Shown: positions 1 through 63,117, counted from the whole stretch's first letter. The stretch is DNA of 63,117 nucleotides, filler included, from Anaerolineae bacterium (GCA_029262755.1; 6 parts of 6 records of this genome joined end to end with filler, not necessarily neighbours in it), one strand, 5' to 3'. Notes: generated by a model not told the origin, from the letters alone. A program made the numbers and translations.

Positions 1-2376
1 GAGCTCCTTGAGCACCGTCTGCTGGCGTCGGCCCTTGCCGGCCTTCTTGTCCGCGATCAGCTGTAGCGCGCGGTCGAGCTCCACGGAGAGGACATCGTCC
101 TCCTTCTTCAGGCTGGCGAAGGTCTTCTCGTGGACCACGTAGGGGCCGTAGCGGCCGATGCCCGCCTTCACTGGCTCGCCGGTCTCCGGATGCGGGCCGA
201 GCGTGCGCGGCAGGGCAAGGAGGTCGAGCGCGACGGGTAGCGTCACCTCGCCCGGTTCCATGCCCTTGGGCAGGGAGACGCGCTTGGGCTTGGGCTCGCC
301 CTTCACCGCTTCGCCGAGCTGTACATAAGGGCCGTAGGGGCCCTCCTTGAGGTACACGGCGAACTCGGTCTCCGGATCGGAGCCAAGCGCCTCGTCTTCC
401 ACCACGGCGCGCTCCGCCATCTCCGCGACAAGTGCTTCGGAGAGATCGCCGGGCGCAAGGTCTTCCGGCACGGACATCGTGCGCCGCTCGCCGTTGTCGT
501 CGATCTCGATGAAAGGGCCGTAACGGCCGATGCGCACCGCCACCGTGCCGAGGTTGACCGTGCTCGCGGTGCGCGGATCGATGCGCTCAGCCGCGTCTTC
601 GACCTGCGCATCGAGGCCCTTTTCGCCGTTGTAGAACTTCTCTAGATATTCCTGCCAGTCGATCTCGCCCGCTGCGATGCGGTCAAGGTCGCGCTCCATC
701 TCTGCGGTGAAGTTCAAATCGACCAGCTGATCAAAGTCGTTCTCGAGCAGGCCGGTGACCGCGAAGGCCGTGTAGGTCGGCGCGAGGGCGCTGCCGCTCT
801 TGTTGACGTAGCCGCGGTCCTGGATCGTGCCGAGGATCGTGGCGTAGGTGCTCGGTCGGCCGACGCCCGCCGCTTCCAGGGCCTTGACCAACGAGGCCTC
901 CGTGTAGCGCGCGGGCGGCTTCGTCTCGTGCCCGACCGGCTGCAGCTCGACCGGATCGACCGCCTCGCCCTCGGCCAGATCCGGCAAGGGCGCGTCGCGG
1001 TCCTCGATGGCCGCGTCGGGATCGTCGGAGCCCTCGACGTAGGCACGGAAGAAGCCGGGGAAGAGTACCCGCCTGCCGCTGGAGCGGAAGAGCGCCTTCT
1101 CGCTGGCCACCGTGATGTCGGCGGTGACGAACTCCAGGCGCGCGTCGGCCATCTGCGTGGCCATCGTGCGCTTCCAGATCAGGTCGTAGAGCTTCTGCTC
1201 GTCGCCCGATAGGTTCAGGTCCGCCACCGGCACCATGTCCGAGCCGGAGGGGCGGATGGCCTCATGGGCCTCCTGGGCCGCCTTCGCCTTGGTCTTGTAT
1301 AGGCGCGGCTTGGGGGTCAGGTACTCCTTGCCGTAGAGATCGCCGATGCGCTTGCGCGCCGCGCCGACCGCCTGGTCCGACAAGTGAACCGAGTCGGTAC
1401 GGTGGTAGGTGATGAGGCCGTTCTCGTAGAGCGTCTGCGCGACGCGCATCGTCTGACGCGCAGCCATGCGCAGCTTGCGACCCGCCTCCTGCTGCAGGGT
1501 GCTGGTGGTGAAGGGCGGGTAGGGCTTGCGGGTGGCGGCCCGCGTCTTTACGGAACTGACGACGAAGTCGGCGCCTTCCAGCCGGCCCTTCAGGCTGGTG
1601 ACCTGCTCTTCGTCAAGCAGCAGGACCTTGGCGCCGTCCTTGAGCTGACCCGTGTTGTCGTCGAAGTCCTTGCCTGTGGCCAGACGGTCCTTGCCCAACG
1701 AGCGCAGCCGCGCCTTGAAGTGATGCTCGGGCTCGTCGGGGCGCTTGGTCAGCTCGGCCTCGATGTCCCAATAGGCACCGCTGCGGAAGGCGTGGCGTTC
1801 GCGTTCGCGCTCCACCAGCAGCCGTACGGCGGCCGACTGGACGCGGCCGGCCGATAGACGGGGGGCGATCTTGCGCCACAGCAGCGGCGAGAGCGTGTAG
1901 CCGACCAACCGGTCGAGGATGCGCCGCGTTTCCTGGGCACGTACCAAGTGATCGTCCACGTCGCGCGTCTGCGAGATGGCTTCTTGAATGGCCTCTTCGG
2001 TGATCTCGTGAAAGACCATGCGCTTCACGGGCACCTTGGGCTTGAGCACCTGGATGAGGTGCCAGCCGATGCTCTCTCCCTCGCGGTCCTCATCCGTTGC
2101 GATCACCAGCTCGTCGGCGTCCTTGAGGGCGTCGCGCAGCTGCTTGAGCGTGTCTTTGCGCCGGGTGCTGAGCACATAGAGTGGTTCGAAGCCCGCCTCG
2201 ACGTTCACGCCCAACCGGCTCCACGCCTTGTCGCGTAAGGAGGTGGGAATCTCGGCCGCGGACGAGGGTAGGTCGCGGATATGGCCCATGCTGGCCAGCA
2301 CGACATAATCGGGCGGAAGATAGCCCTTGATCGTACGTGCCTTCGTGGGGGACTCGACAATGACGAGTGTTGTCAT
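1..2376 (-). CDS. topA: DNA topoisomerase I (type IA), 3' end beyond window
   Basis: Not in the ORF track because the stop lies outside the window. Manual translation from ATG 2376 gives [13 protein letters not shown]...[10 protein letters not shown]...[16 protein letters not shown]...SAGRVQS...LITYHRTDS...[11 protein letters not shown]...GRPSTYA, plus C-terminal repeats (GIGRYGPYV). Confidence 0.97.
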
Positions 2377-2763
2377 GAGGTACCTACCGTGGCTTGATCG
2401 GGAGCTGCGAACGGAACGGCGTGCGAGCGATCGTGGGAACAGACGCGCATTGAGACGCGCGGTGGCGACAATAGGATCGGAGTGCTACGCCGAGCCGGAT
2501 GATTTCGGGTCAAGAAAAAACGACCGCGGCCCGGCCTTGGCCGTCCGCGAGCGGCGGTGAGGATACATCAGCGCCGCGGGGCGCCAAAAGAGGGTCCGCC
2601 ATATCCGCCCGGGGGTCCCGTGCGTCCGGGTATACTGCAATCGCTAGGCGGCGCGGCCCCAACCGCGCTTCCCTCGCCCCCGGCTCGGCGAGCCATCGTC
2701 GCACGACTGTCGCACGACCGTCACATCATCGGCGCCCACGCGGCGCGAGAAGGACACCAAACC

Positions 2764-5301
2764 ATGAACCAACGCGCGCGCACCTGGCCGCTCTACGCCG
2801 TCCTCGCCCTCGGCCTCGCCGGACTCGTGCTGACCCTGCGCCTCGTCGCGACGGCGCGGCTCGATCAACGCGCGACCCTGGCCTACGCCGCGGCCGACGC
2901 CAACGGCCTCTTCACCCTCGGTATCGACTCGGTCACCGCACCGGACGTCCAGGGCCGCTGGCCAGCCCGCCTGCCCGCCAACCCGCCGGTGCATGACGTC
3001 GCGAGCTACGGCCTGGTGACCTTCGCCGCCGTCGGCGAGCAGACGCTCGGCATCTTCGACGCCCGCGCGCCGGATGCGCCCACCTTGCGCGACGTTGTGA
3101 AGGTAGCCGACTTCAACGCGATCCGCGTCGAGGTCGATTTGGGCCTTGCGGCCGTGCTGGACCCCGACAAGGGCGTGCAGCTGTTCGATGTGGGCGACCC
3201 CTTCCTCCCAACGCTCCTGGGCGCCTTGTCCCCCCGCCGCGACGAGACCTTCGCGGCGATGATCCTGCAGCCGCCCCTACTCTACGTGGTCGGCAACCAG
3301 GGCATGCGCATCGCGGACCTGGGCGATCCCGCCGCGCCAGAATGGATCAGCGCGGTCGGCGCGGATGCAGAGATCCGCGATCTGGACGTCGCCGAAGGCA
3401 TAGCCTACCTGCTCGGCTCGGACTCGGTGGCGATCGTGGACGTCGGCGATCCGAACGAGCCGAAACTCCTGGGCGGTGCGAACCTGAGCACGAAGAACGC
3501 AGCGAGCATCGCCTACGTGGACGCGGGCGCCGGAGCCGGCAAGCACGTCTATATCGGCGCCGTGATGCCCCCGACGGGCGGCAGCGGCGGTCTGCACGCG
3601 GTCAACGTAGACGACCCGAGCAAGCCCGTCGCCGGCCAGACGATCGAGGACAACTTCTCTTTCCACGACTTGGTCGCCCAAGGCCGGCTGCTCCACGGCG
3701 CCGCCGGCTTGAGCGGTATGCGCATCTATGACGTCACCGAGGCCACCCCGAGCGTCCTCGGCCAGGTCAACAGCGAGTGGGCCTTCCAGCGCCTGACCCT
3801 GCAGCGCGACATGCCCAAGGCAACACCCACCCCATCACGCCCCACGCTGACCGCCACCCGACCGGCGTCGCCCACCTTCACACCGACCCTGCGCGCCACG
3901 GCCACGCTCACCCCGACCGAAACAACCGTACCGCGCGACACACCAACGCCACGCGAGTCCGCAACCCCGACCGCCACCGACGAGCGCAAGCCCACCGAGA
4001 CGTCCACGCCCCCCGCCACGATCACGCGCGTGCGCCCGCCGACGCCGTCGCCGACCGTCCAGCCCGGCCGCGGGACCGCGACGCCCACCGTTCCCGCCCC
4101 ACCCGATCGCTGGACCATCGCTCGTCCGCCCGCCGACGTCGCCTCGGCCCTCGACCGCGTGCGCGGCGCGCGCTTCGACGCGGGCGGCACGCTCTGGCTG
4201 CGCCTTCCCGGCACCAACGGCGGCGACGACCTGATCATAAGCCGCCGCGGCGAAACCTGGCGCCGCTTCGGCAACCTGCGCGACGTCCTGCGCGCTCGCT
4301 ACGATGAGATCCTGGACCGAGGCACGCTGCCCGATTTCTGGGCCGTGGACGACGCTGGCCGCGTATGGGTCGGCCCCGCCCACTTCGACGGCGTGCGCTT
4401 CACCCCGCTGGCCACCAACGAGGACACCCCCGCCGGCAGCTTCACCTACGAACCCCGCACGATCATCGACCGCACCGGCCGCGCCTGGGTGCCCTTCCAC
4501 GCCCGCGTCAGCTGCCCCAACCCGGCCGGCTGCCGCAAGGTCGGCGTCCGCCTGCTCAACCCCGAAGGCGGCGTCGAGCTCGACCTCGAGGTGGAGCCGC
4601 TCCTAGAGGCCGGCGAATACGGCATCCCGGACGTCATGCTGCTGCACAGCCGCACGCAGCCGGGCGGCACGGACGTAGCGGATGTCGCGGGTGGTACGAG
4701 CGGGTTCGATGCGGCAACCGCCGCCCAGGGCGACGAGCAGAGCTACGTCGTCACATCGCGCGCGCTCTACATCCCGCCCTCAACCGAGCCGATCCCCTAC
4801 CCGCTGCTCGACGAGTTGGGCGAAACGCAGCGCAACGCCGGCTACGCGACCTCGTCGACGGTCGATCCCGAAGGCCGCCCGCTGGTGATCACGTGGGTCG
4901 AGGAACACGTTGGCGAAGCGCCGCGCACCATCCAATGGCGCGTGATGGCCAACACCTGGACCGGCACGGAGTGGCAGACCCAAGACCTCTCCACGAGCCC
5001 CGTCTTCGCCGACGGCCTCGAGTTCCTGCGCGGCACGGCGGTGGCCTTCGCTCCGGACGGCTCCCTGTGGCTCGGCTCCTCCGAGGGCGAGGTCGCGGTA
5101 TGGCGCGACGGCGCCTGGGCCGAACATTTCACGTCCGACAACAGCCCGCTACCCGCCGGCCAACCGATCACGGGCATCACGATCAGCGGCACGGGCACCG
5201 TGTGGTGCGTCACGCCGACCGGCGTCTACGCCTATGAGTCGCAGACGGGGGAACCGCCGGCGCCGATCATCTACCTGCCGTTCGCGCGGCAGAGCAAGTA
5301 G
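2764..5301 (+). CDS. Secreted LVIVD-repeat / beta-propeller protein with Pro/Thr-rich linker and C-terminal IYLPFAR motif
   Basis: ATG 2764 after AGAAGGA; hydrophobic N-terminus; repeats such as GVQLFDVGDP, MRIADLGDP, VAIVDVGDP; PT-rich linker; propeller blades (AFAPDGSLWLGS). Confidence 0.75.
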   Translation: MNQRARTWPLYAVLALGLAGLVLTLRLVATARLDQRATLAYAAADANGLFTLGIDSVTAPDVQGRWPARLPANPPVHDVASYGLVTFAAVGEQTLGIFDARAPDAPTLRDVVKVADFNAIRVEVDLGLAAVLDPDKGVQLFDVGDPFLPTLLGALSPRRDETFAAMILQPPLLYVVGNQGMRIADLGDPAAPEWISAVGADAEIRDLDVAEGIAYLLGSDSVAIVDVGDPNEPKLLGGANLSTKNAASIAYVDAGAGAGKHVYIGAVMPPTGGSGGLHAVNVDDPSKPVAGQTIEDNFSFHDLVAQGRLLHGAAGLSGMRIYDVTEATPSVLGQVNSEWAFQRLTLQRDMPKATPTPSRPTLTATRPASPTFTPTLRATATLTPTETTVPRDTPTPRESATPTATDERKPTETSTPPATITRVRPPTPSPTVQPGRGTATPTVPAPPDRWTIARPPADVASALDRVRGARFDAGGTLWLRLPGTNGGDDLIISRRGETWRRFGNLRDVLRARYDEILDRGTLPDFWAVDDAGRVWVGPAHFDGVRFTPLATNEDTPAGSFTYEPRTIIDRTGRAWVPFHARVSCPNPAGCRKVGVRLLNPEGGVELDLEVEPLLEAGEYGIPDVMLLHSRTQPGGTDVADVAGGTSGFDAATAAQGDEQSYVVTSRALYIPPSTEPIPYPLLDELGETQRNAGYATSSTVDPEGRPLVITWVEEHVGEAPRTIQWRVMANTWTGTEWQTQDLSTSPVFADGLEFLRGTAVAFAPDGSLWLGSSEGEVAVWRDGAWAEHFTSDNSPLPAGQPITGITISGTGTVWCVTPTGVYAYESQTGEPPAPIIYLPFARQSK

Positions 5302-5365
5302 GGACGGGCGGGTCTCACGACCGCGGCGATTGGGTTCCATGGGGACGGGCGGGTCTCACGACCGC
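5301..5365. repeat. Two identical 24-bp REP-like direct repeats
   Basis: GGGACGGGCGGGTCTCACGACCGC at 5301-5324 and 5342-5365, each with an internal imperfect palindrome, between convergent genes. Confidence 0.8.
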
Positions 5366-5368
5366 TCA

Positions 5369-5794
5369 TCACGCCTCTTCCGTCCCCATCGCCCCGGCCA
5401 GCTTCGCGCCCAGGTATCCCATCGGGATGTAGGCCAACAGCAGATCGGCCGCCTTGAACCACAGCGGGCCGCCGAGCTGCACGACGGCCGTGATGCCGCC
5501 GAGGAGGAAGAACAGTCCGATCCCGATCCCCATACGCGCGCGATGGGTCGCGGCGAACTTGGCCGCGACAAATGCCCCCGCGAGCGTGCCTAGCGCGTGC
5601 GCCAGGAAGGGGGACAGGAAGTGGATCGGCGTGTACAACTTCATGCTCTCGCGCAGCGCTTCCATGGTCGATGTATCGGCGCCATCGGGCAGCGGAATAA
5701 TGTTCGGCCCGAGGCTCACGATCCCGAGATTGACGACGCTGCCCACGATAATGCCGGCGACGACGGCCAGCACGTTCTTGACGATGGGATTCAT
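5369..5794 (-). CDS. Conserved-looking membrane protein, about 4 TM segments
   Basis: MNPIVKNVLAVVAGIIVGSVVNLG...PFLAHALGTLAGAF...PLWF..DLLLAYIPMGYLG; hydrophobic segments. Confidence 0.75.
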   Translation of the reverse strand: MNPIVKNVLAVVAGIIVGSVVNLGIVSLGPNIIPLPDGADTSTMEALRESMKLYTPIHFLSPFLAHALGTLAGAFVAAKFAATHRARMGIGIGLFFLLGGITAVVQLGGPLWFKAADLLLAYIPMGYLGAKLAGAMGTEEA

Positions 5795-5986
5795 GGCGTG
5801 CGACTCTCCTGTGGCGGGGTGAGCGGCCACTATGAAGAGCAACTGCGGGTTGTGCAAGGCGGCGAATCAATCAGGAAGCCCACATCCAGGGTAGGGTGCC
5901 CAAGCCTGTTTGAATCCGGGTCGCGGACGGAGACAAGCCCCGTGCTTTCGCTCCTCAGAGGTCCGAAAGGACAACCGTGTGGACCC

Positions 5987-6042
5987 TTACTGACAACACC
6001 GCAACCCCTTACTGCAAACTAGCTAAACCATTACTGCAAACT
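5987..6042. promoter_or_regulatory. Three direct repeats with 22-bp periodicity (candidate transcription-factor operator)
   Basis: TTACTG starts at 5987, 6009 and 6031; the last two extend to an identical TTACTGCAAACT; lies between divergent genes. Confidence 0.6.
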
Positions 6043-6153
6043 CGGCGACCCCGTATTGCCTTCCGGCGGCAAGAGCCTTTTGGCCGATCGACGGCACGCA
6101 GGAAGGCGCATGGCATGGTTGTCGTTTGTGTGTGATCGGAGCTTTTTAGGGCG

Positions 6154-7518
6154 ATGATCATGAAGCGAATCCTCATTGCGGGCGGGGCCTTCGTCGCCGT
6201 CGCGATCCTGTTCGTCGTCGTGACCCTGGCCATCGGTCGTCGCGTCGTCGAACGCGTAGTGGGTCCTGGCGAGGTCGCTGCGCCTGCCGCGCCTGCCACG
6301 TCGGTGCATCGGGACCATCTCTACGGCCGCATCACCACCGTGGACGGCGAGACCTACGAGGGGCGGCTGCAGTGGGGAGGCGAGGAAGAAGCCTTCTGGA
6401 GCGACGACTTCGGCGGTTGGAAGGACGAAAATCCGTGGGCCGGATCGGTGTCGCCCGATCTGCTCATGGAGCGGAACCCCGTGGCGCTGTTCGGGATCGT
6501 CGTCATGCAACGTCAACGGCCGATCGATCTCCGCCGGCCCTTCCTGGCTCGCTTCGGCGACATCGCGCGCATCGATGCCGGGTTGCAGGATATTCGGGTG
6601 ACCCTCAAGAGCGGGGCCGTCCACGAGCTCGACCGTCTCGCCGCGGACGACCTGGCGGATGGCGTGCGCGTGTGGGACGAGCAGCACGGTGTGATCGACC
6701 TCAACGAGCGTGGCATTCGCAGCATCGAGTTCATGGCGAGTGCCGGGTCCGTCTCCCACCCAGACCCCGTCCCCGACCGGCTGCATGGCACGGTGCGCAC
6801 GCGGCATGGACGCTTCACCGGATTCATCCAGTGGGATTGGGAGAAGCGCCTTGGTAGCGACGTCCTCGAAGGCTTGAGCGAGGACGTTGAGGTCAACCTT
6901 CCCTTCGACACCATCGCTGTGATCGCTCGTCACAAGGACGGAGGTGCCCTGGTGACGCTGCGCGATGGCCGCGAGCTCGTGCTCACCGGCACGCGTGATG
7001 TCGGGGACGGCAATCGCGGGATTTACGTCGACGACCCACGCTACGGCCGGGTCCTGATTCCCTGGGAGGCCTTCGTGCAAGTCGACTTTGCGCCGGGGGG
7101 CGATAGCCCCGGCTATGGCGACTTCCCGCCGGGCCGACCGCTGACGGGCAGCGTCGAGACGCGCGACGGTCGGTGGCTCGTCGGCCGGTTGGTCTTCGAT
7201 CTCGACGAGAGCGAGACCACCGAGACGCTCGATGCACCGTCGCAGGGCGTGCACTACATGATTCCGTTTGGTGCAATCGCATCCATCATGCCGTCCTTCG
7301 ACGAGGACGGCGGCTCCCTGAAAGCCTGGGTGCTACTGCACGACGGACAGGATCAGGTTCTCGTGCTCGATCACGGCGGCGACCTTGGCGAGGGCAATGC
7401 CGGCATGCTCGTGTTCGTGGACGGGCATGAACGTCCCGAATACGTTCGCTGGGCCGACGTCGAGCAAATCCGCCTCGACCGTCCGCCCGCGATGGTTCGG
7501 CCGATCGACGAGCGGTAG
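6154..7518 (+). CDS. Membrane-anchored hypothetical protein with three internal repeats
   Basis: N-terminal TM/signal segment; repeats start LYGRITTVDG, LHGTVRTRHG, LTGSVETRDG. Confidence 0.75.
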   Translation: MIMKRILIAGGAFVAVAILFVVVTLAIGRRVVERVVGPGEVAAPAAPATSVHRDHLYGRITTVDGETYEGRLQWGGEEEAFWSDDFGGWKDENPWAGSVSPDLLMERNPVALFGIVVMQRQRPIDLRRPFLARFGDIARIDAGLQDIRVTLKSGAVHELDRLAADDLADGVRVWDEQHGVIDLNERGIRSIEFMASAGSVSHPDPVPDRLHGTVRTRHGRFTGFIQWDWEKRLGSDVLEGLSEDVEVNLPFDTIAVIARHKDGGALVTLRDGRELVLTGTRDVGDGNRGIYVDDPRYGRVLIPWEAFVQVDFAPGGDSPGYGDFPPGRPLTGSVETRDGRWLVGRLVFDLDESETTETLDAPSQGVHYMIPFGAIASIMPSFDEDGGSLKAWVLLHDGQDQVLVLDHGGDLGEGNAGMLVFVDGHERPEYVRWADVEQIRLDRPPAMVRPIDER

Positions 7519-7631
7519 GCGCTATGGGGTCTTGCTGCTGCGCGCATCCATGCACCTCCACGCACTACCGTGCACCGTGGCGCGCCTCGTCGATCATCGA
7601 CCGCGGATGGCACGGCCTGTAGACTGCGCGC

Positions 7632-8237
7632 ATGAGCCTCTCCCCCGGCGTGATCAGCGCCGCGATCGTCCTCTTCTTCGTCATGGACCCGCTGGGCAAC
7701 ATCCCGTTGTTCTCCAGCGTCCTGGCGCGGGTGGCGCCTGCGCGGAGGAGGCGGGTGTTGGCGCGGGAGCTCGTGCTTGCGCTCGGCTTCCTGCTCGCGT
7801 TCCTCTTCGGCGGGCGCGGTATGCTCGATGTGCTCGGCCTTCAGCAGGACACGCTGCGCGTCGGCGGTGGGATCGTGCTGTTCGTGATCGCGCTGCGCAT
7901 GATCTTTCCGGAGGACCGCGATCTCTTCGGCGAGATGCCGGACGGTGAGCCGCTCGTCTTCCCGTTGGCCGTGCCGTTGATCGCCGGCCCCTCGGCCTTC
8001 GCCACGGTGCTGCTGCTCGTCGAATCGCTGCCCAACGGTGCGCGCGACGGCCTGTTCGCGGTCCTCGTCGCCTGGGCGGCCAGCGCCACCATCCTCGCCG
8101 GATCGGCCGTCCTGCTGCGGGTGATCGGCGCGCGCGGCCTGGCGGCCATGGAGCGTCTGATGGGCATGTTGCTGCTGATGCTGGCCACGCAGATGGTGCT
8201 GGAAGGCGTCTCCGGCTTCCTGGGGCTTGGATCATGA
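7632..8237 (+). CDS. MarC family membrane protein
   Basis: LFFVMDPLGNIPLF, PLAVPLIAGPSA and MERLMGMLL motifs. Confidence 0.92.
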   Translation: MSLSPGVISAAIVLFFVMDPLGNIPLFSSVLARVAPARRRRVLARELVLALGFLLAFLFGGRGMLDVLGLQQDTLRVGGGIVLFVIALRMIFPEDRDLFGEMPDGEPLVFPLAVPLIAGPSAFATVLLLVESLPNGARDGLFAVLVAWAASATILAGSAVLLRVIGARGLAAMERLMGMLLLMLATQMVLEGVSGFLGLGS

Positions 8238-8667
8238 CCGAGCCAACGCTGGCACAGCTCCTACCCTGGCAACTGAACGCGCTGCTCACCGGGCTCGTGC
8301 TCGGCGGCGTGCTCATCCTGCGCTGGCTGATCCTGCGCGGGGTGCGCGTCCGGGTAGACGACGCGCGCATGCGCTACCGGCTGCGCGGGATCACCACCTA
8401 CACGCTCCTCGCGTTTGCGGCCGTTTCCGTGGGCGCGATCTGGCTGGAAGGCCTGCAAGGCGACCAGCTCGCCACCTACTTCGGTTTCGCGACCGCCGGC
8501 GCGGCCATCGCGCTGCGCGACCCGATCGTGAACTTGGTCGCATGGCTCTACATCACGTTCATGCGCCCCTTCCGGGTCGGCGACCGCATCGAGGTGCGGG
8601 GTCAGAAGGGCGACGTGGTCGGCCAAGACGCCTTCTCGTTCAAAATGCTGGAGTTGGGCAACTGGGT
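8234..8667 (+). CDS. MscS family mechanosensitive channel, 3' truncated by contig end
   Basis: AIALRDPIVNLVAW...RPFRVGDRIEV..QKGDV. Confidence 0.85.
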
Positions 8668-8767
8668 NNNNNNNNNNNNNNNNNNNNNNNNNNNNNNNNN
8701 NNNNNNNNNNNTTAATTAATTAANNNNNNNNNNNNNNNNNNNNNNNNNNNNNNNNNNNNNNNNNNNN
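8668..8767. other. Artificial contig linker
   Basis: N-run, TTAATTAATTAA (stops in all frames), N-run. Confidence 0.99.
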
Positions 8768-9329
8768 GATCAACCAGACGCGCAACGCGATCCAGGCCGA
8801 TGTGCTCAAGCTCATCGCTACCCAAGCCCCGGTGGCCGGCGACGTCCGGCTGCTGACGACCATGCTGGAGATTTCCTCCGAGCTCGAGCGTGTCGGCGAC
8901 TACGCCAAGGGCATCGCCTCGATCTCGCTCACGCTCGGCGGTTGGACCTTCGGCCCCGAGATCGTCGATCTACTTGTGCGTATGGCCGATGCCGCGCGAG
9001 ACATGCTTCGCCGCAGTATCGCCGCCTTCGCCGATGGCGACGCGGACGCCACCGCCGAGATCATCGACCGCGACGACTACGTGGACGGACTCTATAAGGA
9101 GGTGTTTCGGCACGTGGTGGAGCTGGCCGGCCTGCGTCCGGATCGCGGCGCGGAGACCTTCGAGCGCGCGAACTACCTGTTGTGGGTTGCTCACAACCTG
9201 GAGCGCACCGCCGACCGCGCGACAAACATATGCATCCGCGTCGTCTTCACCGCGCGCGGCGAGCTCAAGTCCGCGCACGCATTGGTGGCGGAGTCGCGCG
9301 GGGACGATGCTGCGACGGACCGCGAATAA
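8768..9329 (+). CDS. phoU: Phosphate signalling protein PhoU, 5' truncated
   Basis: LIATQAPVAGDVR...ELERVGDYAKGIA...DDYVDGLY...AHNLERTADRATNICIRVVF. Confidence 0.93.
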
Positions 9330-9374
9330 CAGAGGGAGCGAGGACGAGCGCGGATCGGTGGTGTGCCGCCGCCC

Positions 9375-10607
9375 TCACTGCGCCAACGGCACCGTGAAGC
9401 GGAAGCACGCACCGTTGCGGTAGCTGCGATCCAGCCAGATGCGTCCTCCGTGTCCGTCGACTATGTGACGTGCGATGGCGAGTCCCAGTCCGCTGCCCAC
9501 CGACGCACGCGAGCGGTCGCCACGGTAGAAGCGTTCGAAGATGCGCTCCGCCTCATCGGGCGCGATGCCGGGGCCCTCGTCCTGGACATAGACCTCGACG
9601 TGCTCTTGCCCGGTACCTCCGTCGTCCGGCCCCACCGGTACGTCACGCATGACGCCCACGACCACGGTGGCGTCCGCCCGTGACACGGAGATCGCGTTGT
9701 CGAGCAGGTTGGTGAGCACGCGGCGGATCTGCGGCGCGTCGACCAGGACCATCACTTCAGCCGGGATCCGCACCTGCAGCTTGATGCCCTGCTCGACCAA
9801 CTGCGGCTCGATGCTGCGCTCGGCGTCGGCCACCACGTCGGCCAGCGCGCAAGGGCTGAGCTGCAGCAGCGCCCGGCCCGTCTCGATCCGGTTGAGCTGG
9901 ATGAGACCGTCCGCCAAGCGTTCGAGGATGGTCGCCTGATCCTTGATCGACGCGATCTGCTTCCGCCGGCCCTCGTCTACGCTGCCTTGGTCATCCGGCC
10001 CGTCGAGCAGGGCCTCCACGAGCAGCCGGATCGAGGTCAGCGGGGTCCGCAGATCGTGGGAGATGTTGGCCACCAGGTCGCGCCGCGCTCGCGCCAGCCG
10101 CTCGATCGCCGTATCGTCGCGCAAGCTGATCACGGCCCCGCCGCCGTCCAAGCGTTGCACACGCGCGCGATACACCCGATCGCGGTAGGCGATGGTGTGT
10201 TCGGCAGCGGGCTCTGCCCCCTCGACGTGTTCCACGAGCTCGTTCAGCTCGGCCGAGCGGATGACCGTCCGTAGTTCGGGCGCTCCTTCGATCTTCATGG
10301 CAAACCATTCCTGGGCCACGGCGTTGGCATGGCGCACGCGCTGCGCGGCGTCGAGGACGAGGATCGCCTCGGTCACCACGCTTCCGACGGCTCGCGTCAG
10401 CTCCAGATCGGCCGCGTCGGTGTCCGGTACGTGCGCAGCGTCGAGCCGCGCTCGTGGGGCGCTTCGCCTGCCACCTGGCGTGCGCCGGCCGCGAACGACG
10501 GTCGTCGGTCCGCGCCCTCCGGACCGGCGCCACCGGGCGATGCCTGCAACCAGCAACGCGCCGGCCGCAGCAAGGAAGAGAATCGCTGCGCCGATGCTCG
10601 ATTCCAT
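9375..10607 (-). CDS. Sensor histidine kinase, PhoR/SenX3-like (PAS-HisKA-HATPase)
   Basis: NISHDLRTPLTS H-box, NLLDNA, DEGPGI, IFERFYRGD, GSGLGLAIA. Confidence 0.92.
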   Translation of the reverse strand: MESSIGAAILFLAAAGALLVAGIARWRRSGGRGPTTVVRGRRTPGGRRSAPRARLDAAHVPDTDAADLELTRAVGSVVTEAILVLDAAQRVRHANAVAQEWFAMKIEGAPELRTVIRSAELNELVEHVEGAEPAAEHTIAYRDRVYRARVQRLDGGGAVISLRDDTAIERLARARRDLVANISHDLRTPLTSIRLLVEALLDGPDDQGSVDEGRRKQIASIKDQATILERLADGLIQLNRIETGRALLQLSPCALADVVADAERSIEPQLVEQGIKLQVRIPAEVMVLVDAPQIRRVLTNLLDNAISVSRADATVVVGVMRDVPVGPDDGGTGQEHVEVYVQDEGPGIAPDEAERIFERFYRGDRSRASVGSGLGLAIARHIVDGHGGRIWLDRSYRNGACFRFTVPLAQ

Positions 10608-10631
10608 AGGCGGTCGCCGGCCGTGCCGCGG

Positions 10632-11330
10632 CTAGCCGTCGAAGCGGTAGCCGACGCCGCGAACCGTCGAAATGCGAGTCGGGTTGGAGGCGTCGAGCTC
10701 GATCTTCTGCCGAAGCCAGCGCACGTGGACGTCCACCGTGCGGCTGTCCCCGGCGTAGTCATAGCCCCAGTGTTTCTCGAGCAGGAGATCTCGGCTGAGG
10801 ACTACGTTTGGGTTGCCCATCAGCGCCGCGAGGAGGTTAAACTCCTTGTGGGTCAGGTCAATCTCCGCCCCGGCCAGCGTCACGCGTCGGCTGATCAGGT
10901 CGACGCACAGGTCGCCCGACTCGAGTACGGTCTGCCTGGTTGCCGGCCTCCGGCGCAGCAGTGCGCGCACGCGGGCCAGCAGCTCGCCCGTGCTGAACGG
11001 CTTGGTGACATAGTCGTCGGCTCCGGACTCCAGCCCCACGATCTTGTCCAAGTCGCCCGTGCGTGCCGAAAGCATCAGTACCGGTGTATCTACCTCCGCA
11101 TTGCGCAACGCTCGGCACGCGGAGAGCCCGTCGATTCCGGGCAGCATGACGTCCAGCACGATGAGGTCCGGCGGATCGCGCCGCACGTGCTCCACCAGCC
11201 CGTTCGCGTCCGACAGCTCTTCCACGCCAAAGCCATGCGACGCCAAGCCCTGACCCAGCGTCTCCCGCAACGTACGGTCGTCCTCGACGATCAGGATACG
11301 CTGCAGGCCGGTTGCGGAGGCGTCGATCAT
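10632..11330 (-). CDS. OmpR/PhoB family response regulator
   Basis: ILIVEDD, LDVMLPG, GADDYVTKPF, SRTVDVHVRWLRQKIE, TVRGVGYRF. Confidence 0.95.
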   Translation of the reverse strand: MIDASATGLQRILIVEDDRTLRETLGQGLASHGFGVEELSDANGLVEHVRRDPPDLIVLDVMLPGIDGLSACRALRNAEVDTPVLMLSARTGDLDKIVGLESGADDYVTKPFSTGELLARVRALLRRRPATRQTVLESGDLCVDLISRRVTLAGAEIDLTHKEFNLLAALMGNPNVVLSRDLLLEKHWGYDYAGDSRTVDVHVRWLRQKIELDASNPTRISTVRGVGYRFDG

Positions 11331-11557
11331 GAGAGTCCGGTGGTGACAAGGGCGCGAGAGCCAGGTCCTGGCATGGCTCTTCGGGAGGGCGTGCGGGGAC
11401 GTAGCAAGTATAGGAGGGATTGGGCACCGGGCTGACGGGGCTGTGTTAAATCATCTTCGTGTGACGTGGACGCGATTATCAAGCCACGTCGTTGAACCCG
11501 CTTCCTACTCCCATCGCACAGGCAGCCCAATGCTTTGCGTCCCCGACGCGCTTACCC

Positions 11558-12733
11558 CTACGGCAAGTCGAGAAAGGGCGGTCCGAACACCGGACCGGCC
11601 GGCGCTTTCGACGCCGCCGACGCCCCGGCCGCCTCTACGCCGGCGACATCCACCGCGACTTCGCCGCACGCCGCGCGGCCCAAGGGCAAGCCGAGGACCT
11701 CGATCTGGCTCGGCGGCTCGAAGCCGTCCGCGCAATGCAGGGCGCGTACGGTCGTGCTCGTAGTCAGCGCGTCGGCGGGGACAGGGTCGGCGCGCAGCTG
11801 CAGGTGGGCGAACATCGCGTCGCGGGCGTGGAGGTGTGGTCCGCGCTCTCGGACGGCCGGCAGGCGCTTGAGCGAGACCGTGCCGTAGACGTTGCCTCCG
11901 ATGGCGAGGATCACGCCGGCAGGTTCATCGACGGCCACGACGATGTCGCAGTGCATGCGGGCAGCGCGGCCTTGCTGCTTGCGCCGCTGATCGACCGTCT
12001 CGTAGCCCGAACGGGTGCCGCTGCACAGAAGGTCGCCGGGGCCGGTTGCCGCCTCGCCGAGGTCGTAGGCCACGTAGGCGCTGCTGGGCGCTTGCCCGTC
12101 ACGGGCCTCGATGGCTTGGTCGACGTAGGTCCGGTGGGCGATCGAGTGCCGGAACGTACTGCGCTCACCCAGGCCGGATTCGCACATGACCCAGGAGACG
12201 AAGGCCGCCGACCAAGGATCGCGCCAGCGCGCGTACTGGCCCTCGGCGCGGTTCCAGAGTTCGTCCTGCCGCTCCAGCGCCCAGTCCGCGCCGGGCGTCG
12301 CGGCCCAATAGCCTGCGATAGACGGCGCGAGGCGTTCGAAGGCCGCCACGCGCTCGGGCGTGTAGCCACGGCGCCAGCTCCGTGAGCCGGACGAGCCGCC
12401 GAAGCTTCGTCGGGCAGCAGCACGATCGATCGTGCGGTCCGTGACCGAGAAGCCGAAGAACGCCCACTCCTGCACGGCTGCATCCACGATCCGATGCCGC
12501 GCGGACGCGAGCGGAAGGGCGGGGCAGGCGGTGGACGCAACGCGAAGCGCGCCGAGCTCGCCCGCCACGCGCTCGGACGGTGCGGCAAGGTCGAGGGTCG
12601 TGCTCGGCAAGCGCTCGACGAAGGGTGTGGGGGATTGCGCGTGGGTCGTCGCGGGACCGGCCGCCAGGCCGAGCAATACGGCGAGGCACGTGAAGGCACA
12701 TGTCCGGGTACGGGAACGCAGCATCGTCATCAT
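11558..12733 (-). CDS. Secreted DUF2272-domain (CHAP-like fold) protein
   Basis: Signal peptide; AVQEWAFFG, PWSAAFVSWVM, GDLLC, HCDIVV, AIGGNV. Start codon uncertain. Confidence 0.75.
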   Translation of the reverse strand: MMTMLRSRTRTCAFTCLAVLLGLAAGPATTHAQSPTPFVERLPSTTLDLAAPSERVAGELGALRVASTACPALPLASARHRIVDAAVQEWAFFGFSVTDRTIDRAAARRSFGGSSGSRSWRRGYTPERVAAFERLAPSIAGYWAATPGADWALERQDELWNRAEGQYARWRDPWSAAFVSWVMCESGLGERSTFRHSIAHRTYVDQAIEARDGQAPSSAYVAYDLGEAATGPGDLLCSGTRSGYETVDQRRKQQGRAARMHCDIVVAVDEPAGVILAIGGNVYGTVSLKRLPAVRERGPHLHARDAMFAHLQLRADPVPADALTTSTTVRALHCADGFEPPSQIEVLGLPLGRAACGEVAVDVAGVEAAGASAASKAPAGPVFGPPFLDLP

Positions 12734-12930
12734 GGGATATCCATCCGTGGCGCAGGGGCGGAGCACGGCGGGCTTCATGATAGGGACACGGGCGATCCGA
12801 AACGGTAGGGGCGCGTAAAATCTCTATGGTCGCGTGTCGACATAACGGCGGCGGTTGGGTCCACGCGACGTCCACGTGGCGGCGTGCGGTTCGAACGACG
12901 TATGGACGAGAATCGGGCACTGTCTTGCCC

Positions 12931-14793
12931 CTAGCTGCCAACTTCCTTCGGATCGCCCCAACACGACACCCATCCGTCTGTGCGCAGGCCGCAGCTGAAG
13001 CCCCAGCCCGAGACCACGTCTTGGAAAGTGCCGTAGGGTGGATCGGCCTCACCGCCCTCCGGCTCGATGTCGAAGACGTGGCATGCGACCGTTCGGACTT
13101 CGCGAATCGCGCATACGTGCCCCGTTCCGGTGCTGATGGCCTGATTGGCGCCAATCCCAAAACCCGGCGGAAGCACAGGACCGTTGGCCGGATTACCGCC
13201 CCAGCACAGCAGTGAACCATCGGTCCGAACGCCGCACGTGTAATCGTCTCCGGTGCGGACCGTGCGAAACGTTCCTTCCGGGGACCCGGCTTGTCTCGCG
13301 TGGTTGCTGCCCCAGCACGCGAGCCGGCCGTCCGTCGCGACTGCGCACGCATGTCCAGGGTCGACGCTACTTAGGTCCAGCGCGACGAACGTTCCGTCCG
13401 GTGGATCCAACATGTCCGCATCGCCGCGCCCCCAACATTGGATCGACTGATCTAACGTGAGCGCGCAGCTACTCATCATGCCGACCGAGACTGCGGAGAA
13501 GCGGCCTTTGGGCGGCGCAGCCGCACCGTCCGTATCGCGGCCCCAGCATGTGATCGCGCCGTCGGTTCGAACAGCGCATCCGTGGCGTGGGCCAATGCTT
13601 AGTTGAACGAATAAGCCTGCCGCCGTCGGAGGTAGATCGCGCTCGCCCCGGCCCCAGCACCGCACGCTGCCATCCGTGAGGATTCCGCAGGCATCCGTCT
13701 TCGCGACGTCGATCTGAAGAAACGCGCCTGGCGGCGGCAAGGTCCCTGTGCTCCGGTAGGTCGGCGAAGACCATCAGACCAGCTCCCCTCCAGACAGGAT
13801 GGCACACGTGCTGCTTTTCCATCCGTCGCTGCGACCTCCGTGGGACAGACGCTCGATTCGACTACCGGGCGCGTGGACTTCCGCGATCCACAGCTCGTTC
13901 CAACAGAGTAGGGCGCCGTCGGAACGCAGCCCGCACGCATCGTCAACACCCATGCTGATATGCGTGAAGGTCCCCGGCGGCGGCGGCAGGTCCCCGATCA
14001 CCGCCAGCTTCCAGCAGGCGAGCGTGCCGTCGTATCGAATTCCGCATGCACGGCTGGTGCCGGCCGCAATGGTGCGGAAGGCACCGGCCGGCGGCGTAGG
14101 CACGTAGAGCCCCCAACACTCTACACCGCCATCGGAACGGATCGCGCACGAGAAGGTCGTGCCCGATACGAGTCCGGAGAAACCGCTTCCGCTAGGAGCG
14201 TCAAAGGGGTCGCCCAGGAGATCCCAACACGAAATCGCGCCACCGACATGCAACGCGCACGCGTGATTGTGGCCGGCGCGCACGAGCATCATGTCTTCGC
14301 CGGGCACGGGGATCTCCATCTCGCCTTCCCCTCGCGCGCCAAGGTGCCAACAGGCCGCACTCCCCGATCGCCCGAGCGCGCACGCAAGCTCTCCGCCGAC
14401 CGAGATCTGGCGGTATTCGCCGGAGGGAACGCGCGGGACGGGTCTACGTTCCACGAGGCTGAAGCACTCGACGAATCCCCCGCGTCGTAGCCCGCACGTC
14501 AGCGGTCGCTCGCTATCGCCGCCGACGCTCACGTCGATCCACGCCCCGGGGATGCCCACCGGTCGTGGGCTCGCGTCGCGCAACACCTGGGGCAGGAACG
14601 CGCAATGCCCGGTGCGCAGCAGCGTGCCGTTGGGCCCGCGTCGCACGCACGTCGCCTGCGCCGACGCCGAGCTTGTAGCCAGGGCGAGGGCAAGGACCGC
14701 AGCGAGCAGCGCCACGGGGAGGGCACCGGTGACGGCCGATCGGCGGCCGAGTGCGGGAGCGGCGCGCGTCGGGTCGGGGCGGACTTCGTTCAT
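12931..14793 (-). pseudogene. Secreted RCC1/BLIP-II-like beta-propeller repeat protein split by one in-frame TGA (pseudogene, error or readthrough)
   Basis: ORFs 13774-14793 and 12931-13740 are in the same frame, 11 sense codons apart; continuous (H/T)xCxxxxDGxxxCWG repeats; the TGA at 13774-13776 replaces the Cys of a CW motif. Confidence 0.8.
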
Positions 14794-15409
14794 GGCGTGG
14801 GGCCTTGGGTGGGTGGTTGCCGGTGGCGAGGGCAGAGGTGTAGACCCGGGTGCCGCGTCTTGGACGAGCCACCTCGGACAGCAAGCGGAGTGCCGCTACT
14901 CCTGCATGCGGTCGAGCTAGTGATCGAGGACGGTCACGACGATGTCCGTTCGGCGGACCATAGCGCCGCTTCCGCGCAGCCAGTATGCCTCCGCGCTGCC
15001 ATCGAGCTGCAGTGGCGCTTCCTTGGTGAAGGCGCCCTGCCCTCGGCAGACTCGTGCGTCCCGGGCGTCGATGTCGGGGTTGGAGCTTTCGAGGCGGAGA
15101 GGCCGATCTTCGTAGTTTCGCTCGTGCCGCGCCGCGCGTCGAAACGATCCGTATTGGGCGCGGGGCCCCGCGTGACGCATGATGGAACGGTGGATGGGCG
15201 TACGAGAGCCATAAACGGCGAGCTGCCGCCGCCCTGCGCGCGTGAAATTCTGCCCAGTAACCGGCCCGCGTCTTGGTGATGGCGCCGCCGGATGATTCGG
15301 TCTCAGTCCGTGAGCGACCCGGAGGGCCGCGTTGTCACCTGGAGCACGAGCATAACCGGTCGGACCCAGCAGGGGCGATCCGAGAAGCACAACGGAAAGG
15401 CATGCCTCC

Positions 15410-15793
15410 ATGCGCAACACGCCCACGTTCACCGAATCCTACCCTATTCAAGAAGATGTCATGGCCCTGCCCGTCAAAGACCTCGACGCCACGTCGGAGT
15501 GGTACTGCGAGCACTTCAACATGACGGAGGTCGAACGGCGCAAGAAGCCGAACAAGGCCGTCATCCTCGAGCGCGATGGCGTCCGGATCGGCTTTGCGAT
15601 CAACGGCGACAATCCCATCCACGATGGCGCCTCCATTCTCGTCGCCAACCTCCTCGGGCTCCGAAAGGAACTCGAGGCCAAGGGCCTCAAGAACGGCAGC
15701 TGGCGCGTCGACGAGCGCGACGGCCGCAAGTACCAGGTCCTGCTGCTCGCGGTGCCGGACGGCTTGTCCTTCTACTTCCACGAGCCGCTCTAA
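15410..15793 (+). CDS. VOC/glyoxalase-like protein
   Basis: ALPVKDLDATSEWY and PDGLSFYFHE patterns; 127 aa. Confidence 0.75.
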   Translation: MRNTPTFTESYPIQEDVMALPVKDLDATSEWYCEHFNMTEVERRKKPNKAVILERDGVRIGFAINGDNPIHDGASILVANLLGLRKELEAKGLKNGSWRVDERDGRKYQVLLLAVPDGLSFYFHEPL

Positions 15794-16017
15794 ACTTGAT
15801 GGCGGGACCAGCCTCACGATCGGCGTCGAGACTTCAACTGCATCCAACGCCGCGCTTCGACGGCGCCGCAGGACACTCTGACTGGGTACAACGCTTCGAG
15901 CTGATTCACAACGCCACTCCAAATGCGGGCTGCCGACCCAACTCACGGGAATCCAGATCTCTCACGTGACTACTCGTGTCGATGAGGATGGCCCCAGCGC
16001 CATCCCGCCGCCGATCA

Positions 16018-16431
16018 TCAACCCCTTCGCCAATCCTCGACCCGCAGTTCGTCAAAGATCGTGAAATCGCGCACGTTGCGCGACACCAGCGTCAATTGGT
16101 TGACCGCTGCGATGGCTGCGATCTGTCCGTCCACGAAGGGGGGCGTGCGGCCGATGGCCGACAGTCTTGCGCGTTCGCGCGCATGCCACTCGGCTGCGCG
16201 GGCGTCGTACTCCAGGATGGGCAGCTCGAGGTAGATCACCCTCAAGTAGTCGGTGAGGAAGTCGCGGCGCCGTGAATCAGGCAAGCGAAAGCAGCCGCAC
16301 CACAGCTCGTGCCACACGGGCGCGCCGGTGGCGATCTGACCGGCGTATGTCTCGAGGCGATCGAGGATGGCTGGGTCGGGGCGCCCGCGCACGGGCTCCG
16401 AGAGAACGTTGGTGTCGAGCAGGAAGCGCAT
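16018..16431 (-). CDS. Type II toxin, VapC/PIN-domain ribonuclease
   Basis: MRFLLDTNVLSE, HEL, DGQIAAIA, LVSRNVRDF. Confidence 0.93.
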   Translation of the reverse strand: MRFLLDTNVLSEPVRGRPDPAILDRLETYAGQIATGAPVWHELWCGCFRLPDSRRRDFLTDYLRVIYLELPILEYDARAAEWHARERARLSAIGRTPPFVDGQIAAIAAVNQLTLVSRNVRDFTIFDELRVEDWRRG

Positions 16432-16715
16432 CAGTCCTCGTACCTGAAGTCACGGCCAGGCGATGGGTCACGAGGGAAAAGCGTGTCGGGATCGCTATCG
16501 GACCCGTCGATCTTGTAGCGCGCGCGCACCTCGCGAACGGCTTGGGCAAGACTGGTGCGTGGCTGCTCCGTCAGGCGACGGAACTCGTCGGCCGAGACCA
16601 ACACCACGACCGGTTGACCGCGGCGTGTCAGCTCGATGGGCTCGCCCTGCTCTGCCGCACGCACCAGCTTGGACAGGTTGTTGCGTGCCTCGGCGATGGA
16701 TACCTGTTGGCGCAT
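16431..16715 (-). CDS. Type II antitoxin, Phd/YefM family
   Basis: VSIAEARNNLSKLVRAAEQGEPIELTRRGQPVVVLVS; stop overlaps the toxin start. Confidence 0.93.
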   Translation of the reverse strand: MRQQVSIAEARNNLSKLVRAAEQGEPIELTRRGQPVVVLVSADEFRRLTEQPRTSLAQAVREVRARYKIDGSDSDPDTLFPRDPSPGRDFRYED

Positions 16716-16740
16716 GCTTTACCTCCGCTGGACTCGGAGC

Positions 16741-16792
16741 GCCATCTAGATGGCTATCTCGATGAGTATAGGTCGCGCGGCGAGGGGGGCAA
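16741..16792 (-). promoter_or_regulatory. Toxin-antitoxin promoter with palindromic operator
   Basis: Minus strand TTGCCC-N16-TATACT (16787-16792, 16765-16770); perfect palindrome GCCATCTAGATGGC at 16741-16754. Confidence 0.65.
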
Positions 16793-16901
16793 GGGTCTTC
16801 ACTCCCACAGAGTCGCTGCCAGCACGAGCGGTTGAATCCCACATCCGCGGCGAGTTGTGCCTGTGGTGGCTATAGCACATCGCTCAAGGCATCCTACCCG
16901 A

Positions 16902-19900
16902 ATGACCAACGCCTTCATCAGCTACGCCCACGCCGACGCCGCCTTCGCCAACCGCCTCGCCACCGCGCTGCCCGGGCTGGGCATCGAGCCGTGGATCGAC
17001 CGCGACGGGATTCACGGCGGCGCACGCTGGAGCTCATCGATCCAGCAGGCGCTACGTTCGTCCGACGTGCTCATCCTCGTCCTGACTCCAGCAGCCATGG
17101 CCTCGTCGAATGTCGAGGACGAATGGCAGTACGCGCTCGACAAGGGCAAGCCGGTGCTGCCGGTGCTGGTCGAGCCGACCGATGTGCACTTCCAGCTCGG
17201 GCGGATTCAGTACACGGACTTCCATGGGCAGCCCTTCGAGACGGCGCTGGCGCAATTGGCCGAAAGCGTGCGACGGGCACTCGAGAGCGTGGGAGGGCCA
17301 GGTGCCCGGGGAGCCGGTGACGACCTTGGGGACGGCAGTGATCACGGTTCCCCGAGCGACCGTGCCTCCGCCGAAGGGACACGCGCCGGCCACGGCGCCG
17401 CGCGCTCCATCGGCCCGCCCTCCGGCACCGTCACCTTCCTGTTCACCGACATCGAGGGCAGCACCGAGCGCTGGGATGTGTTCCCCGACGCAATGCGCGT
17501 CGCCTTGGAGCGGCACGACGTTCTGATGCGCACGGCGGTCGCCCAGAACGGGGGGCACGTCTTCAAGACCGTGGGCGACGCGTTCTGCGCGGCCTTCGCC
17601 ACCGCCGGTGCCGGGCTGGCCGCCGCGATCGACGCGCAGCGGTCCATCGTCGCCGAGGACTGGTCGGCCTACGGCGAGGGTTTCTCGCCGATCCTCGTCC
17701 GCATGGGGCTGCACACGGGCGAAGCAACCGAACGGGGTGGCGACTACTATGGGCAGCCGGTGAACCGGGTGGCGCGTCTGGAGTCGGCGGGGCACGGGGG
17801 CCAAGTGCTGTTGTCCGCGCCGACCTATCACATCGTGCGCGAGCATCTGCCTGAAGGTTGCATGCTCCTCGACCGCGGCGAGCACCGGCTGAAGGACCTG
17901 CGCCAAAGCGAGCACATCTTCCAGCTCGAGGGACCCGGTCTGCCCAATGTCTCGACCCCGCCCGTCACCGCCGAGGCGCTGCACCCGCGCGACCGCGTGC
18001 GCGTCGTCGAGCCTGAGTCGGGCGAGCGAGATCGCACGGCCGACGCCGCCGACGACGTCGACGGCACCAGCGACCCGGCCGCGGACCCCGCAAACCCCTG
18101 GTCGCGCCTCGAAGCCACCGTTCTCTCCAATGAGGGCGAGTCCGTCACCCTCACGCCGGCCGAAGCCCAGGCGCTCGCCCGCCACAAGCCGGCCGTTTGG
18201 CGCGAGTACCGCCTGGGCCGCATCGCCGAGTGGAGCCAGCCGCGCTTCCGTCTCGACGGCCGCTTCGTCGGGCTGTCGTTGCTCATCGACCAGGGCGAGG
18301 AGGCGGTGCAGGGTCGGTGGCAGGCGAAGGAGGAACAATACGATGATCTCGGCGAGCTCCTAGACGGCACGGACGACCCGGCGGTCGTGGTGCTCGGCCC
18401 GCCGGGTGGCGGCAAGAGCACGCTGCTACGGCGGCTTGAGCTGGACACGGCGATCGCCGGCCTGCGCGGCGAGGGCGACTCGGCCGATCGGGTCACCTTC
18501 TTCATCTCGCTCAATACCTATAAGCCGATCCGGCCCGGCGACCCGGTGCCAGCTCCCGGCGAGTGGCTCTCCGACCGCTGGGCCACCCGCTCCCCCGATC
18601 TCCCACCGCTCGGCGATCTGCTCGCCGAGGGCCGAGTCACGCTCCTTCTCGACGCGCTCAACGAGATGCCGTCGGCCGGCGAGTCCGACTTTCATGAGCG
18701 GGTCGGCTTATGGAAGGACTGGCTCGTGCAGCTGGCCGGCGCGCACTCGGGCAACCGGGTGGTCTTCAGCTGCCGCAGCCTCGACTACAGCCAGTCGCTC
18801 TCGACCCCGGATCTGCGCGTGCCGCAGGTTCGGATCGAGCCGCTGAGCGACGAGCAGGTCGAGGACTTTCTCGCGCTCTACAGCCCTGGCCACCATCGCG
18901 AGATCTGGCAAGACCTCGAAGGCAGCCCGCAGCTCGAAGTCCTTCGCAGCCCGTACTTCCTGGCGCTCTTGGTTGAGCAGGTCGACGCCAGCGGCGAGAT
19001 GCCTGCCGGCCGGGCCGGGCTCTTCACGGGCTTCGTGCGCCAGGCTCTCAGGCGGGAGGTTGAGCGTGGCGGCGAGCAGTTCAAGCCCGGTGCGCTTCTG
19101 GCCGGCCGGGACCTAAAGCGATTGACCGCATGGAAGTGGAAGGGCCCGTACGATCTGCCGGAGCGGGGACTCCTGATCCCGAAGCTCGCCTCGTTCGCGC
19201 ACGCGATGCAATCCGACCGTGCCGACGGCGAGCGGTCGCAGGTGCGGATCGACGTCGACGATGCACTCGAGCTGCTCGATGATCCGAACGACGAGGCGCT
19301 CCTGGCGGCCGGTGAGGCGCTGGCGGTGCTGGACGAGGATCATGCGGCCGATGAGCTGATGTACATCCATCAGCTGGTGCAGGAGTACTTCGCGGCACGG
19401 CTGCTTGCGCGGGAGCCGGACCCGGAGCTGGTGAGCGTGGAGTGGCGAGCCGCGAGCATCTCGCCGAGCGTCGAGGATGTGATCGATCAGCTCGATCCCG
19501 CGGATTCGCTGCCTTCCCTGCCCGGCACCGGGTGGGAGGAGACGACGATCCTGGCGGCGGCGATGAGCGACGACGCCCCGGCGCTCCTGCGCGGGGTGAT
19601 GCAGACCAACCTAGCGCTTGCGGGCCGCGCGGCGGCGCAGCCGGAGCTGCTGCCGCAATTGCCGAAGGAACTGCTTGACGAGCTCCGTTGGGCGGTGGTG
19701 CATCGCAGCCGTGACGGTGCAGCGGACCTGCGCGACCGGATCGCGTGCGCGCACGTCCTCGGTGATCTCGGAGATCCGCGCCTCGAGCGCCGCACAGGGC
19801 CGCACGGTGAGTATTTGCTGCCGCCGCTGGTCGAGATCCCCGCCGGGACGTATCCGATCGGGGACGACGAGCCGATCACGACCCCAGGGGGGACGTGGAC

Positions 19901-20831
19901 CGACCACGTGCCGCGCCACGAGGTTCAGATCGAAGCCTTCGAGATCGGCCAGTTCCCGGTCACCAACGCCGAGTGGCGATGCTTCCAGGAGGCCGGTGGC
20001 TACGAGCATGAGCGCTGGTGGGACACCGAGGCCGGCCGGGCGTGGCGGCGAGGCGAGAACACGGCGGCGGGAATCCATGCTGGGGTGAAGTGGTTCGTGT
20101 CCCGTTGTCGAGCGCGACTAGAGACGATGGACGATCTTCTCGCTGCCGGGACCTGGGATGAGGAGATGTACCAACGCGCGCAGCGGCGACTGGCGATGAG
20201 CGAGGACGAACTGGACGCGCATCTGCGTGAGCTCTACCCGGGTGGTCGTCACACGGAGCCGGCGTTCTGGCGCGATTCACGGTTCAACCAACCATCCCAG
20301 CCGGTGGTCGGCATCAGCTGGTACGAGGCGAGGGCGTACGTAAGCTGGCTCTCTGCGCAATCAGGGAGTGCCTTCCGGCTTCCGACGGAGGTCGAATGGG
20401 AGGCGGCGGCACGGGGCGGGGCCGGAAGACGCTTTGCCTACGGTGACGACTTCAATACGCTCAGCGGCAACACGGCTGAGACGCACATCCGTCAGACGAC
20501 ACCGATCGGCGTGTTCCCGGATGGCGACACATCCGAGGGGGTTGCAGGCCTGACCGGCAACGTCTATGAGTGGACGTCGAGCGCGTACGGGGAGGATCTG
20601 GATGCCACGGAGTTCCCATACCCCTATGATCCACTTGATGATCGAGAGGATCCTGAGGCACCGGCCGGGTGCCAGCGGGTGTCGCGCGGCGGTTCGTGGA
20701 TCGGCGTTCAAACGAACGCGCTGGCTGCGTACCGTGCCGACGCTCATCCGGCCGACCGTATTCTCAACTACGGCTTCCGGGTGGTGGTGTGCCGTAGCGC
20801 CTTCCTGTCCTCCCCGGATTCTGAGTCCTGA
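16902..20831 (+). CDS. TIR + class III adenylate/guanylate cyclase + NACHT NTPase + FGE-sulfatase (CLec fold) protein
   Basis: AFISYAHAD...SNVEDEW (TIR); FLFTDIEGST, KTVGDAF, RMGLHTG, VNRVARL (cyclase); GPPGGGKST and LLLDALNEM (NACHT Walker A/B); FPVTNAEW, PVVGISWYEA, FRLPTEVEWEAAA, GNVYEW, RGGSW, GFRVV (FGE-sulfatase). Confidence 0.93.
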   Translation: MTNAFISYAHADAAFANRLATALPGLGIEPWIDRDGIHGGARWSSSIQQALRSSDVLILVLTPAAMASSNVEDEWQYALDKGKPVLPVLVEPTDVHFQLGRIQYTDFHGQPFETALAQLAESVRRALESVGGPGARGAGDDLGDGSDHGSPSDRASAEGTRAGHGAARSIGPPSGTVTFLFTDIEGSTERWDVFPDAMRVALERHDVLMRTAVAQNGGHVFKTVGDAFCAAFATAGAGLAAAIDAQRSIVAEDWSAYGEGFSPILVRMGLHTGEATERGGDYYGQPVNRVARLESAGHGGQVLLSAPTYHIVREHLPEGCMLLDRGEHRLKDLRQSEHIFQLEGPGLPNVSTPPVTAEALHPRDRVRVVEPESGERDRTADAADDVDGTSDPAADPANPWSRLEATVLSNEGESVTLTPAEAQALARHKPAVWREYRLGRIAEWSQPRFRLDGRFVGLSLLIDQGEEAVQGRWQAKEEQYDDLGELLDGTDDPAVVVLGPPGGGKSTLLRRLELDTAIAGLRGEGDSADRVTFFISLNTYKPIRPGDPVPAPGEWLSDRWATRSPDLPPLGDLLAEGRVTLLLDALNEMPSAGESDFHERVGLWKDWLVQLAGAHSGNRVVFSCRSLDYSQSLSTPDLRVPQVRIEPLSDEQVEDFLALYSPGHHREIWQDLEGSPQLEVLRSPYFLALLVEQVDASGEMPAGRAGLFTGFVRQALRREVERGGEQFKPGALLAGRDLKRLTAWKWKGPYDLPERGLLIPKLASFAHAMQSDRADGERSQVRIDVDDALELLDDPNDEALLAAGEALAVLDEDHAADELMYIHQLVQEYFAARLLAREPDPELVSVEWRAASISPSVEDVIDQLDPADSLPSLPGTGWEETTILAAAMSDDAPALLRGVMQTNLALAGRAAAQPELLPQLPKELLDELRWAVVHRSRDGAADLRDRIACAHVLGDLGDPRLERRTGPHGEYLLPPLVEIPAGTYPIGDDEPITTPGGTWTDHVPRHEVQIEAFEIGQFPVTNAEWRCFQEAGGYEHERWWDTEAGRAWRRGENTAAGIHAGVKWFVSRCRARLETMDDLLAAGTWDEEMYQRAQRRLAMSEDELDAHLRELYPGGRHTEPAFWRDSRFNQPSQPVVGISWYEARAYVSWLSAQSGSAFRLPTEVEWEAAARGGAGRRFAYGDDFNTLSGNTAETHIRQTTPIGVFPDGDTSEGVAGLTGNVYEWTSSAYGEDLDATEFPYPYDPLDDREDPEAPAGCQRVSRGGSWIGVQTNALAAYRADAHPADRILNYGFRVVVCRSAFLSSPDSES
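20676..20789 (+). other. Candidate DGR variable region (VR)
   Basis: RVSRGGSW...GFRVV frame in which the canonically Asn positions carry NNY codons (ATC GGC GTT; GCC GAC GCT; GCC GAC; ATT CTC AAC TAC). Confidence 0.6.
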
Positions 20832-20868
20832 CTTTCTGATTTCTGAAGTTCTGAGCTTCTGAATCCTG
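20819..20868 (+). repeat. Short tandem repeat of (T/C)CTGA with 7-8 nt period, about 7 copies
   Basis: TTCTGAGTCCTGACTTTCTGATTTCTGAAGTTCTGAGCTTCTGAATCCTG spans the stop codon. Confidence 0.8.
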
Positions 20869-20985
20869 CTGTTGCAGTTGTTGTGAGGCTGTAGCCTGAG
20901 CCGACGCCAGGCGGCGGCGTTAACCGCGATGCGGATTCGGAGCCATCTGTCAAAGCGCTCTGGCGCCTTGAGGGTCGAGAACAAG

Positions 20986-21117
20986 ATGAAGACGTTCAAG
21001 AATCTCTATCCGGAACTCTGCAGCTTCGAGAACCTGTTTCTGGCCTGGCGGAGGGCGGCCCGGGCAGCATCGCGCGCAATCACGAGGATATCGATGCGGC
21101 GGTCGTTCGGTTCGTGA
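20986..21117 (+). pseudogene. N-terminal remnant of a DGR-type reverse transcriptase
   Basis: MKTFKNLYPELCSFENLFLAWRRAAR matches the typical DGR RT start (MKxxxNLYxxIxxFENLxxAxxxARxGK); similarity ends after about 26 codons; no YxDD motif. Confidence 0.75.
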
Positions 21118-21289
21118 GCACCACCGGTCGCGACACCTGGGGTCTATCGAATGTGACCGGCGGCAAGGCCCTCTCCAAGTTCGGTTCCCCCACGGCCTGC
21201 CCGTACCATGAACCCGCTCGTCAGATCCCATGGTCTCCACGTACGGGGATTTCCCATTTCGATCGCTTGATTGAACTAAAGGCAACACC

Positions 21290-21432
21290 TTGAACAATCC
21301 TCTGACGCAAACGACGGCCGTGCCAGATGGCCGGCGTGATTCCGCGGCCGCCGCAAGCGCCCTCGACCGACCGGTGGACTCCCGGTTGGCGGTCGAGGTC
21401 GCTCGCCGGCGGACCTTCGCCATCATCTCCCA
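21290..21432 (+). CDS. prfC: Peptide chain release factor 3, N-terminal fragment at contig end
   Basis: EVARRRTFAIIS(H) is the RF3 signature just before the P-loop. Confidence 0.8.
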
Positions 21433-21532
21433 NNNNNNNNNNNNNNNNNNNNNNNNNNNNNNNNNNNNNNNNNNNNTTAATTAATTAANNNNNNNNNNNN
21501 NNNNNNNNNNNNNNNNNNNNNNNNNNNNNNNN
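21433..21532. other. Artificial contig linker
   Basis: N-run, TTAATTAATTAA, N-run. Confidence 0.99.
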
Positions 21533-23699
21533 ACGCGATGTCGAGCACGCCCTCGGTCTGTTCCGGCTCGGGCACGTTCTGGGACAGGGTCCGCCAGACC
21601 TGGCTGATGTAGCGCAACAGGATGCCCTCGCTACGCTGGACGTTGTATCGGCGCACATAGTCGTCGAAGCTGAGGTAGCCCTCAAACATTTCGCGCGCGA
21701 TGGACTTGGGGTGCACGTCGCTCTCGGAGACCCACGGGTGGGTCTCCGCGTGGAGTGCCAGGGTACCGTGGATGAAGTCGGCCAAGGGTTGAGGATGCTC
21801 GATCTGGTCCAACTGCCGCATGCGCTCGTCGTAATCGACGCGTTCGCTCTTCAGGCGGTCCATCAGCGCGCCTCTGGCTTTGTACTGCTGTGCCTTGATG
21901 ATCGGCCACGGGTGCTCGAGTGTGGCCTCGACCAGCGTCAGCACGTTCAGGGCGTGGTCGTCGTCGTAGGGGTCGAGCATCTGGACGGCGTCGACCAGCC
22001 ACAGCGAGAGCGCTTGGTGCAACGAGAAATCGGCCTGGAGGAGCTCGCTGACCCCCACCCGTGCATGCCCGGAATCATCGGGTTCTACCGTGACGATGCC
22101 CGCGCGGCGCAAACCCCGAAAAAGCTCGGCTGCGCGTGCCAGCTGGCGGGCTTTGCGCCGCGGCTTGTCGTGATTGCCCAGGATGAGGTCGACGAGGAAG
22201 CGGTAGCCGCCCGAGCGGTCGTCGGTGGCAACATACCCGGATGGTGCGGCCGGATCCTCGGCGCGTGCCTCGTCGTCGCGCGCCCGCTGGAGCACCTGGA
22301 TCAACATGCCGTGGTTTACGTGAAATCGACTACCTAGAGGCTCGGGCGGCCGGCTGACGAGCGACTTGAAGGTCTTGTGACTCCAGGTCACGTCACCCTT
22401 GCGCGGAGCCTTGGGTTTGCCCTTGGGACCCCGTTTGCCCCTACGTTGGGCCTTCGCTTGCTTCGCCTGCCGCTTGCGGTTGTCGATGATGTGGCCCGGC
22501 GCCTGGGCAATGACGCTACCCCGGTCGTCGAAGCCCTTTCGGCCCGCACGACCCGCGATCTGGTGGAAGTCGCGCGCGCGCAGGATGCCGACCTTGCGGC
22601 CATCGTACTTGGCCAGCTTGCTGAAGAGCACCGTGCGAATCGGGATGTTGACGCCCACGCCGAGGGTGTCGGTGCCGCAGATGATCTGCAGGAGCCCATC
22701 CTGCGCCAAGCGCTCGACGAGCCGCCTGTAGCGGGGGAGCATGCCGGCGTGGTGGATGCCGATCCCCTGGCGCAGTACCCGGCTGAACTCCTTGCCGAAG
22801 GGTGTTGACAGATCCGCCGAGGCCAAGCGGCGACCGATCTCCTTGCGCTCGCTTCGGTCTGCCAGGGAGAGGCTGGTCAGCTGTTGCGCCAACTCGTTGC
22901 ACTCGCGGCGCGTGAAGCTGACGATGTAGGCTGGCACGCGGCCCTCGTCGACCAGGTCGGCCACCGTCTCGTGCAGCGGCGACTCGCGCCATCCATAGTC
23001 CAGCGGTACGGGTCGGTGCACGGATTGCACCCACGCGGTCTCGCGCCCGGAGCGCTCCGCAAGGCGATCCGCGATGTCGCCCATGTCGCCGAGCGTTGCG
23101 CTCATCAACAGGAAGCGCGTGTCCTGCAGCACGATGAGGGGCACCTGCCATGCCCAGCCGCGATCGCGGTCACCGTAGTAGTGGAACTCGTCCATCACGA
23201 CGTCGTTCGGGGCTCCGGCCTCCCCCCAGCGCAAGACCTGGTTGGCCAGGATCTCGGCCGTGCAGCAGATCAGCGGTGCATCGGGGTTGATCGAGGCGTC
23301 GCCGGTGAGCATCCCGACCTGCTCGGGACCAAAGTCCGCGCACAGGGCGAAGAACTTCTCGTTGACGAGGGCCTTGATCGGCGCGGTGTACCAGGCACGG
23401 CGTCCTTCGGCCATGGCTTTGAACATCAAGGCCGTCGCCACGAGCGTTTTACCCGACCCGGTCGGGGTATTCAAGATCACATGGCGCCCTGCGAACAGCT
23501 CGAGCAAGGCCTCCTCTTGATGCGCGTAGAGGACCAGCCCCAGTTCGGAGGCCACATAGTCCAAGTAGCGGTCCAGCGCTTCATCGGAGTCGAAGCGCCC
23601 CGACGGATCCGAGGGCAGGCGAGCGAGCAAGGGCGGCACAGGCGCGCCCGGCGCGGCATGCGCCTCGGGGTTGGGTCTCCGCCGCTCGACGTCCGTCAA
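21533..23699 (-). CDS. Ski2-like DEAD/DEAH helicase (DUF3516 type), 3' truncated
   Basis: PTGSGKT, APIKALVNEK, MDEFHYY, MSATLG, HHAGMLP, TDTLGVGVN, QIAGRAGR. TTG 23699, overlapping the upstream stop, is the inferred start. Confidence 0.9.
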
Positions 23700-26600
23700 C
23701 CGTCCATGGCCATTATCAGTGTGCCGCCCGGGACTACCGCGCCTTCCGCGGTCGTTCCATCCGGCCAGCGCACGTTGACCGCGACGTCTCCGTCCGCATA
23801 GGCGCCGATGCCGACGACCTGGCGCGACGAGTCCTGGCTGCGCCATCCGCCGCCCGCCGCGACCTCGCGCTCCACAGGCGGTTGATCACCAGCGCGCACC
23901 GTCACGCGTGCCCCGACGGCCGCGGGGTTGCCCGCCGTGCCGCGCAGCTCGATGGTCACGGAGCGATGGTTCGCCACGCCCTGGTTGCGGTAGACGCGCA
24001 GCGCCCCGCCTTGTACGCCGACGATCACGTCCGCCCAGCCGTCCGTGTCGACGTCGCCGATGGCTAGGCCACGGACCTCGTCGGACAACGCGAGGCCGCT
24101 ATCGCCGGCCGGAACGTAGTCGAACGCGCCCGCACCGTCGCCGCGTAGCCAGCCGCCGAGGCCGCCTATCCCGGCGTCTTCAGCAATCGAATCGTCGTTG
24201 CCGGCGAGCAGGATGTCGTCATGCCCGTCGTTGTCCAGATCCGCAACGGCCACGCCGAAGCCGACCGTGGCCTGGATCGCGTTCGGCAGCGCCTCGGCGA
24301 CAAAGCGGCCGTCTTCGTTGCGCCAGAGGGTGTGGGCGAGGGTCGTGGCTTCCACGCGCGTCGCGCGCGCCTCGACCTCTGGGGAAAGCAGCGAGGAGAG
24401 CGGCGCGACCGCGTAGTCCGCCCAAGTTTCGAAGTCGCTCCAAGCGTTCGGCAACGCCTCCGAGACCGTCAAGCGGTCGCGACGGGGCCACAGGCGTCCG
24501 TCCGACCACTCCGTTTCCACGACATCGTGATCGCCGTCCTCATCCAGGTCACCGTGAAAGAGCGTGAGGGGCTGGTCGGTATCGGCCGTTCGCAGCGCCC
24601 CACCTCCAAGGTTGGCCGCCACGAGATCCAGATCACCGTCATGGTCGAAGTCGCCCGCAGCCAGCCCGCGCCAAATACCCGTGGCGGACAAGAAGCCGAA
24701 TGTCTCGGTGGCATCGACCAGCACACCGCCGTCGTTGCGCAGCAGACGGATCGGGCCCCATTCCGTGGCTGCGACCAGATCGGGATCGCCGTCGTTGTCG
24801 ACGTCGACAAAGCGGGCCGCGGTCACGGCGCCGAGCGTCGCGAGGACGTCAGCCGACTCTGGACGCTCCCGAAGGCCGTCGGAATCGACGTCGTAGAGGT
24901 GGGAAGGGGATGACTCCGGCCATTGACCGGGCAGCACGCGGCCGCCCACGAAGAGCTCTAGATCGCCAGCGCCGTCGACATCGGCCACGGCGATGGCGCC
25001 GAAGGATCCGCTCGCGGCGGCCGCGAGCAACTCCGCCTCGGCTCCGCTAGGACGGCCCGCGGGGTCTACAGGCGCTTCCGCGGCCTCGCCTGCCTCGGCC
25101 GCCGCGAGGATCGCTCCCGCGGGTAGCATCCGCGCCACGGGGGGGAGCCCGTCGCCACCAACTCGCTCCACGCTGCTTAGACCGTCTAACAACACACCGG
25201 CAGTGTCGCCGGGGGCCGGAGGCACGATCACGAGCCCCGCAGTCTCCAGCCCGTCGTCGGGCCACGGAATCTCCCAGTGTCGGAAGTTGCCATCCTCCGA
25301 TGCCAAGAACAGCGCACTGGGCTTGCGACGTGCACCGCCAACGGCGATGTCATCGCGCCCGTCTCCGTTTACGTCGCCCACCGATACCGTAGGACCGTCT
25401 TCAGCCAGGCTCCACGGCACCAGCTTCTGAGAGATCGTCGGGTCGAAGCCGCTCTCTTCGTGACGATACTCCAGCCCCAATTCACGCGCGACATCCACAA
25501 ACTGGGTGCCGACATCCTGAGGCCTGGCGGGAACGGCTTCGCCAACGGGTTCGGAGATCGTCCAGTGCGTGTTGGCCGGCAACGCACCGAGCTCCGTGAC
25601 ATGGCCGGAGGGCCATTCGATACGCAAGCCATCGGCTGTCTCCGCGTCGGCGAGACCAAACACCAACAGCGGCTCGTCGCTGGACTGGTAGCCCTGTGTC
25701 CAAAGTTGTCGGATCTGCTCACGCCCGTTTGCTTGCAGGGTTACGCGCGCCCCTATGCCATCGCGGTTGGACGTTTCCCCCAACAGTCGAACCGCGATTC
25801 GAGCCGCCGCCGCGCGGTTCTCGTACAGCGCCGTCGGCTCATCCCAGCGATTGACTACGACGTCGAGATCCCCGTCCGCATCGAGATCGGCCAACGCGAT
25901 GCCGTGAGAGATGCCCACGTGGTCGAAGCCCCACGCTTCCGAAACGTCCTCCAGACCGTCGCCGTCCACGTTGCGCATGACCATGTCAGGCTGCCGTTGA
26001 ATTGGTAGATCGCGCAAGAAGGACATTGCTTCGACAGGGTCGGGTGCTTGCGATCGGTCTGCAGAACTTGCCAAGGACTGGATCAATTCGGAGGTGTCGT
26101 GATCGAAGCCGCCATGGATCATCCCCGTCGGCAGCAAGACATCCTGGCGTCCATCTAGATCGAGATCGACCCATTTTGGCGACCACGTCCAGCCGGTGAA
26201 AGCACTTGCAGCGCTGCCGTCGACGGCGCGGAACGTGGCGTCACCCTCATTGTGCAGAAGCACGTTGCGGTCGACCTGCCGGGCTCCCCCGATCGCGCCA
26301 AGGCCGTCCGCCTGTGCGATCCAAGGACTGTAGTGAAAGGCCTGGCGCGCCGAACGCTCCGCGGGCCGTACATCCGTGGCAAACACGTCGAGGCGGCCAT
26401 CGTCGTCGAGCTCACCGAGCCCGACGCCCTGGCTATGGCGCGGTACGATCGGCAACGCGGCGTTCGGCGCGAGGGTGAAGCCACCGTCGCCGCGGTTGAG
26501 CCAAAGCCGGTCGGGGCTCTCGTAGTCGTTGGCGACGTAGAGTTCGGGCCAGAGGTCGCCGTTCAGGTCTCCCCATGCAGCGCTCACCCCCCAGAGGCGG

Positions 26601-27658
26601 CCTGCCATGCCGGCGTCTTGCAGCGACACCCGAAACACCCCCGTGCCGTCGTTCTCGAAGAGTAGATCGCCCTCTGGTATGAAGGCCATCGCTCCGACGC
26701 CAGAATCAATGTCGTAGCGCAACTCACTGTCGTCCGCATCGGGGTTCGACATTGGCGGCCATGCCTTCGAAATCTCGAACGACCGATGCGCGACGACATA
26801 GAGGTCGAGATCGCCGTCGCGGTCGTAGTCCGCGAAGGCCGGGGTCGTGGTCGCTCCCACATAGTCGAGGTTGGCGGGGATCGTCTGGTTGGCGAAGGTG
26901 CCGTCGCCCTGATTGACGAAAAGCTCCATGCGACCCGCCATCGCCGTTGTGAGCAGATCGGGATCTCCGTCGTTGTCGATGTCACCCCAAGCCGCGCCCG
27001 TCGGGAAGCGTGTCTTCCACCGGCCGGCCGCCATGTCGCGAGTCACAGCGACGCCCGCTTCCTCAGTGACGTCTTCGAAAGACCAGCCGCCGAGGTTGCG
27101 GTACAGGCGGCTGTCGCCCATTTGCGAGACCACGTACACGTCGGTCCGGCCGTCCCCGTCGTAGTCGGCCGCAGCGACTCCTGCACCGAGGTGAAGAAAG
27201 CGCGGGGCCAACTCACGCGGCAGAAAGTTGCCGCCGTCGATTCCGGATTGCGCGGCGCTGACCGGCGCCAAGAGCGGCCCCGTAACCGGCGGGCCGACCT
27301 CCAGGGAGCGGCTCACGACCACGGACGGAGCGTCCACGCGCGGCGTCGGCAACGGGGCCCGAGTCGGGCGCGGCGCAAACCGAGTCCCGCCGGCCGCAGG
27401 TGCGACTACGGCCACGTCCGTCACGTCCGCGGCCGCGGAGTCCGCGGACGGGGTGGCGGGCGTCTCGACGCCGTCCGGCCCGCAGGCAACGAGGATGGTG
27501 AGCGTCAAGAGCGCGGTGAATTGCGAGCGCCGATGCGCCTTTTGTCCCGAACGGCTCAACGAGCCCGTCGGTGTAGGGTTGGCATTCGTCACGGGATTGG
27601 GCCTCCGGCGCGGGGCGGCGCACGAGCGGGCTAGTGTAGCAGAGGCCCAGTAGGCCAC
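23696..27658 (-). CDS. FG-GAP repeat / ASPIC-UnbV (CRTAC1-like) lipoprotein with two propeller-ASPIC modules
   Basis: Many DxDxDGxxD repeats; SNRDGIGARV and GNPAAVGARV ASPIC modules; lipobox-like LVAC. True start probably downstream of 27658. Confidence 0.88.
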   Translation of the reverse strand: MAYWASATLARSCAAPRRRPNPVTNANPTPTGSLSRSGQKAHRRSQFTALLTLTILVACGPDGVETPATPSADSAAADVTDVAVVAPAAGGTRFAPRPTRAPLPTPRVDAPSVVVSRSLEVGPPVTGPLLAPVSAAQSGIDGGNFLPRELAPRFLHLGAGVAAADYDGDGRTDVYVVSQMGDSRLYRNLGGWSFEDVTEEAGVAVTRDMAAGRWKTRFPTGAAWGDIDNDGDPDLLTTAMAGRMELFVNQGDGTFANQTIPANLDYVGATTTPAFADYDRDGDLDLYVVAHRSFEISKAWPPMSNPDADDSELRYDIDSGVGAMAFIPEGDLLFENDGTGVFRVSLQDAGMAGRLWGVSAAWGDLNGDLWPELYVANDYESPDRLWLNRGDGGFTLAPNAALPIVPRHSQGVGLGELDDDGRLDVFATDVRPAERSARQAFHYSPWIAQADGLGAIGGARQVDRNVLLHNEGDATFRAVDGSAASAFTGWTWSPKWVDLDLDGRQDVLLPTGMIHGGFDHDTSELIQSLASSADRSQAPDPVEAMSFLRDLPIQRQPDMVMRNVDGDGLEDVSEAWGFDHVGISHGIALADLDADGDLDVVVNRWDEPTALYENRAAAARIAVRLLGETSNRDGIGARVTLQANGREQIRQLWTQGYQSSDEPLLVFGLADAETADGLRIEWPSGHVTELGALPANTHWTISEPVGEAVPARPQDVGTQFVDVARELGLEYRHEESGFDPTISQKLVPWSLAEDGPTVSVGDVNGDGRDDIAVGGARRKPSALFLASEDGNFRHWEIPWPDDGLETAGLVIVPPAPGDTAGVLLDGLSSVERVGGDGLPPVARMLPAGAILAAAEAGEAAEAPVDPAGRPSGAEAELLAAAASGSFGAIAVADVDGAGDLELFVGGRVLPGQWPESSPSHLYDVDSDGLRERPESADVLATLGAVTAARFVDVDNDGDPDLVAATEWGPIRLLRNDGGVLVDATETFGFLSATGIWRGLAAGDFDHDGDLDLVAANLGGGALRTADTDQPLTLFHGDLDEDGDHDVVETEWSDGRLWPRRDRLTVSEALPNAWSDFETWADYAVAPLSSLLSPEVEARATRVEATTLAHTLWRNEDGRFVAEALPNAIQATVGFGVAVADLDNDGHDDILLAGNDDSIAEDAGIGGLGGWLRGDGAGAFDYVPAGDSGLALSDEVRGLAIGDVDTDGWADVIVGVQGGALRVYRNQGVANHRSVTIELRGTAGNPAAVGARVTVRAGDQPPVEREVAAGGGWRSQDSSRQVVGIGAYADGDVAVNVRWPDGTTAEGAVVPGGTLIMAMDG

Positions 27659-27732
27659 CCAGGAATGCGCCCATGTTGCCCGGCGACCGACGGCGACCGT
27701 CGGCGACCTGCGCGTTGTAGAATGTCGAAGTA

Positions 27733-29451
27733 CTACGCGATAACCGTGTCATTGGCGTCGGCCAGGAGTTGGCGCGCCGTCTCGCGCGCCGGCTCGCCCA
27801 CACCGCCGAGCATCGCGGTGAGCTCTTCCACCCGGGCGTCGTCCACCAACAAGTTCACCTCGGTGGCCGTGCGCCCCTGTGCGACCGCCTTGCGGACATG
27901 CCAGTGGCTCGAACCGAACGCGGCGACCTGTGGGAGGTGGGTGACGCATAGAACTGGGTGGCGCTCTGCGAGGCCCGCGAGCTTGGCGCCGACGACCGCC
28001 CCGACCCGGCCGCCGATACCCGCATCGATCTCGTCGAAGATCAGTGTGGGAATGCGGTCGGCGCCACTGAGGATGGACTTCAACGCCAACATGATCCGCG
28101 CGGTCTCGCCGCCGGAAGCCACTTGAACCAAGCGTCGGGGCGGCTCGCCCGGATTCGTGGACACGCGGAAGGCGACCTGGTCGATGCCGCGCTCGTCGAC
28201 GGCGAAGCGGCCGTCGCCGAACGGAACGCCGGCAGGGTCCGGACGCTGTTCGATCGCCACTTCGAACGCGCTGCCCGGCATGCCAAGCGCGTCCATGACC
28301 ACCACGACCTCCTGCGCGAGGCGTTCGCCCGCGGCAAAGCGTAGGCCGGAAAGACGGCCCGCCCGCGCGCCCAGCTCCAAGCGCTCTTCGTCCAGGCGTG
28401 CCTCGATCTCGGTGGCCCGCGCATCGGCCCCCTCGATCGCGCCGAGCTTGACGGCTGCGTCCTCGCCGTGCGCCAGCACCGCCGGCACGTCGGGGCCATA
28501 CTTGCGTACCAGCGCGGCGTAGACGCCCAGCCGCTCTTCGATCTCTTCCAGGCGCTGCGGTTCGAAGTCGAGCCCTTCGCGGTAGACACGCACCTGTGCT
28601 GCGGCGTCGTTCGCGGCCTCCACCGCCGCCTGCAACGGCCCCAGGGCCGCGGCCCTCGAGGCGTCGAGGGCGGCCAGCTCCTCGATGGCGACGAGTGCAT
28701 CGGCCAGGCCGTCGAGGCCGCCGGGCTCGTCGTCGTCGGTACCACGCAGCGCGTGATAGGCACGTTCGGCCAAGGCCAGCAGCCGCTCGGCATTGGCCAG
28801 GCGCGTGCGTTCCGCGACGAGCGCGACCTGCTCGCCGACATCGAGCTGTGCGGCGGAAATCTCCTCCACCTGGAATCGCAGCAGGTCCTGGGAGCGCAGC
28901 CGATCGGACTCTTTCGAACGCAGACCCTCCAACTCGGCCTGCATCTGGCGCAGTGCGCGCACGCTTTCGGCAAGCTGCAGGCGGTCGTCCTCGAGACCCG
29001 CGTAGCGGTCCAACAGCACCAGGTGCTCGCGCTCCCGTTGCAGGCTCGCGTTTTCGCTTTGGCCGTGGACGTCGATCAGCAGTCGACCGATTTCCGACAA
29101 GGCGCGAATCGGTACCGCGCGACCGTTGACACGGCCCACGGAACGACCGGCGGCGTGAATCTCGCGCGTGAGGATCAGGACGGGATCTTCATCGACCCCG
29201 TGCGCCTCCAAGATTTCGCGAATCGCGTCCGCGGCGGGCCCCGTGTCGAAGACGCCCTCGATCACGGCGCGCTCCACGCCTCCCCGCACGGTTTCACTAT
29301 CCGCGCGTTCACCGAGTAGCTGGCCGACCGCGCCGACGATAATGGACTTGCCGGCGCCCGTCTCGCCCGTAAGGACGTTGAAGCCGGGCGTCAGCCGTAG
29401 GCGCAGATGCTCGATGATCGCATAGTCGCGGATCTCCAACTCGACGAGCAT
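27733..29451 (-). CDS. recN: DNA repair protein RecN
   Basis: LTGETGAGKS, IDVHGQ, ASGGETAR, IFDEIDAGIGG, CVTHLPQVAA. Confidence 0.97.
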   Translation of the reverse strand: MLVELEIRDYAIIEHLRLRLTPGFNVLTGETGAGKSIIVGAVGQLLGERADSETVRGGVERAVIEGVFDTGPAADAIREILEAHGVDEDPVLILTREIHAAGRSVGRVNGRAVPIRALSEIGRLLIDVHGQSENASLQREREHLVLLDRYAGLEDDRLQLAESVRALRQMQAELEGLRSKESDRLRSQDLLRFQVEEISAAQLDVGEQVALVAERTRLANAERLLALAERAYHALRGTDDDEPGGLDGLADALVAIEELAALDASRAAALGPLQAAVEAANDAAAQVRVYREGLDFEPQRLEEIEERLGVYAALVRKYGPDVPAVLAHGEDAAVKLGAIEGADARATEIEARLDEERLELGARAGRLSGLRFAAGERLAQEVVVVMDALGMPGSAFEVAIEQRPDPAGVPFGDGRFAVDERGIDQVAFRVSTNPGEPPRRLVQVASGGETARIMLALKSILSGADRIPTLIFDEIDAGIGGRVGAVVGAKLAGLAERHPVLCVTHLPQVAAFGSSHWHVRKAVAQGRTATEVNLLVDDARVEELTAMLGGVGEPARETARQLLADANDTVIA

Positions 29452-29487
29452 GTCGTGCCTCACCTTCTGAAACCAACGAGAACGTAT

Positions 29488-29531
29488 CGAACAAACGGTC
29501 TAATTGTAGGGGGCGGGGCGGCGAGTGTGAA
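29488..29531 (-). promoter_or_regulatory. recN sigma70 promoter with LexA (SOS) box
   Basis: Minus strand TTCACA-N17-TACAAT (29526-29531, 29503-29508); CGAAC-AAAC-GGTCT at 29488-29501, one mismatch to GAAC-N4-GTTC. Confidence 0.75.
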
Positions 29532-29648
29532 GTTGTCGTGCGCCGTTTCGGCGACCGCTGCGCGACGCCGTTGCGCGCTGCGCGAGCGTCGGTTCGCCCT
29601 TGGAACGAGTGCGTCGCGCGCGTTCTTGTTCCGTACCGCGGGGCTCGG

Positions 29649-30464
29649 CTACTTCAGCCGGCTCGTCGCCGCACGCAGGCCGGCTACCAGATATCCGATG
29701 ATGCCGAACACGGGCGGCCCAACTCTTACGCCGGCCACCCACAGCCCAAAGAAAGCAAGGAGGACGCCGCCAACCAGGGATCCGGCTGCGACCCATTGGA
29801 GGCCGCGGCCCTTCTTGCGGCCACTGCCGCGCGAAACGGCTTCGGCGACGCCGTTACCGAACACGCCGCCGATCAAGAACCCGACGATCAATTCAAGGAA
29901 GCCCGACATGATCGAGGCCAACAAGATGAGCAACACCGCGGCTGCAACGCCAACCAAGCCACCGAATAGCGTCGCCCCGACCCACCCGCGACCGTCTACC
30001 TTGTAGAGCGGCGAACGGGTCTCCTTCATGCATGCTTTGCAGCGCAGACCGACCGGGTGCTGGCGCGCACAGTCCGGGCACATCGGGCGCCCGCAGCGAT
30101 TGCAGCGCAGCAGGGTCTCGCGTGAGCTGTGCCAGGTGCAATGCATCATCTCGAGCTCGTCGACCGCGACGTCCTCGAGCACTCCTGCGCCGTACTTCTG
30201 CGCTAGACGCTCAAGACCGGCTGTTGCCTCCGGATCGGCGGGTCGCAGCGCAAGCACCCGGTCAAAGGCGTCGCGCTTCGCATTGGGCTCCGCACGTGCG
30301 CCCGCGAGCCACAGCCACGCGTCCGCGTCCTTCGGATCGCGGCGTACTACCTCGTCCAACATCGTCCGTGCCTCTTCTGCCTCACCGACCCGTGCCGCGG
30401 CTTGCCCGCGACGCAGGAGCTCAGCCGTCGAAAGCGCGTCGAGATCCAGGCGTTGTCTTGCCAC
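29649..30464 (-). CDS. TPR + B-box-like zinc finger + membrane domain protein
   Basis: DAWLWLAG TPR; CTWH..RET.LRCNRCGRPMCPDC...PVGLRCKAC; C-terminal TM segments. Confidence 0.8.
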   Translation of the reverse strand: MARQRLDLDALSTAELLRRGQAAARVGEAEEARTMLDEVVRRDPKDADAWLWLAGARAEPNAKRDAFDRVLALRPADPEATAGLERLAQKYGAGVLEDVAVDELEMMHCTWHSSRETLLRCNRCGRPMCPDCARQHPVGLRCKACMKETRSPLYKVDGRGWVGATLFGGLVGVAAAVLLILLASIMSGFLELIVGFLIGGVFGNGVAEAVSRGSGRKKGRGLQWVAAGSLVGGVLLAFFGLWVAGVRVGPPVFGIIGYLVAGLRAATSRLK

Positions 30465-31338
30465 GTTGCAAGCGCTCCATCAGGGAGGAATAGAAGATGT
30501 TGGGCGGGCCGAGCCGTAGGAATCGGGCGCGCAGCGGCGAACATTCAACGCGCAGGCGATCGCCGTCCGCCAACGAGTGACAGTGCTGACCGTCCACGGA
30601 CAGAATTCCGTCGTAGTCCGTGTGAACGGTGATGTCGACGCGCGCGGTGCGGTGAAGCACGAGCGAGCTGACCGGCACGGGATGGGGCACCACAGGGGTA
30701 AGCACCATGGCGTCGACGGTCGGTGCGACGACCGGACCACCCGCCGAGAGGGAGTAGGCCGTGGAACCCGTCTGCGTCGCCACCACGAGGCCGTCGGCAA
30801 AAATGCGCGCAAGCGGTGCGCCGTCGATGGCGGTATCGAGCCGCACCGGTCGGCTCATCATGCCCCGGCCGACGAAGACATCGTTGACCGCGTCAAGGCC
30901 CTCGAGGCAGCGATCACCGATCCAGGCAGTGCAGCGCAACATGAGCCGCTCGTCGAGCTGCGCGTTGCCTTCCAGGATGCGCGGCACGATCTCGAGGGCC
31001 TGCTCCGGGTCGAGCTCCGCCAAGAAACCGAGGCGACCAAAGTTGACCCCGATCAGCGGAACACCATGCGGTGCGGCGATTCGCGCCAACCGCAACATCG
31101 TGCCATCGCCGCCGAGCGCCACCGCCCAATCGACTTCGGCAAGGTGGCGATCGATCGCATCGTCCTGCCACGCATCGAGCACGCGGGCGTCTGCACCGCG
31201 TTCGGTCAGCGTCTTCGCCAGTTCGTCGGCCAACGCGCGCGACTCGGTGATCCGCGGATGATACAAGACCGCGGCCCTACGCCAGCCGGGATGCTCCGAC
31301 CGAACCGTCAACGTGTTGGCCTGGGGGGTCGTCGCCAC
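30421..31338 (-). CDS. nadK: NAD(+) kinase
   Basis: LGGDGTML, GVNFGRLGFL, VND, DGLVVATQTGSTAYSLSAGGP. GTG start inferred. Confidence 0.95.
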   Translation of the reverse strand: MATTPQANTLTVRSEHPGWRRAAVLYHPRITESRALADELAKTLTERGADARVLDAWQDDAIDRHLAEVDWAVALGGDGTMLRLARIAAPHGVPLIGVNFGRLGFLAELDPEQALEIVPRILEGNAQLDERLMLRCTAWIGDRCLEGLDAVNDVFVGRGMMSRPVRLDTAIDGAPLARIFADGLVVATQTGSTAYSLSAGGPVVAPTVDAMVLTPVVPHPVPVSSLVLHRTARVDITVHTDYDGILSVDGQHCHSLADGDRLRVECSPLRARFLRLGPPNIFYSSLMERLQRGKTTPGSRRAFDG

Positions 31339-33399
31339 GGGCCGCTCCCGGTCCTGAGGTGGACGGCCGCGAGGCCGAGGCTCAGCAAGCTGGTCAGGAT
31401 CCCGAGCATAACCGACGGCGGGCGGTAGGTCCATTCGATGCGCCAAGAACCCGCCGGCAACCACACGGCGGGCAGCACGCCGTAGGCCGCGAAGGGCGGT
31501 GGCCGTAGCACCTGTCCATCCGCTTCCGAAGCGCGAGCGTGCCAGCCTCCGCTGGGATCCCATGCACTCGACCACACGACCCACGCGCCTTCCGGCAGCA
31601 CGGCTTCGATGGCGGCTCGGCCAGGATCAAGGCCCACGAGCTGTACGCTGCCCACGACCCCGTCCATCCGCGGAGTGCACATATCGGCCTCCGGCCGATC
31701 GGTCCCGTTCGTCGATCTGCCGGACGCGCGTCCTTGTGGATCGACCACGACAACGGAAAGCGGGTCCAGATCCGCTTCCGGCAGCCAATCGGCAATCGGA
31801 GATACGCATCGTGTGGCGGGCGTAGTCCACACCGGCGGTGCGGGCAGGCCGATCTCGTAGAGTGTCCCCTCCGCGGCCACGTCGCTGAGCGGCGCAAGCA
31901 GGCCGGCTTCGGACTCGTTTGGTGGGCGCGTACGCAGAACGTAGCGCACACCGAGCAAGCGCCACCACGCGATCTCCGGGGCCTCGTCCACCAAACGCTG
32001 CACGCCGGCCAAGTGCAAGGGGCTATCGCCCGTCACGTCATAGAGCCCGTGCATCATCGCCGCGTTCGCGCCGCCGGGCAGCGCACCCTGGCTGCTCACG
32101 CGACCGTCCTTCGCGCGTTGCTCGAGCGCCGCCAGGATCGGCCCGCTTTGGGAAGTCGGGGCCGGCCACGGTCCCAGCGCGTGCCCTGTGTTGGCCGAGA
32201 GCAGGTCCAAGGCGCAGACGAGCACGAGCACCAGGCCGGTCGCGCGAACACGTGCGCCCCCGGTACGCTTCGGTCGACGCGTCACCAGCCAAGCGACGGC
32301 TATAGCGGAGAGCAGCGCCCAGAGCGCACCGTGTGCCATGGCATCGCGCATCGGCCAGTGGCCGGTGAGGGCGGCGCCTTCGAGCGGCACGAGCGTTCGC
32401 GCAGTAAGAACGCTAAGCACGACACCCACCGCTGCGAGCAGCCACGCGGGCAAGAGCTCGCCGTGCCTGCGGGCATCCTCGTCGCGCTTGTCGCGCGCCC
32501 GCAGCAGCGCCTCCGCGCTCAATCCCGCCGCCACCGCCAGTCCCAGGGCTACCAGCACGGCGGCGCGTTCCTGATGGCGGAAGGGCAACAGATCGGGGGC
32601 GACGGCAACAACCGCGGAGACGAGCGGCCCGTTGCCGCCGAGGCTCCACAACCAACCGACGCCTGCCAGCGCCGCCCAGTATCGGCTGGCCGGCGCGCGT
32701 ACGAGACCCCAGGCCACAAGTCCGAGGGGCAGTAGCCCCACATAGAGCGGAGACCAGCGGCTGAGGCCGTGCGGCGCCACCATCTGCGCGACGTCGGCAA
32801 TCGGAAGCCCGGCGAGTCGCTCCGCTCGGCTCAGCGCCCGCGCGGACACCTCGACAAAGCGCAAGGACGGTAGCCACTGCACGGCCGAAAGGCCGGCGGC
32901 CGCAACGAGCCACAATGCGGCGCCACGAGCCAGGGCGCCACGAGCAACGGTTGCGCGAGCAACCGTGGCGCGAGCAACCGTGGCGCGAGCCACGCCGGCT
33001 TGCGCTTTAGAGCGCGCCGGTCGGCCGCCGCGGACGAGCTCCGCGGTCAGCCACGCGGCGCCCGCCGCCATGCCGAAGGCGGTTGTCTGCGGATGTCCGG
33101 CCAAGAGCGACAGCGCCGTCGCGCCGGCGGCCGAGAGCGCGCCGCGTCGACGAAGTATCTGATCGCGGCCTCGTGTCGCGATGACAAGTCCCCACAGGAT
33201 GCCCGGCAGCCATGCTGCGGAGTCGAGCACCGCGAGCTGGTCGACGGGATAGCCCGTGAGAAAGCTGGAGAGCGCAAACGTCACGCCCGCCAGCAGCGCC
33301 GCGGACCGGCGACCGCCGAGGGCGCGGGCGAGCCCGTAGGTCAGTGCGCCGGCCAACGCCAAATGAGCGACGGCCTCCGCGACGAGGGCGACGAGGGGC
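31308..33399 (-). CDS. YfhO-like polytopic membrane protein (GT-C-like glycosyltransferase), 5' truncated
   Basis: AWLP, LLAGHPQ, LSAVQWLP, LYVG, PFRHQER, LLGVRYV, GWHAR, YRP motifs. Confidence 0.75.
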
Positions 33400-33499
33400 N
33401 NNNNNNNNNNNNNNNNNNNNNNNNNNNNNNNNNNNNNNNNNNNTTAATTAATTAANNNNNNNNNNNNNNNNNNNNNNNNNNNNNNNNNNNNNNNNNNNN
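33400..33499. other. Artificial contig linker
   Basis: N-run, TTAATTAATTAA, N-run. Confidence 0.99.
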
Positions 33500-34276
33500 C
33501 CACGCAGCCACGCGGAACTCGGGCGCAGCGTAGCGCTCCGCCGCGGCGCGAATAAACGCACTCCACGCCGCCTCGGACTGCGCCACCGGCTCCTGATAAC
33601 CGAAACCGCATCGGTACACCAACGCCCACGACGGATAGTCAACGACGCTGATCACCACATCCATGCCCGCGCGCGCATAGTCTGCGATGTGTTGATCCGC
33701 CTCCGCCCAGTCGTACACCGGGGGATCGTGACGCTCGGCTTCGATCTCCGACCAGTGGATATGCGTACGGATCGATCGAAGCCCCGCGCCGCGGGCCCGC
33801 GGCAGCTCGATGATCGTGTTCTCGCGGTGGCGGGTAGGATCGGCCTCCATCGCGAACTGGGTGCCCCACCAGCGCGTCGCTTCCCACGCGCCAGGCGCCC
33901 TGCGCGTTCCCCACGGCAGGAAGACGGATTCGCCGGCCGATCCGGTTGGCGTCGCCGTTCCCTCCGTGATCGCGGTGCTCGTAGCGGTCATCGTGGCCGC
34001 AGGCGTGCTGGTTTGACTGGCCGCGGTCGTCACGGTGGCGCTCGGTGCCGCGGTCATCGAGGCGACGGCCGTCACCGTCGCGCCAACGGTCGCTGTCACC
34101 GGCGCGCTCGGCGTCGTGGTGCTCAACACGCGCCCGGCCCTGTCCACGCCACCGGACGCAAGCGGGCTATCCTCGCTAGGACGCGAGCGCGCCACGAAGA
34201 GTGCCGTTCCAGCAACCAGCAGCAGCAACAAACCCCATGCGGCGGGAATCCAGGCTCGACGGGCATTCGGGTTCAC
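33500..34276 (-). CDS. Secreted clan GH-A-like glycoside hydrolase, 3' truncated
   Basis: TM anchor, Thr/Ala-rich linker, IRTHIHWSEIE..YDWAEAD..DYPSWA; paralog of the neighbouring gene. Confidence 0.7.
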
Positions 34277-34513
34277 GGGAACTCACCTCGGGGAGACGTC
34301 GGAGGGCTCGGCTGGTACGCGGGCGGCTGTTTCGATCGGTCGGTATCCGAGTCTCGGTGCCCATTTCCCAACAGACACGTTCGAAGCGCGACCAACGTGG
34401 CGGGCGTCGTGGCCCACAGGTCGTGGACGGAGCGAGACCGATTCCGGTTACGGTCGTGCGAATCGCGGCGCAGGGAATTCGGCGGAGGTGTAGGAAGCGT
34501 GGAGGGAGGGCGA

Positions 34514-36109
34514 CTACGGTGCGCGGAGCGAATGCACGAACGTCACGGCCGGCTCGAGCACGACGCGGTAGCGACCATCGCGCGCCACGATGCGACGTAG
34601 CACCGGCTCCCACGGCAACGCGGGCTCAGCGCCGGGCTCGAAGTAGACCTTGTCAATGGGTTCGCTCGGATCGGCGCCGGGCGGAACCGCGAAGGAAACG
34701 TAGCCCTTGTCCCCGGTTGTCGACCACGCGATCCACGTCTCGTCGCGTACGCCTCGAAAGCGGAAGGCTTCGCTGCCGGGGCGGGATGCGATTCGGACCG
34801 ACCGGTCGGCTGCGTGTTCGAGCACATGGCGCAAAGCATGCCATGCAGGCTTGGGATCCCCAGCCGCGGTGACGAGCCCCGGATCCGTCGCCCACCCTTC
34901 ATCGTCTTCGTGTTCCTCCGGATCACGCCAGCCATGCCAATACATCCGGCGAAGGCCCGCGGTCGAGGCCAGACGAACGAGATCCTGGGTCACCGTATGG
35001 AATTGAGTCGCGTAGGAATCGGCGACAAAGCGCGGATCCCGCTCCGTGTACTGCCCCGTTTCGGTCAACCACAGGGGCAACTCGACCCGCGCGTTGCCCA
35101 GGATGCGCTCGATATGCCCGGCCTCCTCGACACCATCACCGGCTTGTGGCTCCCACCGGTACGCGATGGCATCGACGGCCTCCTCACCACCGTGGCCAAG
35201 GAAGGTCGCAAGAAATTGAGGGTCGTGATCCAGCGGCAGCGATTCGATGCTCATCGTGCCCGGCACGACGAGGGCCTGCGGGCTTGCAGCGCGCACTGCA
35301 TGCGCGCCGAGGGTGACAAACTGCGCGTACTCCTTAGCGAGCTCTCCCCAACAACCGCGTTCGGGTTCTGTCGGCTGATCCCTTCCGCGCTCCGGCCTTC
35401 GCTCGGCGTCATCCGCTTCCACCGTGGACTCGCCATCCGGCTCGTTGCCTAGCTCCCAGATCGCTACCTGCCCGCGGTACCGTTTCGCGGCCGCGGACAT
35501 CAGCCGCACCCAGGCATCATCCCCGCCTTCCAGCAGACCACCACCGCATCGATACCGGCTGGCCCACGCCGGATAGTCCACGACGACAACGTGCAACTCG
35601 TAGCCACGCCGCGCGAGCACACGCAGGCGCGCGTCGGTCGTCGCCCAGCGGAAGTCGCCCGCTTCCGGCTCGATGTCGCGCCATCGAACCGGCACCCGAA
35701 GGGACGTCACGCCGAGGGCATCGATGTGATCCAGCTCCGCCTCGAGATGCCCGTCGGACCACACGCCGTCGTTCCACGGCAGGCTGACGCCAAGGCGGGC
35801 GGATCCAAGGCGCTTGCCCGCCGGTGTGACGGCACTCGCGGCGCCGTCCCGCAGCGCCAACGGCAACTGGATCTGCGCGCGCCGTGTCCCCCACCACGCC
35901 GTGGCCGTGGCGGTCGGAGTCGAGGGATCCAGCGGAACGGGTGTGGGCAGGATGGGGGTCGGGTTTTGCGCGGCAACGCGCGACGTACCGGCCCCCAACG
36001 TGCCAGATCGAACGCCCATGATCGCGAAGGAAATCCCACCCGCCAACCCAAGTGCGACGAGCGCGGCAACGATGGTCGACGTCACCCACGAAGGGCTAGC
36101 CGGCATCAT
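34514..36109 (-). CDS. Secreted clan GH-A glycoside hydrolase (GH5/GH39-like)
   Basis: RWRDIEP, DYPAWA, WELGNEPD (acid/base Glu), LWLTETG (nucleophile Glu); start overlaps the proline dehydrogenase stop. Confidence 0.8.
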   Translation of the reverse strand: MMPASPSWVTSTIVAALVALGLAGGISFAIMGVRSGTLGAGTSRVAAQNPTPILPTPVPLDPSTPTATATAWWGTRRAQIQLPLALRDGAASAVTPAGKRLGSARLGVSLPWNDGVWSDGHLEAELDHIDALGVTSLRVPVRWRDIEPEAGDFRWATTDARLRVLARRGYELHVVVVDYPAWASRYRCGGGLLEGGDDAWVRLMSAAAKRYRGQVAIWELGNEPDGESTVEADDAERRPERGRDQPTEPERGCWGELAKEYAQFVTLGAHAVRAASPQALVVPGTMSIESLPLDHDPQFLATFLGHGGEEAVDAIAYRWEPQAGDGVEEAGHIERILGNARVELPLWLTETGQYTERDPRFVADSYATQFHTVTQDLVRLASTAGLRRMYWHGWRDPEEHEDDEGWATDPGLVTAAGDPKPAWHALRHVLEHAADRSVRIASRPGSEAFRFRGVRDETWIAWSTTGDKGYVSFAVPPGADPSEPIDKVYFEPGAEPALPWEPVLRRIVARDGRYRVVLEPAVTFVHSLRAP

Positions 36110-37041
36110 CGCTCGCCGATGACCGCCCGCACTACGAAGGCCACGTTTTCCGGCCGTTCCGCGAGGCGCCGCATGAAGTAGGGATACCATTGGTCGCCGT
36201 AGGGCACGTAGATCCGAACACGGTAGCCGTCGGCAACGAGCTGCCGCTGCAGGTCCCGCCGCACCCCAAAGAGCATCTGAAACTCGAAGGCGTCGCGCGG
36301 AATCCCTTGCGTTGCGGTGTAATCCTTGGCCCAATCGATGATCGTAGCGTCGTGCGTGCCGAGTGCGGTGTACACGCCGGCCGCGCGCGCGTCCTCGCGC
36401 AGAAGGCGCTGGGTTTGGCGCCGCATGGCCTCGTCCACGTCCGCCTTCTCCGGGTAGGCGATCTCGGAGGGCTCGAGATAGGCGCCCTTGACCAGGCGCA
36501 CGCCCGCGCCGAGCGCGGCCAACCGCTCGATGTCCGCATCCGAGCGGAAGAGGTAGGTCTGGATGACGATGCCGAGATTGCGATAGCGTTCAAAGAGCCG
36601 GTAAAAGATCGAGAGCGTTGTCTCGGTGTAGGCGGAGGCTTCCATGTCGATTCGAACATAAACCGGCGGCTCTTTGGCCGCCGCATGGGCAACAACTCGC
36701 TCGAGCAGCCCCTCGGTGTCCGCCGCGTCGATATCAAGACCCAAGGCCGTGAGCTTCAACGAGACGCCCGAACGCAATCCATCCTCACGGATGCGGTCGA
36801 TAGCCTCCACGTAGGCCGCCACGTTGGATTCGGCCTCGGCCGGCACGGTGACGTTTTCGCCGAGGTGATCCAAGGTCGCGCTCAGGCCTTCTTCGTTGAG
36901 GCCTTGAATCACGGCAACTGCCTCTTCGACGGTTCGGCCGGCCACGAATCGGTTGGCCGCGGACCAGGCGAAGCGATTCGTGGTCATGAAGCGGCCCAAA
37001 CCACGCGAACGGGACATGGCAAGCAGCACCTGTCGCATCAT
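36106..37041 (-). CDS. Monofunctional proline dehydrogenase
   Basis: RFVAG, LDHLGE, SLKLTALG, RIDME, RLVKGAYLE, THD, EFQMLFGVR, YVPYG..WYPYFMRRLAERP. Confidence 0.95.
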   Translation of the reverse strand: MMRQVLLAMSRSRGLGRFMTTNRFAWSAANRFVAGRTVEEAVAVIQGLNEEGLSATLDHLGENVTVPAEAESNVAAYVEAIDRIREDGLRSGVSLKLTALGLDIDAADTEGLLERVVAHAAAKEPPVYVRIDMEASAYTETTLSIFYRLFERYRNLGIVIQTYLFRSDADIERLAALGAGVRLVKGAYLEPSEIAYPEKADVDEAMRRQTQRLLREDARAAGVYTALGTHDATIIDWAKDYTATQGIPRDAFEFQMLFGVRRDLQRQLVADGYRVRIYVPYGDQWYPYFMRRLAERPENVAFVVRAVIGER

Positions 37042-38213
37042 CAGTCGGAGGACTCCTCGGGCATGACCATCCATTGCTCGGGAGCCTCGGCCGCTGCCGC
37101 CCGCTCCGCGCCGGCGCCCACCGTGTGGGCGATGATATGACCCACGCCGCGTAGGAGCCGACGCCCGTAATATATCGGCAGCCTCCAGCCTCCGCCAATC
37201 CCGTACCAGCCCTTCATATAGCCTTGATCCGGTAGTAGATGGGACCGTATGAACCGTGCACGCGCACCAATTCCGCGTATGCCGCGCAGGTCGCTTAGCA
37301 GCCGCGCGCCTTCTGCTCCGACGCTCGCGCGAGCACGAACGCGCGCATGCGCCGCATCAAGCTCCGGGCTCACCGGTCGCGGCGACCACGCCGCGGGAAT
37401 TGGGGTAGCGAACCAATGCGCCGCGGCCCGCAACGCGTCGACCAGCGACGGCGCAAGACCCGACTCGGTCGCACGCTCGCCGAGCACGCGCCATGTCTCG
37501 TCGTCGTCGCCCATGGCGCGTCGGACCAAACGGTCGATGTCGGATACCCAAATGAGCCGCTCCGAGCGCGCGTGCTGCAATACCAGGTGTGCCGCCAGGT
37601 GCAGGAGGCCGTCCACCGGTTCCAACGCGCGCGCTCCCTCCAAGGGCGCAGGCAGCATGACCGAACGCGCGTACAGCTCGGACCAGGGAAGGCTGCGGTC
37701 GAAGGGCGGGGAAGCGAGCAAGCGCCGGTGAAGTTCCACGATGACGGGGACGCTCGCCGGGCCCACGCGGGTGAACGTCCAATGATGGATCCACTCCGGT
37801 GCTTCCTCAACGGAGCGTTGGAATCCGAGCCCCTGTAACACGCCCGATGCAACGTCCATGGATCGCGGGTCGGTGAGCAGGTCGAGGTCGCCGAAGGGGC
37901 GCTCGGACAATCCAGCGTAGACACTGCTAGCAAGCGCCGGCCCCTTCAGGACGAGCACGGGTAATCCATGCCTATCGAAGGCGCTCAGCACCTCGCGTAG
38001 CACCGCCACCTGGAGTGCCCCGTGCGCGGCCACGGCGCGCGCCCCATGGGCGGCCGCGTCGGCTACGCCAGGTGGCAGGTCCGCTCCCGCGGACGCACGC
38101 GCATGGAGGAGCCCGAGCACACCATGGGCGTCCAGCTGGACGAGCAGCGTTCGCAGCCCTTCCGCGTCAAGCGTCGGCCATGGGTCGGGCGCCACGTCTT
38201 CACCGCGCAACAC
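37041..38213 (-). CDS. Nucleotidyltransferase, NTP_transf_5-like family
   Basis: VLKGPALA..Y...RPFGDLDLL, VELH, LLHLAAH, W..DI. Start uncertain. Confidence 0.85.
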   Translation of the reverse strand: MLRGEDVAPDPWPTLDAEGLRTLLVQLDAHGVLGLLHARASAGADLPPGVADAAAHGARAVAAHGALQVAVLREVLSAFDRHGLPVLVLKGPALASSVYAGLSERPFGDLDLLTDPRSMDVASGVLQGLGFQRSVEEAPEWIHHWTFTRVGPASVPVIVELHRRLLASPPFDRSLPWSELYARSVMLPAPLEGARALEPVDGLLHLAAHLVLQHARSERLIWVSDIDRLVRRAMGDDDETWRVLGERATESGLAPSLVDALRAAAHWFATPIPAAWSPRPVSPELDAAHARVRARASVGAEGARLLSDLRGIRGIGARARFIRSHLLPDQGYMKGWYGIGGGWRLPIYYGRRLLRGVGHIIAHTVGAGAERAAAAEAPEQWMVMPEESSD

Positions 38214-38281
38214 GGCACGGAGGGATCGGGCGACGGCGGCATCGAAGCGCCGCCCATCTCCGCTAGACGGTTTCTTTCGCG

Positions 38282-38608
38282 CTATGAGCGCAGCACCAAC
38301 GCGGCCTCGACAAGCTCCAAGATCAGGGCTTCGAGATCGCGCGCAAGCACATCCGGCTCGGCGTCGAACTCCGATTGCAACGTATCGACGACGGCAGCGG
38401 CGTCCGGTAGCTCAAGACAGAGGTCGAGCATGCGCGTGCCGATGGCGTCCAGTCCGAAGTACGTTCCGCTTCGCAAATCGAGCATGACGGTCTCATCGGA
38501 TACATGCTCGAGAATCACATCAGACGGGATCGAGAGATACGCACCCGGCGCAGCCGTGTCATGCGCCCCGTCCGCGGGTGGCAGGGTCGCGGGTATCTTT
38601 TCACTCAT
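38282..38608 (-). CDS. PqqD-family RiPP recognition element (lasso B1-like)
   Basis: ETVMLDLRSGTYFGLDAIGTRM...LQSEFD...LARDLEALILELVEAALV. Confidence 0.9.
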   Translation of the reverse strand: MSEKIPATLPPADGAHDTAAPGAYLSIPSDVILEHVSDETVMLDLRSGTYFGLDAIGTRMLDLCLELPDAAAVVDTLQSEFDAEPDVLARDLEALILELVEAALVLRS

Positions 38609-39153
38609 GACTGGTCTCCGCGGCTGCTTGGCGGTGCTTCTCGAAACTTCGCGGCACGGCGCAGGGTGGTGAAGCGCTCCGATACGTCGTCGCTGTCCCC
38701 CAATACGTCCCCGCAGCACTCTACCCACGCGTGCGCATCAATGCCCGGTGTGATGCCACCCCCGACCCCGCTCGCGCCGGCCGGACGCACACCGATCCGA
38801 ATCTCCGCGGGAAATCCGCGCGCACGTAGCAATCGCTCGAGCACGAGAGCGCGTGGCAGGCAATGAGCCTCTGGAAGCGGCCACGTGTTGCGAGCGGCAA
38901 CCTCGACAGCCCAAGCCGATCGTCGTGCAACCGCGGGGTCATACGCTTCGGTCGTGGGTGGCAGACCCCACGCCAATAACGCGCGAAGACGCAGATAGGG
39001 TAGAAGCCGCAAACCTGCACGCACGGCCAACAGCCACCACGCGGCGACCCCAACACGGGCCAAAGCAACGGGTGAGGCAGTCACGGCGCGGCCTACTTTG
39101 CGGACAATGGTGCCGGGGCGAGCCGAAGGGGGGGGCGCTCCATTGGAGTCCAT
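38605..39153 (-). CDS. Lasso peptide B2-like transglutaminase-fold peptidase
   Basis: CLPRAL...IGV...AHAWVE...GD (Cys and His catalytic motifs). Confidence 0.9.
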   Translation of the reverse strand: MDSNGAPPPSARPGTIVRKVGRAVTASPVALARVGVAAWWLLAVRAGLRLLPYLRLRALLAWGLPPTTEAYDPAVARRSAWAVEVAARNTWPLPEAHCLPRALVLERLLRARGFPAEIRIGVRPAGASGVGGGITPGIDAHAWVECCGDVLGDSDDVSERFTTLRRAAKFREAPPSSRGDQS

Positions 39154-39255
39154 GAGGCCGCAAGTATACCGGCCGGAGCATTCGGACCCGAACTCCAGAC
39201 GGCCGGGGCAACCGCGGCGCCATGCTATGATGGCCGCCCCTCCAGGAGGCAGCAG

Positions 39256-39552
39256 ATGCCGAGTATTCCCCCTTGTTTGGACGCGCCTTCCCTAGCCTCC
39301 GCACTCGCCGAACTCGATGGCTGGGAGCAGCGCGACGACGCCCTGCACAGCGAGTTCGTGTTCGCCGACTTTGTGGCGGCCTTTGCGTTCATGAGCGGCG
39401 CCGCGTTGTGCGCCGAGCGCGCGAACCACCATCCGGATTGGTCGAACAGCTATCGGACGGTGCGCGTCGCGCTGCGAACACACGAGGCGGACGGCATCAC
39501 GAGCAATGACGTTTCTCTTGCGCGCGAGATGAACCGGCTCGCCGGCCGCTGA
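39256..39552 (+). CDS. Pterin-4-alpha-carbinolamine dehydratase
   Basis: FVFADFVAAFAFM, NHHPDWSN, THEADGIT..D. Confidence 0.93.
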   Translation: MPSIPPCLDAPSLASALAELDGWEQRDDALHSEFVFADFVAAFAFMSGAALCAERANHHPDWSNSYRTVRVALRTHEADGITSNDVSLAREMNRLAGR

Positions 39553-39554
39553 CG

Positions 39555-42500
39555 ATGCGTATCGCCGTGCCGCGCGCCGGTGCGAGGCCCGAATGTAGGC
39601 GGACTGCGATCCGGTGCTCCGCGCTTTGGTTGAGGATGGGAGCTCTGGCGCTTGTCATTGCCTCCGGCGCATCGTCCGGAGCCGGTGAACTCGCACGCGG
39701 GCGAGCCGGCTTGCTGCCACCCACTGGCCCCGACGCACACGTCGTCGTCGCTGCGCACGTCGTGGTTCAGGGTACGGCCGTGGCGCAGGCCTTGCGCGAA
39801 CGTCTCGGCGAAGCGGTTCAGCGGCCATTGGATGCTGCGGATTGGCGCGCGTTGGCCGATACCAACCGAGCCGCGTTGAACGACCTTGATGCGGCGGCCG
39901 CCCTTCGCATCGACCAGGTCGCGAAGGCAGCGGAGCGCCTCGGACTACGCGTCGACGCACGCTACCGGACGGTGACACTCGGGCTGCTCGTCGTGGGCGA
40001 GTCTGGAGCGGTCGAGGCCCTGCGCTCCGAAGCACTCGTGCTGGATGTGGCGCCCGCCCCACGCGTCCGGCCGGCGCTGGAAATCTCTGCGCACGAGGTC
40101 GGCGCGCGGCGTATGCAGTCGCTCGCCGATCTCGATGGCTCTGGAAGCGTCATCGCCGTGATCGATACGGGGATTGATTACACCCATGCCGAACTAGGTG
40201 GGCCAGGCGAGCTCGGCGCCTGGCAGGCGGCCACGAATTCCGTAGACGCGATCAGCGAGACATGGGGCGGGCTGCCGCTGTTTCCCACCGAGCGCGTGAT
40301 CGGCGGCCATGACTTCGCCGGGTTCGACTACGCGGCTCCGATCGATTGTGCCCGCATCGAGCCGGCCGAATGCGCTCCACGACCGGACCCCGACCCGATC
40401 GAGGAGCCGCCGGAGCGGATCGTTGGCGCGACCGCCAGCGGGCACGGCACCCACGTCGCGTCGATCGCGGCCGGGACACGCGGCGTCGCGCCGGGTGCGC
40501 GGCTCGTCGCGCTCAAGATCTTCGGCGCGCCGCTTGCGGGCAGCGACCTCGTCCCGTCGGCGATGGAGTGGGTCGCACGCGCGAACCTAGGCTTGTCGGT
40601 CCCCAACGAACCGCCTGCGAGCATCGACGTGCTCAACTTGAGCCTCGGCGAGCTATATCCCGGGCCGGCACTTCGTATCTTGGACAGGTTCGTGGACGAA
40701 CTCGTCGGTCTGGGCGTCACGGTGGTCGCGGCGGCGGGCAACGACGGGGGACGACCGTTCTCGATCCTCGCACCGGCGGCCAGCCCACGCGCGCTGGCGG
40801 TCGGCAGCGTGGAGAACGGCCCCCTCCGCGTCCAGGTCCAGACCCTCCAACCGTCCGGGATGGCCGACATCGTCGGCGTGGAGGCGGCATTCAGTCTTCC
40901 TCTCGCTGATCTTGGTGTTTGGTCCGCACCGCTCGTCGCGGTCGAGAGCCCTTGCGCTCCGGTCGCCTCGTTGGACAATTCGGTGGCCCTGGTATCGCGC
41001 GGGGCTTGCACGGACTCGCAGATGGCTCGGCGGCTGCAGGAGGCCGGTGCATCCGCCGTGCTGGTCGAACGGGCATCCGGGCGAGCACAGCGAATCGTGG
41101 GCGGTGACGCCGGGGTCAACGTGCCGGTTCTCGAGATCGAAGGCAGCGCCGCGCAACCGTGGCGAGATCGGATGGCACAGGGATCGCGCGTGACGATAGG
41201 CTTCGATCCCGCGTCCTCGCAGGGGTCGCGAGGGCCGTCCGACTTTGCGGCGCGCGGCCCGGCGGCGACCGGTCTGCTCAAACCCGATATTGCCGCACCC
41301 GGCAGGCGTATTCAGGCAGCACGGGCCGGCTCCGGCTCGGGAACGCGGGCGATCTCCGGCAGCTCCATGGCCGCGCCCCATGCAGCGGGCGTCGCGGCGG
41401 CCCTGCGCCAACAGGCGCGCATAGCCGGGTGGGCGCTTGCCCCGGACGACCTGGCCGCGCAGATTCAGACCACCTCCCGCCCGCCGCTCCACCGGGCTGC
41501 TGCGGATCCAGCCGGCGGCGAGCGTACGCCGGTCCGGGTCGGCGCCGGCCTGCTCGCGGCCGATCGCGCGGCGGCGGCGCGGCTCGTCATCCGGGCGGGA
41601 GGCTTGGCCGCTCTCGACTTTGGGTCGCGAGCCGTGGCGGCGCGTGACGGCGAGACCGTGACCGTTTCGCAAACCGTCCTCATTCGAAATCCATCGGATA
41701 CGCCGCGCCGCGTCTACGTGGAGGCGGTCGTAGATCACGACCTCAACGGCGCCGTTCGGACCGGAACCGTGGGCGAAGCGCATTGGGTAGCCGCGCGGGG
41801 ATCGTTGTCGATTCCGATTACGCTTACGCTGGATGGTGCGCGCCTGCCGGTGCCCGATGCCATCGAATCACCCCGCCTCGCACCGGGGATGCTGGCGGAA
41901 CGCGAAGCCTTCGGTCGCGTGTTCGTTCGGTCGATCCCCGGCGACGACGGCCGCGCGGTCGTGGAACCGGAGCATTCGGTTCCCATCTTCATCCGACTAC
42001 GACGGGCCGCGCGGATCTCGGTCGCGGAGACGGGCGGCTCCGGGGCGAACGGCGCCGAACGGACGCCAACGATTCGCCTGATCAATCAAGGTGGAGCGCC
42101 GGGGTCCGTCACGGTGATGGCACGCGCGGCGGTCGCACCGCAAGGTTGGCGGGTGGGAGCTCGTTGGAATGCGCCGGAGAACTCCACCGCGTTCCTCGAA
42201 TTGGTCCTTGCGAGCGCGCACGGCCGGCCGACTCCATGGCACCACATGCCCCTGCTCTGGATCGATGTCGACGGCGACCGCAGGGCGGACCTCCACGCGA
42301 CGCTCGAGGAAGCGTTCGTAAAGGTCGCGGGCGAAGCCTATGCCACCCACACGACGCTCTCCCTCCATCTGCGCGCATGGAGCGCCGTGCGCGGGCCGTT
42401 TGGGCCGGCGGCCACCGTGTCCGTCGACGTGCGTCCCGACGCACAGTGGCTGCGTTTGCGGATTCCGGTTGCCGCCTTGGGCCTGGACACGCCCGACGAC

Positions 42501-42800
42501 GTCACGCTTTGGGTCCGGCCGACCTCCGAGACGCTCAGCCACGGTATGGATCCCACGCCAACCGGCCGCGGAGTTGCCATTGTGCGCGTCGCGGCCGGGG
42601 AGCGGGGCGCGGAGGCACGGATGGACCCGGGGGCGGAGATACGGGTCCCGCGCGGTGCCGGCCCGCGGCTCCTCCTGCTCGCCGACGATCCGCACGACCA
42701 TCCGTGGGCGCAAACGCAAAGCATCGGGCACGCGCCGATCTACCTGCCATCGCTCGGTTTGTCGCTTCCTGGCGCCGTTGCGGATGGTGCGGATCGATAG
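39555..42800 (+). CDS. Secreted S8 subtilisin-like serine protease with PA domain
   Basis: AVIDTGID, GHGTHVAS, AAAGND, KPDIAAPG, SGSSMAAPH; PA domain (ALVSRGAC). Start may be at 39636. Confidence 0.9.
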   Translation: MRIAVPRAGARPECRRTAIRCSALWLRMGALALVIASGASSGAGELARGRAGLLPPTGPDAHVVVAAHVVVQGTAVAQALRERLGEAVQRPLDAADWRALADTNRAALNDLDAAAALRIDQVAKAAERLGLRVDARYRTVTLGLLVVGESGAVEALRSEALVLDVAPAPRVRPALEISAHEVGARRMQSLADLDGSGSVIAVIDTGIDYTHAELGGPGELGAWQAATNSVDAISETWGGLPLFPTERVIGGHDFAGFDYAAPIDCARIEPAECAPRPDPDPIEEPPERIVGATASGHGTHVASIAAGTRGVAPGARLVALKIFGAPLAGSDLVPSAMEWVARANLGLSVPNEPPASIDVLNLSLGELYPGPALRILDRFVDELVGLGVTVVAAAGNDGGRPFSILAPAASPRALAVGSVENGPLRVQVQTLQPSGMADIVGVEAAFSLPLADLGVWSAPLVAVESPCAPVASLDNSVALVSRGACTDSQMARRLQEAGASAVLVERASGRAQRIVGGDAGVNVPVLEIEGSAAQPWRDRMAQGSRVTIGFDPASSQGSRGPSDFAARGPAATGLLKPDIAAPGRRIQAARAGSGSGTRAISGSSMAAPHAAGVAAALRQQARIAGWALAPDDLAAQIQTTSRPPLHRAAADPAGGERTPVRVGAGLLAADRAAAARLVIRAGGLAALDFGSRAVAARDGETVTVSQTVLIRNPSDTPRRVYVEAVVDHDLNGAVRTGTVGEAHWVAARGSLSIPITLTLDGARLPVPDAIESPRLAPGMLAEREAFGRVFVRSIPGDDGRAVVEPEHSVPIFIRLRRAARISVAETGGSGANGAERTPTIRLINQGGAPGSVTVMARAAVAPQGWRVGARWNAPENSTAFLELVLASAHGRPTPWHHMPLLWIDVDGDRRADLHATLEEAFVKVAGEAYATHTTLSLHLRAWSAVRGPFGPAATVSVDVRPDAQWLRLRIPVAALGLDTPDDVTLWVRPTSETLSHGMDPTPTGRGVAIVRVAAGERGAEARMDPGAEIRVPRGAGPRLLLLADDPHDHPWAQTQSIGHAPIYLPSLGLSLPGAVADGADR

Positions 42801-42851
42801 GTTGACGGGTAGAGGCGAAGGCGTGTCCGGCCCGGTACCGGTGGTCTTGCG

Positions 42852-43244
42852 CTAGCGCAGCACGGCCAGCCAGTCCCAACCCAAGAGTCGGGCGATCGCT
42901 GCGTAGAGCAAGACGAACGTCACGACCAGGAGCAGGAAGAGATTGCGAAAACGCGTTGCGTCGGGCGCGTCGCGGAAACGTCCCGCCATATGGGTAAGCC
43001 CGAATGCAATCAGCATCGTCACGGCGTGTTCGGCGCGCTGGCCGCTGAATCCGCTCGCAAACAAGCCGAGGCCCGCGAGCAATTGCAAGCCGAACACCGC
43101 CTGAAAGATGCGCCATATCAAGGCATCGTGATCCCCAAAGGGACGAGCCGTCAGCCAGCCGTGAAGGTAGCGCAGCGCCGCGATGAGCATCACCGCGATC
43201 ACGAGCCAACGGAGACCACTATGCAGCATGAGCAGGAAGGCCAT
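42852..43244 (-). CDS. Small membrane protein (His-containing, cytochrome b-like family possible)
   Basis: GAGGAG RBS; LHSGLRW, QLLAGL, EHAVTMLIA..LTH; 4 TM segments. Confidence 0.7.
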   Translation of the reverse strand: MAFLLMLHSGLRWLVIAVMLIAALRYLHGWLTARPFGDHDALIWRIFQAVFGLQLLAGLGLFASGFSGQRAEHAVTMLIAFGLTHMAGRFRDAPDATRFRNLFLLLVVTFVLLYAAIARLLGWDWLAVLR

Positions 43245-43437
43245 GGATAGCTCCTCATGGAAAGATGGAGACGGGCGGATGGCGCGCAGCGAAGCAGCAG
43301 CCTGCATCTGCGCGTTCGCGCACGTGAGCGCGATGCGCACCCCCACTGCCTAGGATAGGCCCGCGCAAAGTCGCGTCAATTCCTTGACCCTCCTCGGGGC
43401 CGGTCCCAGAATGCGCGCTCGCCAAGGAGGCGCTGCC

Positions 43438-45264
43438 ATGCGCATGAGCACCCAATTCGGCCGCACGTTGCGCGAAACCCCTGCTGACGTCGAAGTGGCC
43501 GGTCACGGTCTGTTGCTGCGAGCCGGCTTTATCCGTCAGCACGCCGCGGGCATCTTCAGCCTCTTGCCGTTCGGATTTCGTTCGCAGCAACGATTGGAAT
43601 CCATCCTACGCGAAGAGATGGCGGCCATGGGGGGCCAGGCCTTGGAGATGCCGGTCGTGCACCCGGCGGATCTGTGGCGTCGCACGGGGCGCTACGACCA
43701 GGTGGGCCCCGAGATGGGTCGCTTCGAGGACCGTGCGGGGCGCGACATGGTCTTGGCGATGACGCACGAGGAGACGGTGGCGGAGCTGACGCGCAGTGAG
43801 GTGCAAAGCTGGCGCCAGTTGCCCCGCTTGATCTACCACATTCAGACGAAGTGGCGCGATGATGCGCGTCCGCGGGCTGGGCTGATTCGAGCGCGCGAGT
43901 TCACGATGCTCGACAGCTATAGCCTCGATGCCGATGACGAGGGCCTGGAACGCCAATATGAGGCGCATGACCGCGCCTACCGCCGCATCTTCGCCCGCTG
44001 CGGGCTGCCGGTCGTCGGCGTGGACGCCGATGTGGGCGGTATGGGTGGCTCCGCCTCCCGCGAGTACATGATGCTGACCCCGATCGGCGAGGACACCGTG
44101 TTGCAGTGCGATGCTTGCGGGCACGCCGCGAACCGCCAAGTGGCCACGACCAAGCGCCCGCCAATCGCCGAAGAGGCCGCCCTGCCGGTCGAGCGGGTAG
44201 AGACACCCGAATGCACCACGATTGCAGCCCTTGCGGCCTTCCTCGACATTCCGGCGGCGCGAACGGCAAAGGCGATCTTCCTCATGGCGGCGGTACCGGA
44301 TAGCGCGCCAAACACGCGCCCTTCCGAAGCGCAGCAAGCGAACGCAGATACGAAGCCCGATAACCACCAGTCGGAACGGCTTGTGTTGGCGCTCGTGCGC
44401 GGTGACCGCGAGCTCGCGGAGACCAAGCTCGCCGGCTGGCTCGGAGCAAGCGCGCTGCGGCCCGCGCGTGAAGACGAGATTCGGGCGTCTGGCTGCGTAC
44501 CGGGCTACGCGTCCCCCGTGGGCTGGAGCCCGCACGCCGATCGCTTGGTGATCGTCGATCCGTCGGTCGCGGAGGCGGCCAATTTGGTCGGCGGTGCGAA
44601 CGAGCAGGGCGTACACCTGCGCAATCTGAACTTCGGCCGTGACTACGACGGGACCGTCGTCGATCTCATCGCCGCACGGGAGGGCGATGGCTGCCCGGAT
44701 TGTGGTGAGCCGCTTGCCGCACGGCGCGGCGTGGAGGTCGGCAACATCTTCAAGCTCGGCACGCGCTACACCGAGGCAGTTGGTGCGCGCTTCCTCAATC
44801 GCGAGGGCGTTCCCCAACCGGTCATCATGGGCTCGTACGGAATCGGGGTCGGGCGTACGCTCCAATGCGTCGCCGAAGCGCACCACGATGAAGACGGTTT
44901 GATCTGGCCGATTAGCGTCGCCCCCTTTGACGTACACCTTGTCTCGATGCGAGGCGCAGAGGATATGGCTGCAGCCGTGTACGAGGCGTTGGAATCCGCC
45001 GGCATCGACGTCTTATGGGACGATCGAGACGAGCGCCCAGGGGTGAAGTTCGCCGATGCGGATTTGATCGGTGTACCGGTGCGCCTCACGGCCGGCAAAC
45101 GAGGCGCGAAGGCGGGCGGCGTGGAGCTCAAGCTCCGGGCCGAGCCCGAATCGCGCGACGGGCTCGTGCTGCTCGAGGATGCCGCACAGAGCATCCAGCG
45201 CATCCTCGACGAACTGTACACTGGACTAGAGCCCGTCGATCCGCCGAAACGAGCCGTCGGGTAG
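43438..45264 (+). CDS. proS: Proline--tRNA ligase (bacterial type with editing insertion)
   Basis: MRMSTQFGRTLRE, MTHEE, KWRDDARPRAGLIRAREF, EVGNIFKLG, MGSYGIGVGR, GVKFADADLIG. Confidence 0.97.
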   Translation: MRMSTQFGRTLRETPADVEVAGHGLLLRAGFIRQHAAGIFSLLPFGFRSQQRLESILREEMAAMGGQALEMPVVHPADLWRRTGRYDQVGPEMGRFEDRAGRDMVLAMTHEETVAELTRSEVQSWRQLPRLIYHIQTKWRDDARPRAGLIRAREFTMLDSYSLDADDEGLERQYEAHDRAYRRIFARCGLPVVGVDADVGGMGGSASREYMMLTPIGEDTVLQCDACGHAANRQVATTKRPPIAEEAALPVERVETPECTTIAALAAFLDIPAARTAKAIFLMAAVPDSAPNTRPSEAQQANADTKPDNHQSERLVLALVRGDRELAETKLAGWLGASALRPAREDEIRASGCVPGYASPVGWSPHADRLVIVDPSVAEAANLVGGANEQGVHLRNLNFGRDYDGTVVDLIAAREGDGCPDCGEPLAARRGVEVGNIFKLGTRYTEAVGARFLNREGVPQPVIMGSYGIGVGRTLQCVAEAHHDEDGLIWPISVAPFDVHLVSMRGAEDMAAAVYEALESAGIDVLWDDRDERPGVKFADADLIGVPVRLTAGKRGAKAGGVELKLRAEPESRDGLVLLEDAAQSIQRILDELYTGLEPVDPPKRAVG

Positions 45265-45289
45265 CGCGGGGCGCTTGACTCGAGCCCCC

Positions 45290-45472
45290 GTAGGCTGTGG
45301 TTCGTTCACGACGGGCATGCTGGTTGGCGCACCCTCGGCAGCCTTGCGAGGGGAGCCGGGCAGCCCCGCAAGCGTCTCCGTAGTACGGAGCACCTGGTAG
45401 GCACCGGCCTATCACTTGTCCTTGTCGACGCCCAAGTCTTGGTATGTTCTCAAACGGCTTCGGCCAGCCTGT
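45290..45472 (+). ncRNA. Structured intergenic RNA, possibly 6S RNA
   Basis: Ends pair (TAGGCTG / CAGCCTG); GACGGGC / GCCCAAGTC; internal hairpins; about 180 nt between convergent genes. Identity and strand are inferred. Confidence 0.45.
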
Positions 45473-45490
45473 ACCTATCGCCCCAAACGG

Positions 45491-46722
45491 CTACGGACCG
45501 CAGCGGCCGGCATCCGCCATGATCGTGCCGGCAAGCGCCCGGCCGGTGAGGCGTTCGCTGCCGACCGATGGTCGGTGAAGACGATCCGCGGCGCCGGTCA
45601 AGCGATAGAGGTGGCTGAGGTCGAGGTCCGGACTCTCGTCGAGCACCACGGCGTGGAGTATTCCGCCCTCGGCGCGCAGCCGATCGGCCTCACGCACCGT
45701 CTGTGGGCGCGAACCGCGGTTGGGATCGGCCACGACATCGGGCAGCCGGCCATGCACGAGCACCACATGCTCGCGCCTGCCGGCGGTCTCGAGGCCGTCC
45801 GACGGGCTACCGGTCGATTCCAGGAGCAGGGCGCGGGCCATTCGGACGCCGATCAAGCCCAAGTCGATGCGTGCACCGTCGCGCGGTCCACCGTGGAACG
45901 TGCTCATCGCAGGAAGGCGCCCTGCCTGCTCGTTCATACCGACCGCAAGCACGGCCGCCTGCCTGTCGAAGCGAACCAAGGATCGCAGCATGGCGCTCGG
46001 GTGATCCGGGTCGCGCAAACCACGCTCCAGCGCGTCCATGATCACCTCGATACGCGGCGCAAGGCTCAAACCGGACGCGGACGCATCGATCAGCATCGTG
46101 ACGTGCGCATCACACGACTCCGGTCGGGCGGGCTTGCGCGCCGGGCGTGTTGTGGCGGCCGGCACGTAGACGGCGGGCAGGTAGCGTACGAACGTCGCGG
46201 GTTGTTCCGGCGGCCGATCCGGCCGCGGCGGCGGCGGAACGGCCGGCGACGGGGGAGCGAAGGGCGCGGGAAGGTCGTACAGTCCGGCGGCCTCGCGTGC
46301 CAGGAGCAAACGCCCCTCCAACGCGATCAGGTCGCGGGCACCGCTTGCACCACCGACGAGACCGTCAGCCAACGGTGCGGAATCTTCGGGACGCGGACGT
46401 GGGAACGCCGGTGTAGCGACGTCCCAAACTTCGAGACCCTTGCGGCTCAGCACGACGAGGCGCTCGCCGATCGCCAAGGCGGCTCCCGCGGGGAAGCTGG
46501 GATGGCGCGCCACGACCGTCGGCCGCGGCGTCGCGTCGACGTCCACGACCGCGAGCCCACCTCGCTCGCCAAGGACGAAAGCATGACGGCCGTCGAAGGC
46601 CACGCGTTCATAGGGCGCGCTGAGGATCGTGGTTGCAACGAGCCGCGGCGAACGTGGCTCGCTTAGATCGAGCACGTGAAGCCAGGCGGCCTCGGTCGCG
46701 GTCTCGAGTACCAGGAGCCTGT
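45491..46722 (-). CDS. LVIVD-repeat protein with C-terminal VWA-like domain, 5' truncated
   Basis: LHVLDLSEP, GLAVVDVD, GLEVWDVATP repeats; Pro-rich linker; VRYLPAV; MLIDASASG (MIDAS-like DxSxS). Confidence 0.65.
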
Positions 46723-46822
46723 NNNNNNNNNNNNNNNNNNNNNNNNNNNNNNNNNNNNNNNNNNNNTTAATTAATTAANNNNNNNNNNNNNNNNNNNNNN
46801 NNNNNNNNNNNNNNNNNNNNNN
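46723..46822. other. Artificial contig linker
   Basis: N-run, TTAATTAATTAA, N-run. Confidence 0.99.
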
Positions 46823-47712
46823 GTTTCGTCCGATACGGCCCGCACGCGGTGCAGCAGCTCAGCGCGTTCCAGGTCGGGCATGGCCGCGCGGCGGGCGGCC
46901 GGGACGCGCGCCCCGAAGACGAGCAGCAGCTCGTCGCCGACCGTGGACCAGACCGTGTAGGGCCCCGTGTGCAGCGAGGGGATCAGACGGAGGCGGCGGA
47001 AGCGTGCGATCCGATCGGGGCGGAAGAGGCCGCCGAGGTCACGGCCGGTGACAACGCGGATGGCCTCGAAAGCCGTCTTGCCGTGGGTGTCCACGGTGCG
47101 CAGTGCATCGACGGCGCTCGCGATCAGCGGCGCGACACGTGCCCACTCCGCGGCCAGCTGCGCGCGCCAAAGGTGACCGAAGTGCTCCACGAGCGCCGCC
47201 TGCAGTGCGGCGGGATCGACGAGCAGCGTGTGCAGCTCGGCCAGCGCGGCGCGCTCGTCGGCGTTCACGCGCGCTTCGCCTGCGCGCGCGACGGACGCCG
47301 CGATCCACGCGGCAGGATCGCGCAGCGCGGTGGCCGCTGTGGGCATCGCAACGTCGTCGATGTCCCGCAGCAGCGCAAGGCGCGGCATCGCGAGGGCGTC
47401 GGCCAGCAGTCGGTCGCGCAAGGCGGGTGCGTCGGCGGCGCTGAGCGCGGCCAGATAGGCCGGGAACTCGGCGTCGGACGCGAAGGGAACGGCGTTCGCG
47501 AGGGCGTCCAAACCAAGCCCATACACGAACATACTGTTGCGCCGCAGACGCTCCTGGCCGAGCGCGACCGCCGCCTCGTGCAGCCACGGCGAGATGCCGG
47601 GGTTCTTGTCCGTCACGGATAGGCCGCTGATGCCGGCCAGCACGTTGTGCACGGGCGCCACGTCGAGCGTCGTGCTCACCGGACCCGGCGCGAGGATCGC
47701 GCGCGGCAGCAT
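46823..47712 (-). CDS. Probable ArsR-family regulator with long N-terminal domain; HTH cut off by contig end
   Basis: Start overlaps the MFS stop; LIPSLHTGPY..., ends at ELLHRVRAVSDE, resembling the start of an ArsR HTH. Confidence 0.6.
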
Positions 47713-49457
47713 CAGGCGCCGCCCGCGAGCGGCGGCGAGAGCGCCCACCATCCGGCCCACAGCGCGAGGAGGAGTCCGGCCGCGAGCAGCGCAACGCGCA
47801 GCCGCGACGGCGCGGGTTGGGGTTGGGGTTGGCGCGTGCGTTGATGGCGACGATCGACGCTTGCGGTAGCTGCGACGTTGACGGCCGTGCTTGCGACGTT
47901 CGCGGCCGAGTTTGCGACGACCACGGCCGTGCTTGCGACGCTCGTCGCCGAGCTCGCGACGACCACGGCCCCTGCGTCGCGACCTTGGCCGCTCCCCGAG
48001 AGCAGCGCATCTCCGCCGCCTGCCCCCGATGCGACTTGGACGCCGGTCCCTTCCCCTACCGCGTCCTCGTTCTCGTTCGCGTCCGCATCCTCGTCCCCTT
48101 CCCGCGCGAGCTCGTGGTCCGGGAGGTCGTGCTCCACGTTTCGGATCGCGGGCACGAGGTAGCCGGCCAAGGCGAAGACGGTGCTCAGCAGGCCCGACGC
48201 GACGAGGATCAGCGCGACGCCGGCGCCCGGTCCCGTACCGAGCACGGCGCCCAAAGTGGGCGCGAGCGCGCCGCCCGGCGCCATCGCGGGCTCGGCGACG
48301 CGGTCGGCGAGCGGGCCCGCGATGAGCATTGCCAGCGGCGCGGAGATCTGCGCGATGAGCCGCCGCGTCGCGAAGACGCGGCCTTGGACGTCGGGCTCGA
48401 CCTTCGCCTGCCAGATGGCCTGGCTGCTTCCGTTGAGCAAGGGCATGAAGAACACCATGCCAAAGGAGCCAATCATCCACCAGGCCACCGAATCTCCCAG
48501 CCCGATCAGAACGGGTCCAAGGAGGTTGCCCAACGCCATGCCCATCAACACGCCGTGGATGCGGCGCTTGGGCCCACCCCACGTTGCAAGCAGGAAGCCG
48601 CCGACCAGACCGCCGGCGCCGGCCGCGCTCTGCACCGCGCCCAGTACGAGCTCGTCGGAGCCGGTGCGAGCCAAGACCATCGGTGCGAGCAGCACGGTGG
48701 AGCCGGAGATCAGGAAGTTGGCCTGAAAGAAGACCACCAGCAGCCCGAGCAACCCGGGGCGCTGCCCGATGTACCGGAAGCCGTAGAGCACGTCGTCGCG
48801 CAGCGAGCCACGCGCGGCGCGGCCGGCCGCGGTCTCGATCGGAGGCGGGATGCGCACGAACGCCAGCAGGCCGACGGCCACGATGAAGGTCACGATGTCG
48901 ATGGTGAGCACCGCGTTCAGGCCGCCGAAGGCCAGCACCGCACCGGCCAAGGCAGGTGCGCCAATGGCGGACACAGAGCCGGCCATGCTCATCAGCCCGC
49001 TTGCTCGCGCGTAATGCCGCTTGGGAACCATGGTCGTAACGGCGGCCGAGAAGGCGGGGAATTGGAACGCATCGAAGGCTCCGCCCACGGCCCCCGCGAC
49101 GTAGAGGTGCCACACCTCAAGACTGCCCGCCGCGTGCAGCGCAAGCAGCGCGATCGTCGTGAGCCCGGACACCGTGTCCGCGGCCATGATGATCGCCTTG
49201 CGGTTCCACCGATCCACGAGCGCACCGGCCACTGGACTGAGCAACACGGAAGGTCCGAAGGCAAAGACGGCCACCAACGCCAACGTCGTGGCCGAGCCGG
49301 TCTCTTGGTAGGCCCAGATCGTGATCGCAAAGCGCGTCATCGCCGTCCCGACCAAAGACACAAGCTGCCCGGCCCATACGACGAGGAAGCCGCGTAGGCC
49401 GGTCACGGTGCGGGGCGCCGGGTTGTTCTCGGGTGTGTTTGGGTCGCGGGTGGTCAT
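47712..49457 (-). CDS. MFS transporter (DHA3/Mef-like) with low-complexity C-terminal extension
   Basis: VWAGQLVSLVG, AGALVDRWNRK, WQAKVEPDVQGRVF. Confidence 0.92.
   Translation of the reverse strand: MTTRDPNTPENNPAPRTVTGLRGFLVVWAGQLVSLVGTAMTRFAITIWAYQETGSATTLALVAVFAFGPSVLLSPVAGALVDRWNRKAIIMAADTVSGLTTIALLALHAAGSLEVWHLYVAGAVGGAFDAFQFPAFSAAVTTMVPKRHYARASGLMSMAGSVSAIGAPALAGAVLAFGGLNAVLTIDIVTFIVAVGLLAFVRIPPPIETAAGRAARGSLRDDVLYGFRYIGQRPGLLGLLVVFFQANFLISGSTVLLAPMVLARTGSDELVLGAVQSAAGAGGLVGGFLLATWGGPKRRIHGVLMGMALGNLLGPVLIGLGDSVAWWMIGSFGMVFFMPLLNGSSQAIWQAKVEPDVQGRVFATRRLIAQISAPLAMLIAGPLADRVAEPAMAPGGALAPTLGAVLGTGPGAGVALILVASGLLSTVFALAGYLVPAIRNVEHDLPDHELAREGDEDADANENEDAVGEGTGVQVASGAGGGDALLSGSGQGRDAGAVVVASSATSVASTAVVVANSAANVASTAVNVAATASVDRRHQRTRQPQPQPAPSRLRVALLAAGLLLALWAGWWALSPPLAGGA
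47881..47970. repeat. In-frame 42-bp tandem repeat, about 2.1 copies
   Basis: 47881-47922 and 47923-47964; encode VVVASSATSVASTA / VVVANSAANVASTA. Confidence 0.85.
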
Positions 49458-49665
49458 TCTGGAAGGCCTCTGCGTGTCCGCTGTCCGTTCGTAATTCCGT
49501 TTTCTCGCGATTGCGGGAAAAGCATAGGCGCCGAACGATTCGGTGTCAACGCAGGGTGGTCTCGTTTGCGCCTACCCCGGACTAGTGCGCGCTTCTCTCT
49601 TGGCGTGTTCTTCGACCCAGCACGCCGCCCCCGTTCCTCGCGACGCCCCTTGCTCCACTGCCCCC

Positions 49666-50753
49666 CTACGCCCCCCGCAGCCCGCGCAGTCGCTCCGCCG
49701 CGGCCTCGAGTGTGGGCATGCGCTTGCAGAACGCGAAGCGGGCAAGCGAGCGGCCTGCTTCGGGGTTGGCGTGGTAGAAGACGCTCGGGGGGATGCAGGC
49801 CACGCCGTGTTCGGCCGCCAGGAAGCGGGCGAAGGCGCGGTCGTCGCCGTCGTAGAGTGCGGAGAAGTCGGCCAGCGCGAAGTAGGTGCCGCGCGGGGCG
49901 GAGACGGCGAAGCCGGCTTCGCGTAGGGCGCTCACCAGGAAGTCGCGACGAGCCTGATAGTCGGCGCGCAGGGTCGTCAGGTATGCGCCGGCGTGGTGGC
50001 GCAGGGCGTGGGCGACGGCCAGCTGGAGGGCGGCCGGCGTGCAGAAGGTCAGGAATTGGTGAGCCGATTGCGCTGCGGAGACCAGATTTGCCGGGCCGTA
50101 GGCCCACCCGACCTTCCAGCCGGTGAACGACCAGGTCTTGCCTGCGGACGAGAGCGTGAGGGTGCGCTCGCGCATGCCGGGTAGGCCGGCGAAGGGCACG
50201 TAGCGGGCGTCGTCGTAGGTGAGGTGCTCGTAGACGGTATCGGCCAGGACGATGACGTCGTGTTCCGAGCACAAGCGGGCGATGATCGCGAGCTCGTCGG
50301 CGTCGAAGACCTTGCCCGTCGGGTTGTGTGGGTCGTTCAGGACGAGCAGCTTCGTGCGCGGGCCGAAGCAGGCCGCCAGCGCCGCCTCGTCGAGCGCGAA
50401 GTCCGGGAAGCGCAGGGTGCAGTAGCGTGCGGTGCCGCCCGCCATGGCCACGGCGGCAGGGTAGCTGTCGTAGAAGGGCTCGAAGAGCACGACTTCGTCG
50501 CCCGGGTTCACGAGGCCGAGGATGGCGGCGCTGATGCCCTCCGTTGCGCCGCAGGTGACCGTGACCTCGCGCAGGGGGTCGTAGGACAGACCGTAGTGTG
50601 CCTCGACGTGCGCGGCGACCGCGTGAACGAGGTCAGGGTGGCCCATCGAGCGGATGTACTGGTTGTTCCCCGGTGTGCGCAGCGCCGCGACGGCCGCGTC
50701 GATGATATCGGCCGGTCCCTCGAAGTCGGGGAAGCCCTGCCCCAGGTTGATCG
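49666..50753 (-). CDS. PLP-dependent class I aminotransferase (YbdL/DapC-like), 5' truncated
   Basis: INLGQGFPDF, TCGATEG, EPFYDSY, PHNPTGKV, DTVYEHL, SSAGKTWSFTGWKVGW. Confidence 0.93.
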
Positions 50754-50853
50754 NNNNNNNNNNNNNNNNNNNNNNNNNNNNNNNNNNNNNNNNNNNNTTA
50801 ATTAATTAANNNNNNNNNNNNNNNNNNNNNNNNNNNNNNNNNNNNNNNNNNNN
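50754..50853. other. Artificial contig linker
   Basis: N-run, TTAATTAATTAA, N-run. Confidence 0.99.
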
Positions 50854-50899
50854 TGATGGTCGCGCGGGGACCGCTGGAACTCACGGAGGCTCTATTTCG

Positions 50900-51241
50900 A
50901 TGACTATTGATCCGCAGACCCAGGACTCCGAATTCGAGGAACTGACAGCCGCACGCGACGGAGCGATCCTCCTGCTCGGGACGGTAGTAGATGCGGTCGG
51001 CCGCGCGGAGACCTTCGACCAGATGGCCGACTTGCTCGAGCATGTGCTGTCCGACGACCAGGACGGGCTCGCAATGGCGCGAGAGTTCCAGGCAATGCGC
51101 GATGCCGACGCGATCTCGAGGAAGCTCGTCGGGTACATCGACAAGTGCTCGATGTACGGGCCCGTCGATCAGCTGCAGGAGTTCCGCCGCAAGCTGGGGA
51201 AGATGCATGACGAGATCGACCAGCACAGGAAAGGAAGCTGA
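50900..51241 (+). CDS. Hypothetical phage protein
   Basis: GGAGG RBS; abuts the next gene. Confidence 0.65.
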   Translation: MTIDPQTQDSEFEELTAARDGAILLLGTVVDAVGRAETFDQMADLLEHVLSDDQDGLAMAREFQAMRDADAISRKLVGYIDKCSMYGPVDQLQEFRRKLGKMHDEIDQHRKGS

Positions 51242-51242
51242 A

Positions 51243-51878
51243 ATGAAGAAGACGAGTCATCAGCCCCACCTCACCCCAGCGGCCATCGGAGCGCTGGCCA
51301 CAGGCGACTTCGCCAATGCAGTAGTCGCCGCTACCCCTGGAGGTATCGAAGCCCAAGAGGCTGCGGGCCAGGTCGAGTTCCTAACCGGCGACACCCTACC
51401 GCAGGAAATCCTCAGACCGGAAACACGCTCGGATCTAGAACGATTCGGGATCGTCTTCGGCGACGAAGTTGACGATCTGTTTATTGAGGCAAAGCTTCCC
51501 GAGGGGTGGTCGAGAAAGGGGACCGACCATTCGATGTGGTCGGAGATTCGCGACGAAGAAGGACGATGCCGAATGTCCGTTTTCTACAAAGCGGCATTCT
51601 ACGACCGCAAGGCGCATGTATCGGTATCGCCTCGCTACATCGTCGCCCAGCTCCGATGGTCATCGGACGGCGAGGCGATACCCATGAGTGAGTACGACCG
51701 CTGGCGGGCAGCCAAGACCGGACGGTTCGTTGTGCGCGACGAGATGACAGCCGAGATCATCTACGAGGGCCCTGAGTTCACGGTCGATGAAGTGAATTAC
51801 CCCTCCAGTGAAGAGGCAGACCGCTGGATCGGGGCCCAGCGCCCCGGCAGCACCGTAGACCATTGGTTGCAGAAGTGA
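51243..51878 (+). CDS. Hypothetical phage protein
   Basis: AAGGAAG RBS; PGGIEAQEAAGQ...LPEGW...TDHSMWS...FYKAAFYDRKA. Confidence 0.75.
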   Translation: MKKTSHQPHLTPAAIGALATGDFANAVVAATPGGIEAQEAAGQVEFLTGDTLPQEILRPETRSDLERFGIVFGDEVDDLFIEAKLPEGWSRKGTDHSMWSEIRDEEGRCRMSVFYKAAFYDRKAHVSVSPRYIVAQLRWSSDGEAIPMSEYDRWRAAKTGRFVVRDEMTAEIIYEGPEFTVDEVNYPSSEEADRWIGAQRPGSTVDHWLQK

Positions 51879-52465
51879 GCAATCACCCGAAACGTCCCGC
51901 GTCCGAGCTTCGGCCGATCGCTGAGCACATCGTCGAGGAGTTGCGCCCATACTGCGAGCGCATCGAGATCGCCGGATCCCTGCGGCGGCGATGTGAGACG
52001 GTCTCGGACATCGAGATCGTCTGCGTTCCAAAGATCACGACAGGCACACTTCGGGACCTTTTCGGGAACGTCGATCAAGCCCACCGTGACAACGCCCTCG
52101 ACGCCTTCGTGATCGATCGACTGACGCGCGGACTCTTGCAGCATCGTCTCGACAAGAACGGGCGGAAGTCATTTGGGGAGAAGTACAAGCGGCTCCTTGT
52201 CGGCGACATCGCCCTCGACCTGTTCTCAGTCATCGAACCGGCGAGCTGGGGCGTGATCATGGCGATTAGGACCGGGCCGGCAGAGTTCTCGCGCAAGCTC
52301 GTCACGCAGCGGTGCGACGGCGGCTACCTACCGAACAAGTACCGCGTCCGCGACGGCGCCCTGTGGCGATTCGGCGAGGAACGGATCGAGGTGCTGGAAG
52401 AGCGGGATCTCTTCGAGTTGATCGAGCTCGACTACATCGAACCGGAGGACCGATGGCGACACTGA
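51875..52465 (+). CDS. Minimal family X DNA polymerase / nucleotidyltransferase (palm + thumb)
   Basis: IAGSLRRRCETVSDIEIV, LDLF, RTGPAEF, EERDLFELIELDYIEPEDR. Confidence 0.88.
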   Translation: MSNHPKRPASELRPIAEHIVEELRPYCERIEIAGSLRRRCETVSDIEIVCVPKITTGTLRDLFGNVDQAHRDNALDAFVIDRLTRGLLQHRLDKNGRKSFGEKYKRLLVGDIALDLFSVIEPASWGVIMAIRTGPAEFSRKLVTQRCDGGYLPNKYRVRDGALWRFGEERIEVLEERDLFELIELDYIEPEDRWRH

Positions 52466-52830
52466 TAGAGCGGATCCTGGCCAAGGTCGCGCCGCCCGAC
52501 GCCCACGGATGCCGAGAGTGGCTCGGGTACATCACGAAGAACGGGACGTGCCGAATTGAGTTCGGGCCCGGTATTCAAGTCAACGCTCGCCGCACCCTGT
52601 ACGAACACCGCAACGGACGTCTCGGCAAACACGACTGGCTCAAGCGGTGCCCCCTGATCGAAGCGTGTGTCGAGCCTGACCATCAATCTCGCCGAGTGGA
52701 GGGCGACTCCGGACGCCCGTCCCGTCGACTGTCACGGCCGCTCACCGGTTGGGAACACCTACACGGTGGTTCGGCTCGGCATGGAATGCGGCCGGAGGCT
52801 GCGTGGACGTATGAGAGGAGAACCGCATGA
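52453..52830 (+). CDS. Degenerate HNH / His-Cys box endonuclease-like protein
   Basis: GCREWLG...ARRTLYE...CP...CVEPDH pattern; GGAGG RBS. Confidence 0.55.
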   Translation: MATLIERILAKVAPPDAHGCREWLGYITKNGTCRIEFGPGIQVNARRTLYEHRNGRLGKHDWLKRCPLIEACVEPDHQSRRVEGDSGRPSRRLSRPLTGWEHLHGGSARHGMRPEAAWTYERRTA

Positions 52831-53030
52831 AACTAGGACAGATCCTGGCGAGCTGGCGTTGGGCGAACAAGCTCACCCTTCGGGCTGCTGGCGAACAAAT
52901 CGGGGTGTCCCCGGCGACGCTGCAGCGACTGGAGAAGGGCGAGGTCGTCCAGGGGGATTCCTTGGTGAAGGTGCTGCAGTTTCTCTTGGAAACCGACGAC
53001 TCTCCAGCGCCGGAAGAGGAGCAGTCGTGA
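52827..53030 (+). CDS. XRE-family HTH regulator
   Basis: LTLRAAGEQIGVSPATLQRLEKG. Confidence 0.88.
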   Translation: MKLGQILASWRWANKLTLRAAGEQIGVSPATLQRLEKGEVVQGDSLVKVLQFLLETDDSPAPEEEQS

Positions 53031-53544
53031 AACTGTGCTCGGGGAGTCACGGCGACAAGCACGCTGAGGTTGCCTTCGAGCGTGGGGATAGCTGCCCGCT
53101 TGTGAACTTCTGGACCGCCTACAGGTCCAGCGGGAAGAGGCAGCGGAGGAGAGGGGGTCGCTCGAAGCCGAGCGCGACCGGCTTCGTGACCAAGAGATCG
53201 GAACGCTGGGGCAAATCCTGCTCACCGAGTTTGAGCCATACCTCAACGAAGGCTCGGCCTGCGAGAACGCGGCACGTTTGCTGCGGGAGATGCGGCCCGA
53301 ACACGACCGATTGCGCGAGGTGGTGGACGAAGCGATATCGGTCGTGGCGAGGTGCAACCGGCCCGAGAGCACTGTCGATGCGAGCGAACTCGAAGCGGCG
53401 CTATGTCGAGCCCTCGACGCCACCCCTAGCGAACCACCAGAGCAGGCAACGTGGTGCTACGAGTGCGACGTGGAACTACCCCGGTGTAAGTGCGTACGGC
53501 CGGTCGTATCCCCGCCCGCGAGCGACGAGAAAGACGGTGGGTGA
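53027..53544 (+). pseudogene. Zn-finger / coiled-coil phage protein with apparent 1-nt frameshift near 53100
   Basis: VKLCSGSHGDKHAEVAFERGDSCPL continues as CELLDRLQVQREEAAEE in the -1 frame, which has no start of its own until 53278. Confidence 0.6.
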
Positions 53545-53810
53545 TGGCGAAGCCACTCGGATTTATCGTGATGGAGTCGTGCGACGACTACGAGCAGGGA
53601 CTTGCCCTCGAACAATCGGACAATCTGCCACCTGGAGGCATACTGAACTGGCGCGAGAGCGGACGGGTTGCGGTGTTCCCTTCAAGGCGAGATGCGCGCA
53701 AAGCGATCCAGCGTACTGAGCACTACCGGCTCGCGTTTGATTCGGGACATCCGATCAAGGAGTCCTGCATCGTCGTGCCGCTGGCTTTGGTTGAGGGCAG
53801 CGCTCAATGA
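53544..53810 (+). CDS. Hypothetical phage protein
   Basis: TGATG overlap with the previous stop; MAKPLGFIVMES. Confidence 0.65.
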   Translation: MAKPLGFIVMESCDDYEQGLALEQSDNLPPGGILNWRESGRVAVFPSRRDARKAIQRTEHYRLAFDSGHPIKESCIVVPLALVEGSAQ

Positions 53811-54049
53811 TCGTCGCAATCCTGTACTTCTCGCCGCTGCTTATCATCCCCGCCGCCCTCATCGCCGCGCTTTGGTACTGGCCGATGTACACACTCTGCG
53901 CCCTGGCGATCCTCGGCGTGTATCTGCTCGGCACCGACGGCGGCTACAATCGCGGTCGCGCATCGGCGGGGCAGCACCCACGCGGGGTCGAGCAGTGGGG
54001 CGAGCATACGTACGCGGCTTTCCTTGCAAAGTGGCGGAGGAGGAAGTGA
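53807..54049 (+). CDS. Small membrane protein
   Basis: ATGA overlap; two hydrophobic segments and a basic C-terminus. Confidence 0.6.
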   Translation: MIVAILYFSPLLIIPAALIAALWYWPMYTLCALAILGVYLLGTDGGYNRGRASAGQHPRGVEQWGEHTYAAFLAKWRRRK

Positions 54050-54345
54050 TGTGGCAGCGGGCTCGAATCCTACCCCGCGACGATTGCGCTGCGGAAACGC
54101 ACGGGCTCGAGGTCTGGGTCCAGGTCGGACCGCCGACACTGTCCAAGATAGCGAAGATCGGGACTGATGGAGCGTGGTGCGGAGGGGCCAGCAATCTTGT
54201 GGTGTTCGATACACACGTGACCGTGCCTGGTTTTGCTCAAGCTCTGGCCGTTGCAGCGGACGGCGTGGAACTTCTCCCGGAGTTCTCCGACAACGTGCAG
54301 CCGGTCGAGTACGGAGATTGGGTGGGTGGTGGCGCCCATGGCTGA
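54049..54345 (+). CDS. Hypothetical phage protein
   Basis: GGAGGAGG RBS and TGATG overlap; MWQRARILP. Confidence 0.6.
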   Translation: MWQRARILPRDDCAAETHGLEVWVQVGPPTLSKIAKIGTDGAWCGGASNLVVFDTHVTVPGFAQALAVAADGVELLPEFSDNVQPVEYGDWVGGGAHG

Positions 54346-54426
54346 CCCACTTCCGCCGGCGAAAGTCCCGGCCCCGAGCGTCGGGACTCTGGTGAACCGG
54401 AAAGACTCGGACGGAGGTTCTTCAAC

Positions 54427-54738
54427 ATGAAAGACCCAATGGGGCGAGAAGTGATCGAAGTCGGCGGGGTGATGTCCGAATCGTGCGTATCGCACCGGAC
54501 AGGGCACCCGCGCGTCAACGTCGTACTGGAGAGGGTCGGGGCCAACGAAGTGTTCCAGCTCGGCGTTGCCGAGGCCAAGAGCGTGGCCGCGCAACTGCTT
54601 GAAGCAGCGGAAGCTGCCGAGTCTGACGCTTTCCTATTCGACTTCGCCATCAAGGAACTTGGATTGTGTCGCGAAGAAGGGGCGGGTCTCATCGCCCGGT
54701 TTCGCGACTTCCGAACGGAGAGGAACAGCAGCAAATGA
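54427..54738 (+). CDS. Hypothetical phage protein
   Basis: GGAGG RBS; VSHRTGHPRV...LLEAAEAAESDAFLFDF. Confidence 0.7.
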   Translation: MKDPMGREVIEVGGVMSESCVSHRTGHPRVNVVLERVGANEVFQLGVAEAKSVAAQLLEAAEAAESDAFLFDFAIKELGLCREEGAGLIARFRDFRTERNSSK

Positions 54739-55220
54739 ATATTCTGGCAATCGATCCGGCGACGAAATGCGGGTGGGCTCACTCATGCGGCGAGTCCGGG
54801 ACCTGGGACCTCTCGGTACGCCGGGACGAGAGCGCAGGCATGCGCCTCATTCGGTTCCGTGGAAAGCTCCAGGAGATCGTCAGCAACGTCGGTGTCGACC
54901 TGGTCGTCTACGAAGCGGCCCGTCACGCGGCACCAAACATGCAGGGTGCCCTGACCGTCCAGGCGATGATCCAGGGCGTGCTCGTCACCTGGTGCGAAGA
55001 CAACCACGCCGAGTACCGCGGGGTGAGCCCGTCCGAGGTGAAGAAGCACGCCACCGGTAAGGGGAACGCGAACAAGGATCTGATGATCGCGGCCGCGAGG
55101 GAGCGGTGGCCGGAGGTTCGGATCCAGGACGACAACCAAGCGGACGCGCTGTGGATCCTCGACCTCGCCGAGCAGCTATACGCACTGGGCCTCGACGAAG
55201 GGGCTAAGCAGACGGGATAA
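54735..55220 (+). CDS. RuvC-like Holliday junction resolvase (phage type)
   Basis: ILAIDP, VVYE, PSEVKKHATGKGNANK, DNQADA (acidic catalytic residues). Confidence 0.88.
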   Translation: MNILAIDPATKCGWAHSCGESGTWDLSVRRDESAGMRLIRFRGKLQEIVSNVGVDLVVYEAARHAAPNMQGALTVQAMIQGVLVTWCEDNHAEYRGVSPSEVKKHATGKGNANKDLMIAAARERWPEVRIQDDNQADALWILDLAEQLYALGLDEGAKQTG

Positions 55221-55314
55221 CATCAGAGGCTGCGGTTCGCCTCGGCGGCCGGGTTCAATCAATCGGCGCGAGTCTGGATTGACTCGCCTGCCTACCATCG
55301 GATTGGATGCTGAT

Positions 55315-56511
55315 ATGGCCAACCCGAAGCACGTTGAGGTTGTGTTGCAGGGGGCAGTTGCGATTCGTGAGTGGCGCGCCAAGCACCCCGCGAAGACCCT
55401 CCATCTGCGCGGCGCGGACCTGGCCGGCGCGGACCTGAGCGGTGCGACCCTGACCGGCGCGGACCTGAGCGACGCGAACCTGCACCACGCGGACCTGCAC
55501 CACGCGGACCTGCACCACGCGGACCTGAGCCGCGCGAACCTGACCGGCGCGAACCTGAGCGGCGTGGACCTGAATGGCGCGGTCCTGAGCGGCGTGACCG
55601 TGGACAGCGCGGACCTGAGCGGCGCGAACCTGAATGGCGCGGTCCTGAGCCGCGCGGTCCTGAATAGCGCGGTCCTGCGCCGCGCGGCCCTGAACGGCGC
55701 GAACCTGACCGGCGCGAACCTGACCGGCGCGGATCTGAGCGGCGCGAGTCTCAACCGCTGTATACTTCGCTCGGCCACTTTGACAAGCGCGAGCTTTACC
55801 GGCGCTCGATTCGCTGACACCACCCTTGTCGATTGTGATCTGATGGAGGCCTTTGGTCTCGCAGAAGTGCGCCACGAAGGACCGAGTGATTTGGGGACTA
55901 GATCTCTGGTGCGGTCGAAGGGGAGGATTCCACCGGAATTTCTGCGCGGCTGCGGCCTCGACGACTGGGAGGTCGAGGCGGTCAAGCTCTACGATCCGTC
56001 ACTGTCGGACAAGGATCGGGTCGACGTGCTCTACGAGATAGATCGCCTTCGCGGGAGCAACCCGATCCGCTTCGACTCCTGTTTCATCAGCTACTCCCAC
56101 AGCAACAAGGAGTTTGCGAAGCGGCTCCACCACGACCTCCAAGAAGCCGGCGTGCGTTGCTGGCTCGACGACGAAGACCTCAGAATCGGAGACAAACTCC
56201 GAACGACCATCGACGTCGCGATCGAGTCACACAAGAAGCTTCTGTTGATTCTGTCCGAGCCGGCGATCGCAAGCGCGTGGGTCGAGAACGAAGTTGAGAA
56301 AGCGCTGGAGGAAGAGAAGCGTCGCAAAGACTCGGTCCTCTTCCCGGTCCGGATCGACGACATGATCCTCGACGAGGAGGAAGTCCGTCACGGATGGGCG
56401 CGGACGCTGAGGAGTCGCCACATCGGGGACTTCACGAAGGCGGAGCTCTACGAGAGCAGCTTCGAAAGGCTTCTCCGCGACCTCCGCGCGAAGCCAGGGG
56501 AACACAGCTAA
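55315..56511 (+). CDS. Pentapeptide-repeat protein with C-terminal TIR domain
   Basis: About 25 A(D/N)Lxx repeats; PPEFLRGCG linker; SCFISYSH...SAWVENEVEKA...LFPVRID. Confidence 0.92.
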   Translation: MANPKHVEVVLQGAVAIREWRAKHPAKTLHLRGADLAGADLSGATLTGADLSDANLHHADLHHADLHHADLSRANLTGANLSGVDLNGAVLSGVTVDSADLSGANLNGAVLSRAVLNSAVLRRAALNGANLTGANLTGADLSGASLNRCILRSATLTSASFTGARFADTTLVDCDLMEAFGLAEVRHEGPSDLGTRSLVRSKGRIPPEFLRGCGLDDWEVEAVKLYDPSLSDKDRVDVLYEIDRLRGSNPIRFDSCFISYSHSNKEFAKRLHHDLQEAGVRCWLDDEDLRIGDKLRTTIDVAIESHKKLLLILSEPAIASAWVENEVEKALEEEKRRKDSVLFPVRIDDMILDEEEVRHGWARTLRSRHIGDFTKAELYESSFERLLRDLRAKPGEHS

Positions 56512-56832
56512 GTGAGATCAGATCTGCGATTGGAAGACCTCGGGAAGTCCAAGCGCGTCGACGCGAAGCTGATGAACGTGAAGATCCCAACCGAGCTGAG
56601 TGACAAGATCGACCGTGTCGCGCGCGAGCTTGGGTGCTCGAAGACCGCGCTGATCATCGCGTTGTTCAACGAGGGGCTGGATGCAGCGGCCGAGCAACTC
56701 CGGGGAATGAAAAAGCCGAAGGCCCCCGTCGTGCCTGCGGGGAAGCGGTGTTCCGTTTCCGGATGCGAGCGGCAGCGTACCGCCAAGGGGCTCTGCCAAA
56801 ACCACTACCAGGCGGCGAGGCGGCGGAAGTAA
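56512..56832 (+). CDS. Ribbon-helix-helix DNA-binding protein with C-terminal C3H zinc motif
   Basis: LMNVKIPTELSDKIDRVARELGCSKTALI; CSVSGC...GLCQNHY. Confidence 0.7.
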   Translation: MRSDLRLEDLGKSKRVDAKLMNVKIPTELSDKIDRVARELGCSKTALIIALFNEGLDAAAEQLRGMKKPKAPVVPAGKRCSVSGCERQRTAKGLCQNHYQAARRRK

Positions 56833-56861
56833 GCCAGTGGTTCGAGGAGGTGCGAAACTCC

Positions 56862-57656
56862 TCAAACCGCTCGTATGGGTCGCTTGTCGGGCCCAACCGT
56901 CCAGCGATAGATCCCTGCGAAGGAAAGGATCGCTGTACATGCGAGACTGAGCACGAGGGCTGCCTCGGGGACAATGCTTCTTGGCGCTAGCTGCTGCGGC
57001 TCACGAAAATTCTCTAACAGGAATTTCCCTATTTCGTGCAGCGCAATGAAGACGAGAAACAGCTGGCCCGGATACTGAGCGCGGGCGCGGAACCGGTACA
57101 ACAGTCCGCCGACCACGAGCGGGAGCACCATCAGGTACAAAGGTAACGGGTGGACCGGCATGCTCCAATCAAACATCCCAACCATGCCGCGACTCCAATG
57201 CAGGTGCGCTGCGGGACTCTCCGGGGGATAAGAGATCGCCCATGGGAGCTCGCAAACCACGCCATGGCAGCACCCAACAGCTACGCATTGAAGCCGTACC
57301 GCCGCGAGAGCCCAGACTAGCGTGAAGGCCAGACAGTCTGCGACGTGACCGATCGCAGCGAACCCGCACCACAACGGAACCCAGAATATCAGCCCGACCG
57401 CGAGCCCAAGCACGCCCCCCGGCGCACGCATCCCCGAGTCCATTAGGCTCGACAACGAGCTTGGGTTCCCGAGCTCGAACGCCGCCCATAAGCCTGCCCC
57501 AAGGAACGCGAGCAAACTAAAGCCGAGTTGCAACACCCCGATCGTATACAGGGAAATTCCCCGGGCGCGAGCCTCGGTCACGAACACAACCGTGCCAACC
57601 ATGGCCGCAAACGCGATGCTGGTGGGGCCAACGATCGCCGCCAGGTGCGGAAACAA
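56862..57656 (-). CDS. Divergent prolipoprotein diacylglyceryl transferase (Lgt)-like membrane protein
   Basis: GMRAPGG, RLQCVAVGCCHG, LPWAISYP, VHPLPLY, GQLF, KFLLENFR. Confidence 0.8.
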   Translation of the reverse strand: MFPHLAAIVGPTSIAFAAMVGTVVFVTEARARGISLYTIGVLQLGFSLLAFLGAGLWAAFELGNPSSLSSLMDSGMRAPGGVLGLAVGLIFWVPLWCGFAAIGHVADCLAFTLVWALAAVRLQCVAVGCCHGVVCELPWAISYPPESPAAHLHWSRGMVGMFDWSMPVHPLPLYLMVLPLVVGGLLYRFRARAQYPGQLFLVFIALHEIGKFLLENFREPQQLAPRSIVPEAALVLSLACTAILSFAGIYRWTVGPDKRPIRAV

Positions 57657-57679
57657 CGGAGCTGACCCGACGCGCGTTT

Positions 57680-58834
57680 CTAGTTAAAGCAGGCGGCCTC
57701 GGTGAGTACCACGTCGCTATTGGGATCACCGTCGACGCTGCACGATGCACCGCACGAAGTCGTCGCACATATCTTGTTCTTCGGTGTAGCACTGCCCGAC
57801 GCACTCACTCGAATGTCATCATTGTCCGCACAAGTGAGAGTCGATGTCCGGACCTCGTTCCCCGCCGGGATATTGGTTCCCTGTTGGTTGAAACGCACGC
57901 AAACGTCCGGCGCATCGACAGTGGAGGTCTTGAGGATGTTTCTTCCGCCAGCGCCCGCGCTACCAACGAAGCGAACCGGAGCTCCGCGAAAGGTACCGTC
58001 GCGTACTTCGACACCATCGGAATCTTCGATATTAACGCTCACCTTCTTGCCCGACAGTGGCACATTCTCAACGCAACCGTTGTCGTAGTGGGCCACTATG
58101 TGCTCAACATCATTGTCGTCGGCCTCGAGGATGTAAATGTTCTCGCGGCCACTGCACCAGACCTGGCTCGCCAGCGGGGAGCATCCGGATATCGGCAAGT
58201 TCGTGATGGTGTTGTTATTGCTGCCGTCGGAGATGTGAATTCCCTCGTCTCCGTTGTTGCCCACCTGTACGCCCAGGAGTGTGTTGTTGTCGGAATCCTC
58301 GGTGAGCTCGATGCCGTAGCCACAGGCGGCACTGTTGCAACCGACGTTGTTGGTCCCGTTCCCGATGGCGTTGACACCTTCAAGGGTATTGTTATCCGCG
58401 TTCCTCAGCTCGATGCCGTCGTAAAAGCCCATGAGCTTGATCGACTTGATCGTAACCCCGCTCGCAGTTAGCCGGATCCCCACAATCGAATTTCCCGGAA
58501 CCGAACCACACTGGTTCAAGGGGCTCGGCATCGATGCGAAGGGGCCGCCACTACAGGTACCCCCGATACACATGCCGTCCTTCCCGCATCCTCGCCCCTT
58601 TAAGGACTTCCCTGCTCCATCGATAATGATGGTACCGGCCGGCGACGGGCCGGTGATCGTGAGGCCCGTCCCGCTACCACAGTACAAGTCTTGGTCCAGG
58701 GTATAAGTCCCGGGAGCACTAATTGTCTGCCCGCACGATATCGACGCAGCGACTGCCGGCCCGCCGCAGGTAAGGATCGCAACGACACAACTACCAACGA
58801 TCTGAAAGTAACGGGAGATACAACGGGTCTTCAT
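57680..58834 (-). CDS. Secreted Cys-rich right-handed parallel beta-helix protein
   Basis: Signal peptide; SCGQTI..PGTYTLDQDL.C; repeats GIELRNADNNTL, GIELTEDSDNNTL, GIHISDGSNNNTI. Confidence 0.82.
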   Translation of the reverse strand: MKTRCISRYFQIVGSCVVAILTCGGPAVAASISCGQTISAPGTYTLDQDLYCGSGTGLTITGPSPAGTIIIDGAGKSLKGRGCGKDGMCIGGTCSGGPFASMPSPLNQCGSVPGNSIVGIRLTASGVTIKSIKLMGFYDGIELRNADNNTLEGVNAIGNGTNNVGCNSAACGYGIELTEDSDNNTLLGVQVGNNGDEGIHISDGSNNNTITNLPISGCSPLASQVWCSGRENIYILEADDNDVEHIVAHYDNGCVENVPLSGKKVSVNIEDSDGVEVRDGTFRGAPVRFVGSAGAGGRNILKTSTVDAPDVCVRFNQQGTNIPAGNEVRTSTLTCADNDDIRVSASGSATPKNKICATTSCGASCSVDGDPNSDVVLTEAACFN

Positions 58835-58876
58835 TACAGTCCCCTTTCGCCGGCCCGCCCATCGGGGCTCGATCAC

Positions 58877-59155
58877 TCAGCTATCGTATGCTGGAGCAGG
58901 GACTGTCAAGGAATTTGGCGGCGCCGAGAGGTCATCCGCGGGTCCGAGGTTCACTCCCCCAGCGCCCCTCCCCCACCGCAGCGCCCAGTAGTCGCACTGG
59001 TTGGCCGGCTCGGTGAACTCCGGCAGCCCGAGCGCCGCTTCCAACTCGACCACTCGCGCGATGAGGACGTCTCTGTAGACCGCCTCTCGGCGTTCGCAGG
59101 CGCTGTGGTCGTCGGTGCTTGGCAAACGGTCCCCAGGGTTCAGGTCCGCAACCAT
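58877..59155 (-). CDS. Hypothetical phage protein
   Basis: Short ORF with plausible composition; no recognisable motif. Confidence 0.45.
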   Translation of the reverse strand: MVADLNPGDRLPSTDDHSACERREAVYRDVLIARVVELEAALGLPEFTEPANQCDYWALRWGRGAGGVNLGPADDLSAPPNSLTVPAPAYDS

Positions 59156-59448
59156 ACCCTGACGGAGTCGTAGGCGATCGTCACGACCGCCGCAGCGACC
59201 GCCGTCAGTCCGCGGAACATCCAGGCGAGCTTCATCTCGAGCCGGTTGATCTGGACGTCGGTGCGAAAGAGTACGTACAATCCTCTATTGACGCCGACCC
59301 CTTCGGCGGCAAACCCTGCTCCCAAATGCCGCCACCCTCGCTTGAACCACACGTAGCAATCGTTCGCCCGTCCGGTATCTGGGACTCTCGCGCACCGTTT
59401 CACGATTACTTGAGCCAGCATCGTTTCGCATCCCAGAACTTCCACACC

Positions 59449-60345
59449 ATGTCCCTGTCGCTAGCGTACCTGCGGGGAGAAGCAGCACGTATTGACGCGA
59501 CTCGGTCGGCTAAGACGTTCTTCCGCGTCAAACAGAGAGAGGAGCTTGCAGGTCGCGCATGGGTGTCTCTAAAGCGGTCCTTTCAGCGCAGACCCGGCGA
59601 ACAAGCATACTCGCCGGTGGTCGGCGACGTACAACGCATATTCCCCCGCATCCATGCGGGTTTTGTGGAGCATGCCTTGATCTCTTACACAGGCCTATTC
59701 GAAACGTACGCACTGTGCTGGGCTTTGAACTACCTCTTGGCCCTACTTGAAACGGGGCCTGGCTGGTCCCCGCGACAACGCCGGCTCGGACTGGCCCTCA
59801 ACCCTCTAGCTCGACAGGGCCGCCACAGGCTCCCAGGCACGCCTGAGGTTTTCAAGGCGTTCGAGTGGCTAACTGAAAGTTTGTCAACTTTACCGCACAT
59901 AGGCGCCGGTAATGATGGGAGAGAGTCGGCGGCACCGATATCCGCTATTATGCACGCGCACTCGGTGGTTCTATTTTGGCGGGACTACCGAAATTTGCTA
60001 GTCCACCGCTCCGGCATTGTGTCGAACCGCTTCCTGAACGAGCACGGGTCTCTGGTAGAAGAGATACGGAGTACTTTTCCGTACATTGCGCCGCTCGCAC
60101 TGGGTAAGCGCGTTGAGCTAAAGGACTCTGCGTTTCGCGCAGTCGCGTCTACGCACTACCGTGTCGCGCTGTTCATGAACGAGCGACTGAGAGAGACGTC
60201 CACCGGTCGACGCGGACATCCCTTCGCTCCCGATCCACACGTGCCAGACCGCCTCGTGCCTGACGGCCATCGGAGCGCACCGCTTCTCGTTGAAGGCGAC
60301 CATCCACCTTCTTTCGAGTGGCAGCAGTCGACCGTCCACCCGTAA
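59449..60345 (+). CDS. Hypothetical protein with HEPN-like RxxxxH motif
   Basis: YRNLLVHRSGIV, with upstream ALISYTGLFETY; lone plus-strand gene among minus-strand genes. Confidence 0.6.
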   Translation: MSLSLAYLRGEAARIDATRSAKTFFRVKQREELAGRAWVSLKRSFQRRPGEQAYSPVVGDVQRIFPRIHAGFVEHALISYTGLFETYALCWALNYLLALLETGPGWSPRQRRLGLALNPLARQGRHRLPGTPEVFKAFEWLTESLSTLPHIGAGNDGRESAAPISAIMHAHSVVLFWRDYRNLLVHRSGIVSNRFLNEHGSLVEEIRSTFPYIAPLALGKRVELKDSAFRAVASTHYRVALFMNERLRETSTGRRGHPFAPDPHVPDRLVPDGHRSAPLLVEGDHPPSFEWQQSTVHP

Positions 60346-60464
60346 CAGCTCTCTAACCGCCGTCTACAATTGAAGCCATCAGTTAGAGATGCGCAACGGC
60401 ATTCGGTTTGTCCTGGTAGGAAGGGCACCCTCGCGACGCCGGCAACCAAAAACGAGGTATCCGA

Positions 60465-61124
60465 TCATGCCCCCTGGGCCGTCGACCGCTTCGCCATTGG
60501 CGAATCCAGCTGCGCCCAGATTAGGACACACATGTAGCCGAAAAACTTCAGCCCGTGGGCAAGCGTTGACGGCCCGTCGAACACCTGAAGAGACCAGCAC
60601 ATGGACGAGGCGGACGCAGTCTCGATTGCGAGGGCGACGCTGAGTATCCGGTTGCGCCTGTACAGCCACCAGATCCCGCCGAACGCCAGACCCATCGCCG
60701 CGGCTGCCGGTTGATGCGGCCAACCCTCGAAATACGGGTCCGGCAGCTCGGACGTGAGGATCGACACCAGCGCGAAGCCCGCCAGCGCGATCTCGCCGAC
60801 GACCGCGACCCGCAAGGGGATCGCATACCGGACCCCTCGCAACGCCAAACCGCTGCGGAAGAACCCGACCGCAAGCCAGAAACTCGACAGCGACCAGGTC
60901 CACGGGATGAGATGGTCGGGCGGCGCCGCCACCGGTGCAATCGCTGTCCCGATCAGCCCGTGGGTGAAGTCGATCAGGCCGGCGACCAGCAGCGAGAGCC
61001 CGAGGGCGAACGCCCACCGGTGCTCCCAATTCCGAGCAGAGCGCATCGCCGTGCCGAGCCCGGCAGCAAATGCTGCCGTGCCGCACGCAATCTCGATCGC
61101 TTGGTGATCGACCTGGTCGATCAC
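60465..61124 (-). CDS. Polytopic membrane protein (6-7 TM), sensor-domain-like
   Basis: Alternating hydrophobic segments; His residues in DFTHG and LAHGLK. Confidence 0.65.
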   Translation of the reverse strand: MIDQVDHQAIEIACGTAAFAAGLGTAMRSARNWEHRWAFALGLSLLVAGLIDFTHGLIGTAIAPVAAPPDHLIPWTWSLSSFWLAVGFFRSGLALRGVRYAIPLRVAVVGEIALAGFALVSILTSELPDPYFEGWPHQPAAAAMGLAFGGIWWLYRRNRILSVALAIETASASSMCWSLQVFDGPSTLAHGLKFFGYMCVLIWAQLDSPMAKRSTAQGA

Positions 61125-61330
61125 TGCTCGGGCGGCTTCTCGTCTCCGCCACCGGCCGCCTCGCTGCGCTCTGCGAGTTGAGCCTGGATGGTCCTGAGAC
61201 GGTCATCGAGCCGGGACACCTGATGATGGCTCGAAAGCGGGCCAGCAAGTCCGGACGATGGAGAAAGGGCGACGAGGATTCCGAGCACTCCAAACGCGAC
61301 CAGTGCGATGAGTATCAACAGCTCAAACAT
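61121..61330 (-). CDS. Small single-TM / coiled-coil protein
   Basis: Abuts both neighbours; N-terminal TM segment. Confidence 0.6.
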   Translation of the reverse strand: MFELLILIALVAFGVLGILVALSPSSGLAGPLSSHHQVSRLDDRLRTIQAQLAERSEAAGGGDEKPPEQ

Positions 61331-61612
61331 TTACGGCGCTCCGGCTGCCCGCAACTGCTCGATCAGGGCTGGCAACACCTCGAGAAAGGCCGCCCCGAGT
61401 AAGGACAGCGCGCCGATGAGGGCCGAGGCGATCGCCCCGACCCTCGCGGCTGACGCCCTGGGGGTGGCCCTTGGCAGCTCCCCGCGGACCGCGTCGATCG
61501 CGCTGTGGATGTGCCCGTACAGGTCGCGGATCGACTCTCGGAGTTCCCGCGTCTGGGCCTCGTGGTCTGCGCGTAGCTGCCGCAGATCCGCACGCAATTC
61601 TGGGTCGGTCAC
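61331..61612 (-). CDS. Small coiled-coil protein with C-terminal TM (holin-like architecture)
   Basis: Heptad-like N-terminus and hydrophobic C-terminus. Confidence 0.55.
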   Translation of the reverse strand: MTDPELRADLRQLRADHEAQTRELRESIRDLYGHIHSAIDAVRGELPRATPRASAARVGAIASALIGALSLLGAAFLEVLPALIEQLRAAGAP

Positions 61613-61634
61613 GGTTCACTGCCGAGTGGGGCCG

Positions 61635-61874
61635 TCAGTCCTGCTCGGCCGACATCTCGACGAGCGACTCTCCAACCTTCGCGATGGCGTCCTTCGCCCG
61701 CTGTCGGCCGGCCCGAACTTGTTCGATCGTCAGGTCGCCGTCTTCGGATGCAGCTGCTTCCTCCATGTCGGAGACGTAGCTGCTCAGGGCTTCGTTGATG
61801 TTGGTGGACAGCGCGATCCCGCGACGAAATAGCGAGAGCCCCTCCGCCAGATCCTTGGCTTCGATCTTGCTCAT
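61635..61874 (-). CDS. Hypothetical phage protein
   Basis: AAAGGA RBS; helical acidic protein. Confidence 0.65.
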   Translation of the reverse strand: MSKIEAKDLAEGLSLFRRGIALSTNINEALSSYVSDMEEAAASEDGDLTIEQVRAGRQRAKDAIAKVGESLVEMSAEQD

Positions 61875-61926
61875 TTCAAATCCTTTCCGATGAGTGTGGG
61901 ATGTGGGGGGCAGTCAGGAGCGGAGG

Positions 61927-62367
61927 CTAGCCAGCCGCGCGCCGACCAGGTGGCATCCGTGCCGGGAGCGCGCGTTGCCGGATGCCCCAGGGGTGTGGTG
62001 GAGCGGCCGCCTCCCGATCGTCCGCGAGACCCTCGAGCAGCTTCTCGAGTCCTTCGAGCAGCTTCTCCGCAGAGGCTTGCAGCCGCTCGTAAGTGTCCAG
62101 GTCGCCGTCGCCGAGCGCGGCCACCGCCGCGTCCTGGACCAGATCGATACCAGTGAGAGCGCTGTGGAGATCGTTACCGAGCTCCTGGTCAATGTCGCCG
62201 TGGCGGATCAGGTCGTCGATCGTCGTCGCCACGATCTCAAGCCCGGCATCCACGGTGCGTACCGTCTTGTGCGGCGTGTCTGGGGTCAGGATACCCGGGT
62301 CGACGCCCGGGCAACCGGTGAGGGTCGCCAGGCCAAGCAGGGCAGCTGTTAGAGTTCTGAATTTCAT
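61927..62367 (-). CDS. Lipoprotein
   Basis: GAGGAG RBS; MKFRTLTAALLGLATLTGC lipobox. Confidence 0.75.
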   Translation of the reverse strand: MKFRTLTAALLGLATLTGCPGVDPGILTPDTPHKTVRTVDAGLEIVATTIDDLIRHGDIDQELGNDLHSALTGIDLVQDAAVAALGDGDLDTYERLQASAEKLLEGLEKLLEGLADDREAAAPPHPWGIRQRALPARMPPGRRAAG

Positions 62368-62463
62368 TTCGAGACTCCTCTTTTCGTTGGTGGAGGGTCT
62401 CGTAGGGTCGAAGGGAATAGTGAAGTTCGCGCGTAAGCGTGAATCGGGTCGGTCTGGGGCGAA

Positions 62464-63117
62464 CTATCCCGTGCCGCCCATCAGGGAGAAGATCAGCAGG
62501 ATCGTTTCAATATCGATTCCAGGGAAAGCAGCCGCGAGTGCCGCCGCACGCGCTTGCAAGTCGTCGGCCGGGTCCGGTGCCTCAGGCCGAGTACAAACCT
62601 CGAGCTCGGCTGCAGGCGCGAAGGCCCCGTCCGGACCACCAAAGATCCACTGCAGGATCGCGTTCTCCGGATACGCCTTGGTCTCCACTGAGACACTGAT
62701 CGAGGACTCCTGACCCGAGAACATCGATACGTCCGTCAGGGGCACGGTCGTGACCCTGGTGGCTGGAAACGGAGCCGTCGCCGCAACTTGGCCGTTGACG
62801 GCGACGACAACAGGGTTGGCGACCCTCGCTTCCGCGTCGCAAAGGACGCCTCCGATCTTACAGTAGGATCCTCCTCGCGAGTTGAAGGTCAGGGTTGCCG
62901 ATTCGACCACACCCTCCACCGCGGGAAAGACGAGCGCCCCTGAGATGAACAGGTCGAGCGTCGAGAAGTCGGCCCGCACGACATGGATCCCAGTATCCTT
63001 CGCCGCGTTGGTGGTTGCGGGAGCCAGGTTGTCGGGGTCTGGACCGACGGCCATCGTCACCGACGCAGACGTCGGTTTCACGACCTGGCACTCCGATTGA
63101 GCCACTGCCGGCGACAA
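62464..63117 (-). CDS. Probable exported hypothetical protein, 5' end beyond window
   Basis: Open frame to the window edge; AVAQ signal-cleavage-like start and hydrophobic C-terminus. Confidence 0.55.
   Translation of the reverse strand: MSPAVAQSECQVVKPTSASVTMAVGPDPDNLAPATTNAAKDTGIHVVRADFSTLDLFISGALVFPAVEGVVESATLTFNSRGGSYCKIGGVLCDAEARVANPVVVAVNGQVAATAPFPATRVTTVPLTDVSMFSGQESSISVSVETKAYPENAILQWIFGGPDGAFAPAAELEVCTRPEAPDPADDLQARAAALAAAFPGIDIETILLIFSLMGGTG

Follow-up and report, generated by a model that had tools for sequence, protein, structure and literature searches.

What does a single bacterial protein do that joins a TIR domain, a nucleotide cyclase, a NACHT module and a lectin-fold domain, and is that lectin still being rewritten by a DGR? 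The locus that raises this question lies in a window of 63,117 nucleotides, filler included, which is the whole stretch of DNA that was analysed and comes from a filamentous-type Chloroflexota bacterium. An earlier note on this DNA read it as an immune receptor with its specificity set by DGR mutagenesis. Our answer is that the gene is, as far as sequence and predicted structure can tell, an intact bacterial NLR-like STAND receptor with TIR and adenylyl-cyclase outputs and a lectin-fold sensor, and that the DGR cassette at its locus has been deleted. The best explanation of the whole, which we consider moderately probable, is an NLR-like STAND receptor that has lost its DGR and whose role is most probably in defence or conflict.

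The receptor is a single plus-strand frame that can start at a GTG at 16857 or at an ATG at 16902 and runs to 20831. We give its length as 1,309 aa because the ATG is where the homologues begin, and the Pfam search was run on this ATG-start protein. Along the chain the TIR is followed by a disordered linker, the class III cyclase, the NACHT module, a helical spacer and the FGE-fold sensor (Table 1). The four Pfam matches in one open frame confirm the earlier claim that one polypeptide carries TIR, cyclase, NACHT and FGE-sulfatase domains. Their order also upholds its reading of the layout as effector (TIR and cyclase), NACHT and sensor (FGE/lectin). This is the tripartite arrangement of NLR-like proteins, with an N-terminal effector, a central NTPase and a C-terminal sensor, and the homologues are laid out alike. 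The AF2 model of residues 1-365 has a mean pLDDT of 83.5, and its best Foldseek matches are the Ma1120 and T. brucei adenylyl cyclases. The linker is among the least conserved stretches in comparison with P0003, a homologue 81% identical to the receptor.

Table 1. Features of the receptor locus, in coordinates of the window.
Feature	Position	Strand	Basis or remark
PIN-domain toxin gene	16018..16431	-	Pfam PIN 7.6e-09; overlaps antitoxin stop
Phd/YefM antitoxin gene, divergent from receptor gene	16431..16715	-	Pfam PhdYeFM 1.2e-17
Intact receptor ORF, 1,309 aa: TIR, class III cyclase, NACHT, helical spacer, FGE/C-type-lectin sensor	16902..20831	+	
TIR domain, residues 5-119, candidate catalytic Glu E74	16914..17258	+	Pfam TIR_2, E 6.1e-28
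Disordered Gly/Asp/Ser/Ala-rich linker, residues 133-170	17298..17411	+	AF2 pLDDT <50
Class III nucleotidyl cyclase, residues 174-343, ATP-type	17421..17930	+	Pfam Guanylate_cyc, E 2.1e-15
NACHT NTPase, residues 495-657; Walker A GPPGGGKST (K505), Walker B LLLDALNE (D584)	18384..18872	+	
FGE-sulfatase/C-type-lectin-fold sensor, residues 1119-1295 (best Pfam stretch)	20256..20786	+	Pfam, E 1.4e-44
Former DGR variable region (VR), apparently frozen	~20671-20790 (~120 nt)	+	adenine signature, no genomic TR
DGR reverse transcriptase (RT) remnant, first ~27 codons	20986-21066	+	tblastn with intact L153 RT
Debris: 106-nt 3' end of PF00144 (beta-lactamase/serine hydrolase family) gene	21065..21170	+	abuts RT remnant

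The TIR profile matches the TIRs of SARM1, AbTir, Cat1 and SPARTA. In the profile-to-PDB alignment E74 lies opposite the Glu of SARM1 (..HKEIV..) and Cat1 (..DELE..), and it is invariant in 23/23 TIR rows, so the Glu in VEDEW is intact as had been claimed. We take the equivalent Glu to be the TIR catalytic residue. At the sequence level, then, the receptor has the TIR fold and conserved Glu of an NADase, and PADLOC matched its TIR part.

Class III cyclases use two metal Asp, a Lys and an Asp for the substrate, and an Asn and an Arg for the transition state. The receptor has this adenylyl-type set: D183 (TDIEG), K222 (FKT), D226 (VGD), D281 (GGDYYG), N288 and R292 (NRVAR) all align with Ma1120, which matches at E 2.4e-18 and with a Foldseek TM-score (target) of up to 0.94 to the AF2 model. 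Of the 114 top homologues having the domain, 105 keep all six in canonical form, and the Asp pair, Lys and NxxAR that the earlier note called intact are indeed so. They are degenerate in P0005, a paralogue in the same genome. The analogy that had been drawn with Pycsar is weak. PycC gave a PADLOC match of only E 4.3e-4 against the 2.4e-18 of Ma1120, and the K/D residues are those of an ATP-type enzyme. A Pycsar system also has a pyrimidine cyclase with an adjacent gene for a cNMP-binding effector, and there is no cNMP-binding gene on the receptor's contig. Judged by its residues, the receptor cyclase is ATP-type and not Pycsar-like.

The NACHT module matches PF05729 at E 2.2e-07, scoring 31.3 bits where the cut-off is 26.7. 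K505 and D584 are kept in 120/120 homologues, so the P-loop reported earlier stands, and the receptor has the NTPase with both Walker A and Walker B of a NACHT-STAND protein. No PADLOC model matched the NACHT and sensor parts. The PDB matches of the sensor include ToxD, EgtB, FGE and Treponema TvpA. When it is aligned to FGE 6s07, '..LCHESYC..' falls opposite '..IGVQTNAL..' of the receptor. The catalytic Cys pair of FGE (SUMF1) is therefore absent from this alignment, and since it is missing the sensor would not be an FGE enzyme; the FGE-sulfatase-type lectin-fold domain of the earlier note is there, but lacks this pair. NCBI names the homologues 'SUMF1/EgtB/PvdO family nonheme iron enzyme'.

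Whether the sensor is diversified is best approached through its relatives. Related genomes have complete DGR cassettes, with RT, bAvd and TR, and family members sit immediately upstream of them. An FGE-domain gene adjoins 14 of the 15 fetched DGR-type RT loci, and 7 of these matches reach into the NACHT region. TR/VR-like pairs of 119-147 nt are found at 10/15 of these loci, and in 7 of the 8 ungapped pairs 16-23 of the 17-27 mismatches fall at adenines of one copy. That the sensor domain belongs to a DGR-targeted family is thus borne out by the cassettes in related genomes and their adenine-specific mismatches. One of the relatives' DGR-adjacent family members is a TIR-cyclase-NACHT-lectin protein. 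The best full-architecture DGR-linked example, L153, matches the query over residues 1-1280 with 53% identity and has RVT_1 and bAvd, but it may be damaged or misassembled, because its ORF stops within the VR and its VR and TR align with 7 gap positions.

The receptor itself has what a DGR target has at its C-terminus, a C-type-lectin/FGE fold holding a VR, with the scaffold RGGSW...YR...GFRVV and the conserved GFRVV end kept. Compared with six TRs of related DGRs, the VR matches at 69/169 of the TR-adenine sites, against 143/196 for C, 158/205 for G and 64/102 for T. Its identity to P0003 is 23/36, against 224/270 in the rest of the domain. Judged from the assembled contigs, the VR bears an indirect signature of adenine mutagenesis yet looks frozen.

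The cassette that would have done this is gone from the locus. The RT remnant starts 154 nt after the receptor stop (the distance is ~150 nt in L153), and its frame continues into unrelated sequence until a stop after 45 codons. The L153 RT matches the focal contig by tblastn at residues 3-20 only, with 61% identity. The debris that follows is 80% identical to C164:14941-15046, the 3' end of a 346-aa ORF (Pfam Beta-lactamase, 4.7e-48). A second assembler, applied to what is probably the source run, gave a contig that spans 19711-21400 with 0 differences. The genome assembly (5.06 Mb, 84% complete, 428 contigs) has 0 matches to RVT_1, no Avd and no TR matching the VR, so it holds neither a matching TR nor a cognate RT/Avd. 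A second RT trace, residues 251-348 on C425, is a fragment too. Since the assembly is 84% complete and in 428 contigs, an RT and a TR could sit in the missing part. We believe the sensor was once diversified by a retroelement that has apparently since been lost. The word hypervariable, used in the earlier note, fits the history of the protein, given the adenine signature of its VR, but not its present, with no TR and a truncated RT. That specificity is set by DGR mutagenesis does not hold at present, with 27 RT codons left, a junction with debris, no TR and no RVT_1.

The window consists of MAG contigs strung together and the genes beyond 21433 are on other contigs, so the genuine neighbourhood is limited to 8768-21433. 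The upstream neighbours that Pfam can annotate are PhoU, a histidine kinase, a response regulator, DUF2272 and RCC1-repeat proteins, none of them defence families, and PADLOC matched 0 of the 6 neighbours tested. No peptidase, adaptor or MoxR/vWA component is next to the receptor gene. The small, adjacent PIN and Phd/YefM genes overlap at 16431 as a type II toxin-antitoxin pair. The divergent pair that had been pointed out is therefore real, but its adjacency is not conserved; of the 174 other loci fetched, 0 have the pair beside them, and it does not recur in the genome. With such neighbours and such a linkage, the small defence island that was proposed is not sustained.

It is important to realize that the receptor gene is one copy in a large family, of a kind already described. 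The same genome has 24 tblastn matches on 21 contigs, with contig ends cutting 11 of the 24 open frames. At E <= 1e-20 there are matches in 35/41 related genomes and in 16/16 same-family genomes, and 7,862 of 8,000 database proteins scored match at E <= 1e-3. The shared core is cyclase-NACHT-FGE; the TIR occurs less often, as an extra that the family has acquired or lost several times, and most members have the cyclase as sole output. The TIR and cyclase pair also occurs on an NB-ARC/TPR chassis, both in this genome and in P0139, and TPR and WD40 STANDs carry related cyclases. Of the genome's 12 class III cyclase matches, at least 9 belong to STAND proteins. Domains that bind cNMP gave 13 matches, and the 8 ORFs scanned include CRP-like proteins (some of them tandem-cNMP regulators) and fusions to MscS, patatin, methyltransferase, aldehyde dehydrogenase and NDH2.

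Most likely, the receptor would be a sensor that oligomerises when a ligand triggers it, with cAMP synthesis and NAD+ cleavage as its outputs. A ligand would bind the now-fixed lectin surface, and the NACHT module would oligomerise in an ATP-dependent way. This would gather the N-terminal domains into cyclase dimers that make cAMP and into TIR assemblies that cleave NAD+, for either depletion or signal production. The cAMP would act in trans on the cNMP-binding proteins of the genome (CRP-like regulators, an MscS-type channel, a patatin/NTE-like lipase); against this reading, no cNMP-binding protein is encoded next to the receptor gene. We infer that NAD+ depletion and cNMP synthesis may be coupled, as the earlier note had it. 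The role would most probably be defence or conflict, through abortive infection or containment within the filament. Counting against an immune reading, the PADLOC matches are limited to the TIR and the weak PycC.

A mostly cyclase-only family and CRP-like receivers in the genome make ordinary cAMP signalling a live alternative, which we consider unlikely but well worth weighing. The family would then be the organism's main source of cAMP and the TIR an accessory, with the lectin domain sensing environmental, developmental or kin-derived ligands and physiology following through CRP-like and other cNMP-binding proteins. The constant core without a death effector, the clearly conserved cyclase residues (105/114), the concentration of class III cyclases on STAND proteins of these kinds (at least 9/12), the regulators and metabolic fusions among the receivers, and genes around the locus without a defence-family match all speak for it. 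However, this copy carries a TIR with the conserved Glu, and the DGR link, the many paralogues and the module shuffling are as in immune receptor families. Comparative work also puts cyclase-STAND and DGR NACHT-lectin proteins among conflict systems, in passages of PMC10907252, PMC7159879 and bioRxiv 10.64898/2026.08.12.744502.

The remaining alternatives concern the state of the gene and of its sensor. It is improbable that the gene is a decaying relic, turning into a pseudogene after the loss of its DGR and doing nothing. The cassette is deleted, the cyclase residues of the sister paralogue P0005 are no longer intact, and with so many copies any single one may be dispensable, but here a frame of 1,309 codons is open, all catalytic residues checked are intact, and the conserved GFRVV scaffold is kept at the end of the VR. 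We think it very improbable that a DGR acts in trans, with RT, Avd and TR intact somewhere outside the assembled contigs and still rewriting the VR, and the protein hypervariable today. The incomplete assembly allows for this, as do the repeated family genes that break contigs (11/24 frames cut) and a VR that no other sample's contigs cover, and published DGRs can reach remote targets (passages of PMC7159879). Against it, the 5.06 Mb contain nothing TR-like that matches the VR, both RT traces are fragmentary, and the local RT is truncated onto foreign debris at a junction that an independent assembly of the same run spans. Scarcely credible is a regulated modifying enzyme with the C-terminal domain as the enzyme. 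The NCBI names of the homologues and the similarity to FGE and EgtB would suggest it, but both FGE Cys positions are taken by VR residues that are not Cys, it is this very stretch that DGRs diversify in relatives, and the non-enzymatic variable protein TvpA is matched as well.

If we return to the receptor with a lost DGR, both of its halves are already in print, as DGR-diversified NACHT-lectin sensors and as cyclase-STAND fusions. In the passages concerned, Dore et al. (PNAS 2024, PMC10907252) describe lectin 'antigen sensors' of the NACHT/nSTAND kind that DGRs diversify, some of them with a TIR; with Kaur et al. (eLife 2020, PMC7159879) they report such STAND-CLec sensors in multiple copies in filamentous and aggregating bacteria, chloroflexi included. 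These are like the receptor in their central STAND NTPase and C-terminal FGE-type lectin with a VR, and some of their N-termini carry TIR or peptidase effectors. Their TR may sit elsewhere in the genome, remote from the target (PMC7159879). Unlike the sensors described in those parts of PMC10907252, the receptor has had its DGR deleted and has a class III cyclase at its N-terminus; the main text of that paper uses the word 'cyclase' 0 times. FGE-sulfatase-like sensors are also found on defence-associated STANDs (Nature 2026, PMC13581612, another main text with 0 uses of 'cyclase'). The bNACHT/Avs anti-phage STANDs share the effector/NTPase/sensor logic in the parts of bioRxiv 10.1101/2022.07.19.500537 and PMC13581612 that describe them, but as PMC13581612 describes them they differ from the receptor, which has a cyclase and a NACHT without a PADLOC match.

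On the cyclase side, section 5 of bioRxiv 10.64898/2026.08.12.744502 presents 'immune clade 1' cNMP cyclases, predicted to be immune, fused to NACHT and AP-ATPase, with the class III cyclase N-terminal as in the receptor. The actinobacterial cyclase-NB-ARC-TPR proteins, as passages of PMC2447327 give them, are similar cyclase-STAND fusions, to which the NB-ARC/TPR and WD40 chassis of Chloroflexota are comparable. The available text of these two sources has 0 mentions of formylglycine, FGS or diversity-generating, whereas the receptor has an FGE/lectin sensor, and its extra TIR is absent from the cyclase-STAND descriptions in those passages of the bioRxiv text. Pycsar and Pucsar, as partial descriptions of them go, put a cyclase together with a TIR NADase in a single defence logic, as the receptor would, and in Pucsar cyclase-made cGMP activates a cNMP-binding TIR protein. 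There the logic is divided between two separate proteins with the cNMP-binding domain on the TIR, whereas here both activities are predicted on one STAND chain without a cNMP-binding domain.

The focal gene encodes a single polypeptide of 1,309 residues, and what the earlier note had read directly from the sequence is borne out: there is one open reading frame with four Pfam domains, and the motif residues of the TIR, cyclase and NACHT domains are intact. The frame is open from 16857 (GTG) or 16902 (ATG) to 20831, the ATG being the point from which homologues align. The cyclase aligns to the adenylyl cyclase Ma1120 (2.4e-18), and D183, K222, D226, D281, N288 and R292 coincide with the corresponding motifs; we take these residues to fill the class III metal, adenine-specifying and transition-state roles. 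All six are kept in 105 of the 114 cyclase-bearing proteins among the best 120 homologues, and all 120 have the Walker A Lys and the Walker B Asp. A profile of 23 TIR domains matches the TIRs of SARM1, AbTir, Cat1 and SPARTA and aligns the invariant E74 with the Glu of SARM1 'HKEIV' and of Cat1 'DELE'. In an AF2 model of residues 1-365 (pLDDT 83.5), residues 133-170 form a disordered linker between two folded domains; structurally the model is best matched by adenylyl cyclases, and no TIR is among the matches listed. The cysteine pair of FGE is absent, since 'LCHESYC' of FGE lies opposite 'IGVQTNAL' in the alignment. Thousands of public homologues nevertheless carry the name 'SUMF1/EgtB/PvdO family nonheme iron enzyme' despite missing these cysteines.

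Features of the focal protein, the window and the genome it comes from
Feature	Location	Detail
TIR_2	residues 5-119	Pfam 6.1e-28
Guanylate_cyc	residues 174-343	Pfam 2.1e-15
NACHT	residues 495-657	Pfam 31.3 bits, cut-off 26.7
FGE-sulfatase	to residue 1295	Pfam 1.4e-44
Variable region (VR)	20671-20790	
Contig C277	8768-21433	12,665 nt; carries the focal gene
Contig C279	33500-46722	
Contig joins	~8668-8767, 21434-21532, 33396-33499, 46719-46822, 50750-50853	~100-nt N blocks around TTAATTAATTAA
Debris	21065-21170	106 nt, 80% identical to C164:14941-15046, 3' end of a PF00144 (beta-lactamase family) gene; abuts the RT remnant
Full TIR-cyclase-NACHT-FGE copies	contigs C277, C218, C223, C30	C218 75%, C223 68%; C30 cut by contig end
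Cyclase-NACHT-FGE copies without TIR	contigs C60, C328, C218	
cNMP-binding fusions	contigs C155, C384, C359 (L168-L170)	patatin/NTE-like lipase, MscS-type channel, tandem CRP-like

It is important to realize that the 63-kb window is a chain of separate contigs and not a continuous chromosome, the source being a MAG (5.06 Mb, 428 contigs, 84% complete). Since the contigs meet only at the N/TTAATTAATTAA joins, neighbourhoods are not readable across them. The genes for a DEAD/DUF3516 helicase and an FG-GAP/ASPIC protein beyond 21433 were rejected as neighbours of the focal gene because they lie on different contigs. From left to right, the focal contig carries PhoU, a histidine kinase, a response regulator, DUF2272, two RCC1-repeat proteins and family-less ORFs, then a PIN/Phd pair, the receptor gene and debris. 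The contig end (~21300-21433) resembles the start of prfC (peptide chain release factor 3) in its motif ..RRRTFAIIS... The idea of a small defence island around the gene finds no support here: PADLOC matched none of six neighbours, and the PIN/Phd pair adjoins none of 174 other loci and is absent elsewhere in this genome. On another contig of the window there is a long array of 15-nt tandem repeats (55375-55834, at least 21 register-shifted copies) inside an ORF at 55279-56511 (+).

The focal gene is one of many. A tblastn search of its own genome gives 24 matches on 21 contigs, 11 of the 24 frames being truncated by contig ends. At E <= 1e-20 there are matches in 35 of 41 related genomes, among them all 16 of the same family, and a single genome has as many as 19; in the protein database 7,862 of 8,000 scored candidates are significant. 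The best 120 homologues include 7 with all four domains and one more TIR-cyclase-NACHT protein without FGE, and the remainder are nearly all cyclase-NACHT-FGE; named homologues come from Caldilineae, Anaerolineae and Ardenticatenia MAGs, which places the source organism in the Chloroflexota. A TIR and cyclase pair about 60% identical to the focal one also heads an NB-ARC/TPR protein, both in this genome and in the homologue P0139, and related cyclases head TPR and WD40 STANDs. The own-genome example has 1,356 residues, with a TIR and cyclase head on an NB-ARC/AAA_16 and TPR body (contig C255, L175:1837-5907, minus strand), and a NACHT gene lies near it on the same contig. The paralogue P0005 (C223:7866-11726), of the full architecture, reads ERDANR in place of DKDDNR at the six cyclase positions, a loss of three residues, and has kept its TIR Glu; possibly its cyclase is dead and the TIR is its only output.

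A single mobile 'TIR-cyclase cassette' could in principle have given rise to these proteins, and 10 of the 11 TIR-bearing rows do fall inside a single 37-row subclade of a quick tree of 153 cyclase domains. We disfavour it on the same tree: TIR presence takes 8 changes, and well-supported branches demand at least 4 of these, in a tree whose search is unfinished and whose rows scored as lacking TIR may in some cases be truncated gene calls. The TIR looks to have been repeatedly gained or lost. These well-supported changes make the TIR the add-on and the cyclase-STAND pair the constant. The loci retrieved mostly through the TIR stretch, which have a TIR match alone or a TIR then an FGE match, are rejected as full-architecture relatives because their architecture is incomplete, and they serve for the TIR profile only. 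About 31 of 80 such loci in other Chloroflexota genomes (L013-L092) have a closely related TIR match followed ~0.3-1.1 kb on by a same-strand FGE match, with no NTPase between the two; they may encode short TIR-lectin proteins.

The claim that DGR mutagenesis sets the specificity of the receptor holds for the family and fails for the focal locus as it now stands, where the cassette is gone. In related genomes DGR-type reverse transcriptases (RTs) directly adjoin family genes, in the order target with its VR, RT, Avd and template repeat (TR). At 14 of the 15 RT loci examined, an FGE domain matches the focal protein, and in 7 of them the match reaches into the NACHT region. At one of the related-genome loci (L153, G004:C64) a TIR-cyclase-NACHT-FGE protein matching focal residues 1-1280 at 53% identity lies ~150 nt upstream of the RT, and a bAvd gene is present. 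Ten of the 15 loci contain a pair of repeats, 119-147 nt long. Eight pairs align without gaps; in 7 of them adenines of one copy account for 16-23 of 17-27 mismatches, the hallmark of a DGR, and the eighth resembles two VRs. L153 is the only relative of full architecture with an intact DGR, but its VR (7490-7616) aligns to its TR with 7 gap positions and the target ORF ends inside it; the target may be damaged, or the assembly may have collapsed several VR variants into one.

What is left beside the focal gene is an ORF starting 154 nt past its stop codon with 27 codons like an RT N-terminus (61% identity to RT residues 3-20 by tblastn). The similarity ends at ~21065, and the PF00144 piece that abuts it looks like the scar of a deletion or rearrangement; the same 106-nt piece occurs alone in a contig of sequencing run X3. 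In X1, the probable source run, a contig from another assembler spans 19711-21400 with no differences, so the junction is not one assembler's quirk. In runs X2-X4 the contigs reach parts of the constant lectin domain only, with neither the VR nor the RT remnant; all 10 runs are in the form of contigs, which neither show nor exclude VR polymorphism. RVT_1 has no match in the 84%-complete assembly, and no TR-like sequence for the VR was found in it. The only other RT trace there (C425:3475-3768, residues 251-348, 49% identity) has unrelated sequence before it and no TR downstream. Taken with the remnant beside the focal gene, this trace suggests that DGRs have decayed in this genome. Rfam gave only a sub-threshold miRNA match on 20700-21433, which we take as chance.

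The VR itself is consistent with this history. Compared with six TRs of other genomes, in alignments that are not independent of each other, it matches at 69 of 169 TR-adenine sites, against 143 of 196 for C, 158 of 205 for G and 64 of 102 for T. The 81%-identical homologue P0003 shares 23 of 36 VR residues and 224 of 270 in the rest of the domain, a comparison that is weak alone given that conservation along the protein is lowest in two inter-domain linkers. Judged by these base counts, the VR still shows a trace of its DGR past.

How would such a protein work? We believe the lectin surface would bind a ligand, the NACHT module would oligomerise, and oligomerisation would activate both enzymes, the cyclase and the TIR, by proximity. 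Class III cyclases work as dimers and TIRs as assemblies; both need self-association. The predicted product of the cyclase is cAMP because of its K/D pair. The genome has 13 cNMP-binding domain matches. Among the 8 ORFs scanned are CRP-like regulators with tandem cNMP-binding domains, a channel of the MscS type and a lipase resembling patatin/NTE, all of them candidates for sensing the cAMP made by STAND cyclases. None of the cNMP-binding proteins of this genome is linked to the focal gene. STAND proteins carry at least 9 of the genome's 12 class III cyclase matches, so cAMP signalling and the receptor family are closely tied. That tie also speaks for a signalling receptor with no immune role that makes cAMP for ordinary physiology, an explanation we consider unlikely.

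A wider reading, as a whole quite improbable in our opinion, would have these Chloroflexota encode in their germline twelve or more NLR-like receptors as a repertoire, each DGR-tunable or once tuned. Their shared output, cAMP, would be an alarm read by the cNMP-gated patatin lipase, the MscS channel and the CRP regulators, possibly spreading along a filament. In the TIR-bearing subset, the focal gene included, this diffusible alarm would be joined by a cell-autonomous kill switch that cleaves NAD+, so that one receptor chain would respond in two tiers. Where the DGR is lost, a useful specificity would have become fixed, passing from adaptive to innate. If the proposed mechanism holds, bacterial NLR-like receptors can signal through ordinary cAMP besides or instead of killing directly, and one lineage holds sensors that range in a natural series from DGR-diversified to fixed, which helps to ask how hypermutated specificities become hard-wired. 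With its tandem TIR and cyclase output, the protein is a small and convenient system in which to study enzymes activated by proximity on a single STAND scaffold.

Within the text of the literature, figures and supplements aside, we found no published description of TIR, cyclase, NACHT and FGE/lectin domains in one chain, or of a decayed DGR beside such a chain; the architecture may already be shown in Figure 1A and Table S1 of bioRxiv 10.64898/2026.08.12.744502 or in SI Fig. S11 of PMC10907252. The parts of these sources that we cite contain close parallels. Multicellular bacteria, filamentous chloroflexi included, have lectin 'antigen sensors' of the NACHT/nSTAND type that are diversified by DGRs and in some cases carry a TIR (PMC10907252), and PMC7159879 gives a conceptual frame for them. 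Defence STANDs with FGE-sulfatase-like sensors are described in PMC13581612, and an actinobacterial cyclase with NB-ARC in PMC2447327. The 'immune clade 1' of bioRxiv 10.64898/2026.08.12.744502 consists of cNMP cyclases fused to NACHT and AP-ATPase, and the same work describes Pucsar, in which a TIR is activated by cGMP. The immune-receptor reading offered in the earlier note is a reasonable one for the focal gene, and these systems had already anticipated it.
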